Shown in pieces: positions 1-64,000 of a stretch of DNA of 64,000 nucleotides. A program made the translations under genes and the position numbers. The notes beneath the pieces are model-generated. The model was given only the letters and a program-made list of their open reading frames with translations. It did no database searches and was not told the origin of the DNA. Source of the DNA: Promethearchaeota archaeon (lineage in GTDB: Archaea; Asgardarchaeota; Lokiarchaeia; Sigyniarchaeales; SOKP01); NCBI GenBank assembly GCA_048940605.1, contig JBHLOJ010000001.1, positions 9,185 to 73,184 of the forward strand. Reading direction: 5' to 3'. The number at the start of each line of letters is the position of its first letter. The stretch's first letter is position 1.

Positions 1-3000
1 CTCAGACTGGTCAAGATTCGTGCTGTTAATATCGATACCTTTTGGGATGATACTCTTCATTACACCTGTATATATGCCGGTTTTTGCAACCACTGAAACC
101 ACACCACCAGTATTTATACCTTCCTCTAACAATTCATTATATCTTAATGAGCTAATCACAATAGGCTGATATAATGATGAAGCAGGCTGGGTAAGCGAAT
201 ACCTATCATCTGTACCATCAATGAAAATATACGCAGGACGTCCGTTAACACAGTAAGGTCTTACGGTATCATATTTATTGCCTGAAACAACTTCCACTGC
301 ACTTTCCAAGAATCCAAGGGTATTATGGGGATACTTCGAATAAACTCGGGTACGAGTGGTATCCTTATAAGGTGTAAAGCCATAAAAGTTCATCCCGTTA
401 TATGCAGGTAGCTCACTGGTAACTAAGAAATAATCGAGGTTAGTGTAAGCAGAAAGGGATTTATCTAATACTTCTCTTATATTTGCCAAATCTTCAAAAT
501 TAGCAGCAGAACCTAGAAGTCCAAGTAACACCAACCTACCATAAAACTTAGAATAATCATCATAACTACCTTTAAACCTTAAAGCTTTTGGTGGAGTAAC
601 TATGGCTTGGGCTGTAAGTAGCCCCTCACTATCCCCAACCGGTATATATTTTGCATTTGGACTGCCATGATGATGTTCCCATAACCCATAAATTTCATCA
701 CTTCTTTTATCACTCATTATCGTAGGATCTGGAGATTCAATGGGATATCCTTCAGCATTAAGCGGCATATATATCTGAGAAGCAGCTCTCTCTCGTTGAA
801 TTTGCCGTTTTTGATCTTGAATCCAGACGGATGCACTGAAATAGACAACAGCAAAAGCAAAACCGGCAATCACCCCTATACCTGATGAAGAAAGACCTGC
901 AATGGTCCCCAGAATTGAAATTCCCGCAGCCACACCTCCTGCAACACCCATCGATAAGACTTGTTCATACAAATCGCTTTGCATGCCATCCTTATACATA
1001 TTCCAAGTTGAGCCATAGACTTGAGTATAAACTTCATAAAATAATCTTGGGGCATAAGCATTGATATTTTTTGCAGGGTTAAGCTTTGAAATATCAAAAA
1101 TATGATCCTTTGGAACAAATTTGTCAAATTCAGGCAATTCAAACTTAGCTTTTTCCATAAAAGCATCCATCTCTTCGATATCATTATGAAAGAGTGTACC
1201 CTCATGCTCTATCTCCCATTCAAACGATTTAGAAACAAATGAGAACCCAATTGGATCATTTTCATCTAAGACTTGATAAGGTGTGAGATCATGTTTCCCA
1301 TCATAATTATACGCAATGGAAATGACATCATAAATTTCATCATTATCCTCATCAGGAAGAAGTATAAAGATAGTTTCGTAAAAGCCATTTGAATCTGAAT
1401 CATAATATAGATAATGTCCTTGAGTTTTTGCTACGTCATATGTAAATGCATACTTATCGGAAGTGTAATACACCAGACCATCCGATGGTGTAACAAAAAT
1501 TCCTAGAAGTTTAAAATTGGTTGTCCCGACAATACTACCTGCCTTAGGACTGGGTTCTAGATAATCCCAGTATTGGCTAAATCGATTGTGAAGACTAATG
1601 GTGATGGTCCTTTCTAATGTGTTTTCTACTTCTGGTTCATTAGCATCATCTTGGGTAGTAACAGTTTCAAACTTGATAGGTGCGTTATCTATACCCCACG
1701 TTTCTGTACTCCAGTTTAGTTGTGAGAGATCAGCTACCACAAATAATGGAGCCTCTATTTCAAACTCTTGATCCGTGTCTTCATTGGTGACTGAGAGTGT
1801 TTTAATATCAGACTCAAGCCGAGTATCATCAAATGTATCAGCAAAATTATTTGCATAGCTACGGACTTCCACCAACTCACCATTTTCCCAATCGCTATAG
1901 GTAAGAGTTTCTTGAGTAATTTGGTCAGTATGATATATTGTCCGATTCACTTCACCAAATTTAGTATATGTTTTTTCAATCCAAGCGATAATTTTCTCTC
2001 TACTCAAGACATCTGGAAGGTTCGTATAATCTTGGGTTTCTATATCTTCTATGGTAAGATAATTGATAAAGGAAAGAAAGTCATTTTTGCCATAGTAATC
2101 AAGACTATCGTCTCCTTCATCTGGATCCTTAGATTTAATCTTCCGCGAAAATTTTACAAGACCCGTCCATTCATTTGCAATAGTTTCAACAGCGAATGAA
2201 TCTGTTACTTTTTCATAGGCCACATGCGTGTCTGTTAACCCATCGAAATCAATATCGAGAGTTACAGCGTAAAAGACCGTCCTTGTGGTACGGTTGGTAT
2301 AAAGTGTCTCTTGTACTCCTCTTTGTGCATATACGAGGTAAGCTTTACCTGTACTTCGATAGTCAAGACAAAACCATCGCGTTCTTTCCTCTGAAGTTAC
2401 CTCTTTGTCAAAAGTGTGTTCAATGAATTCAAAATCTTGAATAATGCGATACCAGATGATATCACCTGACGTAGAATTCATAATGCCGTATTTAGTAATA
2501 TCTATCCTTCCATCTTTTTCTATATCAATTTCTTGCTTATAATCAACTTCTCCATCGCCATATAGATCCGCTTCATAAATAGTATTATATGGATCTTCGA
2601 CAACCTCAAAATGGAGATAAGATTCACTTGTATCATACCCATTAAGGCTATTATTGACACTTAATTGAGCATTCCGAGTATAATCTATTGAAGCAAACGA
2701 TGTGTAATCAGAAACAATTGTTTGGGCATCTTCCGCAAAAAAAAATTCAGGACTATCTTCTGTGTAATAGAAAGAAATGACAAGATAATCGTAAAATGTC
2801 GCTTCGATATCAGTTAAATAGGTTTGATTGAAATAATCGGAAAGAATGATCTGAGTCCTTTCAGATACAGGTCCTGCGGTGAAATTTACAACTATAGTAA
2901 TAAGGTTAAATTGATTTAATAGCCCATCACCAGAATCTAAATCAGTGATGGTTATATTTTTACTTTGAATATCAAAATCGATGTCATAATTAACACTATC

Positions 3001-6000
3001 ATTTACAATTTCGGTTTTCGTAAGGTTTGGATATAACCCAACTATCTTAAATAATGAAAAATTAAGGAAATCTTCGATAAAATCATACTCAGTTTCAAAA
3101 ATATAGGAATAGGAACTTGAATTATCATAGACATTAAACGATTCCGTATAATACTGAACTACATCGTAATCAGAATTATTATTGACAATAATCTCGTCAT
3201 ACCACTCTTCATAATGGGCATCAAGTAAATATTCTTCATTATACACTAACTCAAGGGAATAAGCATCAAGATTTTCATAGTTAAGATCAATAATGGCGTT
3301 CCACGAAATATTTAGGCAATATTCGAAATAAAGGGTGCTATTTGGATCGACCATTGCAGGGAGTTCAATTTGCATTCCCCAATACTCTTGAAATTTGTCA
3401 AATCCGCTGTTCCACGTAAAGTCTCCTGTAGTGGTGTTATAGAGAAGCTGATACTCATCTCCTGAAATTCCTGCGGAATAGTAATTATAATTTTCATCAT
3501 AAATTTTCAGATATTCTAACCATTTTCCTTCATCGGCATCATCATAAAAGAGGGGAGTGTTCTCCAAAGTAAGTTGATACTCATCAGATTCAGGATTAGT
3601 ACTGGACATAACATTCTCGCTTTCTGTGTACTGCCATATTCTCGAATTGAAAAATTCAAAAGAATCAGCAGTTCCTTGAGCTTCTTGAAAGATAGCAACT
3701 TCATGGACGGTTAACTCATAGCCCGGATTTGGAACAGAAAAGAGGATATGAGAAAAATTTAGATATCCCTCTTCATCTGTAAAAGATTCAAGGGTAGTTA
3801 AGTTGATATCGATGAGTATGTTCATATATGATCCTAAGTATTCCGTATCAAATGGAGTAAGCTGAAGAGTGATATTGTAGCTGTATGGGGCGGTAAAGTT
3901 ATCATACGATTTGATATCCTCAGTATTTATTAACAAACATTCTGCTACACTTGGTAAGGAATCATAATCATATGGTTTCTTATGGAAATAGCATTTTTCA
4001 AATCCAATTTGGATTGCTTTTTCTACAGGAGTATTATAACGAAGGACAAACTCATCTCCACTCTCAAAGGTGCATACTTCATCAGGATTATCGGGGTTAA
4101 TATAGATGCTTGGGATATGTAGGATATACATATCTCTGTCAAATAGGTCTTGCTCTATCGTCCAGTCAAATGAAACATCGTCTGGAAGAGCTAAATACTC
4201 TAATTTATTATTGAAAAGGTAGGCAACCTCCAAAGAACTTTCGTTAATAAAGAGTGTATGGCTAAGGGGGAACTTCATTATTAATTGTCCATCTTCGTTT
4301 TCAACAGCTTTCAGGCTATCCCACTCTATAAACTCAAACTGAGGTATCCCAATTACATTATCAATACTATACTCATCATCTTCTCTAAACTCAGGGAGGA
4401 TGTGAATCGAATACAAATCCTTATTTTCTATGAGATCTATCTTGATATTGTAATCCCACTTCATTATATCTTCTACTGATATTGTCTGTTGAGCAAAACA
4501 GCTGGTAGCATCGTATAAATTAATGGTAATATTATCTAGGCACTGAATGTTTTCAAACACAGTGTTCATGTATAGCGACAAATATTCATCATTCCATAAC
4601 TTTGTCTTTATTTCATTAGGTAACTCATCTACTAAATCAAAAGCTACCACTTCATCAGGTTCTAAGAAAGCTGTAACCTGAGTAGCATAGCATACCGAAT
4701 CAGTTTCAGTACTTAGGCTTTCATCAATATAATAATATGCGTTAAAATTCGGAATCATGTCAAATTGTTCTCCATTAAGAACTTCCCAGTTTGTAAGAGC
4801 TAAATTATCTGTTATATCTTCATCCTCGGGATCAAAAGTATATCGATATGTGAATTGAGTATAATCTTCTGGCTGGATAATTACTGAAACATAGAACTCA
4901 GTAAAAGCATTAACAGTCACAATAATATTTCCGTCATTCTTCAGAGTAACTGTATGTTCATTTGGATCTACCGTATAACTGTCTCGATCTAAATATTGTT
5001 CAGTGCCAAATTGGTCATAATAATACACGAATACTGCTGGATCTTCCTCATCGTCGACAAATTCAGATACATACTTATCAAAATTATTTTCCATATAGGT
5101 AAACACGAAGTTTTGCTCATTATAATCAAATTCAAACTTTTCTTCATAGCATTCTCTCTGATTTAGGCGATAGCTTAAGTAAAGTTGATACGTATCGTTG
5201 ATGGAAAAAGAGTACTCAAATGGAGAAATGATAGCACTTCCCGATAGCTTCCTGAAACGGTCACGATGGACTCCATTATCAGTCACCGAAGTATCATAAA
5301 TGTTAGACGTGGTATCAAACACATTCGTCCACGGATAGATGCACATTAAGAAATGCTCTTCATCAAGAAGCCCTGGTTGAAGTTTAAATTTATAGGTAAG
5401 ATTAATAGATGTTTTATTTGCAATATAACCTTCTTCAGTAGAGTTTCTATCCTGGAAATAAATATAATTATCTTCGATTTTGAGCACATATTTATTAAAT
5501 TCTGAGGTATCATTCGAATAAATTGGATCTTTGCCTGGAATCAAAAGTGTGATATGGTATGCGTCATGTTCTACACCCACATAATCATAGTTGAAAGGTG
5601 TATGACTCAAAGCATATTTTAATTGATCCGAGATAAACTCGATTTCTACAAAGGTATATGAATCTTCTACAAGGTGCCATGTACTTCCCTTATATGTCTG
5701 AACATCCTTTTCAATCTCAGTGAAATTTAGCCAATAATAGAAACTTACATTTTCATCTTGGAAAATCTCATCCTTTGCAACCGGATATTGCAATTTATAG
5801 AGTTCAATGGTCTCCTCATCATTATTATTCCAAATTTCTACATAAATATTCTTAAACATAGCTGTATCATTAAATTGCTCATCGGGAACGATATTAAGAA
5901 TCGAAAATGATTCATTCTCATCCCCATAATACATTACCGTAATATTAGTCTGTATTTCTGGCTGGAAGGTAAACGCATCTTGTCCATTATGGATATAACT

Positions 6001-9000
6001 ATTATTGATTGAATTCCATTCTAAGGCAGAAAAGTCGATAGTGAAGCTGATACCGTTGGCAAAGTCAGGATGCATGGAATAGGAATCTATAGATGTGATG
6101 CTATAATCCCAATCAATAATTGAGACATATGGTTCTTCTGGATCTTCCACAATGTCATAGTCAAATCCTTCCGCAAAGGTATAATAAACCCAGTAATCCA
6201 CCATGATCTTATTACTTATATTATAATCTCCTGCGTCTTGTTCTGAAAGATAGAATACTAAATATTTACTGCCATTTGTGGCAAATTCAAGGGAATAATC
6301 GGTAGTACCATTCATTATTTGGGTATCTGCTCTGGTATCAAAATTATAAGACGTACCTGAAGTTAGCACTTGACAATAGGTTCCATCATAATACTTTCCT
6401 ATTGGAAATCCCTGTACAGAAAGATCATATTCATAGGGCGCTCCAATTGCCCTAATATGAGCTATACTTACCTCATCTGGTAATTGAATACCGAAATATG
6501 CACCCGTAATATTTCCCAAAATTTCCGAAAGACTACCATCATCAATTACATCACTTGTAAGGTCGAATAATTGATGATATAATATAGTACTTGACACATC
6601 TATCTCGTGGGTGGTCAAAAACTGATCAGTTACATTGAACGTATCTTCCCATGAGGTAGGCACTCCACTCGAAATGGAAGATTCATAATCGTCTACTTTT
6701 CCACTTTCATAGGTCATGTAGATCCTTTTATGGTAATCATATTCACCGCTCACTTCTGTGCCACTACCATAATAGAGGTTAACGGAACCATCCTGATACA
6801 ATACTTCATCTATGTCATACGCGTCAGTATATAATGCTAAGTTAGGAATCATGTAAAAATTCTCAGAAGATATTCCCAATGTTTCCATCGTACCGAGATA
6901 ATTGAAATTGTAATCACCAGACACTCCATCCAACGATACAAGGCTGGAATATGGTAAATCTTCAACTTCTACGGTAATTTCTGAATCCTCCAATAGATCA
7001 TAAGGAGATTCGCCATAATAATCATCGATAAATGGTCGGGATAGAATCTGGTAAAAGTGAGGGGTATTAATTACTGCATCTACATCAAGATTACCCTCAC
7101 TATCAAGGGGCATGGTCGAATACATCTCAACCAGATGTTCATCACAGAGATAGGTGAAATCTTCTATAATTACATAAGATATATAGTTGGAATTATTGCT
7201 CTCTTGGGAAATTGCAATATAGAGATCAAGCGAACCTGCACCAAAAGCCTCATAAAGCCCTTGTAGATCCTTATTATAGTGAATGGTATAGGTTTCTGAA
7301 ACTAAATCTGGTTCCATTGCAGTATAATTTAACATAAGCTCTATGGTATCAGTATAATAAGAACCATAACCACCAGTAGCTACATAATAAAATTTAACAA
7401 GGAGCATATTGTCTTCAGTTGGAAAACTATCAATTTGGTCCATGATAATAGGATCTAATTTGATCGAAAGATTAATCTCAGGTGCCCATAACAACGGAAG
7501 GCTGTATAACTCCAATACAGTTTCCGTCGATGAATTGTCCAATCCGATATACAAGGATGGATCATCTAATGTTAAGGAACTGATTGGTCCTGAACTACCT
7601 TTTATCTCATTAGCGCTTTGATTATTATAAATTAACCGAACTGAATCGCTATAGGCTTTTCCTACTTTCTGGAATCCGTATCCTAATTCGTATTGTGAAC
7701 GTACACCATAAATTACATACACTTTATCTCCACTAGCTATTATTGGTGAAAAGGTTAATTGAGGAATCCCATTAGATGCTCCTGTACTATAACCTTGACG
7801 GCTGCTATTATATATTGTGAAATAATTATCGTCCCACTCATCAATATCTACATTATTAATACCATAATCTAAAGAGAAAGTTGCGGTATCACCATCTCCA
7901 ATAATTGTCTGATTATATCGCACAAACATAGGAGAATAGAAGTCTTCGCTCGCAGGAAGGAATCCATCCTCCAAGTCAAATTCAATCCAACTGCTATTTA
8001 AATCATTTTCTAAACCTGGTCCTAAGGTGATATTTGCATAATTTTTAGAATCAAAATCAAAATCAAACTTATAGATAACAGTAAATGAGCTATAATTTTT
8101 AATTATCGGTGCGGGATCAAAATCATCAAATTGAACGGTTGATTGCGCTTGTAAGCTGTATTGAGAACCAGAGTATGGTATAGTCCAATCAGTAACCTCA
8201 TCTCCACTTTCATTTCTAACTTCTAAGGGCGTAATGGATTCAAGTTCTAGCAAGGTAAGTAACTCACTGCTATTATCAAGTGCATATTCATCAATTTCGG
8301 GATCATAGGTATATTCTACTTCAAGCCCATAATCAACCCCGTTTTCAGTACCTCCCAGTGATATTGCTCCAGTATCAGGTTCAATTGATTCATCTTCATA
8401 ATCTATAGAAAATTTAAGCTCTGAAGTATCGTAATCAAAATCATTTTCATAGAGCGACCAAATGGCATTAGGCGTATTCGATGAGGGATTTTCTTCTAAA
8501 CGTAAATCAAGTAAATGAATGACGACATCGCGATTATCACTAAAGATCTGATAAGCATTGTAATCAATGTTAAAGCTTAAATTAATAGAACATGCAAGCG
8601 ACATGAGATAGGCATCTTCTGGACCTAATCCGATGTCGAATTTTAGCAGTCCTTCTCTATTTACGGGGCGTAGCATCACACCTTCCCGTAGTGGGAATGG
8701 TTCCTCATCAGGTAAGGTGCACATTAAATTGATCTCAACATAATCTCCAATAGATAATTCTTTCTCCTCTTCAGTCCCAGTACCACTAAAGTTAGCATCC
8801 ACCCAGAGAGTCCCTATCAAGTGAGGATAGTTCGACTCGAAGGGAGCATAGTCTTCCCCATCAAACGCACTTCCATAGGCGCTAATAAACGGATCGATTA
8901 AGTCAATTTTGGTGTTTTTCTCTCCAAATTTAAGGTAGCTTGGTCCAATAACTTCGAGGGGTACGAATAAATATGGAGAAGCAAGATAATTATCAGATTC

Positions 9001-12000
9001 AGCTATTTGTATTCGTATCGAAGAAATACCAGGTCCTGTTTTATTAATTATTGATACCATTGTTTCATTATCTAAGGTAAAGTAGCCACTATTAATGGTC
9101 TCATGAAGTTCTTTATAGAGCGATTCTACCACATTTCCTGCCGGATTGATGAAATCAATGTAGGCATAATAGGTCCAATCATCTTCAAATACACTCTTTC
9201 CGGTAGATTCTAACTCAGCAATGTCGTGAATTGCGGTAATTGACTCAAGTGTGTGGTTCATGCCATCTGGTATGGGATTTGCTTCATGGACGTAAAGATG
9301 AAGGGTTAGAGGTTCATATTGGTCAATTATATCTTCATCAGGTAACCTATAGGTATAATAATCATTGGAAGCAACAGTTATATGATTTTTATGGAGATGG
9401 ATGAGTCCTTCAACATACGTACTATCCTGAAATTGCGATTTAGTATAGTTACTTGCTTGATACCTTCCATCATATACATCCCCATCTTTTGAACAGAGGT
9501 ATTGGTCGGGAGTATTAATTGCTAAATCATCCCAGTCAAAATCAAAACTATTGAATGCCCTAATGTAAAGCACCACATCCTCTACGGAATTAATACCCTC
9601 CACTAAACCGAAAATATCAATGAAATCTTCGATATAGTTCTGATCGAATTTTACAGAGAATTCTGCGATACCTTCACTATTAGTTTCGCTCCACATCCAT
9701 ATATAAGGCCCATAGGACGTATAATTGGTATCATAACCATCAATTTCGTAGGTGAGCGGCTTTCCAAACATTTTACTGGTACTGATTTCACTTGTTCCCG
9801 GACCTCTAAAGGTAATTTCTTCAGTTCCCAACGCTTCAAAATAGGGATGAATACCATATTCATTAATTATTGCTCGGGTATTTAAGAATTTAGACTTACT
9901 CTTAGGCATTAGCCCGATTTGAAGCCATACTACTTCATTCTCTATCTTTTCGATGGTTCCTTCAGTATCTCTTGTAAGTTGGAAGCTAAACGTATAATCT
10001 TCGTTTACCAATGCATCTATCATTACTCGAGTATACTCTTCACCTTGCTCAATCGCTTCCGCAGGATTATAATTGAAAATATAATCACGATCTTTATCAA
10101 ACTCCTGGTCAAATACAAAATCTTGGCGAATATCATCGACCATCATCAATTTAATCTTTTCGGGGATGGTAATAATGGTAAACGGTTTTACCCATTTGTT
10201 GCTTTCCATATGAGAGTATCGCTTTTCACCTGAATCAGCCTCATACTCAATAGTCACTAAAGAGTTAGAGGACTTATTATATACTGACAAGGGAAGATAA
10301 GCAAGAGCCATATGAACCAGCTTTCTTCCGCCACCTAATGGAAGGGAAAGCCCGGATTCCTTAAGGATTGCTTCGTAGGAAAACATCCCTATGCTCTCGA
10401 CATTAATTGTATCAATTGGGATATCATTTCCTTGTGAATCTTGCTGAAGGAGTAATAGATTCAACCCTAAATCAACTTTTCGGGTAAGTGGGGCATGATA
10501 ACTAATCAAAAATTCATCATATATGCTAAAATTTCCACTCTCGAGGATGGTATTATAAATATCATAGAAGTAAATGGAATATCCATCTTCAGAAAGGGTA
10601 TAATCTTGGTCTGCGACAAACTCATATTCATATCCCGTCCCGTTTATCACTTTTATCGAATAAATCTGTGAAACTGAATCGTCCAACGGATGGGGAATTG
10701 GAACTGGATAATAGGCTAGATAACACGCTTGATAGACATCTCCAGAAGAGTAATCTAGACCAGTAATATTTAATTCTCCGTTTTGATTGATTGACCATGT
10801 ATAATCAGAATTATTTACCCATTCAAATTCTTCAGAACTGCTTTTATTTACATAGATATTTACCAGATCAATTATTCCTGTCTGAATTATCTGCCCTTCG
10901 TCATATTCAGGTCCTTCAATTATAATACTCGAAGATTCAAATTCTTCATATAATACCCGTTTATCAATAATGAATTCTTCGATGAAATCATTTTCTACAA
11001 TCCAATTTTTTAAGGCCATATCATATTTTGCAAACGGGATCTCCACTAAATTCTCCTCACGATCATTTCCGTACGAATCAAGAGTGCTATATGATAAGGG
11101 GGTAATTGTTTTTCCTTTCACTGCTTTATAGGTAACAAGCAAATAGGTATCATAGTCGATAAAGTTATCAGCATTTTTCTTCCAATAAATATTTAATAAA
11201 AAGGCATTATCCACATAACTAATGGTTGGATGGTTAAGATAATCTAAAATATCTCCTTCATAATAAGAAGTTCCGTTAAGCGTCGAATAGAGGGGTACAA
11301 CCTCTAAGTTATTATTTAGATAATAGATCGCAAATTCTTCTCTGTCAATATAATCAGGATCTCCAAAAGGAGAGATTGCTTTTAAGCGGTGTACCGTTTG
11401 ACCATCCAGAGCTTCTTGGTATCTATATTCATACACTTCATCTTCAATGAGGTATCCATCATTATCTCTTATTGCGCCATCAAGTACGAGATCCTTCCCA
11501 TATTCTAATTCATAGGTAGTCTCTTGAAGATAAATCGGATCACTCTCAAAAACAGATTCTTGAGTAACGTTTATTATAAACGTAGGAGCATCAATAAACG
11601 AAATATTGAAAATAGGTGTACCATGGGAGCCAAATGTAACATTGAAGCTCGATAAAAGTATGGGAACCTTAAATCGAGAGTAATAGTATTTCGAATAGTA
11701 TCCTGATAATGAATCCACATCTCCCCTCGTTACCCAATAACCAATACCGTATGCAAGATCCTCTCCTGTACTGGTATTTATGAGCGTGACAGGGACTTCA
11801 TACAAACTATTAAGTAATACAGGGCTTAACGTATCGTTCCATCTATAATTCACTTCAATAAAGTCCGAATATTCGATATCTACGGTACTTTGAGGCGTTA
11901 TTTGTTTGCTATATGCAAAAGCCTTTACATTAGTGAACTCAATATCGAGTTTTGCGATATTAATAGTTGTTTCAGCATAGAAATCGTAATAATCTGGCGA

Positions 12001-15000
12001 GGTAAATCTGACAGTAGATTGGACATGACCATTCTCATCACAGGTGATCTCATCGCTAATTAAATTATATAATGTGAAATCTAAGATCCCTACCCTTTGA
12101 TAGGGTAAGTTCATAACAGAATATTCTGAACAATTTTGAATAAAGGATCCTGGCCATCGTTCCGAATCAGTTATAGTAATAGAAATCGATTCCAAGGCTC
12201 TCATATCAAATAAATCATAGGGATTTGACATTTGGATTCTATTTAAATCAATATATAATGGAATTGACATCATTTTACCTAATCCGAATATTTCTACTTC
12301 ATAATCAGCCTTTACACTATCTAAGAAATATTTACGGAGATCAACATCATAAAATCCAACAGGGAACGCATTATCATATATATCGTTAAAACTGATCGTT
12401 AACGTCTCAATAGTTGTATGGTCATAGTATACCGAGGGCATGGTGAAATTAATGAAAAATCCATCTGCGTTCGACAAACTAAGTTGGTTATATACTTCTG
12501 AAGCAGAATAATACTCAAAATAAATTGAATTATCCAATACATCCGTATTATTTTCATATAATTCGTGAACAATTGAAAATTCTGGAAACTCTACAATACC
12601 CTCTGTATCAACAATAAAATCAAGTTCAGAGGTATTTAAGTGTACAAGATTATTATTATCCGAGCTATTAAAATAAAATACCCTGTCTAAAAGGATATAA
12701 TCTTCCAACCCAAACTCCCTATCATATAAATGATCGAGATCTAAAGTTGCATATGATGTGTACGCGATAGGGTTCATAATAACGATATCTTCATCAACAA
12801 GCACATGTTGTACCGCAACAAACATACCATCTTCTTGGACTTCCCAAGATATGTGGTTAAGAGGATCAATGGAGGAATAAATATTTTCCGAAATAAGCGA
12901 ATCAGAATAGCCAATAAGGGTATCTACAGAATTCTCATTGCCAAAAGAAAGTTTATAATATCCATTATCCAAATAAGCAGTTCCATAATTAAATCCGTTA
13001 ATGGAGGCATCAAGATACTCGACATTATTAAATTGTTCTGTATTTTCAAACGAAATTTCCCGATTTCCACCCAAATTCAGGTCGATCGTATCATTAGCTA
13101 GGCTAATAGCTATCTTTCGTGAAAAATTGATATAAGAATACGTATCTCCGTTATAGGTCGTATTTACAGCCTCATTTCCTGCTATATCGATTACCTTATA
13201 TTCAATCGTAAAATTGGCAGGTATTTCTCCTAAATCGTCCAACATGGTATATTGGCTCGAGTCAAATTCTTCCCAACTAGAGGTAGAGCCCATAGTATTA
13301 TCAATTATTCTCACCAGTTCGGTGTACAATTTCTGTTCTCCATGGGAAAACGAGAGCGAAGTAGTCGGATCTGCGGTATTGCTTTCAAAACTTTCTGTAC
13401 CATTTCCTATTGATATTTCTGGAGTTGGTTTGGTAAAGTCAGCAATAAAGTTATAACGGTAACTACCGGTATTGTTTAATATATCCGTAAGGAAGAACAT
13501 CACCTCAACGGTATCATTCGTAGAAGCACCAGTATCCTCTATGGTATTGTTCCATGTGTACTCGAATACGTCTTTTAGATAAGGATGGTGAGTCATATTG
13601 CCTATAAACTCGTCTGCCGTACCATTATAATAGTAAAATTTTACAGAAGTAACTTCATTATCTGTGATAAACATAAAATAGGTGTTGTTGATTAAAAACG
13701 GTTTGAAGTGGTAAGAATGATTAAGACCTAATTTGTCAATCTCTAATTGAAATGGACTTGCAGCTAACCCTTGATATCGAATTCTCACTCCATTTGTAGA
13801 GTTGACATAAGAACTATCAATACCCAATTCAAATGATGTATCGTCAAACGCTACAGTATTCATAACACTTTCTACTTCATACCACGTGGATGACGTCCAA
13901 TTCCATATATCTAAATCTATAACAGCAGACTCATTTGTTTTGTATGAATATTTAAGGAAATCGACGGAGTCTTCGGTATCAACTTCCATATCTATTTGGA
14001 CATCTAAAAGATTCTCTGAATTATTATTATCACCAATAACATAAACAGAATCCCAAGTCATTCCGACCGCATCAATATAGGTATCAAATACAGTGGTTCC
14101 AGTAGGAGTACTTATACATATTTTATCTACAGTATCATTTTCAGCAAAATTAAAGGCTCCATATTCTTCCCCATCAATAAACACCCTACAAGAATATTGA
14201 GATAGTCCCATATATCCTCCCGTAGTCGTTTCAAAATCAACTCTCATATGATACCATGTACTTGCGGTAACAACGTCTGGTTCAATAGTATACCATCCCA
14301 AATCATCATATACTTGCCAATCATTGGTATATTGTCTAATGCAGAATAATGAGGTGTCAGAAGAATCTCTAAGGAACCAATAATGAGCTTGTCCTCCTAT
14401 TGATTGAGGTCCTGTTCCTAACCACCATTCAAAAGTACCATAGGATTGGTCGGGATCGATATCATGGGTTAAAGTAAGAGCACCATAACCGCCATCATGC
14501 ATTTCAATTACTTTATTGTGTCCCAGATAACTTCCTTCTATTTCAGCAGAAAATCCACCAGGGATAGATGCATCGTCAACAAAATCAATGTTAATTCCAG
14601 AAGTCCCATCTTCTTCATCTTTAAAACTATAGGTGGCAAAATAATGACCAGTATCTTCAACAGAGCTTATTTTCGAATAATTCGCATCAATAGTGTCTAG
14701 TTCTCCATAGGGCGTCTGAAAAGTTCCGTTAGTTAATATAAAGTCTTCTGGTTGCTCAGGGGATTCAAACATTTGTTCAGTTAAATTTTCTGGCTGTATT
14801 AGATTCCCTGGAGGGATTAAGAATCGTAAATTAGCATCAGTATATTCTTGGTCTAGTAAAATATTAAAATTCCCTGAAGTACTCTCATTAAACTCATAAA
14901 AGACTTGTTGGCGAACCATGAGTCTTTGACGAGTATCTGCATTTCGTAAATATCCCCCGAGGATACCAATATCAGCTTCAGTATCATCTTCTAGTACTGA

Positions 15001-18000
15001 AATACCGCTTTCAGTCTCAATATAATTAGGCCCAAATATCTCGGCAAGATCGTATGTAATATTTGTTTTTTGAGCTGAAATTCGGGTAGTCTCATAGGAC
15101 GTATAGGCAACTGAAAGGTCATATTTAACTAAGTTTAGTGTAGAGACAATCTCAAGCTTAGAACTGCTTCCCAAATTCATCTCGATTATACAATTCCAAT
15201 CGTATTCTAATTTGGCCCTAATGAAATATTTTTCATTTTCAATGTCATGATATAGAAGTTGATCAATTTGCTCACGAGAAAGGGTAAAAATATCGTTTTC
15301 TAAAGAAAATTCTTCAAAATCAAGATAATTATTTCGAATATAAAAATTATAATCTTCCTCTAATAAGGCATATTGAGAGAATAAAAAGGCGTCATCAAAT
15401 TCGATTTCACCTGAGTACATGAGATCGACTTCTATCTGTTCAAGATACACAGAATCATCAGTAAAATAGTCGGTAAGATCGATATCAAACTCAACTTCAG
15501 GATTAATCATATGTTCCGTATCGGGAGTATCATAATAGACGCTGGCATTAATGGAAGTAATATCAAAATGAGTTTTCGATACAAAACAATCACTTATGCC
15601 TTCTTCAACGGCAAACACAGCTATAATCTCAAATTGATCTCCGGTTGTCTCATTAAAATAATTTTCAAACACGATAAAATTTCTATCAACTACATAGGAA
15701 AAGCTATTTGTACCTGTATAATCGTCATATACCACAAACCTAACCTCATCCCATTTTTCCTCAACAAAGTTATACATATAAATTGTTAATAGAGCGGCAC
15801 TTTTTTCCTCATCACTTAATACCAAACGTCCTGTGGTTTTATCAATTTTATCTATTTCATAACCAGGAATGGCATCATATTGAACGACAAATTCTAAGAA
15901 TTTGGTAATATTTTCCTTATAATCTTTATTAAAGGTAAGAGTAATAGGATCTAGTGAGGATACAGAACCTTTCTTCCACTCAAACGCTTTATAGGTAATA
16001 TCTGCGAACAAAAATCCAGAATAATCCCTATAGGTATTAATTAGGGTAATAATTCCTTCACTCAAATCAAACTCATAATCACTACCTTCATATAAAACAT
16101 CCTTATCTGTGCGAACTTCGTCAATTTCAAAGCCAAAATCATAGATTAACTGACCAAATGAATAGGTTGAAGCATCTGTCTTGGTCAGCAATATACTTTC
16201 TTGAGAAATGGGCATATATGGAGTTTCTACCTCCTCACCATTAAGGGTAAGGTCGGACTCAGCAGTTTCGATCTCAAAATGAGCAGAAAGTAATTCATAA
16301 CCATATATTCCTTTAAACAGGTTCCCATCTACTTTGCAGTTACTAACAGAAGATTCGATTGTAATATAGAGATCATAGATGCTTCCACGAGAGATCGCCT
16401 CCACAAGCATCTCAAGTTCTGATGTATCAAATCCAAATTGATCCAAATCAATGGTAAGATCATAGTTATGAAATCCGAGTAATGACTTATCCAAACTAAT
16501 AGATGCGGTTCCGATTAGGTCTGTTGTTTCATCTGCTGGATTATATCTATTAATAGTAACAGTTAGTCTATAATCTGTACATGACACTTGAGATAATTCC
16601 GAATATATAACATCTTTAAATCCTGCATTCAAGTCTAAGTGTAAGGAACCTCCGGTGAAATTGGTAGTGCTTTCCAATATATTGTATTGGAATAATAACT
16701 CGTCTTGTAAGGCAAATCTATAGAGATTTTTGCTATTCACTTTCCCAAAATGGATATCACCTTTTACTAGTGCTAAAGGATCGACTGAACCGGTGAAATG
16801 AACAAACGTTCCGTCCTCATTCATTCCTACGGTATAGCCCACATCAACATTAGGATGGACATAGGTTCCATAGAGCGTAGTATTTACCCATAGATTCGAA
16901 ATGAAGAATGGTTTTGTATAATTTACTTCTCCACTAGCAAAACTTTCGGGTAAATACCAATTACCATCAACAGAACTGTAGTTAAGAGTCATTTGAGGGA
17001 TATAATCAATTGTTATATTGGTAAAGAAATATTTCATCGGAGAATTAAACACAAGCTCCTCTTCAGAAGTAATCCAGTACGAAAAGATGGGATATTCATA
17101 AAAAATACTATTACTGTCGATAAAACTCCCTTTTACGGCAACGATCTCGCCTAGATTCTCTATAGAGGAAACGTTTACCCTAAAATTCTCGTCAAGTGGC
17201 ATATTAACATTAAGAGTCGCCTGAGGGTACATAATTTCTTGTGATTCTGCGATTATCACGCTCTCAAGAACTTCTACGGTCTGACAAATAGTTATAGGAA
17301 CTTTCGGATCGGCTCTTTCATAGACAAAATAATTATTACTGTGATCAGAATCAATTGAAAAATTACTTGGAATTATATATGAAATTAAGGCCATTTGTAT
17401 AATTCCATTTTGGACGGTATGATTATCTAAGGTGGTAAAGGTAATTGGATTGCTAATTGAAATCTCATTTGTATTTGAGATGGGGATATATTCATTTTTA
17501 CTCACATTCTGTAAATACCAAATATGATTGTCTGAAAAAGTACCAGGGTTCCACACATCTTGAGAAACACCATCATTTTCAGCTCTAAGAATTCCGTTAA
17601 AATCTTGCCATTGTTGAGACGAATAATTATAATATACTAACCTAAATCGAGTACTCCATATCGCATCGGTTTTTCGGTTATCTAAGGCAATATCCAAGTC
17701 TAAAGCAAGTTCTAAACTTCCCCCTTCAAATTCTTCCATGTCTTGCAGTCCAAAATCCAAAACTATAGGTGTTAAAAGCGGGATTTGAATATCATCCATG
17801 GCACTGTTTCTAAAACGACTTGTGGCATATTCAGAATAATCTTCTAAGACTGAAGGCGGATATTTTGAGGCGTTATTACCCTCTATGTCAATATGGTCTA
17901 ATACAAATGAGGAAGGTGTTTGCGATTTACTAGGGTATACCTCAAAGTCGAGGTCTAACTCTAATAATTCCAAGTCCACGTAAGCGTTCGCGTTATTACG

Positions 18001-21000
18001 ACCAAAGACAGGTGTTTGCATGGTGTTTTTTAGGGTAAACTGAATGGTATTTTTCCCAAAGAATGGATCATCATACATTCCTGAATCGATATAGCTGGAG
18101 CTGTTTTGGTGATGTGAGAATGACGAATCTAATGAGATAGGCTCATTTATCACCGATATGTTTACCGGTTGATTTAACCATGTTACCACCAGATAATCCA
18201 ATATTAAATTCCTATCATCTAAAGAAGGATGGAAGATTTCTCCATCATCAGCAATCCACAATTCAACGGAATCAATGTTCCCTAGAAAATCAGACTCAAA
18301 ATTAGAATACGTGGAAGAAAAGGAAAGCTCATTATTGCCGTCTACAAGTAATTTTGAGGTAAACCCGTCTGTCTTTCCTCGGAAATATATGATAAAATCA
18401 TTGTTACCATCGAATAAATTATTAAAATTAAAATTAACTGTAGAAGTTTGAGCATTGGTTTTCTTGAAATCTAAATAGATATAATCGATCCGAGTTCCAA
18501 TAAGGTTCCAATAAGGACTAACAGAATCAGTACCTTGCGTTTCGATCTTGATTTTTACTTCATAGGCAGTAGAATTTCTTTCTAAATGTGAGCTTGAAAG
18601 AGAAATTGTTTCGGTTACCCATGAACCCCTCGATGTAATTTCTTTTACTTCTTCATAGGTATCATCACCATCTCCAGGATCTCCCCAATTCATCGCATAT
18701 ATCTTACACGAACCGCTGGATGTTTGCCATGCGTAATCCCAAAATATTTGTAGTTCAAGTTCTTTATCAACTGCAGTGGCAGTCCAATTTGGGAGGTTTG
18801 TAAAGGAATATTCTTCCGTTATTGTTAATTGTTGCGTGAGCGATCCAACTGTATAATTTCTCCATGCCAAATCGTCTCGAATATCAAAATTTGTAGCGGT
18901 GCTAGGAGTCCCAACCCCCGCCGATTTTGTCGCCGTCACATTATCATATCGTTCGGTAATCCAGGTGGTATTAAATTCCACATCATTACTATACATATCA
19001 TTTAAGTTTGATAGTGTACCAGTGATATTAATAGCATCTCCGGAGAAGGACGTCACTGTACTGTTTACTAATGATGATACCGTATTGATTAGAAGACTTG
19101 TCTCATTATAATGATAAGCACTAATATTATCATTGTAATCAGTAATATAGGTTGGAACCAATTCATAGCTAAAGATGTTGTCTTCTGTCATTTCATCATT
19201 AAAACTGTAAATAATATCCACATCAGCAGAAAGTTGGGTAAATAGATTCTCAGGAGTTAACATAGAATCGATACTGTTAGTTAGTACTTTATCAGCATGG
19301 CTTTCCTTGTTTTTATAGCTCAATACTAATGATTTATATTTTTCAAAATCAATCTCATCACTAATCTGCTTATAATAATGAGATTCTATTTTATGTACAC
19401 GAATTCCCTGATTTTCGTTGCTATATCGAGATTCAATTCGAGGTGCCATCGTAGGATCTATATCGGTAAGATTTAGTTTATCATCAATTTCATTGTTAAT
19501 AAACGCACTCCATTTTTGACTGCTATAATTATAATAGAAACAAACGATATTTTCTGTACCTGCGTTATTTAATGAGTTGTCAGAAATGTTAAGATAGATG
19601 TCATCACTTATGGCAACTGTAACGTTGTCATTTTGTTGGGCATCTCCTAAACGCTCAAAAGTAAACGCTGCTCGATAGAGGTCATGTTCTGCCGACCAAT
19701 CTTTACGTGTTATAAGACTTATTTTGTCAATCTGGAGTTGAAAACTAGAGCTCGCATCATGTTCTATTAAGAATGTAAAATAATACTTTCCCTCCTCTTT
19801 ATCATAAGCAGCACAATCGTCTTTTGAGACTGTAAATACGAGCATATCATCGTTTTGTACATAATTTATGGGTTTATAGGAAGTGCTTAAGACTGAAAAA
19901 CTCGCATCTTCTAAGATTGGATTACCAATAAGCATAACTTGAAGAGAATCGACATCATCCCAGTCAGCATCATCAATAATAAACTCAAACTCAACTGAAG
20001 CTCTATAATCCTCATTTGTAGAATCTATAATATAGTATTGATCATCTTTTATATGAGCGAAACTTGACGATGATCCTCCAATCCCGTTATAGATCCTTGG
20101 AAATACTCCCGCTTGTTCGGTAAATTGAACCTCTGAAAGCTTCACATCAACTATACTTGCCCCTTCCATCATAGTTATTGAATTTACCAAAAAGGATTCC
20201 TCACTATCTAGTTCTCCAACTATTTTCAGCTGGTCAAATGTTAATGAGGTATCGGTTTCTAATACGATAACTTGAGAAGAAAAGTCATCATTTCCGTTCT
20301 CAATAACCGTAAACTCGTGTGCAAGGATACTATTATCATAAAGAGCTAATTTAATTGAATCATTTGTATTTGCGGTACATACCAGTACCAATTGATCATT
20401 TGGAGTCATGGTTACATTATAGGCATAATGATTTTGGAGAGTAAGTGCTTCAGTTATGTTTGTTTGCATGTAAAGTATCCCTCCCCCCTGATGCATCTTT
20501 CCAATAGTATATTTTACCACAGGATCTTCATAATCATAACCGCCATACTCATTTATATCAATTTTGAAATATTGATTTTCAGAACTCATATCTCCTAAAT
20601 CCCACGAAATTGTATCACCACTAATTTGTTGAGTAGATATAAGCCCTCCCTCTGCGGGTCTCCCATTGTTCCAGGTAATGGTATTTTCTACAAAAGCCCC
20701 TGTTGAATATAAGGAAAGTGGAAGTCCATAACTTTGTCCTTTAGTTGCCTCCAATTCCCACTCATCATTATCTCCATGAACAAGATACCCAATCGAAGCG
20801 GTTTCGATAAAGGTCTCGAATTCTTCCATCACATCGTCTCCTGTAAGCAAATCGACATCAGTAGTATGACTATAACTCGACCGTGTTTCTACCCAGATAT
20901 ATGTATACCCGGGAGGGTTATTATCTTTTCGAGTCGTGCCCGATAATGAGTATCCAAAAGCAGATTCAATTTCCTCAAGAGGTCCATTAAGATCACCTAA

Positions 21001-24000
21001 GCTAATAGTAATAGTGGATAATTTGTCCACAGCTACGTCATAATGGTAGTCAGCAGTCTTAAATCCTGTATCAACATCATACCTAACCTTTGTTTTTTGA
21101 AAATATGGACCAGAAAGGACTGAGCTGACTCGATACATTTCACTATCATCTTCACGTGTATCATGTCTATCGCCAGACACATAGGAACCTATAAAGATAT
21201 TGGGTTCTTGGGAACAATAAAAATGATAACTATAATCGAGAAGATACGTGCTTAAATATTGATTATTTCCATAATTGGTATCAGGATAGAGTGATCGTAC
21301 ATACGCGTCGCTTGCCAACTGATTCTGGAAATAGATAGTATCTTCAGCCACCCCTTCTAAAGACCAAGAAGAGGATAAAAAGTTATCTTTAAATTTAATG
21401 GTTTGAGGATCTTCTACCAGATTAAATCCGCTATATCCGTATAATTCCACACCGCTGCTTGTAAAATCAATATTTTCACTTACATGCTCTCCGTTAATCG
21501 CTACTGACTCAAACTCATCGTAATTCAAGAAATTAGAAGAGGTATGGGTATACGTGTTAAAACTCCCAACACATAGATAGGCGTCATCATTATCATTTTG
21601 AGATGATTCTCTTTCGGTTATAATTTGTACCTTGAACTCGTGTAAATCATTCACAAAATAGTCATAAAAATAAGTGAGAGTAAAACTTTCAGCGGTATCA
21701 TAATCTGGAAAGATTTCTGATGTAGTTTTAAAACTACTAGTATTAATAATAATATTTTGAAGCTGGAATTTGTTAACATTATGCTCATCCCCGAGAAAGT
21801 CATTATCATCATGAAACATAACTTTCCCATCTTCAGTGAAAATTTGTACAATTTGGGGATCAGTATCATCATTCACTAGAAAAGAGCCTCCCTCGCTAAA
21901 AGAACTATCATAGGCGATATTCCCATTAGAATCTACTCCACCAGGGAAAGTAGCACCATAACTGATGGAATTTATTCTATTATGCCCTAATGTACCCCAT
22001 TCAGGTCTAAACGCATCGTCTGGGGGTGAAGAGCCGTCGGGATGCCACGTCCAGAAATCATAAAAGAGCTCATCTTCGATATAGGTAGAGGAGGAATCCA
22101 GCGATACTAAGGGGATAGACTCCCACTCTTCAGAAACAAAGTTCCACAGCTGAATAGACAAGGGATAATTGCCCCCTTCGAATGAAATAGAATTTATAGA
22201 AGCATCAAAAGAGAGCTGAATTGAATCTATACTTTCCCTGCTTACAACGGGTAGTTTATAGGTATATTGAAAGCCGAATACTCCATCCTCATCCTTTTCA
22301 CTGGTAATATATTGACTCCAGTTGAGCATCGTAATCTCAACCTCTGAAACAGAAGGGCTTTGCATAAGCGAACTATCCGTCGTTATCCTTTCTACCTCAA
22401 AGTAATATAAATACGCCTCGGAATATCCATATTCCCCACCGGAATAAAACGAGATACTAGTAATATCTTGAATTAGCTCTCGATTACAATCAATAGTTGC
22501 TCCTGTTTCGTAGGTCTGCCCATTTATTTTTAATTCTCCAGTTGCTTGTGGAACTTCCATTTCTAAATAAAAACTCAAATAGAAGTCATCACTGTTGTAT
22601 GAATCATTAATGTTAAAACTGAATATATTGATATAAGACGTTTGACCATTTCCACCAGGATGGAGAGTAACATAATTTGTATCATCAAAATAGGTATCAC
22701 TTATGGTTCCTGACATGTGTCCTCCTGAAAAAGGAACATAAACAAAAGATATACTCTTTAAATATTCCTCTGAAATAGATATCGGGATCGCACCAGATTT
22801 ATATACTTGAGTTGCTTCAGAATTATTTACTGAGAAGTCTGCTAAATCGTTTTTCACATATACATACTGTTCATTATTCGCACTACCTTCAGGGTCATAA
22901 TAATTATACAAACCGCTTGAATTTAACTCGTTATGAATGCCCGAATAATACATATCAGAGAAATTGTATGTTTCACTCATGTAGGGGTTTGAAGCAAACG
23001 CAGCATCAATGTAGTTGTTCATAAAATTATCTTCACGCGAATTATCGTCTTTTGAATTAAGGTATTGGGCAAGCTCTCCAGATTCATATGTATTCCCATA
23101 GGAAATTAAGCTATTTTCCAATTCAGGCATAGTAACATAATCTCCACTTAATTCATTTCTCACTTCTTCTGGATAGAATACTTTACTTCCGTACCCAGAG
23201 ATCACAGGGCTATAGTGATAGGTCATGAAATCTGGGAGAAGGCGCCAATTTGCTAAAGGGGAGGTATAACTGGTGCCTGGATTTAACCACATAAACGGGA
23301 GTTTGGCATCTTCAAAAAATATACCAGAAGCGGAAATCAGCTGCGTGTCAGAAGTACCTGAATAGGATTGAAAGGAAGGATCAATTGCAACTCGTTCTTC
23401 GCTTTCAAACGACTCAAATGCGAATGCAATTTTAATGTTTGTAAGAGTAGACCATAGTGATTGCAAATCAAGTTGAATTTCGTGTTGAGAATATTTTATT
23501 TTATTAAATTCTAACTCGTTCCATCCATTACTCCCTGCAAGTCTGTAATATACGTGGTTAACTATATATATTGGTGTTTTTTCAGGGACTATTACAGGAT
23601 AATAAGAAGGCGATAACTCTGCTTTATCGTATTCTTCGAAAACAAAGCATATAGGACTTACAATTTCGGTAGCATCTTCTGAATAGGATATGGTGGTCTG
23701 AAAAATTCCAGATTCAGAAGATATTACTAATTTTTCTAAAATATTATCTGCGATGGTAATTAAATCTATTATTTTGAACTTTGTATCATCAAATCCAGTT
23801 ATTTCAAAATCAGTCCATTCTTCTGTTCCTGATTTTCTCCTCAAGGCGTTAACTGCATCCATCTTTCCAATCGCAAGTCTTTCAATACCAAGGATAATCG
23901 TATCAATTCCGTTTAACTTATCATATTCAATCACCACTATTTTACCTAAAACTGAATCTGCTATCACATTTTTTAATTCTAACTTAAAATTATATTCAAA

Positions 24001-27000
24001 TATTTGAGAATAATAGGCATCTTCGATCAGACCTCCGACCAGTATTGCTTTTCTATCTGATGCTGAGAAGTAATTTTCAATTTCTACTGATGTTGGAAGG
24101 AAATTAAGGGGTGTATGGCGATCATCTAAATAGGTGAGGTCATAATCGGTATCAAAACAGTATTTCCAGATGGAATATACTTCTGACGTGTCTTTTTGGA
24201 TGGAGATCAACACGGAATTTGAGGTACTCCCATCATATTCCACATCAAATGTAATATAATTATAACCTGAAAGTTGCGTTACGTTTTCTTTTATAACCCA
24301 ATCTAAATTATCATTGAGATAGATTATATCAATTTGTGAAGCAGATACTCTTATGATTTCATATGATTTATCCTTGTTTACATCCCATAATTTGAATACT
24401 TGATCTTGGATTGAAGCGATGGTGCTTTCATTACTGAGCGAGGAATCAAGGTTCCATCCGGTTTGATTGTCAAATTTGTAGATAGAAATATCTATATTAG
24501 AGCTTACTTCGGATATAATGATTGGTTGCCATTCATTACTACTACGAAATAATCCCCATGAACCCCATAAGTCAGCGTTCTTTACCGGAGTGACCTGGAG
24601 GGGTAAATATTCATAGGAAAAGCCATACATGGAAGCCATAAATGAAGCATCTTCGGAAATATCCCATGTTATTGAATAACTTCCATTCGAAAGGATAGTT
24701 GCAGAATCAGTTTGCATTTCCACCCATTCTTTTTCAAGGGGATTATAATATTGAGCGATTATATCCCACAGCCCTTCATTGCCAAAAAAATTTTCAATGT
24801 ATCCCTCAATATCGTTTTCATTGGAAAGTGCTGAAGAGTTATATTCAAAAATATGACCAAATACTAGATCAGATATTAATTTAATTTGAGTGTAATCATA
24901 TAATTTTACACTATGGGAATGATTTAGATAATTTCCTGCTTTATCAAAAAGAAGAACTTTTAGACTATAATTTTCGGGAGGAAGTGCTTCTAGCAGATCA
25001 CCATCCCAATAATAGTTCCATATATCTTCTGCTCCAGAATAATAGGCTCTACCGATATAAGTATCATTAGAACCATAAATCATTATTCTACCTACATCTA
25101 CTTCTCCTAAAGCAGTAGGAAGCACTGAAGATACATTAACTTGGATGGTGCTATCGAGATACACATCAGAGCCGAATATAATGATACCCGCTCCCGTGGA
25201 ATTGGTACCGAGTGACCATTCAAATACATTTTGGTCGACAGGCTCTTGTTCCATAGTATTGTCGAAAACACCTGTCATTTTATGAGATATAAATACATTA
25301 TCAAGGCCATCCTCAACACCTAGCCAAAAGAGAAACTCATTTCCTTCTTCAAGTGAGAGATATTCTGAAATATTAAAATAATTCCCAGAAGATTTTAAAT
25401 CCCATTTTTTAGAATTATTATTGAATTGTAGCACAATTTCATTTTCAACTAACTCGTAAAATTGAGCATAAATCTGTCCTGTTAAGGCAGAAGATAAAGC
25501 ATATCTATATTGAGAGTCGATTTGTAATAACAAGGAGGTACCTTCAAGCAAAATGGTAAATTTATCGATGGTATAATTTCCAATCTTAATACTCTGAATA
25601 CTTTTGATATATTGGGTGCTAGTGAAGGGATCTCCATACCCGTCGATTTCATAGGTAAATTGCTCATAATCAAGAGATCCAACAATGCTAATATTATACC
25701 ACGCTAAGGGATTTGTATAATAGAAGGTGATATTTTTAATCCCTAACTGATCTTCGAGTGTTTGATCAATTTGAGACCAATCAAAATTGTCAAAAATCTC
25801 ATCAAACGCAGTTATTGTAAGATATTCTTCTTCATTAAAGTAAATAATCTCTGAAATGGTGTTATTATAGATAATTTTATCATCAGCATAGATGTGTTCT
25901 TCAAATAGTGTAATTTCAGAAAACACATTATCAAAATATATATCGTGAATAATGGTGTTATTACTATTTCCCGCACGATCTAAAGCATATAATGTTATGT
26001 CGTAATACCCATCCGATAATTGAGCACTATCAAGGATAATTTGCCATATGTTATTAGATATTTCAATTAAGGAATAGTCAATAGCAGTAGTAATGAGCCC
26101 AGATGCTTCATTTTTAAACTCAACCTCTAGGATACAATCTAAAGAATCGGATACTGTTACATTTATCTGTACTATATCGCTTACCACATTATTACTTATG
26201 CTCGTTCCAGAGAATACTGGAGGGGTCCTATCAAAATAAAGGGTAAAATTAAATTCGGTCTCAAATCCTAAGGTGTCATTAGAAAATAATTGAATATAGG
26301 TAAGACCTTCATTAATTACGGTATCGTTGAAGAAATAAGTATATGTAGTCCCTACAACGTCCCACCACCCTATTATTGAACTATTAAATGAATAACTATC
26401 AACTCCCGAAAAATCGTCAATAATAAAAGAAATAGAACCAGATTCGGGATTAATAGGATGAGCAACGTCAAATTGCTGATAAATTTCTGGACCTTGATAA
26501 TCAATGGTAAACACTTGAGGAATGGTATAAGCAGAAATCTCCCCCGAAATATCATAAAATTCCCCTATCATAGTATAATTATCTTGTGGTAAGGATTGGA
26601 ACGAATACGAACCGATAAACTGATTTACTGAATGAGTCGCATTTGATATCCCAAAATCGATGGTAAAATTGTGTACTCCATCTAAGTCTTGTTGGGAGAA
26701 AAGAGTTATGCAAATCTGATCATCTATGAAATAGGAAAATTCGTATGAAGAACCGTTTAATTTAACAGCTTCAATTGAACATACCTCATCCCCTCCAGGT
26801 AAGCTTGGTATACCTAAAGTAAATCTATACTCAGAAACCTGCACTTCAGTATAATTTACGCTTTCCACGTAGTCATATTCTGCAGACAGCTCAATAATCT
26901 CGACTAACTCCCCATAAGAATTATACACTTTAAGTACAGGAGGCAAGTTTTTTACCACAAAAGGAATTTTATGAGAATTATTATATGCATTAGAATTGTT

Positions 27001-30000
27001 GGCAAAACTCATCAAAATATTACTAGTCTCCGCTGAGATATTCACATCAATATTAGAAATCTCCACGATATCGCTAAATGATTCTGATGTGGCAATGATA
27101 TCTAATTTTTTCGAGGTGATAAATGTTGTTCCTTGGTAGAGCTTTATTTCTATAGGAATAATGGTAAAATCAGAGCCGAAGATATTATAGTAGGCAGAAT
27201 TTAATTTTATATCGGGATCATAAGCTCCATCATCTTCAAAATAAATATGATTTTGCTCACTTACAATATTGGTGAGAGTAAAAGTTTCATAACTAGTTGC
27301 TAGGGTAATTTTTGTAATATCATTATCAAACGGAATAACCTTTACATTAATATCAACCATATCTTCTTGATCAAGACCATATAATTTACTCATCTCAAGC
27401 TCTTCTATTGCAAAAAGTTCATGGTTATTGAAATCCTTCACAATCCAATAGGTTCCATCTGAGATGGTCTTTTCATTAAATAGGGTATCATATCCTGTAA
27501 ATCGAAAGGTGATATTATCATCTGCTAAATTAATTATATTGAACACAATCTCAGTTAGAGAATTATTATTGGCATAAAATGTTCCATAATTATTCCACGT
27601 AGCAGTTGTTGGCGTTTCATATTTATATTCAAATTTAACTTTACAGAAATCTAAACTAGTGGAATTAATAGCCATAGAAACTAAATTATTCTGGATATTA
27701 TCATAGGTGTTACCAAGGATGAGAGAGTAGGGATCATCAGAAAAGAGCGTCATTTGAGGAGGATTGATATCTAAGATAACCTGATCTAAGGTGTAATTAT
27801 GCGTATAATATGGAAATCCAGATCCGTAGATAAGATTTGCTTCAATAATAAAATTTACATCATAATCATCGGGATTTAATCCTTTAGTGGACACCCAATC
27901 TGATAAGGAATCTAGATATACTAGCCAATAGTCTGAAGCAAGTTCGGTAAAATTGATAGATGTTAAGAAGTCAATCTCATCAGATTCGTTAATATATACA
28001 TCTAAAGAGCTTATATGCCATTGGTATTCATCTTCAATATTTATACCTATCTGTGAGTTATGATTAATCCTTCCTTCCTTATCTGTATAGGTGAAATTAA
28101 TAAGATCTTCAAAATGATCAATCTCAAAATAGATATCATAATAATCATACACAAAGTTTGAGATATCATCCGTTGCTTTTGCCACAAAATACCAAGTGCC
28201 ATTATCAGGTAAATTATAACTCTCCTCAACATAGGAATACAGCCCATCATCATAGCTATAGGAAGCAAAGAGATTCCACTCTTCAGGAGTAGGGTTCTGT
28301 AAGTCAGGTTCCGTACCTGCTAAGTAAAATTCAAGCAACTCTATTGGCTTACCCGTGGAGTTACATTCATAATTCAACCACCCACTGATGGTTTCCCCTG
28401 ATACGGTAATTGGCGTCCATCCGCTTGCTCCATCTTCTCTAGAAACCGTCACATCAATGGCAAGGAATGGTCCACCTGAATGAGATTCAATCTCGGCATC
28501 AGACATTGAGGTATTAAATACTGAAAGATCATCCAAAATCCCTGTAAAGCAGGAGAAAGAGGAGGTTTCAGCTCCAATAATAAGATCTCCTCCTTCTTTA
28601 AGGGTACCACCACTATTCCACGGTTCTGCGGTTACACCTAAGGCTGATCGGCACCATGTATCTCCAATGAGCACGTCTACATCATTTCCAGAGTTATTAA
28701 ATCGCAAAGCAATGTAATTCCAAGAGTTAAGCGCCACAGCTCCAATATACCCATAAGTTGCACTTGCTTCTACGGAATTAGTATTGAGATAAATTTCCGC
28801 AAATCCTGTCTCATTTACGCCTATTTCTATAATCCCTGCTTTTGAGAAAAAGACATTTTTAATCCCATTATCACTTTCATTGGAGATAAAAGCTGTGGGA
28901 TAAAACCATCCAGAAATGACGAAATCATTATCGAGATCATTATCCAGCACATCACTCCAATTTACAAAATCAGTTCCTGTGCCATCGAATGATAATGCAG
29001 AACCACGCTTTCCAGTAGTCCATGTCGAATTACCTTCAATGGTTCCTTCTAAATCATTTATAAATTCTCTAGTAGTACTACCACTCCCCTCATCAAACTC
29101 AGCCATAAACGCGAGAGAAGAAGAAGGTGGTGCTTCAGAATAACTTGCAATAACTTTTAATAAATCATAAAGATCATAGTTCCAATCTGGATAATGATCG
29201 TCATCCTTATCTAGGAAGAAACGTTTTCCATGAATATCAGTTTCAAGTCCCGCATACTCAACATGAGACAAGGGATTATAAAATTCACTCTTACATGAAG
29301 ATTCAATTTTTACTAGTAAATTTTGTTCAATTGAACCATACACTATGTGGCTATAATAGAATTTGCCTTTTTTATCAGTACTAATATTCGAAATTTTTAT
29401 AAAACGATCACTTTCTTCAATGTAGAGATCGAGATTATCCAATGGAACGTTCTCATGGGCCGAATTTTGTATTTGTCCATCATATACTATTCTCCAGCAG
29501 AGCTTTCCCTCTATTTCATCTTCGAAGGTATATACTCCTGCATAATTAAACCCATCTTCAATTGGTTCTGGGAAAGGCTCATTAGAAACTACATGCAAGT
29601 CATCCCTTCCAAGGATTATTTCATATGTCTGAGGAGAAGCAGACCTGAACCCAAATCCAGTTAATTCACTATAATAAACTTCCACTTTATAAGTTCCAGG
29701 AGCGAGATCTAAAGTATTAAGTGGGACGTGAGTAATCATTTCATAATCATTTTTAGGACCGTTTACATACTCTGATGATACATCATAATATTTCTGTAGG
29801 CGAAATCCTTCTATTGGGGGGACTTTTTGGGGGATAAATCGCACTCGTATAAGCGAAGCCACCCCAAGTATTGGGGATATCTTACATTTAATAATAAATT
29901 CGTCATTTATCGATAGATCATCTAAATCTTCGAGATAAGAGGAATATTCTAATGATGAGAAGTCAATTGAAGCGGGGTGAAGTCTCTGGTCTTGTGAAAC

Positions 30001-32142
30001 TCTCGCAAACACGAGATCTGGGGAATTAATAGATGATATGGAATTTATCGAAAAAAATATGGTAAAAATATTAAAAAATATTACTATTAATAAAGCAGCA
30101 CGAACTACTTTTGGATTTAATAAGGTTTCTCGGATTGGGTTTTCTCTTTGCTCAGCTTTTTGTCGAGCCTTTAAATAACACCGAATATAAACCGAACTTT
30201 TGAAAGTAAAGAGAATAATAGAGCTAAAAATAAAAACATAACAGATAAGCTGAAACTGTGGTGCCAATACAAACACTCCTACAGAAGCAATTGAGATGAG
30301 AAATAAGAGTATCCATAATATCATAAACTTGTTTTTGTGATACGCTTTTGCTCCTTTATATCGTAGGTTATGTATAGCACTCTTAATCGTTATTTTTTCC
30401 ACGTCTTCTAGGAGATGAGTTTTTTTAGGAATAATCTCAGGAGAATTTTTACTCACGAGATAGCATATACAGATATTCATAAATGGAAGTATCTGAGCAT
30501 AGGTTATTATCCCTTCCGTAAATAAAAGATATCCTATCCATGGAAGCGGGATAAAACTCAATGGTAAGAATAATATCTGCCTTCTCCCTATTATCCGCCA
30601 CCCGTTAAAAAACAGATAAAAAAAGAAAGCAAGACCAACTTGTAAGAGAAAAAATAGAAATTTAATATCTTCAGGGAAGAAAATCGTAGTTGATGAGGTG
30701 AAAGAAAAGAATGCAAGTAAGACCATTCCTAGAATCGATAAAGCTAATCCTATATATTTTACCTTGTTTTGAAAAAATGAAGTTTTGAGATGCTGAAGTG
30801 TCTTTTTTTTAGTCTTATAGTGTTCTAACCTTTCCATTAAAATTGATTCTACAGTCTTCCTATGACGTGCTAAACTGAGAACATGTAATCCGTGCTTTAT
30901 TTTAATTGGAGCTATCTCATCATTAAGATCTTCTTTTAATTTGCTCCGAATCTTTGGATCTTCATTTTCTCCTTCTACTTTAAAGAACGCTTTCAATTTA
31001 TCTTTCTGTTCTCTTAGAAACTTATATTCCCCTTCTGACAAGGAATCTTCAAGGTGCTTGCTATATTCTATATATGTGAGCGTTTTATATTTCTTTTCTA
31101 TCTGTTTGAGCAGAGTCTGAAATTTCCTGATAACAGTAAGTGGATATCCTTTTTTTCTTAACAGTGAGTTATAGCCCTTCTCGTTCCTCATAAGATAGAA
31201 TACATTTGCAAGATTTTTCTTCTCAGATGCAATCTTCTCTATAATTTTTTGGAGATCACAAATAAATAAAGCAGAATATCTTTGCTTCTCTAACAACGTT
31301 ATGTGTTTAGATTTATTTTCTATAAATTCAGTAATATTAGTTGAGCCTGTAAATTCAAGTAGTTCTCTCACTTTCCTATTTCGTTTTATTTGGAATTGGG
31401 GAAGAAAAATTTCCTTTCCCTCGACCATGATAATACCTGAAAAGAATTTATCCAACTGTTCTCTCCAATGATTTTCAATAACAGCATAAAATTCTTTATA
31501 TGATATTGAGTGAACGTTTATAGATTGGGTACAGATATAATTATTATAATACTCTGCATATAACTCAAGGTCTCTAAGAGTTTTTTTGCTATATCCTAAT
31601 TTTTTAAAGATGTGTTTATATCCTTTTTTCAATTGGACAAATTCAACAATATCACCATCGTTGTTATAGCATAAGCAACTAGATTTAAGATGATCTTTAA
31701 TGAACTCTTCTAATTGAGAACCATAAATCTTTTTAACGCGCTCTCTGATTTTTTTATCTCTTTTTGCTAACTTTTTACGCCCTTCCCGGTCTAAAATGGA
31801 TAATCTTTGCAATTCTTTATACTGTCGAAGTTTCACTCTTTGTTGCCGTCGAACTGATGAAAGATCACGATAGGAATCAATTTTCTCTTGTTTGGTTCCC
31901 TCAAAGAGAGGAATACTTTTTATATCTGGTAAAGAGTCATTTTGTTTTATCGGTATTTGAGAGATATAATCTAGAAAGAATGAATTACTTTGGTGCTCAT
32001 ATTCCTTCCATACATTATTAAGGAGATAGATGAATTTTTTTATATCTTCATAATATAAATCTGCGAATGAAGATGTAACATTGGAATTTTGGTCTTTCGT
32101 TACCACTGTATAGACTTTTTTCTTTTCTTTATTTCTACTCAT
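1..32142 (-). CDS. Giant multi-pass-membrane-anchored surface/adhesin-like protein, >10,714 aa; 3' end runs off the window (partial)
   Basis: Absent from the supplied ORF track (no stop inside the window). The minus-strand frame whose codons start at plus coordinates = 1 mod 3 opens with ATG (plus-strand cat at 32140-32142; MSRNKEKKKVYTVVTKDQ...). I found no in-frame stop. I read 32142->~27950 and 1205->1 continuously, plus 14040-14760, 20701-21000 and 25981-26340. I also checked ~20 scattered 60-nt lines (2401, 4501, 6001, 7201, 9001, 10201, 12001, 13201, 15001-15240, 16801, 18901, 19801, 22801, 24001, 27001, 29401, 30601, 31501). All short minus ORFs listed in 1-32 kb lie in another frame (= 0 mod 3). 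The translation is protein-like throughout and includes Ig-like repeats such as DRTPPVFSGTSISNN...WQIILDSAQLSDGYYDITLYAL. About a quarter of the codons were read directly. Confidence 0.85.
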   Translation of the reverse strand, partial: MSRNKEKKKVYTVVTKDQNSNVTSSFADLYYEDIKKFIYLLNNVWKEYEHQSNSFFLDYISQIPIKQNDSLPDIKSIPLFEGTKQEKIDSYRDLSSVRRQQRVKLRQYKELQRLSILDREGRKKLAKRDKKIRERVKKIYGSQLEEFIKDHLKSSCLCYNNDGDIVEFVQLKKGYKHIFKKLGYSKKTLRDLELYAEYYNNYICTQSINVHSISYKEFYAVIENHWREQLDKFFSGIIMVEGKEIFLPQFQIKRNRKVRELLEFTGSTNITEFIENKSKHITLLEKQRYSALFICDLQKIIEKIASEKKNLANVFYLMRNEKGYNSLLRKKGYPLTVIRKFQTLLKQIEKKYKTLTYIEYSKHLEDSLSEGEYKFLREQKDKLKAFFKVEGENEDPKIRSKLKEDLNDEIAPIKIKHGLHVLSLARHRKTVESILMERLEHYKTKKKTLQHLKTSFFQNKVKYIGLALSILGMVLLAFFSFTSSTTIFFPEDIKFLFFLLQVGLAFFFYLFFNGWRIIGRRQILFLPLSFIPLPWIGYLLFTEGIITYAQILPFMNICICYLVSKNSPEIIPKKTHLLEDVEKITIKSAIHNLRYKGAKAYHKNKFMILWILLFLISIASVGVFVLAPQFQLICYVFIFSSIILFTFKSSVYIRCYLKARQKAEQRENPIRETLLNPKVVRAALLIVIFFNIFTIFFSINSISSINSPDLVFARVSQDQRLHPASIDFSSLEYSSYLEDLDDLSINDEFIIKCKISPILGVASLIRVRFIPQKVPPIEGFRLQKYYDVSSEYVNGPKNDYEMITHVPLNTLDLAPGTYKVEVYYSELTGFGFRSASPQTYEIILGRDDLHVVSNEPFPEPIEDGFNYAGVYTFEDEIEGKLCWRIVYDGQIQNSAHENVPLDNLDLYIEESDRFIKISNISTDKKGKFYYSHIVYGSIEQNLLVKIESSCKSEFYNPLSHVEYAGLETDIHGKRFFLDKDDDHYPDWNYDLYDLLKVIASYSEAPPSSSLAFMAEFDEGSGSTTREFINDLEGTIEGNSTWTTGKRGSALSFDGTGTDFVNWSDVLDNDLDNDFVISGWFYPTAFISNESDNGIKNVFFSKAGIIEIGVNETGFAEIYLNTNSVEASATYGYIGAVALNSWNYIALRFNNSGNDVDVLIGDTWCRSALGVTAEPWNSGGTLKEGGDLIIGAETSSFSCFTGILDDLSVFNTSMSDAEIESHSGGPFLAIDVTVSREDGASGWTPITVSGETISGWLNYECNSTGKPIELLEFYLAGTEPDLQNPTPEEWNLFASYSYDDGLYSYVEESYNLPDNGTWYFVAKATDDISNFVYDYYDIYFEIDHFEDLINFTYTDKEGRINHNSQIGINIEDEYQWHISSLDVYINESDEIDFLTSINFTELASDYWLVYLDSLSDWVSTKGLNPDDYDVNFIIEANLIYGSGFPYYTHNYTLDQVILDINPPQMTLFSDDPYSLILGNTYDNIQNNLVSMAINSTSLDFCKVKFEYKYETPTTATWNNYGTFYANNNSLTEIVFNIINLADDNITFRFTGYDTLFNEKTISDGTYWIVKDFNNHELFAIEELEMSKLYGLDQEDMVDINVKVIPFDNDITKITLATSYETFTLTNIVSEQNHIYFEDDGAYDPDIKLNSAYYNIFGSDFTIIPIEIKLYQGTTFITSKKLDIIATSESFSDIVEISNIDVNISAETSNILMSFANNSNAYNNSHKIPFVVKNLPPVLKVYNSYGELVEIIELSAEYDYVESVNYTEVQVSEYRFTLGIPSLPGGDEVCSIEAVKLNGSSYEFSYFIDDQICITLFSQQDLDGVHNFTIDFGISNATHSVNQFIGSYSFQSLPQDNYTMIGEFYDISGEISAYTIPQVFTIDYQGPEIYQQFDVAHPINPESGSISFIIDDFSGVDSYSFNSSIIGWWDVVGTTYTYFFNDTVINEGLTYIQLFSNDTLGFETEFNFTLYFDRTPPVFSGTSISNNVVSDIVQINVTVSDSLDCILEVEFKNEASGLITTAIDYSLIEISNNIWQIILDSAQLSDGYYDITLYALDRAGNSNNTIIHDIYFDNVFSEITLFEEHIYADDKIIYNNTISEIIYFNEEEYLTITAFDEIFDNFDWSQIDQTLEDQLGIKNITFYYTNPLAWYNISIVGSLDYEQFTYEIDGYGDPFTSTQYIKSIQSIKIGNYTIDKFTILLEGTSLLLQIDSQYRYALSSALTGQIYAQFYELVENEIVLQFNNNSKKWDLKSSGNYFNISEYLSLEEGNEFLFWLGVEDGLDNVFISHKMTGVFDNTMEQEPVDQNVFEWSLGTNSTGAGIIIFGSDVYLDSTIQVNVSSVLPTALGEVDVGRIMIYGSNDTYIGRAYYSGAEDIWNYYWDGDLLEALPPENYSLKVLLFDKAGNYLNHSHSVKLYDYTQIKLISDLVFGHIFEYNSSALSNENDIEGYIENFFGNEGLWDIIAQYYNPLEKEWVEMQTDSATILSNGSYSITWDISEDASFMASMYGFSYEYLPLQVTPVKNADLWGSWGLFRSSNEWQPIIISEVSSNIDISIYKFDNQTGWNLDSSLSNESTIASIQDQVFKLWDVNKDKSYEIIRVSASQIDIIYLNDNLDWVIKENVTQLSGYNYITFDVEYDGSTSNSVLISIQKDTSEVYSIWKYCFDTDYDLTYLDDRHTPLNFLPTSVEIENYFSASDRKAILVGGLIEDAYYSQIFEYNFKLELKNVIADSVLGKIVVIEYDKLNGIDTIILGIERLAIGKMDAVNALRRKSGTEEWTDFEITGFDDTKFKIIDLITIADNILEKLVISSESGIFQTTISYSEDATEIVSPICFVFEEYDKAELSPSYYPVIVPEKTPIYIVNHVYYRLAGSNGWNELEFNKIKYSQHEIQLDLQSLWSTLTNIKIAFAFESFESEERVAIDPSFQSYSGTSDTQLISASGIFFEDAKLPFMWLNPGTSYTSPLANWRLLPDFMTYHYSPVISGYGSKVFYPEEVRNELSGDYVTMPELENSLISYGNTYESGELAQYLNSKDDNSREDNFMNNYIDAAFASNPYMSETYNFSDMYYSGIHNELNSSGLYNYYDPEGSANNEQYVYVKNDLADFSVNNSEATQVYKSGAIPISISEEYLKSISFVYVPFSGGHMSGTISDTYFDDTNYVTLHPGGNGQTSYINIFSFNINDSYNSDDFYLSFYLEMEVPQATGELKINGQTYETGATIDCNRELIQDITSISFYSGGEYGYSEAYLYYFEVERITTDSSLMQSPSVSEVEITMLNWSQYITSEKDEDGVFGFQYTYKLPVVSRESIDSIQLSFDASINSISFEGGNYPLSIQLWNFVSEEWESIPLVSLDSSSTYIEDELFYDFWTWHPDGSSPPDDAFRPEWGTLGHNRINSISYGATFPGGVDSNGNIAYDSSFSEGGSFLVNDDTDPQIVQIFTEDGKVMFHDDNDFLGDEHNVNKFQLQNIIINTSSFKTTSEIFPDYDTAESFTLTYFYDYFVNDLHEFKVQIITERESSQNDNDDAYLCVGSFNTYTHTSSNFLNYDEFESVAINGEHVSENIDFTSSGVELYGYSGFNLVEDPQTIKFKDNFLSSSWSLEGVAEDTIYFQNQLASDAYVRSLYPDTNYGNNQYLSTYLLDYSYHFYCSQEPNIFIGSYVSGDRHDTREDDSEMYRVSSVLSGPYFQKTKVRYDVDTGFKTADYHYDVAVDKLSTITISLGDLNGPLEEIESAFGYSLSGTTRKDNNPPGYTYIWVETRSSYSHTTDVDLLTGDDVMEEFETFIETASIGYLVHGDNDEWELEATKGQSYGLPLSLYSTGAFVENTITWNNGRPAEGGLISTQQISGDTISWDLGDMSSENQYFKIDINEYGGYDYEDPVVKYTIGKMHQGGGILYMQTNITEALTLQNHYAYNVTMTPNDQLVLVCTANTNDSIKLALYDNSILAHEFTVIENGNDDFSSQVIVLETDTSLTFDQLKIVGELDSEESFLVNSITMMEGASIVDVKLSEVQFTEQAGVFPRIYNGIGGSSSSFAHIKDDQYYIIDSTNEDYRASVEFEFIIDDADWDDVDSLQVMLIGNPILEDASFSVLSTSYKPINYVQNDDMLVFTVSKDDCAAYDKEEGKYYFTFLIEHDASSSFQLQIDKISLITRKDWSAEHDLYRAAFTFERLGDAQQNDNVTVAISDDIYLNISDNSLNNAGTENIVCFYYNYSSQKWSAFINNEIDDKLNLTDIDPTMAPRIESRYSNENQGIRVHKIESHYYKQISDEIDFEKYKSLVLSYKNKESHADKVLTNSIDSMLTPENLFTQLSADVDIIYSFNDEMTEDNIFSYELVPTYITDYNDNISAYHYNETSLLINTVSSLVNSTVTSFSGDAINITGTLSNLNDMYSNDVEFNTTWITERYDNVTATKSAGVGTPSTATNFDIRDDLAWRNYTVGSLTQQLTITEEYSFTNLPNWTATAVDKELELQIFWDYAWQTSSGSCKIYAMNWGDPGDGDDTYEEVKEITSRGSWVTETISLSSSHLERNSTAYEVKIKIETQGTDSVSPYWNLIGTRIDYIYLDFKKTNAQTSTVNFNFNNLFDGNNDFIIYFRGKTDGFTSKLLVDGNNELSFSSTYSNFESDFLGNIDSVELWIADDGEIFHPSLDDRNLILDYLVVTWLNQPVNISVINEPISLDSSFSHHQNSSSYIDSGMYDDPFFGKNTIQFTLKNTMQTPVFGRNNANAYVDLELLELDLDFEVYPSKSQTPSSFVLDHIDIEGNNASKYPPSVLEDYSEYATSRFRNSAMDDIQIPLLTPIVLDFGLQDMEEFEGGSLELALDLDIALDNRKTDAIWSTRFRLVYYNYSSQQWQDFNGILRAENDGVSQDVWNPGTFSDNHIWYLQNVSKNEYIPISNTNEISISNPITFTTLDNHTVQNGIIQMALISYIIPSNFSIDSDHSNNYFVYERADPKVPITICQTVEVLESVIIAESQEIMYPQATLNVNMPLDENFRVNVSSIENLGEIVAVKGSFIDSNSIFYEYPIFSYWITSEEELVFNSPMKYFFTNITIDYIPQMTLNYSSVDGNWYLPESFASGEVNYTKPFFISNLWVNTTLYGTYVHPNVDVGYTVGMNEDGTFVHFTGSVDPLALVKGDIHFGKVNSKNLYRFALQDELLFQYNILESTTNFTGGSLHLDLNAGFKDVIYSELSQVSCTDYRLTVTINRYNPADETTDLIGTASISLDKSLLGFHNYDLTIDLDQFGFDTSELEMLVEAISRGSIYDLYITIESSVSNCKVDGNLFKGIYGYELLSAHFEIETAESDLTLNGEEVETPYMPISQESILLTKTDASTYSFGQLIYDFGFEIDEVRTDKDVLYEGSDYEFDLSEGIITLINTYRDYSGFLFADITYKAFEWKKGSVSSLDPITLTFNKDYKENITKFLEFVVQYDAIPGYEIDKIDKTTGRLVLSDEEKSAALLTIYMYNFVEEKWDEVRFVVYDDYTGTNSFSYVVDRNFIVFENYFNETTGDQFEIIAVFAVEEGISDCFVSKTHFDITSINASVYYDTPDTEHMINPEVEFDIDLTDYFTDDSVYLEQIEVDLMYSGEIEFDDAFLFSQYALLEEDYNFYIRNNYLDFEEFSLENDIFTLSREQIDQLLYHDIENEKYFIRAKLEYDWNCIIEMNLGSSSKLEIVSTLNLVKYDLSVAYTSYETTRISAQKTNITYDLAEIFGPNYIETESGISVLEDDTEADIGILGGYLRNADTRQRLMVRQQVFYEFNESTSGNFNILLDQEYTDANLRFLIPPGNLIQPENLTEQMFESPEQPEDFILTNGTFQTPYGELDTIDANYSKISSVEDTGHYFATYSFKDEEDGTSGINIDFVDDASIPGGFSAEIEGSYLGHNKVIEMHDGGYGALTLTHDIDPDQSYGTFEWWLGTGPQSIGGQAHYWFLRDSSDTSLFCIRQYTNDWQVYDDLGWYTIEPDVVTASTWYHMRVDFETTTGGYMGLSQYSCRVFIDGEEYGAFNFAENDTVDKICISTPTGTTVFDTYIDAVGMTWDSVYVIGDNNNSENLLDVQIDMEVDTEDSVDFLKYSYKTNESAVIDLDIWNWTSSTWYEVESVMNTVAFDDTSFELGIDSSYVNSTNGVRIRYQGLAASPFQLEIDKLGLNHSYHFKPFLINNTYFMFITDNEVTSVKFYYYNGTADEFIGNMTHHPYLKDVFEYTWNNTIEDTGASTNDTVEVMFFLTDILNNTGSYRYNFIADFTKPTPEISIGNGTESFESNTADPTTSLSFSHGEQKLYTELVRIIDNTMGSTSSWEEFDSSQYTMLDDLGEIPANFTIEYKVIDIAGNEAVNTTYNGDTYSYINFSRKIAISLANDTIDLNLGGNREISFENTEQFNNVEYLDASINGFNYGTAYLDNGYYKLSFGNENSVDTLIGYSDSLISENIYSSIDPLNHISWEVQEDGMFVAVQHVLVDEDIVIMNPIAYTSYATLDLDHLYDREFGLEDYILLDRVFYFNSSDNNNLVHLNTSELDFIVDTEGIVEFPEFSIVHELYENNTDVLDNSIYFEYYSASEVYNQLSLSNADGFFINFTMPSVYYDHTTIETLTISFNDIYDNAFPVGFYDVDLRKYFLDSVKADYEVEIFGLGKMMSIPLYIDLNRIQMSNPYDLFDMRALESISITITDSERWPGSFIQNCSEYSVMNLPYQRVGILDFTLYNLISDEITCDENGHVQSTVRFTSPDYYDFYAETTINIAKLDIEFTNVKAFAYSKQITPQSTVDIEYSDFIEVNYRWNDTLSPVLLNSLYEVPVTLINTSTGEDLAYGIGYWVTRGDVDSLSGYYSKYYYSRFKVPILLSSFNVTFGSHGTPIFNISFIDAPTFIINVTQESVFESDPIYLQETTYELEYGKDLVLDGAIRDNDGYLIEDEVYEYRYQEALDGQTVHRLKAISPFGDPDYIDREEFAIYYLNNNLEVVPLYSTLNGTSYYEGDILDYLNHPTISYVDNAFLLNIYWKKNADNFIDYDTYLLVTYKAVKGKTITPLSYSTLDSYGNDREENLVEIPFAKYDMALKNWIVENDFIEEFIIDKRVLYEEFESSSIIIEGPEYDEGQIIQTGIIDLVNIYVNKSSSEEFEWVNNSDYTWSINQNGELNITGLDYSSGDVYQACYLAYYPVPIPHPLDDSVSQIYSIKVINGTGYEYEFVADQDYTLSEDGYSIYFYDIYNTILESGNFSIYDEFLISYHAPLTRKVDLGLNLLLLQQDSQGNDIPIDTINVESIGMFSYEAILKESGLSLPLGGGRKLVHMALAYLPLSVYNKSSNSLVTIEYEADSGEKRYSHMESNKWVKPFTIITIPEKIKLMMVDDIRQDFVFDQEFDKDRDYIFNYNPAEAIEQGEEYTRVMIDALVNEDYTFSFQLTRDTEGTIEKIENEVVWLQIGLMPKSKSKFLNTRAIINEYGIHPYFEALGTEEITFRGPGTSEISTSKMFGKPLTYEIDGYDTNYTSYGPYIWMWSETNSEGIAEFSVKFDQNYIEDFIDIFGLVEGINSVEDVVLYIRAFNSFDFDWDDLAINTPDQYLCSKDGDVYDGRYQASNYTKSQFQDSTYVEGLIHLHKNHITVASNDYYTYRLPDEDIIDQYEPLTLHLYVHEANPIPDGMNHTLESITAIHDIAELESTGKSVFEDDWTYYAYIDFINPAGNVVESLYKELHETINSGYFTLDNETMVSIINKTGPGISSIRIQIAESDNYLASPYLFVPLEVIGPSYLKFGEKNTKIDLIDPFISAYGSAFDGEDYAPFESNYPHLIGTLWVDANFSGTGTEEEKELSIGDYVEINLMCTLPDEEPFPLREGVMLRPVNREGLLKFDIGLGPEDAYLMSLACSINLSFNIDYNAYQIFSDNRDVVIHLLDLRLEENPSSNTPNAIWSLYENDFDYDTSELKFSIDYEDESIEPDTGAISLGGTENGVDYGLEVEYTYDPEIDEYALDNSSELLTLLELESITPLEVRNESGDEVTDWTIPYSGSQYSLQAQSTVQFDDFDPAPIIKNYSSFTVIYKFDFDFDSKNYANITLGPGLENDLNSSWIEFDLEDGFLPASEDFYSPMFVRYNQTIIGDGDTATFSLDYGINNVDIDEWDDNYFTIYNSSRQGYSTGASNGIPQLTFSPIIASGDKVYVIYGVRSQYELGYGFQKVGKAYSDSVRLIYNNQSANEIKGSSGPISSLTLDDPSLYIGLDNSSTETVLELYSLPLLWAPEINLSIKLDPIIMDQIDSFPTEDNMLLVKFYYVATGGYGSYYTDTIELMLNYTAMEPDLVSETYTIHYNKDLQGLYEAFGAGSLDLYIAISQESNNSNYISYVIIEDFTYLCDEHLVEMYSTMPLDSEGNLDVDAVINTPHFYQILSRPFIDDYYGESPYDLLEDSEITVEVEDLPYSSLVSLDGVSGDYNFNYLGTMETLGISSENFYMIPNLALYTDAYDIDEVLYQDGSVNLYYGSGTEVSGEYDYHKRIYMTYESGKVDDYESSISSGVPTSWEDTFNVTDQFLTTHEIDVSSTILYHQLFDLTSDVIDDGSLSEILGNITGAYFGIQLPDEVSIAHIRAIGAPYEYDLSVQGFPIGKYYDGTYCQVLTSGTSYNFDTRADTQIMNGTTDYSLEFATNGSKYLVFYLSEQDAGDYNISNKIMVDYWVYYTFAEGFDYDIVEDPEEPYVSIIDWDYSITSIDSYSMHPDFANGISFTIDFSALEWNSINNSYIHNGQDAFTFQPEIQTNITVMYYGDENESFSILNIVPDEQFNDTAMFKNIYVEIWNNNDEETIELYKLQYPVAKDEIFQDENVSFYYWLNFTEIEKDVQTYKGSTWHLVEDSYTFVEIEFISDQLKYALSHTPFNYDYVGVEHDAYHITLLIPGKDPIYSNDTSEFNKYVLKIEDNYIYFQDRNSTEEGYIANKTSINLTYKFKLQPGLLDEEHFLMCIYPWTNVFDTTSNIYDTSVTDNGVHRDRFRKLSGSAIISPFEYSFSINDTYQLYLSYRLNQRECYEEKFEFDYNEQNFVFTYMENNFDKYVSEFVDDEEDPAVFVYYYDQFGTEQYLDRDSYTVDPNEHTVTLKNDGNIIVTVNAFTEFYVSVIIQPEDYTQFTYRYTFDPEDEDITDNLALTNWEVLNGEQFDMIPNFNAYYYIDESLSTETDSVCYATQVTAFLEPDEVVAFDLVDELPNEIKTKLWNDEYLSLYMNTVFENIQCLDNITINLYDATSCFAQQTISVEDIMKWDYNIKIDLIENKDLYSIHILPEFREDDEYSIDNVIGIPQFEFIEWDSLKAVENEDGQLIMKFPLSHTLFINESSLEVAYLFNNKLEYLALPDDVSFDWTIEQDLFDRDMYILHIPSIYINPDNPDEVCTFESGDEFVLRYNTPVEKAIQIGFEKCYFHKKPYDYDSLPSVAECLLINTEDIKSYDNFTAPYSYNITLQLTPFDTEYLGSYMNILIDINLTTLESFTDEEGYLNFSHILFSVPNPGYELTVHEVAIFQEAQGTADSFEFFNSRIWQYTESENVMSSTNPESDEYQLTLENTPLFYDDADEGKWLEYLKIYDENYNYYSAGISGDEYQLLYNTTTGDFTWNSGFDKFQEYWGMQIELPAMVDPNSTLYFEYCLNISWNAIIDLNYENLDAYSLELVYNEEYLLDAHYEEWYDEIIVNNNSDYDVVQYYTESFNVYDNSSSYSYIFETEYDFIEDFLNFSLFKIVGLYPNLTKTEIVNDSVNYDIDFDIQSKNITITDLDSGDGLLNQFNLITIVVNFTAGPVSERTQIILSDYFNQTYLTDIEATFYDYLVISFYYTEDSPEFFFAEDAQTIVSDYTSFASIDYTRNAQLSVNNSLNGYDTSESYLHFEVVEDPYNTIYEADLYGDGEVDYKQEIDIEKDGRIDITKYGIMNSTSGDIIWYRIIQDFEFIEHTFDKEVTSEERTRWFCLDYRSTGKAYLVYAQRGVQETLYTNRTTRTVFYAVTLDIDFDGLTDTHVAYEKVTDSFAVETIANEWTGLVKFSRKIKSKDPDEGDDSLDYYGKNDFLSFINYLTIEDIETQDYTNLPDVLSREKIIAWIEKTYTKFGEVNRTIYHTDQITQETLTYSDWENGELVEVRSYANNFADTFDDTRLESDIKTLSVTNEDTDQEFEIEAPLFVVADLSQLNWSTETWGIDNAPIKFETVTTQDDANEPEVENTLERTITISLHNRFSQYWDYLEPSPKAGSIVGTTNFKLLGIFVTPSDGLVYYTSDKYAFTYDVAKTQGHYLYYDSDSNGFYETIFILLPDEDNDEIYDVISIAYNYDGKHDLTPYQVLDENDPIGFSFVSKSFEWEIEHEGTLFHNDIEEMDAFMEKAKFELPEFDKFVPKDHIFDISKLNPAKNINAYAPRLFYEVYTQVYGSTWNMYKDGMQSDLYEQVLSMGVAGGVAAGISILGTIAGLSSSGIGVIAGFAFAVVYFSASVWIQDQKRQIQRERAASQIYMPLNAEGYPIESPDPTIMSDKRSDEIYGLWEHHHGSPNAKYIPVGDSEGLLTAQAIVTPPKALRFKGSYDDYSKFYGRLVLLGLLGSAANFEDLANIREVLDKSLSAYTNLDYFLVTSELPAYNGMNFYGFTPYKDTTRTRVYSKYPHNTLGFLESAVEVVSGNKYDTVRPYCVNGRPAYIFIDGTDDRYSLTQPASSLYQPIVISSLRYNELLEEGINTGGVVSVVAKTGIYTGVMKSIIPKGIDINSTNLDQSE
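841..960 (-). other. Glycine-zipper hydrophobic segment (probable TM hairpin) about 10,400 residues into the giant protein
   Basis: Translation: VLSMGVAGGVAAGISILGTIAGLSSSGIGVIAGFAFAVVY, with G-x3-G spacing (G5/G9/G13, G18/G22, G29/G33). Polar sequence flanks it on both sides (...DGMQSDLYEQ | FSASVWIQDQKRQIQRERAA...). Confidence 0.6.
14040..14640 (-). other. Second LamG-like jelly-roll module in the giant protein (approx residues 5834-6034), same type as in the two clan-CD paralogs
   Basis: Translation: GHYFATYSFKDEEDGTSGINIDFVDDASIPGGFSAEIEGSYLGHNKVIEMHDGG...TFEWWL...TWYHMRVDFETTTGG...CRVFIDGEEYG...TYIDAVGMTWDSVYVIGDN. It is colinear with YPGTYGFEDEIDGTSGTAIDFID...HNKVLHVED...WYHIRIYF...YFDAFGFDWEPGYTIG in ORF 42541..44538. 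Confidence 0.6.
28480..29110 (-). other. LamG / concanavalin-A-like lectin domain inside the giant protein (approx residues 1014-1217)
   Basis: Translation: ...FMAEFDEGSGSTTREFINDLEGTIEGNSTWTTGKRGSALSFDGTGTDFVNWSD...FVISGWFYP...WNYIALRFNNSGNDVDVLIGD...FTGILDDLSVFNTSMSDAEIESH. This matches the remembered Laminin_G_3 pattern (G.ALSFDG...D.V, W.H.A, F.G.iDev.i.n.aLs..EI). Confidence 0.65.
30040..30757 (-). other. Cluster of about 6-7 predicted transmembrane helices in the giant protein (approx residues 462-700)
   Basis: Translated hydrophobic runs: YIGLALSILGMVLLAFFSF, FLFFLLQVGLAFFFYLFF, ILFLPLSFIPLPWIGYLLF, IITYAQILPFMNICICYLV, FMILWILLFLISIASVGVFVLA, LICYVFIFSSIILFTF, VVRAALLIVIFFNIFTIFFSI. 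A ~460-aa K/E-rich non-hydrophobic N-terminus precedes them. Confidence 0.7.
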
Positions 32143-32413
32143 TCTTAACACCTTTCATTTCTAATTTGATGAGTTGCTTAATTTTTTTAATATAAATTGA
32201 AATCCTTTCAGGATGATACTTAATTTGATTAAAATAATGATTTAGCTGATTTTTAGCTATAGTACTAAACTTAGGATTTATCTTTACAACAATTAAGTGA
32301 AAAAATTCTTTATCGGAAAGAGTATCTACTTCTATAACAAGGTCGTTTTCTACTTTATTTTTAGTAGGGAGCTCAAAATTTGGGTGAATGCCATCAATAG
32401 CCACTGTACTCAC
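32135..32413 (-). CDS. Hypothetical 92-aa protein, overlaps the giant-gene start by 8 nt
   Basis: ORF track entry with a GTG start preceded by AAAAAGGTG. Its stop TAG (32135-32137) overlaps the giant ORF ATG (32140-32142) in the sequence ATGAGTAG. No motif recognised. Confidence 0.5.
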   Translation of the reverse strand: MSTVAIDGIHPNFELPTKNKVENDLVIEVDTLSDKEFFHLIVVKINPKFSTIAKNQLNHYFNQIKYHPERISIYIKKIKQLIKLEMKGVKNE

Positions 32414-32593
32414 CTTTTTGGCTGAATCCAGAAATCATCCTTTTGGCGATGATAATGGGTATTTTCAACTTTTTTCCGATTTTTGAATTATGATTAAAAT
32501 TTACTATGTCGTATTGATATTTAAATCATTCTACGGAATCTACAAGATTGTATTTTTTACCAAAAAAGCGGTATGAATAAATTCAGGTGATAG

Positions 32594-32619
32594 TTTTTGC
32601 ACACCTCTGTGTACAAAAA
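32594..32619. promoter_or_regulatory. Imperfect palindrome (11-nt arms, 4-nt spacer) in the divergent intergenic region; candidate operator
   Basis: TTTTTGCACAC-CTCT-GTGTACAAAAA, arms 10/11 complementary. It lies between the minus-strand 92-aa/giant operon and the plus-strand wHTH gene. Confidence 0.3.
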
Positions 32620-32736
32620 AGAACAAAGTAACTTACTCATTTTTCAATTTTTTCTTTAAATAGGTTGAGTTTATTAGGATCTAAATTAGCTAAATTGTAA
32701 GCAAAGAAAAAAACTAATAAAAAGAGGTAGATGTAA

Positions 32737-33051
32737 ATGACTATTATCTCACAAGATGTTAATGTTTCCCTAGTTTTGAGTAGGCTTTTCAAAAGAAATT
32801 ATGCTATTATGGTAATTATATACTATCGAGAACTAAATAATAAAAAATCAACAGTTATTCACTTATCTAAGGAATCTGGGTTAAGAACCCAAAATACTTA
32901 CCAAGTATTACGTCGATTAAGAAAGATGGGTTTGGTTTGTAGAGGTGCAAAAGTATCTGTAGAAGGGGAAATGCGTTCAAATTATATCTTAACAGAAAAA
33001 GGGAAGGAGGAGTTAGAAGTTTTATTATTGATCTTAAACGGGGAGCTTTAA
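32737..33051 (+). CDS. Winged helix-turn-helix transcriptional regulator (MarR/ArsR/PadR-like)
   Basis: STVIHLSKESGLRTQNTYQVLRRLRKMGLVCRG...SNYILTEKGKEELE fits helix-turn-helix followed by a beta-wing and a C-terminal helix. GAGGT lies 8 nt upstream of the ATG. Confidence 0.6.
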   Translation: MTIISQDVNVSLVLSRLFKRNYAIMVIIYYRELNNKKSTVIHLSKESGLRTQNTYQVLRRLRKMGLVCRGAKVSVEGEMRSNYILTEKGKEELEVLLLILNGEL

Positions 33052-33135
33052 ATGATCAAGATTTGGGAAACTTTTTGTGGTAAAAACCAATTGGGTTTTG
33101 GTAAATTCTACAACAATGTTGATTGCGTAAAAATG

Positions 33136-33143
33136 TTTATATA
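33136..33143 (+). promoter_or_regulatory. TATA-box-like element upstream of ATG 33178
   Basis: TTTATATA lies ~35 nt upstream of ATG 33178. That geometry fits an archaeal short-leader transcript. Confidence 0.3.
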
Positions 33144-33246
33144 TGGGTAAAATATAATTTCTCTTTAAGCAAATAAAATGAAAAAATTCAGGTGAATAAA
33201 AATAAATAAGAGGATAAGAAATTGCACGGTAGTTCTGATTATAGGG

Positions 33247-34968
33247 TTGTTAAGTGTTTTTTCTCCCGTTTTAATGGTTCAGGCCTCATTACAGATCTCA
33301 GCTCCAAAACCGAAGGTAAAATATTCATGGCAGGAGACCACCTTTAATTATCCAAATGTGCTAGTATGGGAAGATGAGTCATTCATACTGAATTATTCTG
33401 GAAGCTATTCAGATGTCTACAATACAGTCCATACTATCGAATATAACTTGGTGGAAGGATACAAGATTAAAAGGTACAGTACAGTTCAATTTGATGCAAA
33501 CTATACGAGTTTCGCAAACATGACGAATTCTGGAAATACGACAATAGATTTTAATTATAACGTATTCCGTGTTAATATAGATTACGGATCTGGAGTAAAA
33601 TTAATGTGGTTTGCTCTCAAAAAAGGTGTGGTTGAATATGAATGTTATCTTATCAAACAATTTGAGCATTATGAGTATTATGAGGAAAATCGTCGTTCTA
33701 CTGAGAGTACGTTCGAAAAAATAAACCTCACTACAGGACAAGTTATCGATACATGGACCGATTCAGACGTTTTATTCGATGAGATCAATACTACCTATAA
33801 CAATACCGAGGAAGAGTATCCCTTTATCTATAGACTTTACTGGTCTGCAGAATATGTCGCCCCTCTTTTCCTCACAATTCAGATGTATACTACAGAAAAG
33901 AACGATAGAGTCGCTTGGGCAAACTTGTTTCATAACTTTTTTATCTATAAAGATAATGATAATAATTCAATATACACTGTAGGAGATAAGCCGCAGATCA
34001 ATCAATATCCTCGATTATCTTCGAGTACAGAGTGGGCTGGTACAGTTGATCCCATGGCAATACATCAATATCAAGAAGTGGAATCAAGTATAATGACCAT
34101 TCAAGAATGGGCATATAGACCCTATGATAAAACTATTGATGAAGTGGCATCTACTATTATATTTTCTCCACCAACAGAGATTTCTGAAGCAGATGTGTCA
34201 TGGGGCATAGAATATCCTGACCTCCCACTCTCTATCAACGTTCCTGAAGAGAATTTTTATACCTCCTCCAATGCTACTTATGCAGAGTCTTGTCCGACCA
34301 ATTTATCCTATAATTTTGATTTCAACCTTACCAATACCCAAGCAGATTTTGATATCACCTGGGGTATTGGAAAGCTTACTAATGCTTCAGCCTATAATGC
34401 AGTTCAAGGATATGGACTATTGATCCCTCAGTATAATTTCTTCTTATCGTCATTTGATATAGATGAAGTCGATCAAGTGGCATTGAGTGTTCCACGTGAT
34501 AAATTTACGTTTGAATCAAATTCTGCCATTGTTGCTGAGATTAATATGGGAAAACCCGAAAAGAAAAATTATACCCTTTACGATTTCCCCAGTTCTGGAG
34601 TTGATTCAGAATTTACTTCTCGAGGGAGCAGTATCCATAAAAATGTTGTTGGTTATGCGGGAGTTAATTCATACTTTGATAACCCCTTGACGACACCTGT
34701 TTTCTCATTAGCTGATTATGTCGCTGCTGATACGTCATTTGAGGTAAGAGATGACCTTTTCAGTATGGAAACTCAAAATTATCCCGAATGGAGTGGGGAG
34801 AAATTGGTCCATGATCCTTCTCTGACAATCTTTTATGCTGAAATCTCAGATGGTGTATCGGATGAATCTATCCCAGGTTATCACATGGCTCTTATTATGG
34901 GAGTAATTAGTATATTGATGATTTTTATTATGTCGAATTACAGAAAACGGTCAAGATATCTCTTTTAA
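33247..34968 (+). CDS. Secreted, sequon-rich surface protein with C-terminal IPGY + TM + basic tail anchor (5' end uncertain; see in-frame TGA finding)
   Basis: 573-aa ORF with a TTG start in the track. It has many N-x-S/T sequons. The C-terminus is ESIPGYHMALIMGVISILMIFIMSNYRKRSRYLF. In-frame sequence upstream (33196-33246) encodes the missing n- and h-region of a signal peptide. Confidence 0.75.
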   Translation: MLSVFSPVLMVQASLQISAPKPKVKYSWQETTFNYPNVLVWEDESFILNYSGSYSDVYNTVHTIEYNLVEGYKIKRYSTVQFDANYTSFANMTNSGNTTIDFNYNVFRVNIDYGSGVKLMWFALKKGVVEYECYLIKQFEHYEYYEENRRSTESTFEKINLTTGQVIDTWTDSDVLFDEINTTYNNTEEEYPFIYRLYWSAEYVAPLFLTIQMYTTEKNDRVAWANLFHNFFIYKDNDNNSIYTVGDKPQINQYPRLSSSTEWAGTVDPMAIHQYQEVESSIMTIQEWAYRPYDKTIDEVASTIIFSPPTEISEADVSWGIEYPDLPLSINVPEENFYTSSNATYAESCPTNLSYNFDFNLTNTQADFDITWGIGKLTNASAYNAVQGYGLLIPQYNFFLSSFDIDEVDQVALSVPRDKFTFESNSAIVAEINMGKPEKKNYTLYDFPSSGVDSEFTSRGSSIHKNVVGYAGVNSYFDNPLTTPVFSLADYVAADTSFEVRDDLFSMETQNYPEWSGEKLVHDPSLTIFYAEISDGVSDESIPGYHMALIMGVISILMIFIMSNYRKRSRYLF

Positions 34969-35000
34969 ATATTTCTAAAAGATCTGGATAAATAGGTTGC

Positions 35001-35008
35001 TTTTTTTT
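35001..35008 (+). terminator. T8 tract downstream of the 33247..34968 stop
   Basis: ggttgcTTTTTTTTga lies 33 nt after the TAA. This is archaeal-type oligo-T termination (inference). Confidence 0.35.
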
Positions 35009-35086
35009 GATAAAAGCTTTTATAAAATCGAACTATTTTCATGGATCCTTAAAATTGTAAGAGCCCTCGGGAAAATATGTAAGCAT

Positions 35087-35257
35087 CTAATCCTTTTTAA
35101 ATAAGAAGATTCCCTTTTTCCCATTTTTTGTTTCAAAAAGCATATTTATTTCATCTCCATCTTTCCAATTTAGCGCTTGTGCTATGGATATGGGAATTAT
35201 GATCTCTCCTGAACCTTTACGTTCATATTTTCGGTATTTTGTGGTTTTTCCATTCAT
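35087..35257 (-). CDS. AbrB/MazE/SpoVT-family (swapped-hairpin) small DNA-binding protein, 56 aa
   Basis: Below the track's 60-aa cutoff. Translation: MNGKTTKYRKYERKGSGEIIIPISIAQALNWKDGDEINMLFETKNGKKGIFLFKKD*. The GEIIIPISIAQALNWKDGDEI...G.IFLFK stretch matches the AbrB-type signature (v.IPk.i...lgl..GD.v....g.i.l.k). Confidence 0.6.
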   Translation of the reverse strand: MNGKTTKYRKYERKGSGEIIIPISIAQALNWKDGDEINMLFETKNGKKGIFLFKKD

Positions 35258-35314
35258 AAAATTCAGCTTATACCTTTTATATTTTATTTTTATACTTACT
35301 AATATTATAATATT

Positions 35315-35390
35315 TGTAATAATATTTAAATATGATACTGACCATATTTCAATTGTAATAATATTTATAATAATATTTGTAATAACATTT
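35315..35390. promoter_or_regulatory. Three direct copies of TGTAATAA(T/C)ATTT upstream of the AbrB-like gene; candidate operator/promoter repeats
   Basis: TGTAATAATATTT occurs at 35315-35327 and 35354-35366, and TGTAATAACATTT at 35378-35390. All lie in the divergent region between the AbrB-like gene (start 35257) and the plus-strand genes starting at 35429. Confidence 0.35.
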
Positions 35391-35428
35391 GGTGGAAGAA
35401 TATTAACAAAGTCGAAACAAGTTTTTAT

Positions 35429-35614
35429 ATGGATGATTTCTATGATAGGGTAATAATTGGGTTTACAGATAACTCCGGTAATGAGGGAAGCCAGTATTTA
35501 TTGTTGTATAGGGCGATTCTCGAATTCTTAAAGCTAACAGAAGATTTTCCAGAAGCTTTTGTATCAGGTCTTTTGTATTTAGTAGGATTATTCAGTATTC
35601 TTAATGGGCATTAA
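35429..35614 (+). CDS. Hypothetical small protein (61 aa)
   Basis: ORF track entry with non-repetitive composition (MDDFYDRVIIGFTDNSGNEGSQYLLLYRAILEFLKLTEDFPEAF...). No motif recognised. Confidence 0.35.
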   Translation: MDDFYDRVIIGFTDNSGNEGSQYLLLYRAILEFLKLTEDFPEAFVSGLLYLVGLFSILNGH

Positions 35615-35651
35615 TATAATGAAGATTCTAAATTAGAGGGTTTTATTAACC

Positions 35652-35915
35652 ATGGTAAAGATAAATTTATGTGACAAAACCAGGAAGACATTACTCACAC
35701 TCAAGAAGTGCTATCCCCTTACTTCTACCACGATTGAAGATGTGATTGATGAGCTATGCCACATTGTACTGAGAAATTTAGAAATTCGCGAAGATCTTCT
35801 GAAGTTAAATAAATTACTCAATAATTGCTGTTATACCGAAAAGGAACTCACATCTCACGTATTATGTATTTTTAGCAAGCTCTATTTAAGACAAACTACT
35901 AAGGTAATAGATTAA
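35652..35915 (+). CDS. Hypothetical protein (87 aa)
   Basis: ORF track entry. GAGGG lies ~13 nt upstream of the ATG. The ORF is co-oriented with and 24 nt upstream of the NERD gene. Confidence 0.45.
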   Translation: MVKINLCDKTRKTLLTLKKCYPLTSTTIEDVIDELCHIVLRNLEIREDLLKLNKLLNNCCYTEKELTSHVLCIFSKLYLRQTTKVID

Positions 35916-35939
35916 AAATAATAATCTCAGGGTAAGAAA

Positions 35940-36425
35940 ATGTGTGCCAAAGCGTATCTTAAGAAAAATGGAAAAAGAGACACTATATTAGAAGAGCTCC
36001 ATAAATTACCCTCTCAGTTTATCATCCTAAAGAATAAGTTTTTACGCTTACCTTATAAGGTTACCCATCATAAGACCTCAGAATCGATTAAATCATGTCA
36101 TATTGATTATGTAGTAATTGGGCCCACCGGAATATTCATTATTGAAGCGAAAGACTGGGAAGATGAGTTATTTAGCTTAAAGATTCCTCATATAGAAACT
36201 GATAGAGCGGGACTCATTGTATATATCCTCCTTCATAAACATTTTACAAAGTATATCCCCATTTACAATATCGTAGCAACTCCACAACAGCTCCCTGTAA
36301 TTCGATATAATCGTGTTAGGCAGCTTACGGTATGGAGGCTCACTACATTTATCCATGGGCAAGAGGATCAACTATCAAAATCTGATATTCGCAAGATAAA
36401 AAAAGTATTTATGAAACGACTGTAG
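35940..36425 (+). CDS. NERD (nuclease-related domain) protein
   Basis: SCHIDYVVIGPTGIFIIEAKDWEDE matches the NERD core (D..vi...gifviE.K.w). Confidence 0.65.
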   Translation: MCAKAYLKKNGKRDTILEELHKLPSQFIILKNKFLRLPYKVTHHKTSESIKSCHIDYVVIGPTGIFIIEAKDWEDELFSLKIPHIETDRAGLIVYILLHKHFTKYIPIYNIVATPQQLPVIRYNRVRQLTVWRLTTFIHGQEDQLSKSDIRKIKKVFMKRL

Positions 36426-36578
36426 TATCTCGATAGGTTCAAACCCCATCATATGTACAAAAATAAGTTTTTATCCCCACAAAAATAAGTAAGATCATCT
36501 TGAAGACGAATACTATAAATAAAACCAAATAATATTACAATCTTAACAAAAGGTAAAGAATATACAATCCATCGTGGT

Positions 36579-39500
36579 ATGTTTTCAGACACCTTATACG
36601 AAAGACTAAAGAATTTATCCAAAGGGATAGGCATAAAGGAGATACCGCATATTTTTAGTTCCCTTATTTCTGAAGTAGGAGACTATCTTCACCTTAAGCC
36701 TTTATATAAAAATATTACCCTAACGGTAGGGCGGAAAGAACAACTACCTGCTATAAAAAATATTTTCAATATCGGGGTTACAAGAGAAATTACAGATGAT
36801 ATTTTGTTCATAAAAGTAAATGAGGATAGCCATAAGTATTTACCCTTCATTTTACTAAGAGAAATATACAATCTTTTTGTTCCTGAACAATTAGTAGACT
36901 ATGAATCTGTACAGATGGTAATTAATCAAATAATAATGACTGATCTCTCCAAACATAAGCTCGTAAATGAATGGAGAGCTCTCATTAGAGAAAATCTTGA
37001 ACAATCTGATTCAATATCATTTGGATTCGATAGATTAAGCGAGTTTGATCGGTTAGCTAGATTTTTTAAGCTTCAAGAGAAGAGAACATCACATACTCCA
37101 ACACAGTTCTTCTTTACATATCTCCAGGAAAATGTTTCCTTAATTCATGAGAAGATGGAATATTTTCATGATATATTTTTCAGCGAATACGAGGAATATT
37201 TCTTACACCAGATGGTTGATGATATGCTTATCGAAACCATAAGATGTATAGCTAAAATCTTTTACGAAGTAAAGGAATATAAGAATTTGTTAAGCTTTAA
37301 AAAAACTTTTCAAGAATTTAAAGACAGTGGTAAATTACAAACTAAATTAAGTCTTAAAAAGTTTTCTGAATATATGGATTGGATTAAAACTGAAACGTTT
37401 ATAGCACCTAATTACCAGTTAAATTATAAAACTATCAATATTTCAGTTATTACCTTTTTCTTCCGCTTTAATCCACGACTGACAAAACCACAGATTCAGA
37501 AATTTATAGATCTATTTCCATTTTTAGTTGCTCTAAAAGTTGCCTATAATGGATTTGCAGTTGATACTATAGGACAACTTGTTATCCCAAATGTCTATTT
37601 ACATGATCTTTTAAAATTTATTGAGAGATTGAAGAATAGTGGATATCTGATTAAACACCAGATCTTTTCAATTAAGTATTTGAATTTTTATATGAATTTA
37701 AACTACTTTCGTGAATATTCTCAAACGCAACGGATCATTAATCCAAATCATCGTGAATATAATGAACAATTTGAAATTGAATTCCATACAGATTATGGAA
37801 AGAAGAATACTACTACAGAACTCTCGATTCTCGATTTTTTAATTCTCGATCAAATACGGTTTTATAGCTCAACTGGGTTTGGATTTGAAAGAAGAGCAGA
37901 TACCCTACAGACTCTAAAGATTGAATTACTAAATACGATTACCACCCAAAGGGCTATCATTAAAACATTAAAGACCACCGTGAAGAGGTTATATTCTTCA
38001 AATGAATTAAAAAAAGATTTGATTCGGATAATAGAAAATAATCAAACATCTGGATTCTTCTATATTAAATCGTTTCTTGAAGATGTGCTACTGGTGGTAA
38101 AAAAAATAGAGAAAGTAAAAACTCAGCATCACACGATAAAAAACATTGATCAGTTGAGAAATTTCATAGAAACGTATTCTATTTCTCCTCTCATTGAAGT
38201 AAATACCCAATTGAAAAATACCGAATTAAAGAAAATAGTTTATGGACACCTTCTTCCCCTTTTGTTCCAGTCTCGGCAAAATTATGATGAGATGATAGAG
38301 AGATATACTCTGTTCTATGATCTATTTAATTCCTGTTATAATTTGAAACTATTTAACGTACAGCAACTATTAGAGATTCTTGAGGAAGAACCCTTGATTG
38401 AACAGATTTTTCAGGAGAAAGACAAGAAATTTAAAGAAATTTACATGAACTACAAACCCTACAAAATAACAAGTAAAGAAGTAGATGGTATTATACATGG
38501 ATTTTTATATACTATACCCCCAATTATACAACCAAAATTCATCGGAACCCTCCCCACCACAGTACATACGGAAGATTTTCTTGAATTGCTTTTAGTTGAT
38601 TCACCAGAAAGTAAGAATGTAATAACAACTCTAAAACAATATTTTCCAAATTTATCTATACTTCATTCTGAAAGCTATATCTCTAATACTAACTATATAT
38701 ATTTGGAAATCTATGTTCCCTATTTAACCGTTAGAGAAAAAGCCCTTTTACTCTCGATTTTATATAATTCATTTAAGGAAAACATTATTTACGGAAAGCC
38801 TTATTTCTGGAGTGGAAAATTCGAAGCATTAACCTCTAGAAACTTCTATGACTTTGATACAAGACAGTTCTTTTATACAGAAGATCTATTTGAGCAACTT
38901 TTTAGATTTACCCGAACAAATTTTGGTGGCAAATTGAAGTATGTTGAAGAGGAGAGTCATAAATCTAAAGCAATCTTGTGGTCAAAAGAAAAGAATATGG
39001 CAAATTTTGTAAGTACTGTCAATGCCCGTGTATTTCAAGAGAATACTGATTTTTCTATTACTCATCTTACTAAATTATTGAATTTTCATTTAAACCTCAA
39101 TACTATACTTCAAGATACAGACAAATTCAAGAAATATAAGCAAGAATATTTCTTTACTAATTTTATTAAATCAATAAAACTAATACCTACCTTCCAAGAC
39201 TTTGGATTTAGTCAATATTTCCTTTATGTTCATCCAACAGATATAAGCGAAGTTGATTTCAAAGTTCTTTTGCATAATACCTTTCTTAAGGTTAAACACC
39301 CTGTATGTATTGAAGACTCGATCTCGATGTTCATACAATATATCATACCCTATCGCGTTCCAAACACCATTCGCTATCTCCACTGGTTAGCAAAATCCAA
39401 AAAAATCATCCGAGAATATTGCGGGTTTTTTGTGAAAAAAGTTTACCAAATCCTCCATTTTGACTATAACCTTAGTCCTGAAGGGTGGAGGTATGACAAG

Positions 39501-40223
39501 GATCGATTTAAAATCTATGTGCAAAACATCCTTTTTAATCCTGATTATGACGTTCAAATTCCTAAGTTACGAGAGCTTGGCCTTACAAATGTATCAAGCT
39601 CATCAGTTTATGGTCCCGATTCTCAGGAATATAAAGCTCTAACCTCTATATATAATTGGAATTCGCTTGATGTAAAATCGTATTTAGGAACACGACAGTA
39701 TTCAATTATAAATTCCATTATCTCTCTATTAAAGAAGAATTTGATCTTTCCCTACCTCTCCTTAAAAAATTTAGATCTCCATCACAAGATATATATACTA
39801 TTACCAAACGTAGACCCAAAAAACAACAAAACTATAATCAAAATAGTGAGTTGGTTCAACTATGGATATATCTATGTAATCGAGGGTGAATATTTTATAC
39901 ATGGGTTTTCTGAAGAGAAATTATTTGAAAATGGACTCATGATCAAATTATACTTGCCGAGATGTGATATTCACGAACTTATAAAAATCTTTAAATTATT
40001 ATTCGAGTATTTAGAAATTAAGGATTATTGCATTCTAAATGATTTAATAGATGGCTCTCAATTAATAGAATCTATTTATGGTGGGTTAGACTTTTTGAAA
40101 GAGTATAATCCTCTAAAGAATCTCAAATGGAACTCTAAAGACAAGAAGTGGATGAATCAGAAACTTTTTACTCAACAATTTAAACCACTATATTACGATT
40201 TAGTATCTCAAGACAATGAATAG
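36579..40223 (+). CDS. Large (1214 aa) cytoplasmic protein of unknown function
   Basis: Uninterrupted ORF with no signal peptide or TM. I found no P-loop, HNH or PD-(D/E)xK motif. At least four internally similar alpha/beta modules are present (see findings). Confidence 0.85.
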   Translation: MFSDTLYERLKNLSKGIGIKEIPHIFSSLISEVGDYLHLKPLYKNITLTVGRKEQLPAIKNIFNIGVTREITDDILFIKVNEDSHKYLPFILLREIYNLFVPEQLVDYESVQMVINQIIMTDLSKHKLVNEWRALIRENLEQSDSISFGFDRLSEFDRLARFFKLQEKRTSHTPTQFFFTYLQENVSLIHEKMEYFHDIFFSEYEEYFLHQMVDDMLIETIRCIAKIFYEVKEYKNLLSFKKTFQEFKDSGKLQTKLSLKKFSEYMDWIKTETFIAPNYQLNYKTINISVITFFFRFNPRLTKPQIQKFIDLFPFLVALKVAYNGFAVDTIGQLVIPNVYLHDLLKFIERLKNSGYLIKHQIFSIKYLNFYMNLNYFREYSQTQRIINPNHREYNEQFEIEFHTDYGKKNTTTELSILDFLILDQIRFYSSTGFGFERRADTLQTLKIELLNTITTQRAIIKTLKTTVKRLYSSNELKKDLIRIIENNQTSGFFYIKSFLEDVLLVVKKIEKVKTQHHTIKNIDQLRNFIETYSISPLIEVNTQLKNTELKKIVYGHLLPLLFQSRQNYDEMIERYTLFYDLFNSCYNLKLFNVQQLLEILEEEPLIEQIFQEKDKKFKEIYMNYKPYKITSKEVDGIIHGFLYTIPPIIQPKFIGTLPTTVHTEDFLELLLVDSPESKNVITTLKQYFPNLSILHSESYISNTNYIYLEIYVPYLTVREKALLLSILYNSFKENIIYGKPYFWSGKFEALTSRNFYDFDTRQFFYTEDLFEQLFRFTRTNFGGKLKYVEEESHKSKAILWSKEKNMANFVSTVNARVFQENTDFSITHLTKLLNFHLNLNTILQDTDKFKKYKQEYFFTNFIKSIKLIPTFQDFGFSQYFLYVHPTDISEVDFKVLLHNTFLKVKHPVCIEDSISMFIQYIIPYRVPNTIRYLHWLAKSKKIIREYCGFFVKKVYQILHFDYNLSPEGWRYDKDRFKIYVQNILFNPDYDVQIPKLRELGLTNVSSSSVYGPDSQEYKALTSIYNWNSLDVKSYLGTRQYSIINSIISLLKKNLIFPYLSLKNLDLHHKIYILLPNVDPKNNKTIIKIVSWFNYGYIYVIEGEYFIHGFSEEKLFENGLMIKLYLPRCDIHELIKIFKLLFEYLEIKDYCILNDLIDGSQLIESIYGGLDFLKEYNPLKNLKWNSKDKKWMNQKLFTQQFKPLYYDLVSQDNE

Positions 40224-40426
40224 TAAGTTTTTTGTTTAAATATAAATAGGATATATGAATCAATAATCATGTTATCAGCCAAAGATAAAATAAAAGCTAA
40301 AAAAATGAATGATACTACCATCAAAATACTTTAGAGCGCGTATTGTAAAATTTCTGAGTTTGAAAGCACTTTCATGAAAAAGATTGGCGATCTCTTCGAG
40401 AAATTGGCAGAAATAAAAACAGAAAA

Positions 40427-40509
40427 TCCTTCATAAGCATTTTACGAAGTATATTCCCATTTACAACATCGTGGTAACTCCAAAGCAGCCCCCTGTGATC
40501 CTTATTATC
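40427..40509 (+). pseudogene. Remnant of a NERD-gene 3' portion (copy of 36229-36311)
   Basis: About 84% nt identity over ~83 nt to 36229-36311. The remnant encodes HFTKYIPIYNIVVTPKQPPVI versus HFTKYIPIYNIVATPQQLPVI in the intact gene. It has no intact upstream reading frame. Confidence 0.55.
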
Positions 40510-40631
40510 TCTTATTCGCTCTCTTTTTTTTAGCACAATTTTTCTTAACTTTATCTTTAAATATAAAGAATAATTACAGAGGGTAACAAAAATTTCAGTA
40601 ATCATGTATTACTCACAACAAGAGTATTTCT

Positions 40632-40823
40632 ATGAACAAAATAACCAAAGTAGGTCTCTTTATAATTTTTGTAGCATTAATATCACCTATTATCACCTTT
40701 ATGTTAAATCCTTCCAGTTCTTATGTGTGGATTATTTTATTCCCAATTGAACTTGTGATTGGAGTGATAGTACTAATAGTTGGTTTAATAATAGGGGCGT
40801 CGGGTAAGCCAGAAAAGTTATAG
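40632..40823 (+). CDS. Small membrane protein (63 aa, two predicted TM helices)
   Basis: VGLFIIFVALISPIITFML and VWIILFPIELVIGVIVLIVGLIIGA. Confidence 0.5.
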   Translation: MNKITKVGLFIIFVALISPIITFMLNPSSSYVWIILFPIELVIGVIVLIVGLIIGASGKPEKL

Positions 40824-40902
40824 GAGAAAAACAGAAGCTATTGATGTAGAAAAAATAATCACGTTCGTAAAAAAGGAACGAACAGGTTTAAATAGGGACT
40901 AA

Positions 40903-42060
40903 TTATGGGGTAAAATCTTTACATTTATTTGTAAATTTTATTTCATTCCCTTTAGAACACTTTAGAGTCGAACAGTTCTTTTCACATTTTAAACAACGTG
41001 TGATGCGTACATGTGAGCAATAATAGCAACACAATTTTGTATCTTTTTCCTTGAGCTGTGTTATTGTTAATTCGTCCTTATCTTTGCTACAGCTAATATT
41101 CTTAGTTTGCATCTTACTTGATTTTTGAGATTCCTGTTTTACAGAGTCAAGTCTACATTTTTGTTTCATTTTTTTCATATAGTTCTTTCCTGCTTCCATA
41201 AATTGCTTACCACTCTCTTCTTTTATGGTGTTTTCAACTGTCTTTATTTTATTATGGACATTTTCAATTTGCTGTAATTCTGTAGCTAGTAGACTTGTAT
41301 CATTTTTGTCTGCATCCTCGATAGAATTCGTAGATATATCAAAGCGCCCTTTTAGCTTTTTCTTAATTATCATTCTGTTTTCTATTTTTCTTAAACGGTC
41401 TAATAATTCAGTTTGAGTTATTTTTCCTTCCTTAATTAAATGTATTGACTGCTCGTCAAGTTTATTATCTAAAATGGCTTCGGCTATACGAGTTTTAACA
41501 AACATTGTTCGTTTAGCAATTCCGAAGTCTTTATAATATTTCTCTACGAATGCATCGGGAGATGAAAACATAAGTGCATCCGATGCATTTATGGTTTTGT
41601 GATCTGGAATTTCTGGGTTTTTACGGATATACTTTCCTTTTTTTGTAACAGGATACGTCTTTTCATATTTCCTTTTTAACTTGCCTAGACCTAGATAAAA
41701 TTCATAGGAAGTAAAATTCTTACGATTGTTATTTTCTATAAATTCGATATATAATTCATCAAACTCAGATAGGTTAGAATAGATTTTTGCCCTTATTGAT
41801 TCCCACCCACTGTCGTAAGCTACTAGGAATCTTATATACCCAGCCAGGAGTTTATAATTATCATTTAAGGTTATTGGATGGAGTTGTCCGATTTTACCCA
41901 TAGATTCTTTGGTAGCAATAAATCCTGGATCCAACTTATAATTTCCCGTTTCTTGACGAATTCTTTGTTGTGGATTTAGTTTAACCTTGTTAAGAGGAAC
42001 ATCTTCATCTCTTGTTGTATATGTAGGCGTTGACTCAGAAACATGATTCTCTTTAATCAT
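40903..42060 (-). CDS. ParB/Srx-fold N-terminal domain protein with Cys-rich C-terminal tail
   Basis: VPLNKVKLNPQQRIR...SMGKIGQLHPITLNDNYKLLAGYIRFLVAYDSGWESIRAKIY...IEFIENNNRKNFTSYEF follows the ParB N-terminal pattern (Q.R, G.l.Pi.v, G.rR..A, EN..R..l...E). The C-terminus is CCYYCSHVRITRCLKCEKNCSTLKCSKG...KCKDF. Confidence 0.7.
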   Translation of the reverse strand: MIKENHVSESTPTYTTRDEDVPLNKVKLNPQQRIRQETGNYKLDPGFIATKESMGKIGQLHPITLNDNYKLLAGYIRFLVAYDSGWESIRAKIYSNLSEFDELYIEFIENNNRKNFTSYEFYLGLGKLKRKYEKTYPVTKKGKYIRKNPEIPDHKTINASDALMFSSPDAFVEKYYKDFGIAKRTMFVKTRIAEAILDNKLDEQSIHLIKEGKITQTELLDRLRKIENRMIIKKKLKGRFDISTNSIEDADKNDTSLLATELQQIENVHNKIKTVENTIKEESGKQFMEAGKNYMKKMKQKCRLDSVKQESQKSSKMQTKNISCSKDKDELTITQLKEKDTKLCCYYCSHVRITRCLKCEKNCSTLKCSKGNEIKFTNKCKDFTP

Positions 42061-42064
42061 CTTC

Positions 42065-42226
42065 TTACCCTATCTCCTCATCATACTCTTGATTTAAATA
42101 CTCACAATTGTTATGTAGTAGCATAGGTAACCCTGTTAAATATCCTCCACTGTAAAATTTATTACATTTAATAAATCTTTTGAACTCCATATTAGTTCTT
42201 CTAACACGAACAATATTAACTCCCAT
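42065..42226 (-). CDS. Possible small protein (53 aa) immediately upstream of the ParB-like gene
   Basis: Below the track cutoff. Translation: MGVNIVRVRRTNMEFKRFIKCNKFYSGGYLTGLPMLLHNNCEYLNQEYDEEIG*. The stop lies 4 nt before the ParB-like ATG. Confidence 0.25.
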   Translation of the reverse strand: MGVNIVRVRRTNMEFKRFIKCNKFYSGGYLTGLPMLLHNNCEYLNQEYDEEIG

Positions 42227-42540
42227 AATTTGACTCACTGTTCGAAGGGTTACCCCCTAAATTTATGCCTTTTTACGGTATCCTATATAATTACCTTTTT
42301 CTATACCAATATAGATCTTTATTCGCTGTATTTAAACTTTTATACTATATCGGTATAGCATGGGATCTAGCTCTTTCGGATTGAGTAAAGGAATGACATT
42401 TTTCACGAGAATCTCAAGTTAGGGCATCTTATAAAATTTTCAAGCTTTTTCTATCCCTAAATCTTTAACATATATATTTAAAAACTATCCTACATAATTG
42501 TTAAACTGAAATTCGAAAATCTATTTACAACATATATAAT

Positions 42541-44538
42541 GTGATAAAATTGAGAAAAAAACATTTTTTGATTTTGATAACTTTACTACTAACAACTCTA
42601 ATTGGACTAATTGGGATTGCTCCTCAACAAGTACATGCGGATGATCCTATATCCTATGTCCCGACTAGTTACCAAGGTAAAAAAGGATCATACAGTGGCG
42701 GCAGTCTCGACAATTTATGGGAAAAAGACTCATTATATTTTGAATGGGATGTTGAGTCTACCTATATACCACCGTTTTTTACCATATATGAATTTAAAGT
42801 AGTATTCTTTTTTGATGAGAATGTTGGCCCTGTGAATGAAATCCGCATAGAACTAAGTTTCCACCAGCAAGTCAGCATTCAAGTTCATTATGAAGATGGA
42901 AGTGCTGAAGGTGGTACTACATGGCAAGGATCGTGGAGCGTAAGTCCTAATGGAAAAGAAGTAGTTAAAATAATAGCGTCATGCATATATTTTTATCCGG
43001 CAAATCCAACATGTAGATTTAACCTGATTCGCTTATATCCAATCGCGATAGCATCCCCAGCTGATGGAGCAAGTTATTCGGAGCCAATGGAAGGATACTA
43101 TCCTGGAACATATGGTTTTGAAGATGAAATTGATGGAACCTCTGGAACAGCGATTGATTTCATTGACAGTGCATCCGCCTACTCATGGTGTAAAATCCAA
43201 GGATCTTATACAGACACTAATAATGTCATCCATAACAAAGTATTACATGTAGAAGATATGTATAGAAATTATTATACAAAAGTTAGCCATACCTTTGATT
43301 CTCCACAATACCTAGCTACTATAGATTTCTGGTTTTTGATGACAAATAAATATACTGGACCAGTTGATAAAATTCTATTTTATGCTACAGATGACCAAAA
43401 TAATATTATCTTTCGATTAAATATGGGAGATGGAAAAATCATAGATTCAGGCGAAAATGAAGCGCCTATGTCGTATAATAAGTGGTATCATATTAGAATT
43501 TACTTTGTTTCAATTTTACCTGAGGGGTATTATGATTGGTATCTAAATGATGAGTTACAATATTCCGATGTTCCCTGCGAGACTTCTTATGTATATACGT
43601 CAAAACTAGTCATCGCATCATATGATGATTATTTAACTAAAGGAGAAGCGTACTTTGACGCATTTGGGTTTGATTGGGAACCTGGTTATACTATTGGTCT
43701 TAATCGCAAAGAAGGTATATTTGTTGATATTAAACATACTAATATAGATAATCTGAATTATAGTATAGATGATGGTGAATCTATAGATATTAGAGGAGAT
43801 TTTGTTATCCCTTTCCCATTTACGAGAGATCATACCATTAAAGTAGGGGGAACGTCTGATGGTATTCCGGTAGAAAGCCCACCGACTACATTTTCATTTG
43901 ATTATGGAGAAAAATATGCCGTCCTCATTTGGAATGGACATATGAGTGGTGAGTGGCGTACAGAATATTATTCAATATTATGGGCTGAAGGATTTCATTA
44001 TATATTTCAGGATGAGAACCCAAGGAAAGAGGACGTTGCGTATCTATTATCGGATGTAGCAGATATTGCAAATGAAAATGACATTATTTTTATCTACCTG
44101 TTTGGTTGGGGATACCACACGGGGGGGATTTCTTCCATAATTTTTTTTGGTTTGCATCCAGACCATTGGATTACTTCTACACAATTGAAATATTATATAG
44201 ACCAAATTCCATCCTCGAGAAAAATGGTCTTGGTAGGGAGCTCTTTTTCAGGTCAATTTATCGAAGCTTTTGATGAAGATGGTTATATCATTATGACTTG
44301 CACCGATACAGAGTCCCATGGACATATATTTGATGAATATATTCCACCCACTGATTTTTACCATGAGGAGATTTTTGTTGATGCATTCTTTGATGAAATA
44401 ACGAATGGTGCTACTTCATATGAGGCATTCGCTATAGCTCAACCTTATATAAAGGATATGTATGAAAATGAACCTTACGATGAAAGACAAAATCCTCAAA
44501 TGTCTGATCGGTGCGATATTGATTTCTTTGGATATTAA
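42541..44538 (+). CDS. Secreted LamG-like + clan CD (caspase/legumain-like) domain protein with the catalytic dyad replaced (probable pseudo-peptidase)
   Basis: Signal peptide: IKLRKKHFLILITLLLTTLIGLIGIAPQQVHA. The LamG-like module contains WYHIRIYF...YFDAFGFDW. The C-terminal domain aligns with the paralog at 45105..47132 but reads IIFIYLFGWGYHTGG and KMVLVGSSFSGQF where the paralog has LHGHG and AHCCHAGGF. Confidence 0.8.
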   Translation: MIKLRKKHFLILITLLLTTLIGLIGIAPQQVHADDPISYVPTSYQGKKGSYSGGSLDNLWEKDSLYFEWDVESTYIPPFFTIYEFKVVFFFDENVGPVNEIRIELSFHQQVSIQVHYEDGSAEGGTTWQGSWSVSPNGKEVVKIIASCIYFYPANPTCRFNLIRLYPIAIASPADGASYSEPMEGYYPGTYGFEDEIDGTSGTAIDFIDSASAYSWCKIQGSYTDTNNVIHNKVLHVEDMYRNYYTKVSHTFDSPQYLATIDFWFLMTNKYTGPVDKILFYATDDQNNIIFRLNMGDGKIIDSGENEAPMSYNKWYHIRIYFVSILPEGYYDWYLNDELQYSDVPCETSYVYTSKLVIASYDDYLTKGEAYFDAFGFDWEPGYTIGLNRKEGIFVDIKHTNIDNLNYSIDDGESIDIRGDFVIPFPFTRDHTIKVGGTSDGIPVESPPTTFSFDYGEKYAVLIWNGHMSGEWRTEYYSILWAEGFHYIFQDENPRKEDVAYLLSDVADIANENDIIFIYLFGWGYHTGGISSIIFFGLHPDHWITSTQLKYYIDQIPSSRKMVLVGSSFSGQFIEAFDEDGYIIMTCTDTESHGHIFDEYIPPTDFYHEEIFVDAFFDEITNGATSYEAFAIAQPYIKDMYENEPYDERQNPQMSDRCDIDFFGY

Positions 44539-44732
44539 TTAATCTTAACTCCTTTTTTTTTTATTTTTTGTATTTCAGCTTTAAATTCATTAAGACCATT
44601 GATTGTTAATGATTTACCTGCATAGAAATCTACGGACTTTAGCCTTAACTGTTGAATTCTACCTATTACTCCTTCATATACTTGGTCATTTGGAAAGCCA
44701 TGAAGAAGATCAGAATGGAAGAATGTTTGCAT
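44535..44732 (-). CDS. Doubtful 65-aa ORF or gene fragment
   Basis: ORF track entry. Its C-terminal KIKKKGVKIN is the reverse complement of the neighbour's T-tract terminator. The frame stays open upstream to 44840 without a start codon, so it may be a 3' fragment. Confidence 0.25.
   Translation of the reverse strand: MQTFFHSDLLHGFPNDQVYEGVIGRIQQLRLKSVDFYAGKSLTINGLNEFKAEIQKIKKKGVKIN
44553..44569 (+). terminator. Oligo-T terminator after 42541..44538
   Basis: T10-A-T6 starts 15 nt after the TAA. A conserved TTAATCTTAACTCC precedes it. Confidence 0.45.
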
Positions 44733-45104
44733 TAAATGATATTTCCATTTATCTGAGGAGATATTAGTTCGTAACTTGAAACTACCTTGACTTTCGCTAC
44801 TAAGTTTATAATTAACTCTTATGCTTATTCTGATTAATTTCTAACTGTTCATAAATACTTGATTAATACATAAAAATTTAAATCTAGAACTCCCTAATAC
44901 TCAAAGAGTTCCATTTTTTAACCTGTAATTTCATCTTTTTTATTACCTTATTTTATTTTTTATATTTTTTTTTGGAGGATCAGTTTATTCCTCTTTTTTC
45001 ATAAGTCCTAAAGATATTTAAATATTCAAAATTCTTAAAAAGCATATCTACAAAAAAATCCAAGTTTTAAAAATTCAATAAATAATTCATAAAGTGTTAT
45101 AAAT

Positions 45105-47132
45105 ATGAGAATTAAAAACAAAAACATAATGATTTTCTTCTTTTTGTGTTCAATAATACTTTCGACCTTGTTTTTTCTCAACACATTTGCCACTGTCAAT
45201 TTGAATGAACCTAATGATCCCAAAGTAGCAACAACGTCCACTGGTGTTATCAGACCAGACGGAAATATTCAAAATCAATGGGGCACCTCAGATTACTCTA
45301 GAATAGACGATGAAGTAAATAAACCAAATCCAGGGGATGGAGTTTCTAATGCTCACTCAGGTAATAACGAAATTGTCGTAGATATTTTCAGCATGGGAGA
45401 ATTCGAAGACTACGATTGTTATGATGTGTTTTCTATTAAAATACATTTAAGGTGTATGGCCATTGTTCTCCATGGCGGTTATGCAAGAATCCAGGTAACT
45501 TATAGGTTTGGTGATGAGGGAATGTGGAAAAGCCCTCTACGCACAGTAACATCTCCTTTCGGCTGGGACTGGATAACATTTACATGGGGTGCCTCGGGAG
45601 CAGATGAGTTAGATATAGATGAGTTACAGGTAAAGTTAATTGCGGATATAAGTGCTAGCGGAGAAGGGGGCGGTGTTTCTGTTGATGTTATGTATGCCGA
45701 ATTTGAATATGAACCTACAATTCGTATAATAAGTCCTGAAGATGGAGCAAGTTTCTCGGAACCAATGGAGGGATATTATCCGGCAAGTTTCGGATTTGAA
45801 AATGATATAGTTGGTCAAAATCCCTCTGGATGGGGTATTAATGAATATATAAATGTAGAAGCAGAAATTGATGGACATAAAAAAGTAGTTAAAGCAATGC
45901 CAGAAGCCGCTTTTGATTATGCCATAATGGGAAATACTTTCACAGGGCAGACATCAGGAAAGATTGAGATGTGGTATAGATGTGAAGTCGTAGAAGACTT
46001 CGATTTGTTCTATTTATATGACACTTACCAAAATGTGGCAATTAAGATAGAAAGAACAAATATTGGGAATTGGAGATATCATGGCAGAGACGGTTGGGTT
46101 GTTTTTTCGAGTGGTGAAGTCTCAGCAGATACATGGTATCATCTTCGAATCGATTTTGATTGTGAACTAGACAGGTTCGATTTTTATATTGATGGAGATT
46201 TAAAAGTAGATCATGGTCTTTTTTTCGATTGGAGAAATTCAATTGGGGAAATACGGTTAGCATCATTTAGTTTTGATGCTTTTGCATATGGATGTTATTT
46301 TGATGCAATCGGATATTCTTGGGATCCTAAATATAACATTGGAGATAATCTTAAGGAAGGTCTGTTTTTTGATATTGAACCTACTGATGCAGATGATATG
46401 TGGTATAGTTTAGATGATGGCGATCCTGTAAGCATTACAGGTGATTTTGTAATCCCATTTCCATTTACTAGACACCACACGATTAAAGTAGGCGGAACGA
46501 TTGATGGTACGGAAGTAGAAACCCCCACTACTGCTTTTTCGTTTGATTTCGGAGAAAAGATAGCAATTCTCTTTTGGCTTGATGAGGTGAATGGAACACA
46601 TATAGAAGACTATATAGAAATCTTGGAAAACGAAGGGTTTACTAAATTCTATTGTGATATGAATCTCGAACTAGGTGAGTTTTATAGTATATTTGACCAG
46701 GTGGATGCTTATGAAGATGAGAATGATATTATTTTCCTCTACTTGCATGGACATGGTGCTAGATCGGGTGATGATACAATTATACAACTTCATCCTGAAA
46801 TTACTTGGAAGTATCGTGCTACGGAGTTTATGATAGAGATGGCTCAATTGGAATCCAAACGGAAAATGGTATTAGCCCATTGCTGTCATGCGGGAGGTTT
46901 TGTTAATTATTTTGATTTTGAACCATACACTGTTATCTCATCTTGTAAAATTAATGAACTTAGCCGCCATTATCCATCGGGTGAGGGTTATTTTAATCGC
47001 CCTTTCTTTGATGCTATTGAAAATGGGGCTAATGCATACCAAGCGTTTTCAATTGCATCTGCGGAAGTGGCTAGTAGTGGTATGACACCGCAGATCTCTG
47101 ATTTATGCGATATTACCTTCTTTGCATATTAA
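45105..47132 (+). CDS. Secreted LamG-like + clan CD (caspase/legumain-like) cysteine peptidase domain protein, catalytic His/Cys present
   Basis: Signal peptide: MRIKNKNIMIFFFLCSIILSTLFFLNTFA. LamG-like module: WYHLRIDFDCELDRFDFYIDGDLKV...YFDAIGYSWDPKYNIGDN. The C-terminal domain has NDIIFLYLHGHGARSG (His-Gly, nt 46743-46757) and RKMVLAHCCHAGGF (Cys, nt 46881-46886), as in C13/C14-type peptidases. Confidence 0.8.
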   Translation: MRIKNKNIMIFFFLCSIILSTLFFLNTFATVNLNEPNDPKVATTSTGVIRPDGNIQNQWGTSDYSRIDDEVNKPNPGDGVSNAHSGNNEIVVDIFSMGEFEDYDCYDVFSIKIHLRCMAIVLHGGYARIQVTYRFGDEGMWKSPLRTVTSPFGWDWITFTWGASGADELDIDELQVKLIADISASGEGGGVSVDVMYAEFEYEPTIRIISPEDGASFSEPMEGYYPASFGFENDIVGQNPSGWGINEYINVEAEIDGHKKVVKAMPEAAFDYAIMGNTFTGQTSGKIEMWYRCEVVEDFDLFYLYDTYQNVAIKIERTNIGNWRYHGRDGWVVFSSGEVSADTWYHLRIDFDCELDRFDFYIDGDLKVDHGLFFDWRNSIGEIRLASFSFDAFAYGCYFDAIGYSWDPKYNIGDNLKEGLFFDIEPTDADDMWYSLDDGDPVSITGDFVIPFPFTRHHTIKVGGTIDGTEVETPTTAFSFDFGEKIAILFWLDEVNGTHIEDYIEILENEGFTKFYCDMNLELGEFYSIFDQVDAYEDENDIIFLYLHGHGARSGDDTIIQLHPEITWKYRATEFMIEMAQLESKRKMVLAHCCHAGGFVNYFDFEPYTVISSCKINELSRHYPSGEGYFNRPFFDAIENGANAYQAFSIASAEVASSGMTPQISDLCDITFFAY

Positions 47133-47149
47133 CTAATCTTAACTCCCAC

Positions 47150-47169
47150 TTTTTTTTTTATTTTTTTTT
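47150..47169 (+). terminator. Oligo-T terminator after 45105..47132 (between convergent genes)
   Basis: T10-A-T9 starts 18 nt after the TAA. CTAATCTTAACTCC precedes it, 13/14 identical to the sequence after the paralog. Confidence 0.45.
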
Positions 47170-47205
47170 ATCTTATGTGGTGATTGTAGTATTTGAAAGA
47201 TCAGT

Positions 47206-47406
47206 TTATTCCTCTTTTTTCGTAAGTTTTAACTGCTGTTTTTTATAGATGAGCTCGATCAACTCTTTAATTGCTTTACGACCTCCCGCAATGAATAATT
47301 CAGTAGCAGATCGATAAAATGGACACGCTTCGATAAGTTCTAGGGCTTCTTGTACCAAATAGTCTGGAATTGCGACACTATGATATTTTGATTTCTTTTT
47401 TGCCAT
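47206..47406 (-). CDS. Ribbon-helix-helix (CopG/Arc-like) DNA-binding protein
   Basis: HSVAIPDYLVQEALELIEACPFYRSATELFIAGGRKAIKELI fits beta-strand, helix, helix. GAGGTGA lies 7 nt upstream of the ATG. Confidence 0.55.
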   Translation of the reverse strand: MAKKKSKYHSVAIPDYLVQEALELIEACPFYRSATELFIAGGRKAIKELIELIYKKQQLKLTKKEE

Positions 47407-47417
47407 GTTTTTTCACC

Positions 47418-48056
47418 TCAGATTGTATAGAGCATTAGCCATCGTCTTTTAAAAATAATACTCTCATTTACCAAGCAATTCTGGTTATGAACCACTATCT
47501 CCCCATATTTACAGGCATAAAAAAGTTGATCGACTAAGCGATTATTTCGAAATAAGGCATCACCCGTTATTTTCATCTCGGGATTGATAGAGTAGAGGGC
47601 TTCTAGGAGGGATTCAAAGACACCGAGTTGAAGATTAATGATGGGGATCTCTTCAATATGAGTATACTTGGATAGCTCGATATCTTGACATTCTAAATAG
47701 TGATAAATCTTCTTTATCTCTATTTTTTCGTGGTCACTAAAGGTAAAAAAAACTAGACACTCAAAACTACTTAGAATTTTCATCAGAAGTAAGTACAGTT
47801 CTACCTTATACTCATAATCCTCGATATAAAAAGAAAATAAGGTGTCAAATACCATGAGTCCCACCATGAAAACAGGGTTGCCTTCAAAATCTAAGATTGC
47901 TGCTTGATGGATAATCGGAGTAGATAAAGATTTAAGTACAAGCTTCACATGGTCTCCTCTATCGATGGATTTCAATTCTTTAATAATTTTTTCATAATCA
48001 AAAGTTCGGGTGATTGTATAGGCATAATTCCATTTTTTCAACTCATTCATCCCCAT
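47418..48056 (-). CDS. Hypothetical protein (212 aa); weak resemblance to an RNase H-fold/DEDD-type exonuclease
   Basis: Overlaps the upstream gene by 14 nt (ATGGGGATGAATGA). AAILDFEGNP...LVFFTFSDHEKIEI is a loose D-x-E ... (N/S)-x2-(F/S)-D pattern only. Confidence 0.6.
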   Translation of the reverse strand: MGMNELKKWNYAYTITRTFDYEKIIKELKSIDRGDHVKLVLKSLSTPIIHQAAILDFEGNPVFMVGLMVFDTLFSFYIEDYEYKVELYLLLMKILSSFECLVFFTFSDHEKIEIKKIYHYLECQDIELSKYTHIEEIPIINLQLGVFESLLEALYSINPEMKITGDALFRNNRLVDQLFYACKYGEIVVHNQNCLVNESIIFKRRWLMLYTI

Positions 48057-50340
48057 CCCTGAGAGTAAATTCTTTTAGGAACTTTACAATGGAAAAATAC
48101 ATTAAACTCACAAAATACATCGCATTAATGAGCTTCTCTTCTTTATCATCGCTCTCATTTCTAACCTCTCCGATGGAGTGACGGGCGATATCGAGGAGAG
48201 CAGACACTTCCTTTTTTAATAGTTCGAGTGAATTTTTCTGATTCTGAGGTAAGATTAGAGATTTTTCATTTATCAATGTAATGTCAATGATTAAATACAC
48301 TGCAATACTGTACATATTTTCAGTTTGAGTAAGAAAATTGGAAAATTCCCATTGGTTTTTGAATAATTCGAGTAAATACTCTTGATTTTCTTGAATAAAG
48401 ACCGGTGATTTGGTATTAAAGAAAAACTCATGGTAATATAGAGTAGTCAGGCAATTGTAGAAAACTGGAAAGCTAATAGTATCTGTAAGTAGATGTAATC
48501 TCAGCAAATCAAGTATTTTATTCTTATTTTCTATCTCTATATCTTGTAATAATCTGTTAATTTCAATAGATAGTTTTCTCTCCTCTATCCCATTCTTATT
48601 AAGAACTCGTTTATAAATATAGTTATAGACTCCTCGTAGTTCATAGAAGTGATGCCAAAAATGAAATGAATTGGGTGTCCTTCTCATCGCGTAGGTAGTG
48701 CCAAATCTCAACAAGGTGGCAAAACTGGGATACAATTTATCAGGACGTAAGAGCATCTGGACATGGTCTCGAGTGATGGTATTTGGTTTCTGTAAGAACA
48801 GGTCTGCGTCATTTGTATCAAATTTATCTAGCACAGCTTTGATTTTCGCATCCTCTAGTACATTACTATACGTTAAATATCGCTCAGAAATCCCTTCTCC
48901 TTTTCCATCGGAAATAGGAATTGAGACCAATCGACTTAGAGGATGAGGAGAGAAGAGGCGAAATACACCTTTATTCACGCTTGAAGTATCTAACAATATC
49001 GCTATTAAATCCTTCGAATCGACTGCTAACCGAAAAAGCTGTTGCCCATGAAGAATCTTTAATTTTCTGCGGATTTCGGGAGGGACGACAATGGTTTCCT
49101 TGTATACCGTATAAAGGAGTAGCGATTGTAAGAGAGACTTTATAAACTTGAATTTATCGTTCAAACTACTAATTTTTTCTTTTTTCAATGTGGTGATCCC
49201 TGGAAGTAACGAATTATCTGCTAACTCGGGTAAATTGACATGATGTTCAATGTCGGTAATCGTATCATAGTCCATCGCATATAACAGATGGATTCCTCTG
49301 GAACCGCTGAAAATCATCTTAAAAGACGGAAGTCCTAAACCTTGAGCGGTAGTATTTATTGCCTGTGCGATATTGGTAGTGAGTTCCCAAATAGTCTGTC
49401 GCGAAAACATACTGGAAAGGAGTGAAGGGATATCAATATCAATAAGCAGGTAAAGGATATCATTGTTGGTACTTCTTACGCTTAAATAAATTCCTCCAAT
49501 ATCGTTCTCTTGTACAATTTCCTTATATTTTTCATAGGGGGTATTCTTTGAGAGTAATTGGTGAAACTTCATCTTGGTATCTTTTAATGATACAGTTCTT
49601 CGTTTTGCTGGAAATTTATCTTCCTTAACAATATCTAAGGTGATCTCCGCATTCCCTTGAAAGTTATCAGGGAACATGTACGTTTTTAGGATTTCATAGA
49701 ATTTGGGATGTTGAAGATACTCGGTGTCGTCCGTTGATAAAAAATCGTGCAATTCGTCATATTCTTTGCGTTCCAAGTTATGCTCTAAGACTTGATCATA
49801 TTCCTCTGTTCCTTTCCTTTGGATATAGACCTTTCCGATGATTTGTTGAGCAAAGGTAAACTCGTCAAGAGCCCACATCTTTATAAAAGCAACTATATCT
49901 CGGAGTTTTACTAATCGCAAGTTAAATTCCATTGAGATAATATCCATGCGATTACTTTCTCTGGTGTACTCGTTTTTTACCAGATATTCTAATCTCTGGA
50001 GTTTTATACCATCTTTAAACACATAATAGCGATCAATAGTGAAGTTGAGTTTATTCATTAAATTTGAGATGGCATACTTAATCATATCTTTGGTCTTATC
50101 GAAGGTAGCTTCCGTTTCATGGCTTTTAATCACTCCTTCTTCATAGAGAGTGTTGATAACATCAATATCAGGGCTAAGGATTTCCAGTTGCACTTTTACT
50201 TTTTGAATTCGATTATAAATGTCATCTTTTCCTTTGGTAAATTCAGTTCGTAATATATCAATAAACTGCCTGAAGTCAAAGGTGGACGTGGAGATATCTT
50301 CCAGTAAGTAGTCAATCTTCGAAGCATAATAGAGACTCAT
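48043..50340 (-). CDS. Archaeo-eukaryotic primase (AEP) superfamily primase-polymerase-like protein (765 aa from Met-20 of the track ORF)
   Basis: Motif I: YLLIDIDIP (about nt 49430-49445). Motif II: MIFSGSRGIHLLY (about nt 49287-49310). Motif III: ILLDTSSVNKGVFRLFSPHPLSRLVSIPI (about nt 48938-48996). These correspond to DxD, sGxGxH and D...R..S.H of PriS/PrimPol. The start was moved to ATG 50338-50340, which sits 1 nt after the upstream stop at 50342-50344. Confidence 0.75.
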   Translation of the reverse strand: MSLYYASKIDYLLEDISTSTFDFRQFIDILRTEFTKGKDDIYNRIQKVKVQLEILSPDIDVINTLYEEGVIKSHETEATFDKTKDMIKYAISNLMNKLNFTIDRYYVFKDGIKLQRLEYLVKNEYTRESNRMDIISMEFNLRLVKLRDIVAFIKMWALDEFTFAQQIIGKVYIQRKGTEEYDQVLEHNLERKEYDELHDFLSTDDTEYLQHPKFYEILKTYMFPDNFQGNAEITLDIVKEDKFPAKRRTVSLKDTKMKFHQLLSKNTPYEKYKEIVQENDIGGIYLSVRSTNNDILYLLIDIDIPSLLSSMFSRQTIWELTTNIAQAINTTAQGLGLPSFKMIFSGSRGIHLLYAMDYDTITDIEHHVNLPELADNSLLPGITTLKKEKISSLNDKFKFIKSLLQSLLLYTVYKETIVVPPEIRRKLKILHGQQLFRLAVDSKDLIAILLDTSSVNKGVFRLFSPHPLSRLVSIPISDGKGEGISERYLTYSNVLEDAKIKAVLDKFDTNDADLFLQKPNTITRDHVQMLLRPDKLYPSFATLLRFGTTYAMRRTPNSFHFWHHFYELRGVYNYIYKRVLNKNGIEERKLSIEINRLLQDIEIENKNKILDLLRLHLLTDTISFPVFYNCLTTLYYHEFFFNTKSPVFIQENQEYLLELFKNQWEFSNFLTQTENMYSIAVYLIIDITLINEKSLILPQNQKNSLELLKKEVSALLDIARHSIGEVRNESDDKEEKLINAMYFVSLMYFSIVKFLKEFTLRDGDE

Positions 50341-50341
50341 C

Positions 50342-51115
50342 CTAGACCACCCCCTCCACTTTTTTGTTTTCTGCCATGCTGTGTTGTAAAAAGGCATTTA
50401 AATCCTCTTGGAAGTCATTGTCCACTAGTACGTTAAAATATTTTACTAACAATAGCAATTTACATAAAAGCGATATGCCGAAACTCTTCATGTTAAATTC
50501 AAAAGTGCCTTGCTTGGATTTGAGTAAATCAAGTACAGTTGAGTTCTGGAGATCGGCTTGAAATTTTTTGTAAGAATCTTCAAAAAGGAGTTTTAGCTCT
50601 TCTTTGGTGGTCAATACTGGAGAAATTGGATTGTGAGGGGGAGATATGCCTTGAGAAGGAGTAGTACCACTGGTGGAAAGCACCCCTTCTTGAAGATTCT
50701 TGTGTGCCATTCCCTGATTTTTATCTATGGTAGTGTTTTCTGGAGTGGTTTCAATGCCATTTTTCTGAAGCTCGGAGAAGGTGTAGGTCTCCTCTAGGGG
50801 AACAATTACTTTAGGGTGATTTTTACAATAGAATGTTAAAGAGCGAATGGTAATTTGGCTCTCATGAGGATGAAGTATATTCTCAAGCGGAAAAAAAAGA
50901 GTAAAATAATGGGAATTATATTCAATATTTCTGTTATAAATCCTACATTGTTCTTTCACCTTCTTGAGAGGATCATTTATTAAACTAATTTCATAATTGA
51001 CAGTTACACTTTTCAGATGCTCAGGAGTGATATACTGGTCCTTATCTACTCCATTTCTTTCACAAAAAATCGAAATACCACTGTCTATATGAAACTTAAT
51101 ATTTAACACGTTCAT
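50342..51115 (-). CDS. Hypothetical protein (257 aa), first gene of the AEP operon
   Basis: ORF track entry. It has two domains joined by a low-complexity linker (TSGTTPSQGISPPHNPISP). No motif recognised. Confidence 0.65.
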   Translation of the reverse strand: MNVLNIKFHIDSGISIFCERNGVDKDQYITPEHLKSVTVNYEISLINDPLKKVKEQCRIYNRNIEYNSHYFTLFFPLENILHPHESQITIRSLTFYCKNHPKVIVPLEETYTFSELQKNGIETTPENTTIDKNQGMAHKNLQEGVLSTSGTTPSQGISPPHNPISPVLTTKEELKLLFEDSYKKFQADLQNSTVLDLLKSKQGTFEFNMKSFGISLLCKLLLLVKYFNVLVDNDFQEDLNAFLQHSMAENKKVEGVV

Positions 51116-51294
51116 TTTTTTTAACCTATGAATTGTAGCAATTATCTTAATTTCTTAAGATAGCTAAAATTCTAAAATTGGCTTTTTAAAGTACGAGAAT
51201 AATTTCTAATGAAGATGGTAACCCATTAAAAATAGAGAGAAGAAACTATAAGGTACCATACTGTAAAAGATTAAGAGATAAAAAGGAGGGGAGA

Positions 51295-51384
51295 ATGGCA
51301 CAGAGTCAAGAAAGAAAAATGAATTTGCTACAATTCATAACGCGCCACAAACCCCCCGTAGTTGAGTATAAAAATAGTGTATAG
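51295..51384 (+). CDS. Possible small ORF (29 aa) with a strong SD
   Basis: AAAAGGAGGGGAGA-ATG. Translation: MAQSQERKMNLLQFITRHKPPVVEYKNSV*. The patch is locally GC-richer in the divergent region upstream of the AEP operon. Confidence 0.2.
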   Translation: MAQSQERKMNLLQFITRHKPPVVEYKNSV

Positions 51385-51688
51385 GCATGATACGATCTCA
51401 TTCCCTAAGATAGAAAATAAATAATTAATGTTAGTATATCCATATAGTATTTATGGAGATATTTAAACTACGAAAGTTTGCCAGATTAGAAATTTGTTAT
51501 TTCAGTCCTATGTGGTTTAATTAAGTTAAAATAAAGAGTCAGTTTCTTTATCTATTATGAGAGAGACATATTTTAATAGAATTTCAATTGGTTATCTGAC
51601 TGGGTAGGATTTCCCAGATTCTTGAATTAAAGAAAAATCCTCCATTGGAATCACTGATTATGGAAATACTTACTACAAAATCATATTG

Positions 51689-52315
51689 ATGAGCAGAAAA
51701 ATGGCAGAATTATCTACGGAATATATTAAAGCTATTGAAAAGATAATCTTCAAGGGAGACGATATTGAGGATAGAACCGAACGACACGAATATATTCAGA
51801 AGAGCTTAGCTGAATTTTTTCGCTTATTAGACTTTGAGGTATTCATTGAATATCCTGTTGGATGTATTCATTTTGATCATACAAGCGACCATAACCGAGA
51901 TAGTCAATTTAGAGCCTACTTTGGTAAAGTAGATATATATGTTAAGGCTCCAAGTAAAATTGAAATCGCAATTGAGTTTGACAATGCTGCCACCTTAAAG
52001 CGATCTTCTATTCGAAAATTTTTGCAAAGTAAAGCTAATATTTGTATAGGTGTTATACAAGGTTCGATTTCTAAAAAAAAATCTAATCTTCCTTATGACC
52101 AGTTAATGAATAATAACGTGACCAAATTTAAACCAGTAATCGAGGAAACAATGTATTTTTATGATGTAATACAAGATCAGGAAAAACATCAATTTTTAAA
52201 AAGAAAAATTTTTTATCTAGGAATAATCAATCGGAAAATTTTTGAAGATATAACCCCATTTGTCTTAGACTTCATAAAAAAAAATAAAAGGGATTCATTT
52301 TATTATTCGCTCTAA
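51689..52315 (+). CDS. Hypothetical protein; possible PD-(D/E)xK-like nuclease fold
   Basis: The track ORF starts TTG-ATG, and I take the ATG at 51689. GKVDIYVKAPSKIEIAIEFDNAATLKRSSIRKF gives a loose D ... E-x-D/K arrangement only. Confidence 0.6.
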   Translation: MSRKMAELSTEYIKAIEKIIFKGDDIEDRTERHEYIQKSLAEFFRLLDFEVFIEYPVGCIHFDHTSDHNRDSQFRAYFGKVDIYVKAPSKIEIAIEFDNAATLKRSSIRKFLQSKANICIGVIQGSISKKKSNLPYDQLMNNNVTKFKPVIEETMYFYDVIQDQEKHQFLKRKIFYLGIINRKIFEDITPFVLDFIKKNKRDSFYYSL

Positions 52316-52429
52316 GTTTTATATAAAACTTGTCTAGGTTATCTATTTTATAATAAGAATAAGTCGGCAATATAACTGAAATCAATCTTTATTCTGGATA
52401 TAGTGAAAATTAGAAATTTGTTATTAACA

Positions 52430-53881
52430 TCATTTTTCGTGCCCACACCATATGCAGATATTTTGACCTATATCTAGAACAGCTCTTCCACAGTATGAAC
52501 ATCTCCAAAAACCAGGTATGGTTGGCTGCTTTAATCTCAGATTTTTAAGCTCCTCCTTTAATTGTAAGTACTTTCTCTCTAGTCCACTTGGGATAGTAGG
52601 AACACACCTAGGAAAATAATAACATTTAAGTCTAAAATCAATAAGTTTAAGGCAACTTAGAATAAATTTACTTTTTTCTTCATTAAACCGGTTAGAAATA
52701 TTCTCTAAAGCTTTTTTTAGAGTGGATAAATATTTCAAGTTATCTCTCGAAATCTTCGAAAAAAATATTTCGTCACGAGATGTGTCACGAGATGGAATGT
52801 GCAGCCTAATTATAAGATCATAAATTGAAGAAAAGTTTTTTTCATTCTCAGGAAGCCTTAGAATTTTAACTAAAATATCTTCCAGTAAAGTGGGAAACTG
52901 CACCAGACAAGATCCTAAAAGCTGAACCAGCATGTTAGATTCAGAAATGTGCTTAACAAGGTTCGTCGTTTCTAAAATAGTTTTTAATTCATTGGGACTG
53001 AAAATTTCTATATATCTTTGGTGGAGGAGATATTGAATTACAGAAGGATAACCGCTTTCGATCCTGAGCACAATCTCTTCTTTATAAACTTTTTTTGCTT
53101 TTGCATCTCCTGCTCTTGTCAATGCTCTTAGCAATGGAAATGAAACATTACTCATTAGAATCCTCGTGTCGTAGTCATACTCAACCCACGTTTGGATGTT
53201 TGAACAATGTCCCCAGAATTCCTGCTCTGGAGTAATATCATGGGTTTGGTTTGGTAAAGGTACAGCCTGTGGTCCTTCTACGATTCTATTTTGAAACAGA
53301 TGTTTATTATATAATTTAGCCGCTTCGTCTATAGACTCAACTTCGTCATATAGAGGGACTTCTTCCTTTGGAATGTCTAAAGCTAACCGAATACACTGGA
53401 GGAATCTCATTCCATCAACATAAATAAATGTTTTTCCATCTATTAGCTTGAGTGTGATATAAGGATTTATCTCTTTTTCAATTGAAATTACACGTTTCTT
53501 CCATCTATCAAGCTTTGAGTCTTGTTTTTGAGGTCTTAAAATTGGAAATTGAAAATCTTTTGGAAATAGTTCCATCTCCATTTTTAAAAGTTTTATTTCA
53601 TCTTCCATTACCTTTATTTCTCGTTCTCGATCGACCTTAGATCTCCTTATACTGAATCTTTCTTTCCGTTTCTGCTTAATCAAATCGTCAACATCATCGC
53701 CTGCTTCCTTCCGTTTATAGAGTATTTCTAATTCCTTTGATATCCTTAATGTCTCTTTATGATGTTCTTTTTGTTTTTGCCAACTCTTTTCACGATAATC
53801 ATCAAGGCGTTTGGACAACGTTCTATGTTCCTCCCAACGAATCTTTAATTCTTTAAGATCTTTCTTTTTCATTTCAACCAT
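52430..53881 (-). CDS. Coiled-coil protein with alpha-helical repeat region and C-terminal zinc ribbon
   Basis: The K/E-rich N-terminal ~130 aa suggest a coiled coil. The C-terminus is WRCSYCGRAVLDIGQNICIWCGHEK (CxxC...CxxC). Confidence 0.7.
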   Translation of the reverse strand: MVEMKKKDLKELKIRWEEHRTLSKRLDDYREKSWQKQKEHHKETLRISKELEILYKRKEAGDDVDDLIKQKRKERFSIRRSKVDREREIKVMEDEIKLLKMEMELFPKDFQFPILRPQKQDSKLDRWKKRVISIEKEINPYITLKLIDGKTFIYVDGMRFLQCIRLALDIPKEEVPLYDEVESIDEAAKLYNKHLFQNRIVEGPQAVPLPNQTHDITPEQEFWGHCSNIQTWVEYDYDTRILMSNVSFPLLRALTRAGDAKAKKVYKEEIVLRIESGYPSVIQYLLHQRYIEIFSPNELKTILETTNLVKHISESNMLVQLLGSCLVQFPTLLEDILVKILRLPENEKNFSSIYDLIIRLHIPSRDTSRDEIFFSKISRDNLKYLSTLKKALENISNRFNEEKSKFILSCLKLIDFRLKCYYFPRCVPTIPSGLERKYLQLKEELKNLRLKQPTIPGFWRCSYCGRAVLDIGQNICIWCGHEK

Positions 53882-54043
53882 TTATGGTTTTTGTTAATAT
53901 CCAAAATTTCTCTTTATTGATGATAGAAAATACAGTCTTCGCCAAAAGTGTATAGATTATTATATAAAATATAAAATGAGCTCTATTTAAAATTAATCAA
54001 CCCTTAATAAAACAAAGTTGAAAATACTTTTCATTCGTACTCT

Positions 54044-54499
54044 TTACTGATTGTCCATTTTTTTCCTTAGTAATGAAATGGCGATGGCACTGCTTACCTG
54101 CTGTTTCTGAATAAAGTCAATAAGGAGTTCATTGTCAATGGCGCTCACATCGATGTTCTCGACCACTTTCTCAATCTCATTCTCAATCTCGAGCACCTGC
54201 TTTTCGATTGCCTTCCCGATTTTCCGATGGATGCCCCACGTTCCCAAGAATCTCTGCTCTATAGGGTTAGTAGGGATGATAACTTTCTTGATTTTTTCGC
54301 GAACGGTCTTTCGCACTAAATCCGAGATGCTCTTATATTCGGTGAGGTCTACGTAATGCTGATATAATGCCAACTCTTCGGGAAGCATGCGGATGGTGAG
54401 GGTTTCGCCTTTCGGTTTTTTGGCATTCTCTTTTTCCAAGACCTCCTCCAGCTTCTCCAAGACCTCATCATCGATGGCCACAATATTTTTCACTACCAT
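54044..54499 (-). CDS. Hypothetical protein with a probable ribbon-helix-helix segment
   Basis: GETLTIRMLPEELALYQHYVDLTEYKSISDLVRKTVREKI fits beta-strand, helix, helix. Confidence 0.55.
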   Translation of the reverse strand: MVVKNIVAIDDEVLEKLEEVLEKENAKKPKGETLTIRMLPEELALYQHYVDLTEYKSISDLVRKTVREKIKKVIIPTNPIEQRFLGTWGIHRKIGKAIEKQVLEIENEIEKVVENIDVSAIDNELLIDFIQKQQVSSAIAISLLRKKMDNQ

Positions 54500-54609
54500 A
54501 GGAAATTATTTGGGTTTAAAAGATTTAAAATTTATCAGAGAATGAATTGCTTCAATTATTAAAAAAAAAGGTTAGGATTTCTTTAAATGTGTTCTATTGG
54601 TACTTAATT

Positions 54610-55581
54610 TCACGAATCTAAGGCTACAACAGCGCATTTTAAGGTCCCACCCGGAATATAAGGTGGAGTATGAGGACCACCAGCTATTTCCAGACCATAT
54701 AAATCTGCAGCAGCTTGTGCCCCACTCCACAGATAAAAATTATCGAAATCGTCACTATCTACACAAATTGGATTAATTTCATAATTATTAGAACTAGAAG
54801 CTGAACCCATAGCATAACCTTTATAAAGAACACGACATCCTGTCGGAGGAGTCCAAGAACCCCATAATATAAAAGTTGGTTCAAGTGCATAGCAAACAGC
54901 TGCAAATACAAGGTAGTCCATATAGAAAAATAATTCTGTAGGAAGATTTCCATGAAGTCTAAGCGGATAAAATGCTGGATTTGTGATTATGTCATCACCC
55001 CCAGGTTCAGGTGGTGGATCATATGTAAGTACTATAGGATCGGAAGGTGCCCCTGGGAGACCTGTATAAACACCTGCACAACCAAGTCCCCAGTATAAAA
55101 GAGTGGTTCCTTCAGGTGCTGTTCTGTTCCCCCAACGAATAAAAACACTTCCTCCCTGTGGCGTTGGGAGCGGATTATTGTTTACCAATATCCAGATTTC
55201 ATCCTTAACTACATTATTTAAGATATCAGTAGCTATCACAGTTAAATTATGCCACCCATCTAGAACCACACTTGAATTCCAAGTTAATGTTGAAGACGAT
55301 CCAATCTCAAATCCGTCGAAAAGGATTGAGAGAGAATAATCAGAACTTGCCCACACCATGACTCTAATAGTTATATTCCCTGATACCGTCTCCCCTTCGT
55401 CGGGATCTAATATTCCCACTTGTAATCCTACCATATCTAGACCGTCTTCTCCATCTTGTCCTGGAAGTCCTTGAGGGCCTTCTACTGTCTGAAAATTGAC
55501 CATTGAGTATGCTCCAATTCCTAATCCAGACGCCCCAATAATAAGTGCGATGATTCCAAATACTGAACTTTTATTTTCCAT
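54610..55581 (-). CDS. Membrane-anchored protein with a short collagen-like G-X-Y run, an Ig-like region and a bipartite C-terminal domain resembling collagen IV NC1 / spongin C4
   Basis: N-terminal TM: VFGIIALIIGASGLGIGAY. GPQGLPGQDGEDGLD gives 5 G-X-Y triplets (nt 55435-55479). The C-terminal 181 aa (nt 54613-55155) form two halves. One runs VFIRWGNRTAPEGTTLLYWG...FAAVCYA and the other FILWGSWTPPTGCRVLYKGYAMG...ICVD...LKCAVVAL. Confidence 0.7.
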   Translation of the reverse strand: MENKSSVFGIIALIIGASGLGIGAYSMVNFQTVEGPQGLPGQDGEDGLDMVGLQVGILDPDEGETVSGNITIRVMVWASSDYSLSILFDGFEIGSSSTLTWNSSVVLDGWHNLTVIATDILNNVVKDEIWILVNNNPLPTPQGGSVFIRWGNRTAPEGTTLLYWGLGCAGVYTGLPGAPSDPIVLTYDPPPEPGGDDIITNPAFYPLRLHGNLPTELFFYMDYLVFAAVCYALEPTFILWGSWTPPTGCRVLYKGYAMGSASSSNNYEINPICVDSDDFDNFYLWSGAQAAADLYGLEIAGGPHTPPYIPGGTLKCAVVALDS

Positions 55582-55898
55582 AATAATTTCACACCTCTAT
55601 TTTGTAAATAAAAATGATTATGATAAAAGTAGACTCTTTTGTATATAAACCTTTTAGGTCTGAAATTACACATTTAGATCATTCCAAAAGTAGAAAATTT
55701 TTCAAGTTGTGTCAGCACAAAATAGGAAAAATGTATAAACACTTTCACAAAACCATCAACCTAATATTTTATTTTAGACCGAATTTTTGTGTAACACCTT
55801 GAGTAATTGAGCATGATACTGAAGTGAGGGGTTCTTTTTTAGGGTTCAGGTGGCGAACGTTGCCTACTCTCGGATTGCCACATGAACGGCATTTTATT

Positions 55899-56214
55899 TA
55901 ATTAGGGGAATAAGTAATGTCATTCCTCTCATAGTGATATCATGCCAGTTACTTCTTTGACACCTTTTAGTTGTTTTTTACGTTAATTTCGATTATACCA
56001 ACACCTTGTTAGAAAATCGTATGAGTTTAAATAAGCCATTATATACTACTAATTAGGATTTCGAGATATCTCTATTATTCGATGGAAACATTTACCGCAT
56101 TGTGATGTTACACACAAATTATGGGTACCATCAATGACCTCAACGATAAATCATTACTGTCATCCCATTTTTATTGGTAATAGTTCTCATAAAACACAAT
56201 AATTCCCCTAATTA
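55899..56214. repeat. Perfect 13-nt inverted repeat pair bracketing ~290 nt of non-coding DNA
   Basis: TAATTAGGGGAAT lies at 55899-55911 and its exact reverse complement ATTCCCCTAATTA at 56202-56214. Confidence 0.4.
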
Positions 56215-56251
56215 CGAAGGTAAAAAAATAAGACAAAAAGTAGGATTGTAC

Positions 56252-56782
56252 GTGAGTTTAAATAAAAAAAAGTTAAAAGCGGCGGTCTTTATTGACCACT
56301 CTAATATTGCCTCACCGCTATTAGAACCTAATTGTAGAAAGCATGAACGGATTGATTATAAAAAGTTAAAGGACATCCTATTCCGAGGATATAGAGAAGG
56401 AATAGCCATCATGTTTTTGGGAGTGATGGATCCGATGAGAGCTGAAAAGGAAAAATTTATGAGATACTTAGAAAAAATCGAATTCGTGCTCATGCGGGTG
56501 CCTCTTATGAAAAGAAAGGACGGCACTCTTGAACAAAAACAGCTTGATATTTTAATGCATGAGATGATGGTATCTTATGCAGAAGCTAATGAGTTTGATG
56601 TCGCCATTCTGGTAAGCGGAGATGCTGATTTTGTGTTGTCAGTACAGATAATAAAGAACATGAATAAAGATGTAGTGGTATGGAGTTGGAAGCAATCCAT
56701 GTCGTTACAGTTATTAGAAGTAGTAGGAGAAGGTAATGTGTTTTATATTGACGATGTCTGGAACTCGATTCGGAAAGAATAA
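56252..56782 (+). CDS. NYN-domain (LabA/DUF88-like) protein
   Basis: AAVFIDHSNI...KQLDILMHEMMVSYAEANEFDVAILVSGDADFVLSVQIIKNMNKDVVVWSW follows the NYN/LabA pattern (FIDg.N ... D..l..D ... vLvSgDsDF.p.v..l...g..V). The track ORF starts at TTG 56174. I prefer GTG 56252, with AGGA 6 nt upstream, because 56174-56251 overlaps the inverted repeat. Confidence 0.7.
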   Translation: MSLNKKKLKAAVFIDHSNIASPLLEPNCRKHERIDYKKLKDILFRGYREGIAIMFLGVMDPMRAEKEKFMRYLEKIEFVLMRVPLMKRKDGTLEQKQLDILMHEMMVSYAEANEFDVAILVSGDADFVLSVQIIKNMNKDVVVWSWKQSMSLQLLEVVGEGNVFYIDDVWNSIRKE

Positions 56783-56837
56783 GCCAAAAAGCAATTTTAA
56801 ATTTATTAACATCTCTAAACTTAGGAGTTATTGCGTC

Positions 56838-57854
56838 TTAAAATTTCAGTAAAAGGGGAAAGCCACCAAAATATCTGGTGAAGTAAAGCCTTAATTCCTC
56901 ATCGTCCATTTTTCTATGGAGTACCCCGTTTTTTAACATATCGATAATAAAGAGAATAAGATCATGTTGTAAAGCAAGGAAATCTGTCTTAAACTTACCT
57001 TCTACTCTAAAATTCTTTGCTTCTTCAAAAAAATCGTTAGCTTTCTTAATACTAGTAACTATTGAACTAATATCGTTGAGTTTCCTCTCAATTTCGATGA
57101 TAGAAGTAGAACGGAATGTCTCCGAAAAATAAACGCATAGATAAAAACTAACCTTAAATATGGCTTTGGTTAATTCTGCCATAACCTTTTTAGTATCCTT
57201 TATTTCTTTCAAGCTTTTCTCTATATGGTATAACCCTCGCGCTAAAATGTCATCATAATCGAAGTCAAGGGTGGTAATATCAGGTAACTTCGCTCGGATA
57301 TCTTCTCCGTAGAGCAATTTTGAGTTTTCGGGATTTTTAAGTTCAAGAAGAGCCCATTCATGATTTGCTCCAGAAAAATCCTTAAACGTTTTCTTATTTT
57401 GATACATTTCAAGGGTATTATATCCGATAAATACTTGAAAGCCTTCCACATTTCGAGAATAAAATCGCTTATCCCACTTTTCTTTGGGAATATCCTCTAT
57501 TGATTTTACTATCAAAATCAGATCGATATCATTTTTTAACCACAGCTCAGGGAGATTCTTGTCAAAGAAACTACCGATTCCATATATCGCAATAAGATTA
57601 TCTGAATGAATCTCCACTAGCTGATTAATGAGGTTTTTTACCAGAAGATCTTCATCGATAACGATGTTATTTTTTTCTAATAGCCAGGTATCGATTAAAA
57701 AGGGCTGAATAATCGTCTTATCGGAAGAAAATTCCGAGTGGATTGTGGATTTTGGAATCCAATTCTCCCGCCCTGACCGGAACCTGATAAGTACTGCCTT
57801 TTCTGTTTCAACAATTATTCCGCCGTGTATTTTTGTTTGAACGGGTTTATTCAC
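56838..57854 (-). CDS. Pol-beta-superfamily nucleotidyltransferase (MNT/KNTase-like) with extra N-terminal domain and helical C-terminal domain
   Basis: LIAIYGIGSFFDKNLPELWLKNDIDLILIV matches the minimal NTase signature (hG.GS ... sDiDl.v.v). GTG start. Confidence 0.7.
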   Translation of the reverse strand: MNKPVQTKIHGGIIVETEKAVLIRFRSGRENWIPKSTIHSEFSSDKTIIQPFLIDTWLLEKNNIVIDEDLLVKNLINQLVEIHSDNLIAIYGIGSFFDKNLPELWLKNDIDLILIVKSIEDIPKEKWDKRFYSRNVEGFQVFIGYNTLEMYQNKKTFKDFSGANHEWALLELKNPENSKLLYGEDIRAKLPDITTLDFDYDDILARGLYHIEKSLKEIKDTKKVMAELTKAIFKVSFYLCVYFSETFRSTSIIEIERKLNDISSIVTSIKKANDFFEEAKNFRVEGKFKTDFLALQHDLILFIIDMLKNGVLHRKMDDEELRLYFTRYFGGFPLLLKF

Positions 57855-58080
57855 AGTAATCCTTTATTTGAGAAATTATGTCATAGTATTCTATTATTTA
57901 GCCTTATTTATATTTATTGTAATCCTGACTACATTCTTTACTAGAGAGGAGATTATTTTACATTTTTTATTTAAATAGGATGGATACCATAACTAGAGAT
58001 GACTCCTACCAGTTCTCCTGGATTTTTGTCTTTTGGTAGTGTGATACGTTGCACTGTTAACTTTATCTTCTTCTTTTCAA

Positions 58081-58101
58081 TGGATTTGACCTTGAAATAA
58101 G
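58081..58101 (+). repeat. Copy 1 of a perfect 21-nt direct repeat flanking the NosD-like gene
   Basis: TGGATTTGACCTTGAAATAAG, identical to 60482-60502. Confidence 0.8.
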
Positions 58102-58195
58102 GTCCTACTGGTAGGTGTCGCGTTTTCCAAAACTTTTATATAAGATTCTATATAATTTTCTACATGATTGTCTACACATTTTTGGCGAAAACAAT

Positions 58196-60370
58196 ATGAA
58201 AAAACCTTCAAAAAAGAAGATAATAACAATTCTTGTAAATATTATTCTTGGTTTCTCGATATTTATCAATGTCAGTTCTTATTACTGCCAGAATTTTAAT
58301 AATGGATATGTAAAAGAAGATAATGAAAACTCACTGAAACAGGCAGGATTCTGGGAAATTGAACCGTTTGAAATTTATGATGATGATCCTACAAGAAATT
58401 GGTTAATTACAAAAGCTACCTATGATTGGTGTTCTGGTTCTGGAACTCTAAATGATCCCTATGTAATCGAAAATGTGACGATTGACGGTTCTGGTTCTGG
58501 TATGAATCATTGTATTCGGATTCAAAATTCCATTGCTTATTTCATCATTAATAATTGTACTTTGTATAATGGTTTTGATTACGGAATCGTTTTATCTTCT
58601 GTTAGCAATGGATTATTAAAAGAAAATAATTGTTCTAATAATGGGCGTTCTGGAATTTTACTTGAATTTTCTGATAATAACACTATCTTGAATAATACTG
58701 CAAATAATCATCGATCTTTAACACTTGATCATACCGGAATACGTGTGGAAAGTGGGAGTGATAATAATACAATAAAAGGAAATATCGTTAACAATAATGA
58801 TTTTGGAATCTATTTAAGAAGCGACTATGATTCTGGGATAAAGGATAATATAATTCAAAACAATTGTGTTAATGGTAATCGAAGAGATGGTATTCGCATT
58901 TACTCAAGTGGTGAGGATGATAGTTGTACAAATAATGTGCTTCTCAATAATGTTATTAATAATAATGGGTATACAGCGATCCACCTTACAAGTAATGGAA
59001 TTATTGACGACAATGAGATTAAGAGAAATATCATTAAGAATAATGACGGTGGGATATCCTTGATTCATGCTTCTTCAGCATATGGATCATGTAAAAATAA
59101 CATAATATTAGGAAATTTTATTAATAATTGTACAGAAAACGGAATTAAATTAGGACAATTTACAGAGAATAACAATATTTCAGGTAATAATATTACTGAC
59201 CATGATTTGTATGGTTTATTAATTGAATCTAATTCAAATAGTAATGTTATTTATAATAATACTTTTATCGAAAATACTATAAATGCATTAGACAGTGGTA
59301 TAGGAAACCAATGGGATTTTGGTTCATTGGGAAATTGTTGGGATGATTATCCAGGTGTGGATGCAAATGACGATGGTATTGGAGATACATCATACGATGT
59401 GCCCCCTGCGGGTGGGAGTGTAGATAATTATCCAATATGGGATGATGGGGATGATCTTGCTCCAGAGATAATAATTAATTCCCCTTCTATGAATGATGCC
59501 TTTGGATTAACTGCTCCTGATTTTGAAATAGCTATTAATGATGCATCTCCTATAAATACAACATGGTATACTATTGATGGTGGTATGAATAATTATACAT
59601 TTTATGGATTAACAGGAACGATAAACCAGACCGCATGGGATAATAAAGGGACTGAAGAGCTAATGACATTACGATTTTATGCGAATGACTCTTTAGGACA
59701 TTTAGGGTTTAAAGATGTTTCTATTTGGAAAGATATAGTTGCTCCCCAAATTACCATTAACGCCCCTACGTCAAATCAATTATGCGGAGTTGATGCGCCG
59801 ACTTTTTCCCTTACGATAATTGAGCCAAATATTCTTTCGACACTATATTCCTTTAACGGAAGACCCAATATTACCTCGGATATTCAAGCAGAATGGGAGA
59901 ATATTGGGAATGGTACGGTCTTAATAACTATTTCTGTTTTAGATAAAGCGGGAAATGTGAATTCAAGTGAGGTAACTGTGAGAAAAGATGCATATATACC
60001 AGATGTTATAGTTCACTCCCCAATTTCCGGTGAGACGTTTGGAAAAACCCCTCCGACGTTTAATATTTCTATCATTGAAGAAGATCTCGACTCAATGTGG
60101 TATACTGTAGAACATATCGCAGGAACATTTCCGCTTTCAGAACTAACTGGAACTATAGACCAAGATGCGTGGAGTGATGTTCCTGAAGAAGAAATCACTT
60201 TTATTTTCTATGCCCAAGATCGAGCAGGAAATATTGGAACTGAAACCATAACAGTTATCAAAGCCATTCCAAAATCGACACCAGTGATTCCAAGCTATAA
60301 TCTATTCTTTTTATTGGGAATTCTCTCAGTTGTGTTCGTCATAGTAAGTAAAAAAACAATGAAAAAATGA
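58196..60370 (+). CDS. NosD-like right-handed parallel beta-helix surface protein with Ig-like repeats and C-terminal IPSY + TM + basic tail anchor
   Basis: Start taken at ATG 58196 (MKKPSKKKIITILVNIILGFSIFINV signal/anchor); the track starts at GTG 58115. PbH1-type repeats: NNGRSGILLEFSDNNTILNNTANN, GIRVESGSDNNTIKGNIVNNNDFGIYL, and more. The NosD-like C-terminal motif is GNCWDDYPGVDANDDGIGDTSYDV...DNYPIW. Ig-like repeats begin at DLAPEIIINSP and DIVAPQITINAP. The protein ends VIPSYNLFFLLGILSVVFVIVSKKTMKK. Confidence 0.8.
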   Translation: MKKPSKKKIITILVNIILGFSIFINVSSYYCQNFNNGYVKEDNENSLKQAGFWEIEPFEIYDDDPTRNWLITKATYDWCSGSGTLNDPYVIENVTIDGSGSGMNHCIRIQNSIAYFIINNCTLYNGFDYGIVLSSVSNGLLKENNCSNNGRSGILLEFSDNNTILNNTANNHRSLTLDHTGIRVESGSDNNTIKGNIVNNNDFGIYLRSDYDSGIKDNIIQNNCVNGNRRDGIRIYSSGEDDSCTNNVLLNNVINNNGYTAIHLTSNGIIDDNEIKRNIIKNNDGGISLIHASSAYGSCKNNIILGNFINNCTENGIKLGQFTENNNISGNNITDHDLYGLLIESNSNSNVIYNNTFIENTINALDSGIGNQWDFGSLGNCWDDYPGVDANDDGIGDTSYDVPPAGGSVDNYPIWDDGDDLAPEIIINSPSMNDAFGLTAPDFEIAINDASPINTTWYTIDGGMNNYTFYGLTGTINQTAWDNKGTEELMTLRFYANDSLGHLGFKDVSIWKDIVAPQITINAPTSNQLCGVDAPTFSLTIIEPNILSTLYSFNGRPNITSDIQAEWENIGNGTVLITISVLDKAGNVNSSEVTVRKDAYIPDVIVHSPISGETFGKTPPTFNISIIEEDLDSMWYTVEHIAGTFPLSELTGTIDQDAWSDVPEEEITFIFYAQDRAGNIGTETITVIKAIPKSTPVIPSYNLFFLLGILSVVFVIVSKKTMKK

Positions 60371-60395
60371 AAAGTTAAAGTGCTAATAAATCTAA

Positions 60396-60416
60396 TTTTT
60401 TTATTTTTTTTTCTTT
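60396..60416 (+). terminator. Oligo-T terminator after the NosD-like gene
   Basis: T7-A-T9-C-T3 starts 26 nt after the TGA. Confidence 0.4.
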
Positions 60417-60481
60417 AGGCATATTCCCTTCGTTCTCTTGATTTTTAAAAACTTCTTAAAATTATTGTAAAAGGGGAAAGC

Positions 60482-60502
60482 TGGATTTGACCTTGAAATA
60501 AG
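60482..60502 (+). repeat. Copy 2 of the perfect 21-nt direct repeat, directly abutting a copy of the NTase gene 3' end
   Basis: TGGATTTGACCTTGAAATAAG. GTAAAAGGGGAAAGC (60467-60481) immediately precedes it and is identical to 56849-56863, inside the last codons of the NTase gene. Confidence 0.8.
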
Positions 60503-60546
60503 AGTACTCATCGTTAGTAAAACATTAAGGAATCATAAGATTTAAG

Positions 60547-60858
60547 TCAAAGACTTGAAAGCATGAGAAACATTATTCCAGCAATTACCAAAATGATTAC
60601 TACCAGAATGAATACCCAATAATAAGACACTTTTGCTAACTTCTCTACATAGGAGGTTGGTCTTGTTGGGCTTGTCGCTCTTAACTGTATTCCACAGTGG
60701 ATACATACGACTTGATCCCTATGAATAGGATTCCTACAATTAGGGCACGTATACCCAGTAGGTCTTACCGCTATTATCTTTTGCCCACAGTGAGGACACG
60801 ATTTCCAGCTAGGATCCAATTGAGCCCCACATTTAGAACAGTATGCTATATTAGTCAC
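60547..60858 (-). CDS. Double zinc-ribbon protein with C-terminal TM anchor
   Basis: CSKCGAQLDPSWKSCPHCG and CPNCRNPIHRDQVVCIHCG, then YYWVFILVVIILVIAGIMFLML. Confidence 0.7.
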   Translation of the reverse strand: MTNIAYCSKCGAQLDPSWKSCPHCGQKIIAVRPTGYTCPNCRNPIHRDQVVCIHCGIQLRATSPTRPTSYVEKLAKVSYYWVFILVVIILVIAGIMFLMLSSL

Positions 60859-61227
60859 CCCAAGAAAATTGTTGATTGTTAAGGTATATGTACGTCAAAT
60901 ACTATTTAAATTTGGGTGTCTTGATCGACGATTTTTTATTTAAATATAATGGACCGAATATAATAGCATGGCTCCTACCACTCACCATGTATAGTGTTGG
61001 ATCTCTGATTCATATTATCACCTCCGGGTAGGAGTCATCTTAAACCTGTATTATAGTGAACTCTCTCATCATAGTTTCAAAGTCCCTTTAAAATGAAATT
61101 GACAAAAAATTATATAAATTAAAAAAAGATATAGGTTCATAATAAAGATGAAAGCTTTGGTGATAATACCTATATCAAGGTTATATCATTAAGAAATAAG
61201 CTCCCAATAAATAGATGATTCCTTACT

Positions 61228-61914
61228 ATGGCTGAAGAAGCAAAAATGAAAAATACAATTCTCATAGTGAACTACGAACCGGATATCGTTAATCTTACAG
61301 AGAAATTTTTAAGATTGGGGCAATTTGATACGATAACCAGCAATAATGTAAAAGAAGCTATGAAGATGGTTGAAGAAAATTATGATAAAATCGCGCTAAT
61401 ACTCTCGGATATTATGTTACCTGGTGAATCTGGGTATGATCTCTTGAAGGAGATCAAAAAAAACGAAAGATATAAAGACATACTCGTTGTATTTTATACT
61501 ATTAAAAGGTTTAATGAGGACATACAAAAAGCAAAAAATCTAGGTGTGGATGATTATATCGTTAGACCTATTTCCGTTAAAGAGCTTTTAGAGAGAATTA
61601 AAGTAGCTTTAGGAAAAGAAACACAAATTACATCCAATGGTATAAACATTCCAAAAATTCCAAAAATTTCTTTCGAGTTGGTGAGTGAGGCAATTACCCA
61701 AATTAAATCTAAAATGAAAGAAGAATCTGTGGATGAATTAACTATTTCTAAAGAAACTATTTCAGATATGTTTAATCACAAGTTATTAATAGGATCTAAA
61801 ATTGATGGATACTCATCATTTAAACCAGAAGTATTAGCTTGCTTCGAGTTTATGGAAATTTTTACAATAGTAAAAGATTATTTTATAAAGTTCCTTAAAA
61901 TTAGTCAGGAATAA
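61228..61914 (+). CDS. Response-regulator receiver (CheY-like) domain protein with degenerate active-site residues and an uncharacterised C-terminal domain
   Basis: ILIVNYEPDIV...ALILSDIMLPGESGYDLLKEIK...ILVVFYTIKR...GVDDYIVRPISVKELLERI. The phospho-acceptor Asp and the Thr are present. The acidic pair is N-Y instead of D-D, and the conserved Lys is Arg. Confidence 0.75.
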   Translation: MAEEAKMKNTILIVNYEPDIVNLTEKFLRLGQFDTITSNNVKEAMKMVEENYDKIALILSDIMLPGESGYDLLKEIKKNERYKDILVVFYTIKRFNEDIQKAKNLGVDDYIVRPISVKELLERIKVALGKETQITSNGINIPKIPKISFELVSEAITQIKSKMKEESVDELTISKETISDMFNHKLLIGSKIDGYSSFKPEVLACFEFMEIFTIVKDYFIKFLKISQE

Positions 61915-61918
61915 CTAC

Positions 61919-62509
61919 ATGAAGGTTAACCTATTAATGATAGATTCTGATGAGATGAAAAGAAAGAGATCATTTTTAATGAATTTGAAAATGATTAAGA
62001 AAGTTTGGGAACATAAAATTTATAATTATCAAGATGAGGTTAAAGCTCTTTCTTACGATATTACCATGAATCAAGACTTCTTTAATGAGGAAACATTCCT
62101 TAAAATGATACGAAAATTAGAATCTCAACTCCTCTTTTATAGGAACAAGCTTAATCAAGAAGAAAAGACACCTGGAATTTTTGAAAGATCCAGAAATAAT
62201 CTATTAAAACTCTATGGATACAATCCCGCTGACTGGGAACGTTTAAAATACTCAGGGTTATTTATGATTGAGGCTCCATCTCTTTCTAAAGAGGAATGTG
62301 AAAAAAAAGTCGCTGATCTGGAAATAGGAATTGAAAAATCGTTTGAGAAACGAGAACGATTGAGAGCTGAAGAGTTAAAGTTAGAAAAGTTGAAGAGAAG
62401 GTATAACAAACTAATAAACAAAATTAGAAAATTAGATGACTTTTTAGATGAGGAATATAAGAAACTCCGTCAAGAAAGGAATGAAAATTTGATTTCTCTA
62501 TTCAAATAA
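61919..62509 (+). CDS. Hypothetical K/E-rich coiled-coil protein
   Basis: ORF track entry, starting 5 nt after the receiver gene stop. Heptad-like K/E/L-rich C-terminus. Confidence 0.55.
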   Translation: MKVNLLMIDSDEMKRKRSFLMNLKMIKKVWEHKIYNYQDEVKALSYDITMNQDFFNEETFLKMIRKLESQLLFYRNKLNQEEKTPGIFERSRNNLLKLYGYNPADWERLKYSGLFMIEAPSLSKEECEKKVADLEIGIEKSFEKRERLRAEELKLEKLKRRYNKLINKIRKLDDFLDEEYKKLRQERNENLISLFK

Positions 62510-62611
62510 AACCAATAAATTATATTATTAATGGATAAAAGAAGTGAAGAAAACACAAGACACCCCGAATGAAAAGTTTACTCTTTTCATTAATAAAAAG
62601 ATGGGAAGTGA

Positions 62612-63241
62612 GTGAAATTGGATGAGAAAATCAAGAACTTATTAAAATCTATGATAGAACTTGGAAATAAATTAAGAAATGAATCCTTAAAGAAGAAAGA
62701 GAGATTAAAACTCGAAAGAGAATGGAAAATATATCATCAAGAGATAGAGAAGTATTTGGGGACACTTATAGATAAAATAATAAATTCACAACCAAAAATT
62801 GGAGAAGAAGAGGAAAAGAAACTCGAAAAGGAATGGAAAACTGTATTTAAAATATCATGGGATTCGAATCCTAATATAGACCATAGTTGGAATCCTTTAA
62901 AAATACAACGTATCATTGAAAGTGTCCGTGAGAAAGCTCTTGAAAAAAGATTGGATAAAAACGATCTAAAGAAAGAAAGTTCCATACCAAAAAAGAAAAG
63001 AAAAAGGATATGGTTTTTAGATTTTAGATGGACTATTCTAATAAAAGAATTAGCAAGGGAGAATTTTGATCCAAAGGTAGTAAGACCTGTACTATTGGCA
63101 TTGAAAGATTATGATGAGGGGAAAATTGATATGGAAAAAGTAAGAGAACTTTTTCAAGAGGCTTCACATCCCCCCTTTGACAAGAAGAAGTTTTTAGACA
63201 AATACCCTATATTAAAACCCCGTTACCCTAGTAACAATTAA
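62612..63241 (+). CDS. Hypothetical K/E-rich protein
   Basis: ORF track entry (GTG start). No motif recognised. Confidence 0.55.
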   Translation: MKLDEKIKNLLKSMIELGNKLRNESLKKKERLKLEREWKIYHQEIEKYLGTLIDKIINSQPKIGEEEEKKLEKEWKTVFKISWDSNPNIDHSWNPLKIQRIIESVREKALEKRLDKNDLKKESSIPKKKRKRIWFLDFRWTILIKELARENFDPKVVRPVLLALKDYDEGKIDMEKVRELFQEASHPPFDKKKFLDKYPILKPRYPSNN

Positions 63242-63251
63242 AGAGAGTGAT

Positions 63252-63764
63252 TTGAGAGTGAATGATGATTTTAATGAGGATGAAGGGAAGTTAATCGATA
63301 AACATATTGAAAATCTTAATCCAAAAGTTAGACAATATTTAATTAGGAAAGCTTTTGAAGAATATATGCGAATACTTTGGATGGAAAGAGACGGTGATAA
63401 ATGGCATGATTGTTCTAAATGTCAATATTTCAATGCTTTAAAAAGTGATAAAAAAGGAACTAAGATATTCATGAAGAAAGGATTTTTCGGTTATTGTTTA
63501 AATTCTAATCATACTAACGTAAAAAGTAAAAAAGGGGGTCCTCTTAATCATCTTATTTATAAAGATCATACTGGTATTGAATTTCCTCACGTGATTATTG
63601 AAAATTGCTCTACACCTAAATCTCAAAAAAAAGAAAATTTCTTGGCTTTAATGTTAAAACAAGAAGAGGATGCTATAACGAAATTATTAATGGAAACTTC
63701 CTTAAAAGAGGAAGAAAGAAACTACTTCGAGGACTTAAAGAAAAAATATCAAGAACAACTATAA
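63252..63764 (+). CDS. Hypothetical protein with a possible Cys/His metal-binding cluster
   Basis: ORF track entry (TTG start; alternatives GTG 63258 and ATG 63264). Contains HDCSKCQYF...FGYCLNSNH. Confidence 0.55.
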   Translation: MRVNDDFNEDEGKLIDKHIENLNPKVRQYLIRKAFEEYMRILWMERDGDKWHDCSKCQYFNALKSDKKGTKIFMKKGFFGYCLNSNHTNVKSKKGGPLNHLIYKDHTGIEFPHVIIENCSTPKSQKKENFLALMLKQEEDAITKLLMETSLKEEERNYFEDLKKKYQEQL

Positions 63765-63852
63765 TTACCACTTGAGGTCTCCTTATTTTATAAAATAATT
63801 TGATATTTATCATTATTTTCAAAGTCTCTTGGAGTTAAAATAAGAAAAAAGA

Positions 63853-64000
63853 GATGTTACTACCAATGACTAGTACCGAACAAGAACAAAAACGAAAAGA
63901 TTTTCTCAAGGAAGTGGTAGATGAGATTCGCAACGTGCCCCTCCATGATGACTTTTACCTCCAAGCATTCTATACGATCGCGAAGTTCGGGCTACAACTC
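63853..64000 (+). CDS. 5' part of a CDS running off the window
   Basis: The frame from ATG 63853 stays open to the window end. Translation: MLLPMTSTEQEQKRKDFLKEVVDEIRNVPLHDDFYLQAFYTIAKFGLQL. Confidence 0.4.

Follow-up and report, generated by a model that had tools for sequence, protein, structure and literature searches.

A rare Asgard archaeal protein carries a two-lobed C-terminal domain distantly related to collagen IV NC1

Collagen IV, with its NC1 domain, counts among the key innovations that underlie basement membranes and multicellularity in animals. At present, NC1 is seen as an invention of holozoans or metazoans, whose union with G-X-Y repeats gave rise to collagen IV. The domain has twelve conserved cysteines forming three disulfides per lobe. 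Three NC1 monomers, each with two lobes, close into a ring of pseudo-sixfold symmetry, which nucleates triple-helix formation; in collagen IV these trimers pair into hexamers with a chloride ring and a Met-Hyl sulfilimine cross-link. Other animal proteins, such as ectodysplasin-A, collagens XIII and XVII and MARCO, have an N-terminal signal-anchor, an extracellular G-X-Y region and a C-terminal globular trimeric head. The origin of NC1 has been placed at the metazoan or holozoan stem, its source being left open (PMC5395295; bioRxiv 10.1101/2021.10.08.463732). In bacteria, the "mosaic adhesive trimer" (MAT) fibres of Bdellovibrio are built from a constant N-terminal anchor and exchanged C-terminal tips (Caulton et al. 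2024, PMC10769870). That paper makes no mention of an NC1-like tip, and the literature searched contained no publication describing a prokaryotic NC1.

Here, we describe a gene located in a 64,000-nucleotide stretch of Asgard archaeal DNA, called the window below. The 323-residue product starts with an N-terminal anchor and a short G-X-Y stretch, continues with an Ig-like (Big_7) domain and ends in two lobes that form its C-terminal domain (Table 1). The lobes contain the motifs SVFIRWG (residues 145-151), AAVCYA (227-232), EPTFILWG (234-241), NPICVD (270-275) and LKCAVVAL (314-321). Single-sequence searches of the protein against Pfam, NCBIfam and PDB gave no relevant match; its relationship to NC1 is visible only with profiles and structure. 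Full-length orthologues, with 50-70% identity, are found only in other Asgard MAGs or in metagenomes. A check for RNA evidence showed that the sequencing runs holding the gene are DNA only, from sediment metagenomes. Taken as a whole, the protein is probably best explained as a surface stalk, likely trimeric, that bears a swapped-in NC1-like head; the head belongs to a prokaryotic family and was probably acquired from bacteria.

Table 1. Features of the gene and of its product. Positions are those of the window.
Feature	Position	Strand	Basis
Whole gene, ATG start, 323 aa	54610..55581	minus	ORF list and translation
Stop codon	54610-54612	minus	
Hydrophobic N-terminal anchor, residues 7-30, VFGIIALIIGASGLGIGAYSMVNF	55492..55563	minus	Kyte-Doolittle and conservation
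Five collagen-like G-X-Y triplets, residues 35-49	55435..55479	minus	Sequence reading
Ig-like (Big_7-type) beta-sandwich, residues 52-135	55177..55428	minus	Pfam, AF2, Foldseek
NC1-like lobe 1, residues 145-232, SVFIRWGNRTAPEGTTLLYWG ... AAVCYA	54886..55149	minus	Profiles, AF2/Foldseek, hhalign
NC1-like lobe 2, residues 233-323, LEPTFILWGSWTPPTGCRVLYKGYAMG ... NPICVD ... LKCAVVALDS	54613..54885	minus	Profiles, AF2/Foldseek, hhalign

The hydrophobic anchor follows the peptide MENKSS. Its Kyte-Doolittle maximum is 2.05, for the best 19-residue span (residues 6-24), and the segment is nearly invariant in an alignment of 27 Asgard proteins. A signal peptide of class III (pilin type) seems less likely at this conserved N-terminus, since serine, and not the usual glycine or alanine, precedes the hydrophobic stretch. 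From its sequence, the protein is predicted to be a type II membrane-anchored surface protein with its C-terminus outside. The peptide GPQGLPGQDGEDGLD then forms exactly five G-X-Y triplets; like the anchor, these had been pointed out in an earlier note on this DNA and can be read from the sequence. Six triplets or more are the usual threshold for a collagen repeat (PMC11923368). Judged by at least six contiguous triplets or a match to Pfam Collagen, the window protein has no collagen repeat, since it has five triplets and a scan of the 323 residues with PF01391 gave no match. Five triplets are also shorter than the length usually held sufficient for a triple helix. Homologues have 4 to ~19 triplets at the equivalent position, where precomputed PF01391 matches are found in family members P0016, P0020 and P0036. 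As expected, the AF2 monomer is of low confidence over the G-X-Y stretch.

The Ig-like stretch of the earlier note corresponds to a folded domain. The Pfam Big_7 match is weak (E 0.002, below cut-off). The AF2 model is a 7-strand beta-sandwich with pLDDT 87-95, and Foldseek retrieves bacterial Fn3/Ig-like modules at the top, including CbhA Fn3-like modules (E 1.5e-5); one of these matches is 3pe9 (TMt 0.72, rmsd 2.5 A). Anchor, G-X-Y stretch and Ig domain together form a conserved N-terminal module, with the pattern M(V)ENKSSLFGIIAIIIGASGLGLGAF...EGPQG...Ig, which is followed by a variable C-terminal tip. Over its 140 residues, the module of the window protein shows 45-78% identity with that of 26 other proteins. 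Among 400 genomes of the phylum, 49 have the module. A set of 83 proteins carries it with at least 27 BLAST-distinct C-terminal tips. The module is native to the phylum, and the tips are unrelated to one another. The window protein thus has the features of the Asgard anchor-GXY-Big_7 modular surface proteins, a family without a name.

At the C-terminus, the two-lobed domain is genuinely, if distantly, related to collagen IV NC1 and to the NC1-like domain found in short-chain collagens of the spongin type, as the earlier note had proposed from motifs. A family profile was built from 44 prokaryotic homologues. Searched against PDB, it gave significant matches (E <= 0.01) to collagen IV NC1 chains only (6mpx_A 8e-10, 6wku_A 1e-5, 1li1_A 9e-4, 1m3d_A 1e-3, 5naz_A 9e-3), the few other rows having E values of ~1. 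The alignment covers the inter-lobe junction 'C-A-V-C ... P-x-G-W-x-x-L-(Y/W)-x-G-Y'. Comparison by hhalign with human alpha1 NC1, using a sequence confirmed in parts by the PDB alignments, gave an E value of 2e-5 and a probability of 77% over 63 columns. The AF2 model of residues 140-323 (pLDDT 90.2, pTM 0.87) has the three-dimensional fold of NC1. With this model, all of the first 40 Foldseek matches in PDB are collagen IV NC1 (E 2e-5 to 8e-2, probability 0.85-1.0, TM 0.41-0.55). From rank 41 onward the matches are noise (E ~1), and the unrelated beta-sandwich that would have spoken against the proposal of the earlier note does not compete.

We collected 15 holozoan NC1-like units, from Choanoeca, metagenomic eukaryotes and a mollusc. 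The prokaryotic profile aligns with them end to end (hhalign 99.9%, E 4e-36, 174 columns) and detects them by hmmsearch with domain E values of 1e-13 to 1e-34; phmmer E values against holozoan NC1-like proteins range from 1e-17 to 2e-28. In turn, the profile of the holozoan units matched NC1 alone in PDB.

The domain is part of a large family of fibre-tip domains that is mostly bacterial, and a supposed hallmark of the animal lineage therefore has prokaryotic relatives. A single query gave 568 matches, the best 150 of which form at least ~60 clusters at 50% identity. No model in Pfam or NCBIfam covers this prokaryotic family, which is therefore an annotation gap. Its members come mostly from metagenome contigs; named carriers are Planctomycetota, Verrucomicrobiota, Desulfobacteraceae, Parabeggiatoa and one Thaumarchaeota MAG. 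Protein searches using a coarse word index returned the query and one orthologue with residues 140-323 alone, and 10 proteins with the prokaryotic family alignment; an alignment-based locus search returned a single Parabeggiatoa locus. The spread across named genomes is therefore poorly sampled. Nearly every member of the family is an exported protein of fibre-like type with the NC1-like domain at its C-terminus. The bacterial proteins have MAT-N-like anchor domains, true collagen repeats or coiled coils in front of it. Weak similarity to Bdello_MAT_N was found in 8 of the 11 bacterial members scanned, all below the curated cut-off and six with E values of 8e-10 to 3e-6. In P0088, P0089 and P0094, G-X-Y repeats lead straight into the NC1-like domain, and P0089 has a Pfam Collagen match (2e-14). 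According to the earlier note, the domain is not known to have been described in archaea. This agrees with the literature searched, but the archaeal copy is a rare offshoot of a large, mainly bacterial family.

These features suggest how the protein may work. It would probably trimerize through its G-X-Y stretch and its NC1-like head. By analogy with Bdellovibrio MAT fibres or with ectodysplasin-type membrane collagens, the head may be shown on the cell surface as an exchangeable ligand-binding or adhesive tip. Alternatively, NC1-like heads could join head to head, from trimer to hexamer, and connect molecules of one cell or of adjacent cells into a surface mesh or a cell-cell junction. The fold is conserved, and the collagen IV NC1 trimers matched here (1li1, 1m3d and 6mpx) make hexamers. 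We nevertheless regard such a lattice as unlikely: the head is one of at least 27 swappable tips, there is one copy per genome and the gene is missing from nearly all relatives. Recognition of variable ligands fits better with these observations than a core lattice, and an exchangeable tip remains our preferred reading.

The distribution of the tip differs from that of the stalk. The homologue survey proposed in the earlier note recovered orthologues in other Asgard MAGs. A single genome among 400 of the phylum has the NC1-like tip, and there is one copy per genome. In an unrooted tree, the four Asgard copies form one clade (support 100/99) within a bacterial group, and the holozoan sequences form a separate clade (support 100/100). 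Rooting by the lobe duplication was attempted. The lobes cluster by lineage, with lobes 1 and 2 of prokaryotes opposed to lobes 1 and 2 of holozoans (support 86/94), and not by lobe; the tree consequently has no root. This lineage-wise clustering may hint at independent duplication, concerted evolution or an artefact driven by cysteines. The direction of transfer is read from the unrooted tree together with the rarity of the domain. On this basis, the NC1-like tip was most probably gained from bacteria by one ancestral transfer. The bacterial tip would have been grafted onto the native Asgard stalk and would since have adopted the codon usage of the host. An origin from phage tail fibres was also considered. 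A Foldseek search of the NC1-like model against the viral predicted structures of BFVD gave no match at E <= 0.001, so this origin is unsupported.

Vertical heritage would instead place the domain in the Asgard ancestor of eukaryotes, as the direct forerunner of animal NC1. An Asgard host, the homology with holozoan NC1-like domains and the lack of a root in the tree are compatible with this idea, which we nonetheless judge very improbable. Just one in 400 genomes of the phylum carries the domain, and the Asgard clade is placed within bacterial diversity, not as sister to holozoans. Moreover, every eukaryote match recovered here that has a name comes from a holozoan, either a mollusc or one of two choanoflagellates, and two more are metagenome sequences; vertical descent would then need massive loss in all other eukaryotes. 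The NC1-like tip is not evidence of an Asgard-to-eukaryote link or of eukaryote ancestry.

A profile of lobe 1 aligns with one of lobe 2 over 83 columns (hhalign probability 99.6%, E 7e-24). This likeness is far above chance and argues that the lobes, already seen in the earlier note as two similar halves, are homologous. Their reduced length and missing cysteines are likewise borne out. The lobes have ~90 residues, compared with ~110 in collagen IV NC1, and of the six disulfide pairs of NC1 a single one remains, C273/C316, at the C2-C5 position of lobe 2. Both cysteines of this pair are present in 36 of the 44 family members. Lobe 1 of the window protein is without any NC1-type disulfide: a lone Cys230 stands at C6, its C1 partner being absent. 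Substitutions are Ala at C1 and C5 and Val at C2 in lobe 1, and Pro at C1 and Val at C6 in lobe 2. Across the family, the C2/C5 cysteines of lobe 1 co-vary, both being present in 11 sequences and neither in 33 (p 1e-10). Cysteine-richer bacterial members, such as P0180 and P0100, bridge the cysteine frameworks.

Pfam C4 (PF01413; gathering threshold 27 bits) does not recognize the domain. The HMMER check suggested in the earlier note came back negative, with no match at E <= 10 for the whole protein or for the isolated domain. The same model matched 1 of 44 prokaryotic family members (E 0.57) and 1 of 15 holozoan units (E 0.014). The window protein is therefore a distant superfamily relative of NC1 and not a Pfam-defined member. 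TM-scores to NC1 are moderate, and with an rmsd of 8-9 A over the whole domain, loops and lobe packing differ from those of NC1. The silence of Pfam C4, TM-scores of just ~0.5 and the loss of most NC1 cysteines could be taken to mean that an unrelated beta-rich domain merely acquired NC1-looking motifs, by chance or convergence. This view is strongly disfavoured, as three independent searches (prokaryotic profile, holozoan profile and Foldseek) all reach NC1 only, the match to the holozoan units spans the full length and P0180 and P0100 link the cysteine frameworks.

All evidence on provenance marks the gene as native and prokaryotic. A holozoan or animal gene, brought in by contamination or by mis-binning of the contig, would agree with NC1 being otherwise reported from holozoans only (PMC5395295; bioRxiv 10.1101/2021.10.08.463732), but its probability is negligible: the gene has no introns and sits on a contig of 110 kb among genes of prokaryote type (NYN, response regulator, beta-helix), GC3 of its NC1-like part is 0.20, as in the host genome, its N-terminal 140 residues are the module of 49 of 400 genomes in the phylum, orthologues are carried by independent Thorarchaeota and Helarchaeota MAG contigs, and the nearest non-Asgard relatives are bacterial, not eukaryotic. 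Contamination is thus excluded, and the contig provenance that the earlier note wished to see verified is archaeal. The neighbourhoods of the orthologues in two other Asgard MAGs are unrelated, and there is consequently no operon context.

The prokaryotic NC1-like family provides a concrete candidate source for the animal NC1 module and makes the question testable. The evidence for it includes bacterial members fused directly to collagen repeats and one membrane-anchored archaeal version. A broader scenario can be put forward tentatively. Prokaryotic C-terminal fibre heads that form trimers might be an ancient, widespread group, with NC1 as one of its branches; collagen and NC1 would already have been combined in bacteria, in proteins of the Verrucomicrobiota type (P0088, P0089, P0094), from which horizontal transfer would have brought the combination to the holozoan stem. 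The Asgard head would then be an independent, membrane-anchored acquisition, possibly serving contact with partner cells. For Asgard biology, the results point to a tip-swapping surface-protein system on a constant anchor-GXY-Ig stalk. The window gene should not be taken for a eukaryotic signature protein.

Collagen IV NC1 (PF01413; 1LI1, 1M3D, 1T60, 5NAX, 8TYS) is among the closest described systems. Both domains have two tandem homologous lobes, and NC1 is the sole fold retrieved by Foldseek for the window domain. In each lobe, motifs are found in the same order, h-h-x-(R/H)-(W/S)-G ... (C/A)-P-x-G ... L-(Y/W)-x-G-Y ... C-(L/V) ... (K/R)-C-A-V-C. Both are C-terminal in an extracellular, collagen-associated protein, the location being predicted for the window protein, and the C2-C5 disulfide position of lobe 2 is shared. 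In contrast, the window protein has shorter lobes, a single disulfide pair out of six and no Pfam C4 match, together with a predicted N-terminal membrane helix and an archaeal host. The order of collagen followed by a duplicated lobe, claimed in the earlier note, holds in so far as both elements are present; the Ig domain (residues 52-135) interrupts it, and only five triplets precede, so that the domain does not directly follow a long triple helix. The bacterial P0088, P0089 and P0094 do share the place of NC1 directly C-terminal to collagen repeats.

The NC1-like units of spongin short-chain and 'short-chain collagen C4-like' proteins resemble the window domain in their RWG-type lobe start and compact lobes. 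Holozoan examples are the tandem units of Choanoeca perplexa (P0071) and Bicosta minor (P0121). In these units the C1/C6 and C2/C5 cysteines are invariant in both lobes, whereas they are mostly lost in the window protein, and the holozoan sequences form a clade of their own. Animal type II transmembrane collagens and collagen-stalked ligands have a similar layout. This is an analogy only, their head domains (TNF, SRCR) being unrelated. As for MAT fibres, the window protein has no match to Bdello_MAT_N (NCBIfam NF053851), its anchor being the Asgard-specific TM-GXY-Ig module. The design, with a constant anchor and swapped tips, is nevertheless the same, and many bacterial carriers of NC1-like tips have MAT-N-like N-termini.

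The sequence strings cited in the earlier note were all found in the 323-aa protein (hereafter the window protein) by direct reading. Gene GC is 0.41 overall against a window mean of 0.34, the increase being due to Gly, Pro and Ala codons. The C-terminal part has a third-position GC of 0.20, and the neighbouring genes are equally AT-rich (0.23-0.37). Ahead of the N-terminal helix, Lys4 is the sole positive charge.

Parts of the window protein and nearby ORFs (nucleotide positions in the window, residue numbers in the protein)
Feature	Position	Strand	Remarks
Whole gene	54610..55581	-	single ORF, ATG start, 323 aa
N-terminal anchor M(V)ENKSSLFGIIAIIIGASGLGLGAFSVVNFQ	55492-55581, residues 1-30	-
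Hydrophobic segment	residues 7-30		preceded by short polar N-terminus MENKSS; best 19-residue Kyte-Doolittle window 2.05
G-X-Y stretch GPQGLPGQDGEDGLD	residues 35-49		exactly five triplets
Beta-rich stretch, Ig-like domain	residues 52-135
Pro-rich linker NNNPLPTPQGG			between beta-rich stretch and C-terminal region
C-terminal NC1-like region	residues 145-323		179 residues
ORF directly downstream	54044-54499	-	151 aa
Beta-helix ORF, 2.5 kb off	58115-60370	+	751 aa; NosD/right-handed beta-helix repeats, hydrophobic C-terminal tail
Run of large ORFs	36579-50397		1214, 665, 675 and 784 aa; no Pfam family at E <= 0.001

Searches with a single sequence miss the relationship between the C-terminal region and NC1, the C-terminal head of collagen IV. 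The HMMER check against Pfam C4 (PF01413) proposed in the earlier note gave no match for the window protein even at E <= 10; the protein alone also had no NCBIfam match and no relevant one in the PDB. Exhaustive searching with phmmer across 1.84 billion cluster representatives returned 568 matches, and about 60 of the best 150 span residues 140-320 with E-values of 1e-12 to 1e-28. When a profile of 44 prokaryote-type domains (alignment A1) was compared with the PDB, the sole significant matches were collagen IV NC1 chains (6mpx_A, 8e-10; 6wku_A, 1e-5; 1li1_A, 9e-4; 1m3d_A, 1e-3; 5naz_A, 9e-3). The remaining collagen IV alpha chains trail at weaker E-values, and the only non-NC1 rows, 7q4y_A and 6ccr_A, have E-values of about 1. 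The A1 side of the alignment reads 'KAAVCyadaPt..wG...aPaGWsvlYkGYamg'.

The C-terminal domain was modeled confidently by AF2 with A1 (pLDDT 90.2, pTM 0.87). In a Foldseek search of 350,542 PDB chains, the 40 best-ranked matches are all collagen IV NC1 (E 2e-5 to 8e-2, probability 0.85-1.0, TM 0.41-0.55). From rank 41 on, unrelated folds appear with E-values of about 1 and probabilities of at most 0.02. The structure clearly points to NC1, and not to the unrelated beta-sandwich that the earlier note had named as a refuting outcome. Profiles of A1 and of 15 holozoan two-lobed units (A3) align end to end (hhalign 99.9%, E 4e-36, 174 columns), and the A3 profile itself matches only NC1 in the PDB. 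A3 was drawn from Choanoeca perplexa, two metagenomic eukaryote-type proteins and the mollusc Batillaria; units of the Bicosta minor protein P0121 were omitted because they were out of phase. The two similar halves claimed from the sequence are real, lobe 1 being homologous to lobe 2 (hhalign 99.6%, E 7e-24). The profile, structural, holozoan and lobe comparisons together support the proposed NC1-like identity. The C-terminal domain is a divergent NC1-superfamily variant from which most NC1 cysteines are gone.

The choanoflagellate giants P0071 (Choanoeca perplexa, 3949 aa) and P0121 (1601 aa) carry tandem two-lobed NC1-like units that are not separated by collagen repeats. In P0071, nine tandem units were found for A3, and at least nine lie within the first 1700 residues.

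The prokaryotic family departs from canonical NC1 in several respects. Lobes are about 90 aa long, and the whole-domain rmsd between the model and NC1 crystal structures is 8-9 A. Pfam C4 misses the family as a whole, picking up just one of the 44 members (E 0.57) and one of the 15 holozoan units (E 0.014). NC1 cysteine positions (C1-C6 in each lobe) were mapped onto A1. In lobe 1, 11 sequences have Cys at both C2 and C5 and 33 at neither (Fisher p 1e-10, sequences counted without phylogenetic correction); in lobe 2, both are Cys in 36/44, and C1 and C6 co-vary (p 7e-4). Such co-variation is the pattern that disulfide partners would show. The sole NC1 cysteine pair retained in the window protein is C273/C316 (lobe 2, C2-C5). 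Its Cys230 occupies the lobe-1 C6 position (the 'AAVC' column), where 34/44 sequences have Cys. The NC1 partner of this position, C1 ('CP.G'), is Ala in 42/44 and Cys in only one. A free thiol or an inter-chain bond are candidate roles for the cysteine of this column. The cysteine-richer bacterial members P0180, P0100, P0136, P0139 and P0163 bridge toward the holozoan framework.

Named prokaryotic sources of the domain are Planctomycetota, Verrucomicrobiota, Desulfobacteraceae, Parabeggiatoa/Beggiatoa and one Thaumarchaeota MAG, the majority of members coming from metagenome contigs without organism name. The domain nearly always forms the very C-terminal end of an exported, fibre-like protein. 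Upstream, bacterial members may have a signal peptide and an 'xxYQGRL' domain. NCBIfam Bdello_MAT_N was matched by 8 of the 11 members scanned, six of them at E 8e-10 to 3e-6, all below the curated cut-off. This model describes the anchor that stays constant in Bdellovibrio mosaic adhesive trimer (MAT) fibres (PMC10769870). Coiled-coil-like stretches are also found upstream. In the metagenome proteins P0088, P0089 and P0094 (the last labelled Verrucomicrobiota), G-X-Y repeats pass directly into the NC1-like domain ('...GLPGPDAGNVFIRWGN'), and P0089 has a Pfam Collagen match (E 2e-14). MAT-N-like, coiled-coil and collagen stalks all belong to types that are typically trimers. Predicted viral structures gave no match to the NC1-like model.

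The Parabeggiatoa NC1-like protein (MAG locus L001, 2530-3396) stops early, inside lobe 2, relative to the 331-aa members of its cluster. Its gene is followed by a 451-aa ORF (3547-4902) that resembles, by eye alone, a TnpB/IS605 OrfB-type transposon protein.

In Asgard archaea, the domain is one of many tips swapped on a constant module. The first 140 residues of the window protein (anchor, G-X-Y triplets and Ig-like domain) are 45-78% identical to their counterparts in many MAG proteins labelled Promethearchaeota, Thor-, Hel- and Hodarchaeota. Elsewhere, the module bears a right-handed beta-helix, a proprotein-convertase P domain or many unannotated domains. Among 83 retrieved module-bearing proteins, at least 27 tips are mutually unconnected by BLAST, the NC1-like tip being a cluster of four. 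Triplet number at the same position ranges from about 4 to about 19, and several proteins have Pfam Collagen matches. The module, whole or partial, occurs in 49/400 sampled genomes of the phylum and 22/85 genera, with a near-full-length match in about 16 of the 49. Most genomes have one copy, the maximum being four matches in one genome (G211); the genome of the window carries a single one.

Residues 55-115 have only a sub-threshold Pfam match, to Big_7 (E 0.002). Given 27 aligned homologues of the N-terminal module, AF2 predicts the Ig-like domain as a seven-strand sandwich (pLDDT 87-95) resembling bacterial Fn3/Ig-like modules in Foldseek, such as CbhA 3pe9 (TMt 0.72, rmsd 2.5 A). Residues 1-49 have low confidence, as expected of a monomer prediction. 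The anchor is rich in small-xxx-small motifs. In dozens of Asgard proteins it hardly varies, and its conservation exceeds that of the neighbouring Ig domain. A sorting or processing signal and a helix-packing (trimer) element are possible alternatives to a plain signal-anchor.

The NC1-like domain occurs in one of the 400 genomes, the window's own, and in none of its many congeners. Other Asgard copies come only from one JGI contig and from MAGs labelled Thorarchaeota and Helarchaeota, the latter two in unrelated gene neighbourhoods. Contamination, a concern of the earlier note, is excluded by the 110-kb contig, the prokaryote-type neighbours (NYN, response regulator, beta-helix protein) and the Asgard-specific N-terminal half in the same ORF. 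Maximum-likelihood analysis unites the four Asgard sequences in a single clade (100/99) within a bacterial group and places the holozoan units in a clade of their own (100/100), adjoining the cysteine-richer bacterial subgroup. In a single-lobe tree, prokaryotic L1 and L2 group together, as do holozoan L1 and L2 (86/94), rather than L1 with L1. Because lobes cluster by lineage and not by lobe, rooting by the duplication failed; this pattern could stem from independent duplications, from concerted evolution or from an artefact of cysteine composition. The window protein probably obtained its NC1-like domain from bacteria. The simplest scenario is a single gain of a bacterial tip, followed by its fusion to the native module and patchy spread. 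Codon usage is host-like, so the acquisition was not recent.

The downstream 151-aa ORF has a third-position GC of 0.586, against 0.2-0.37 in all neighbours, odd for the host genome, and only a weak DUF6290 (ribbon-helix-helix-like) match. Beta-helices are the second commonest tip cluster on the module elsewhere; the 751-aa neighbour carries its beta-helix on a different scaffold.

In collagen IV, three NC1 heads assemble into a six-lobed ring, and nucleation of the triple helix starts from this C-terminal end. In the window protein, the N-terminal helix would anchor the chain with its C-terminus outside. Three chains would join via the G-X-Y segment, by itself too short for stability, and the NC1-like head, which would serve as a distal putative binding surface. 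A collagen IV-like head-to-head hexamer, linking cells or forming a mesh, is possible but unsupported.

Collagen IV and NC1 are regarded in one paper as an innovation of metazoans ('absent in unicellular sister-groups'; PMC5395295) and dated in another to a filasterean/choanozoan ancestor (bioRxiv 10.1101/2021.10.08.463732); both papers leave the source of the module open. Searches of the accessible literature covering bacteria, prokaryotes, horizontal transfer and Asgard found no description of a prokaryotic NC1, so the statement that the domain is undescribed in archaea holds there. Resources built on structure, such as CATH or Gene3D, may already tag some bacterial members. Asgard-eukaryote ancestry is of lesser interest, and the distribution of the domain argues against it. 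The main interest is that the NC1 module, and even its fusion to collagen, has a broad prokaryotic background. Our data support the window protein as an archaeal tip-swapping surface protein bearing an NC1-like head. Tips reported for MAT fibres are TNF-like, C-type-lectin and novel sandwich domains, NC1 being absent from the list (PMC10769870). The architecture of P0088, P0089 and P0094 is that of collagen IV and spongin short-chain collagens, but in bacteria.
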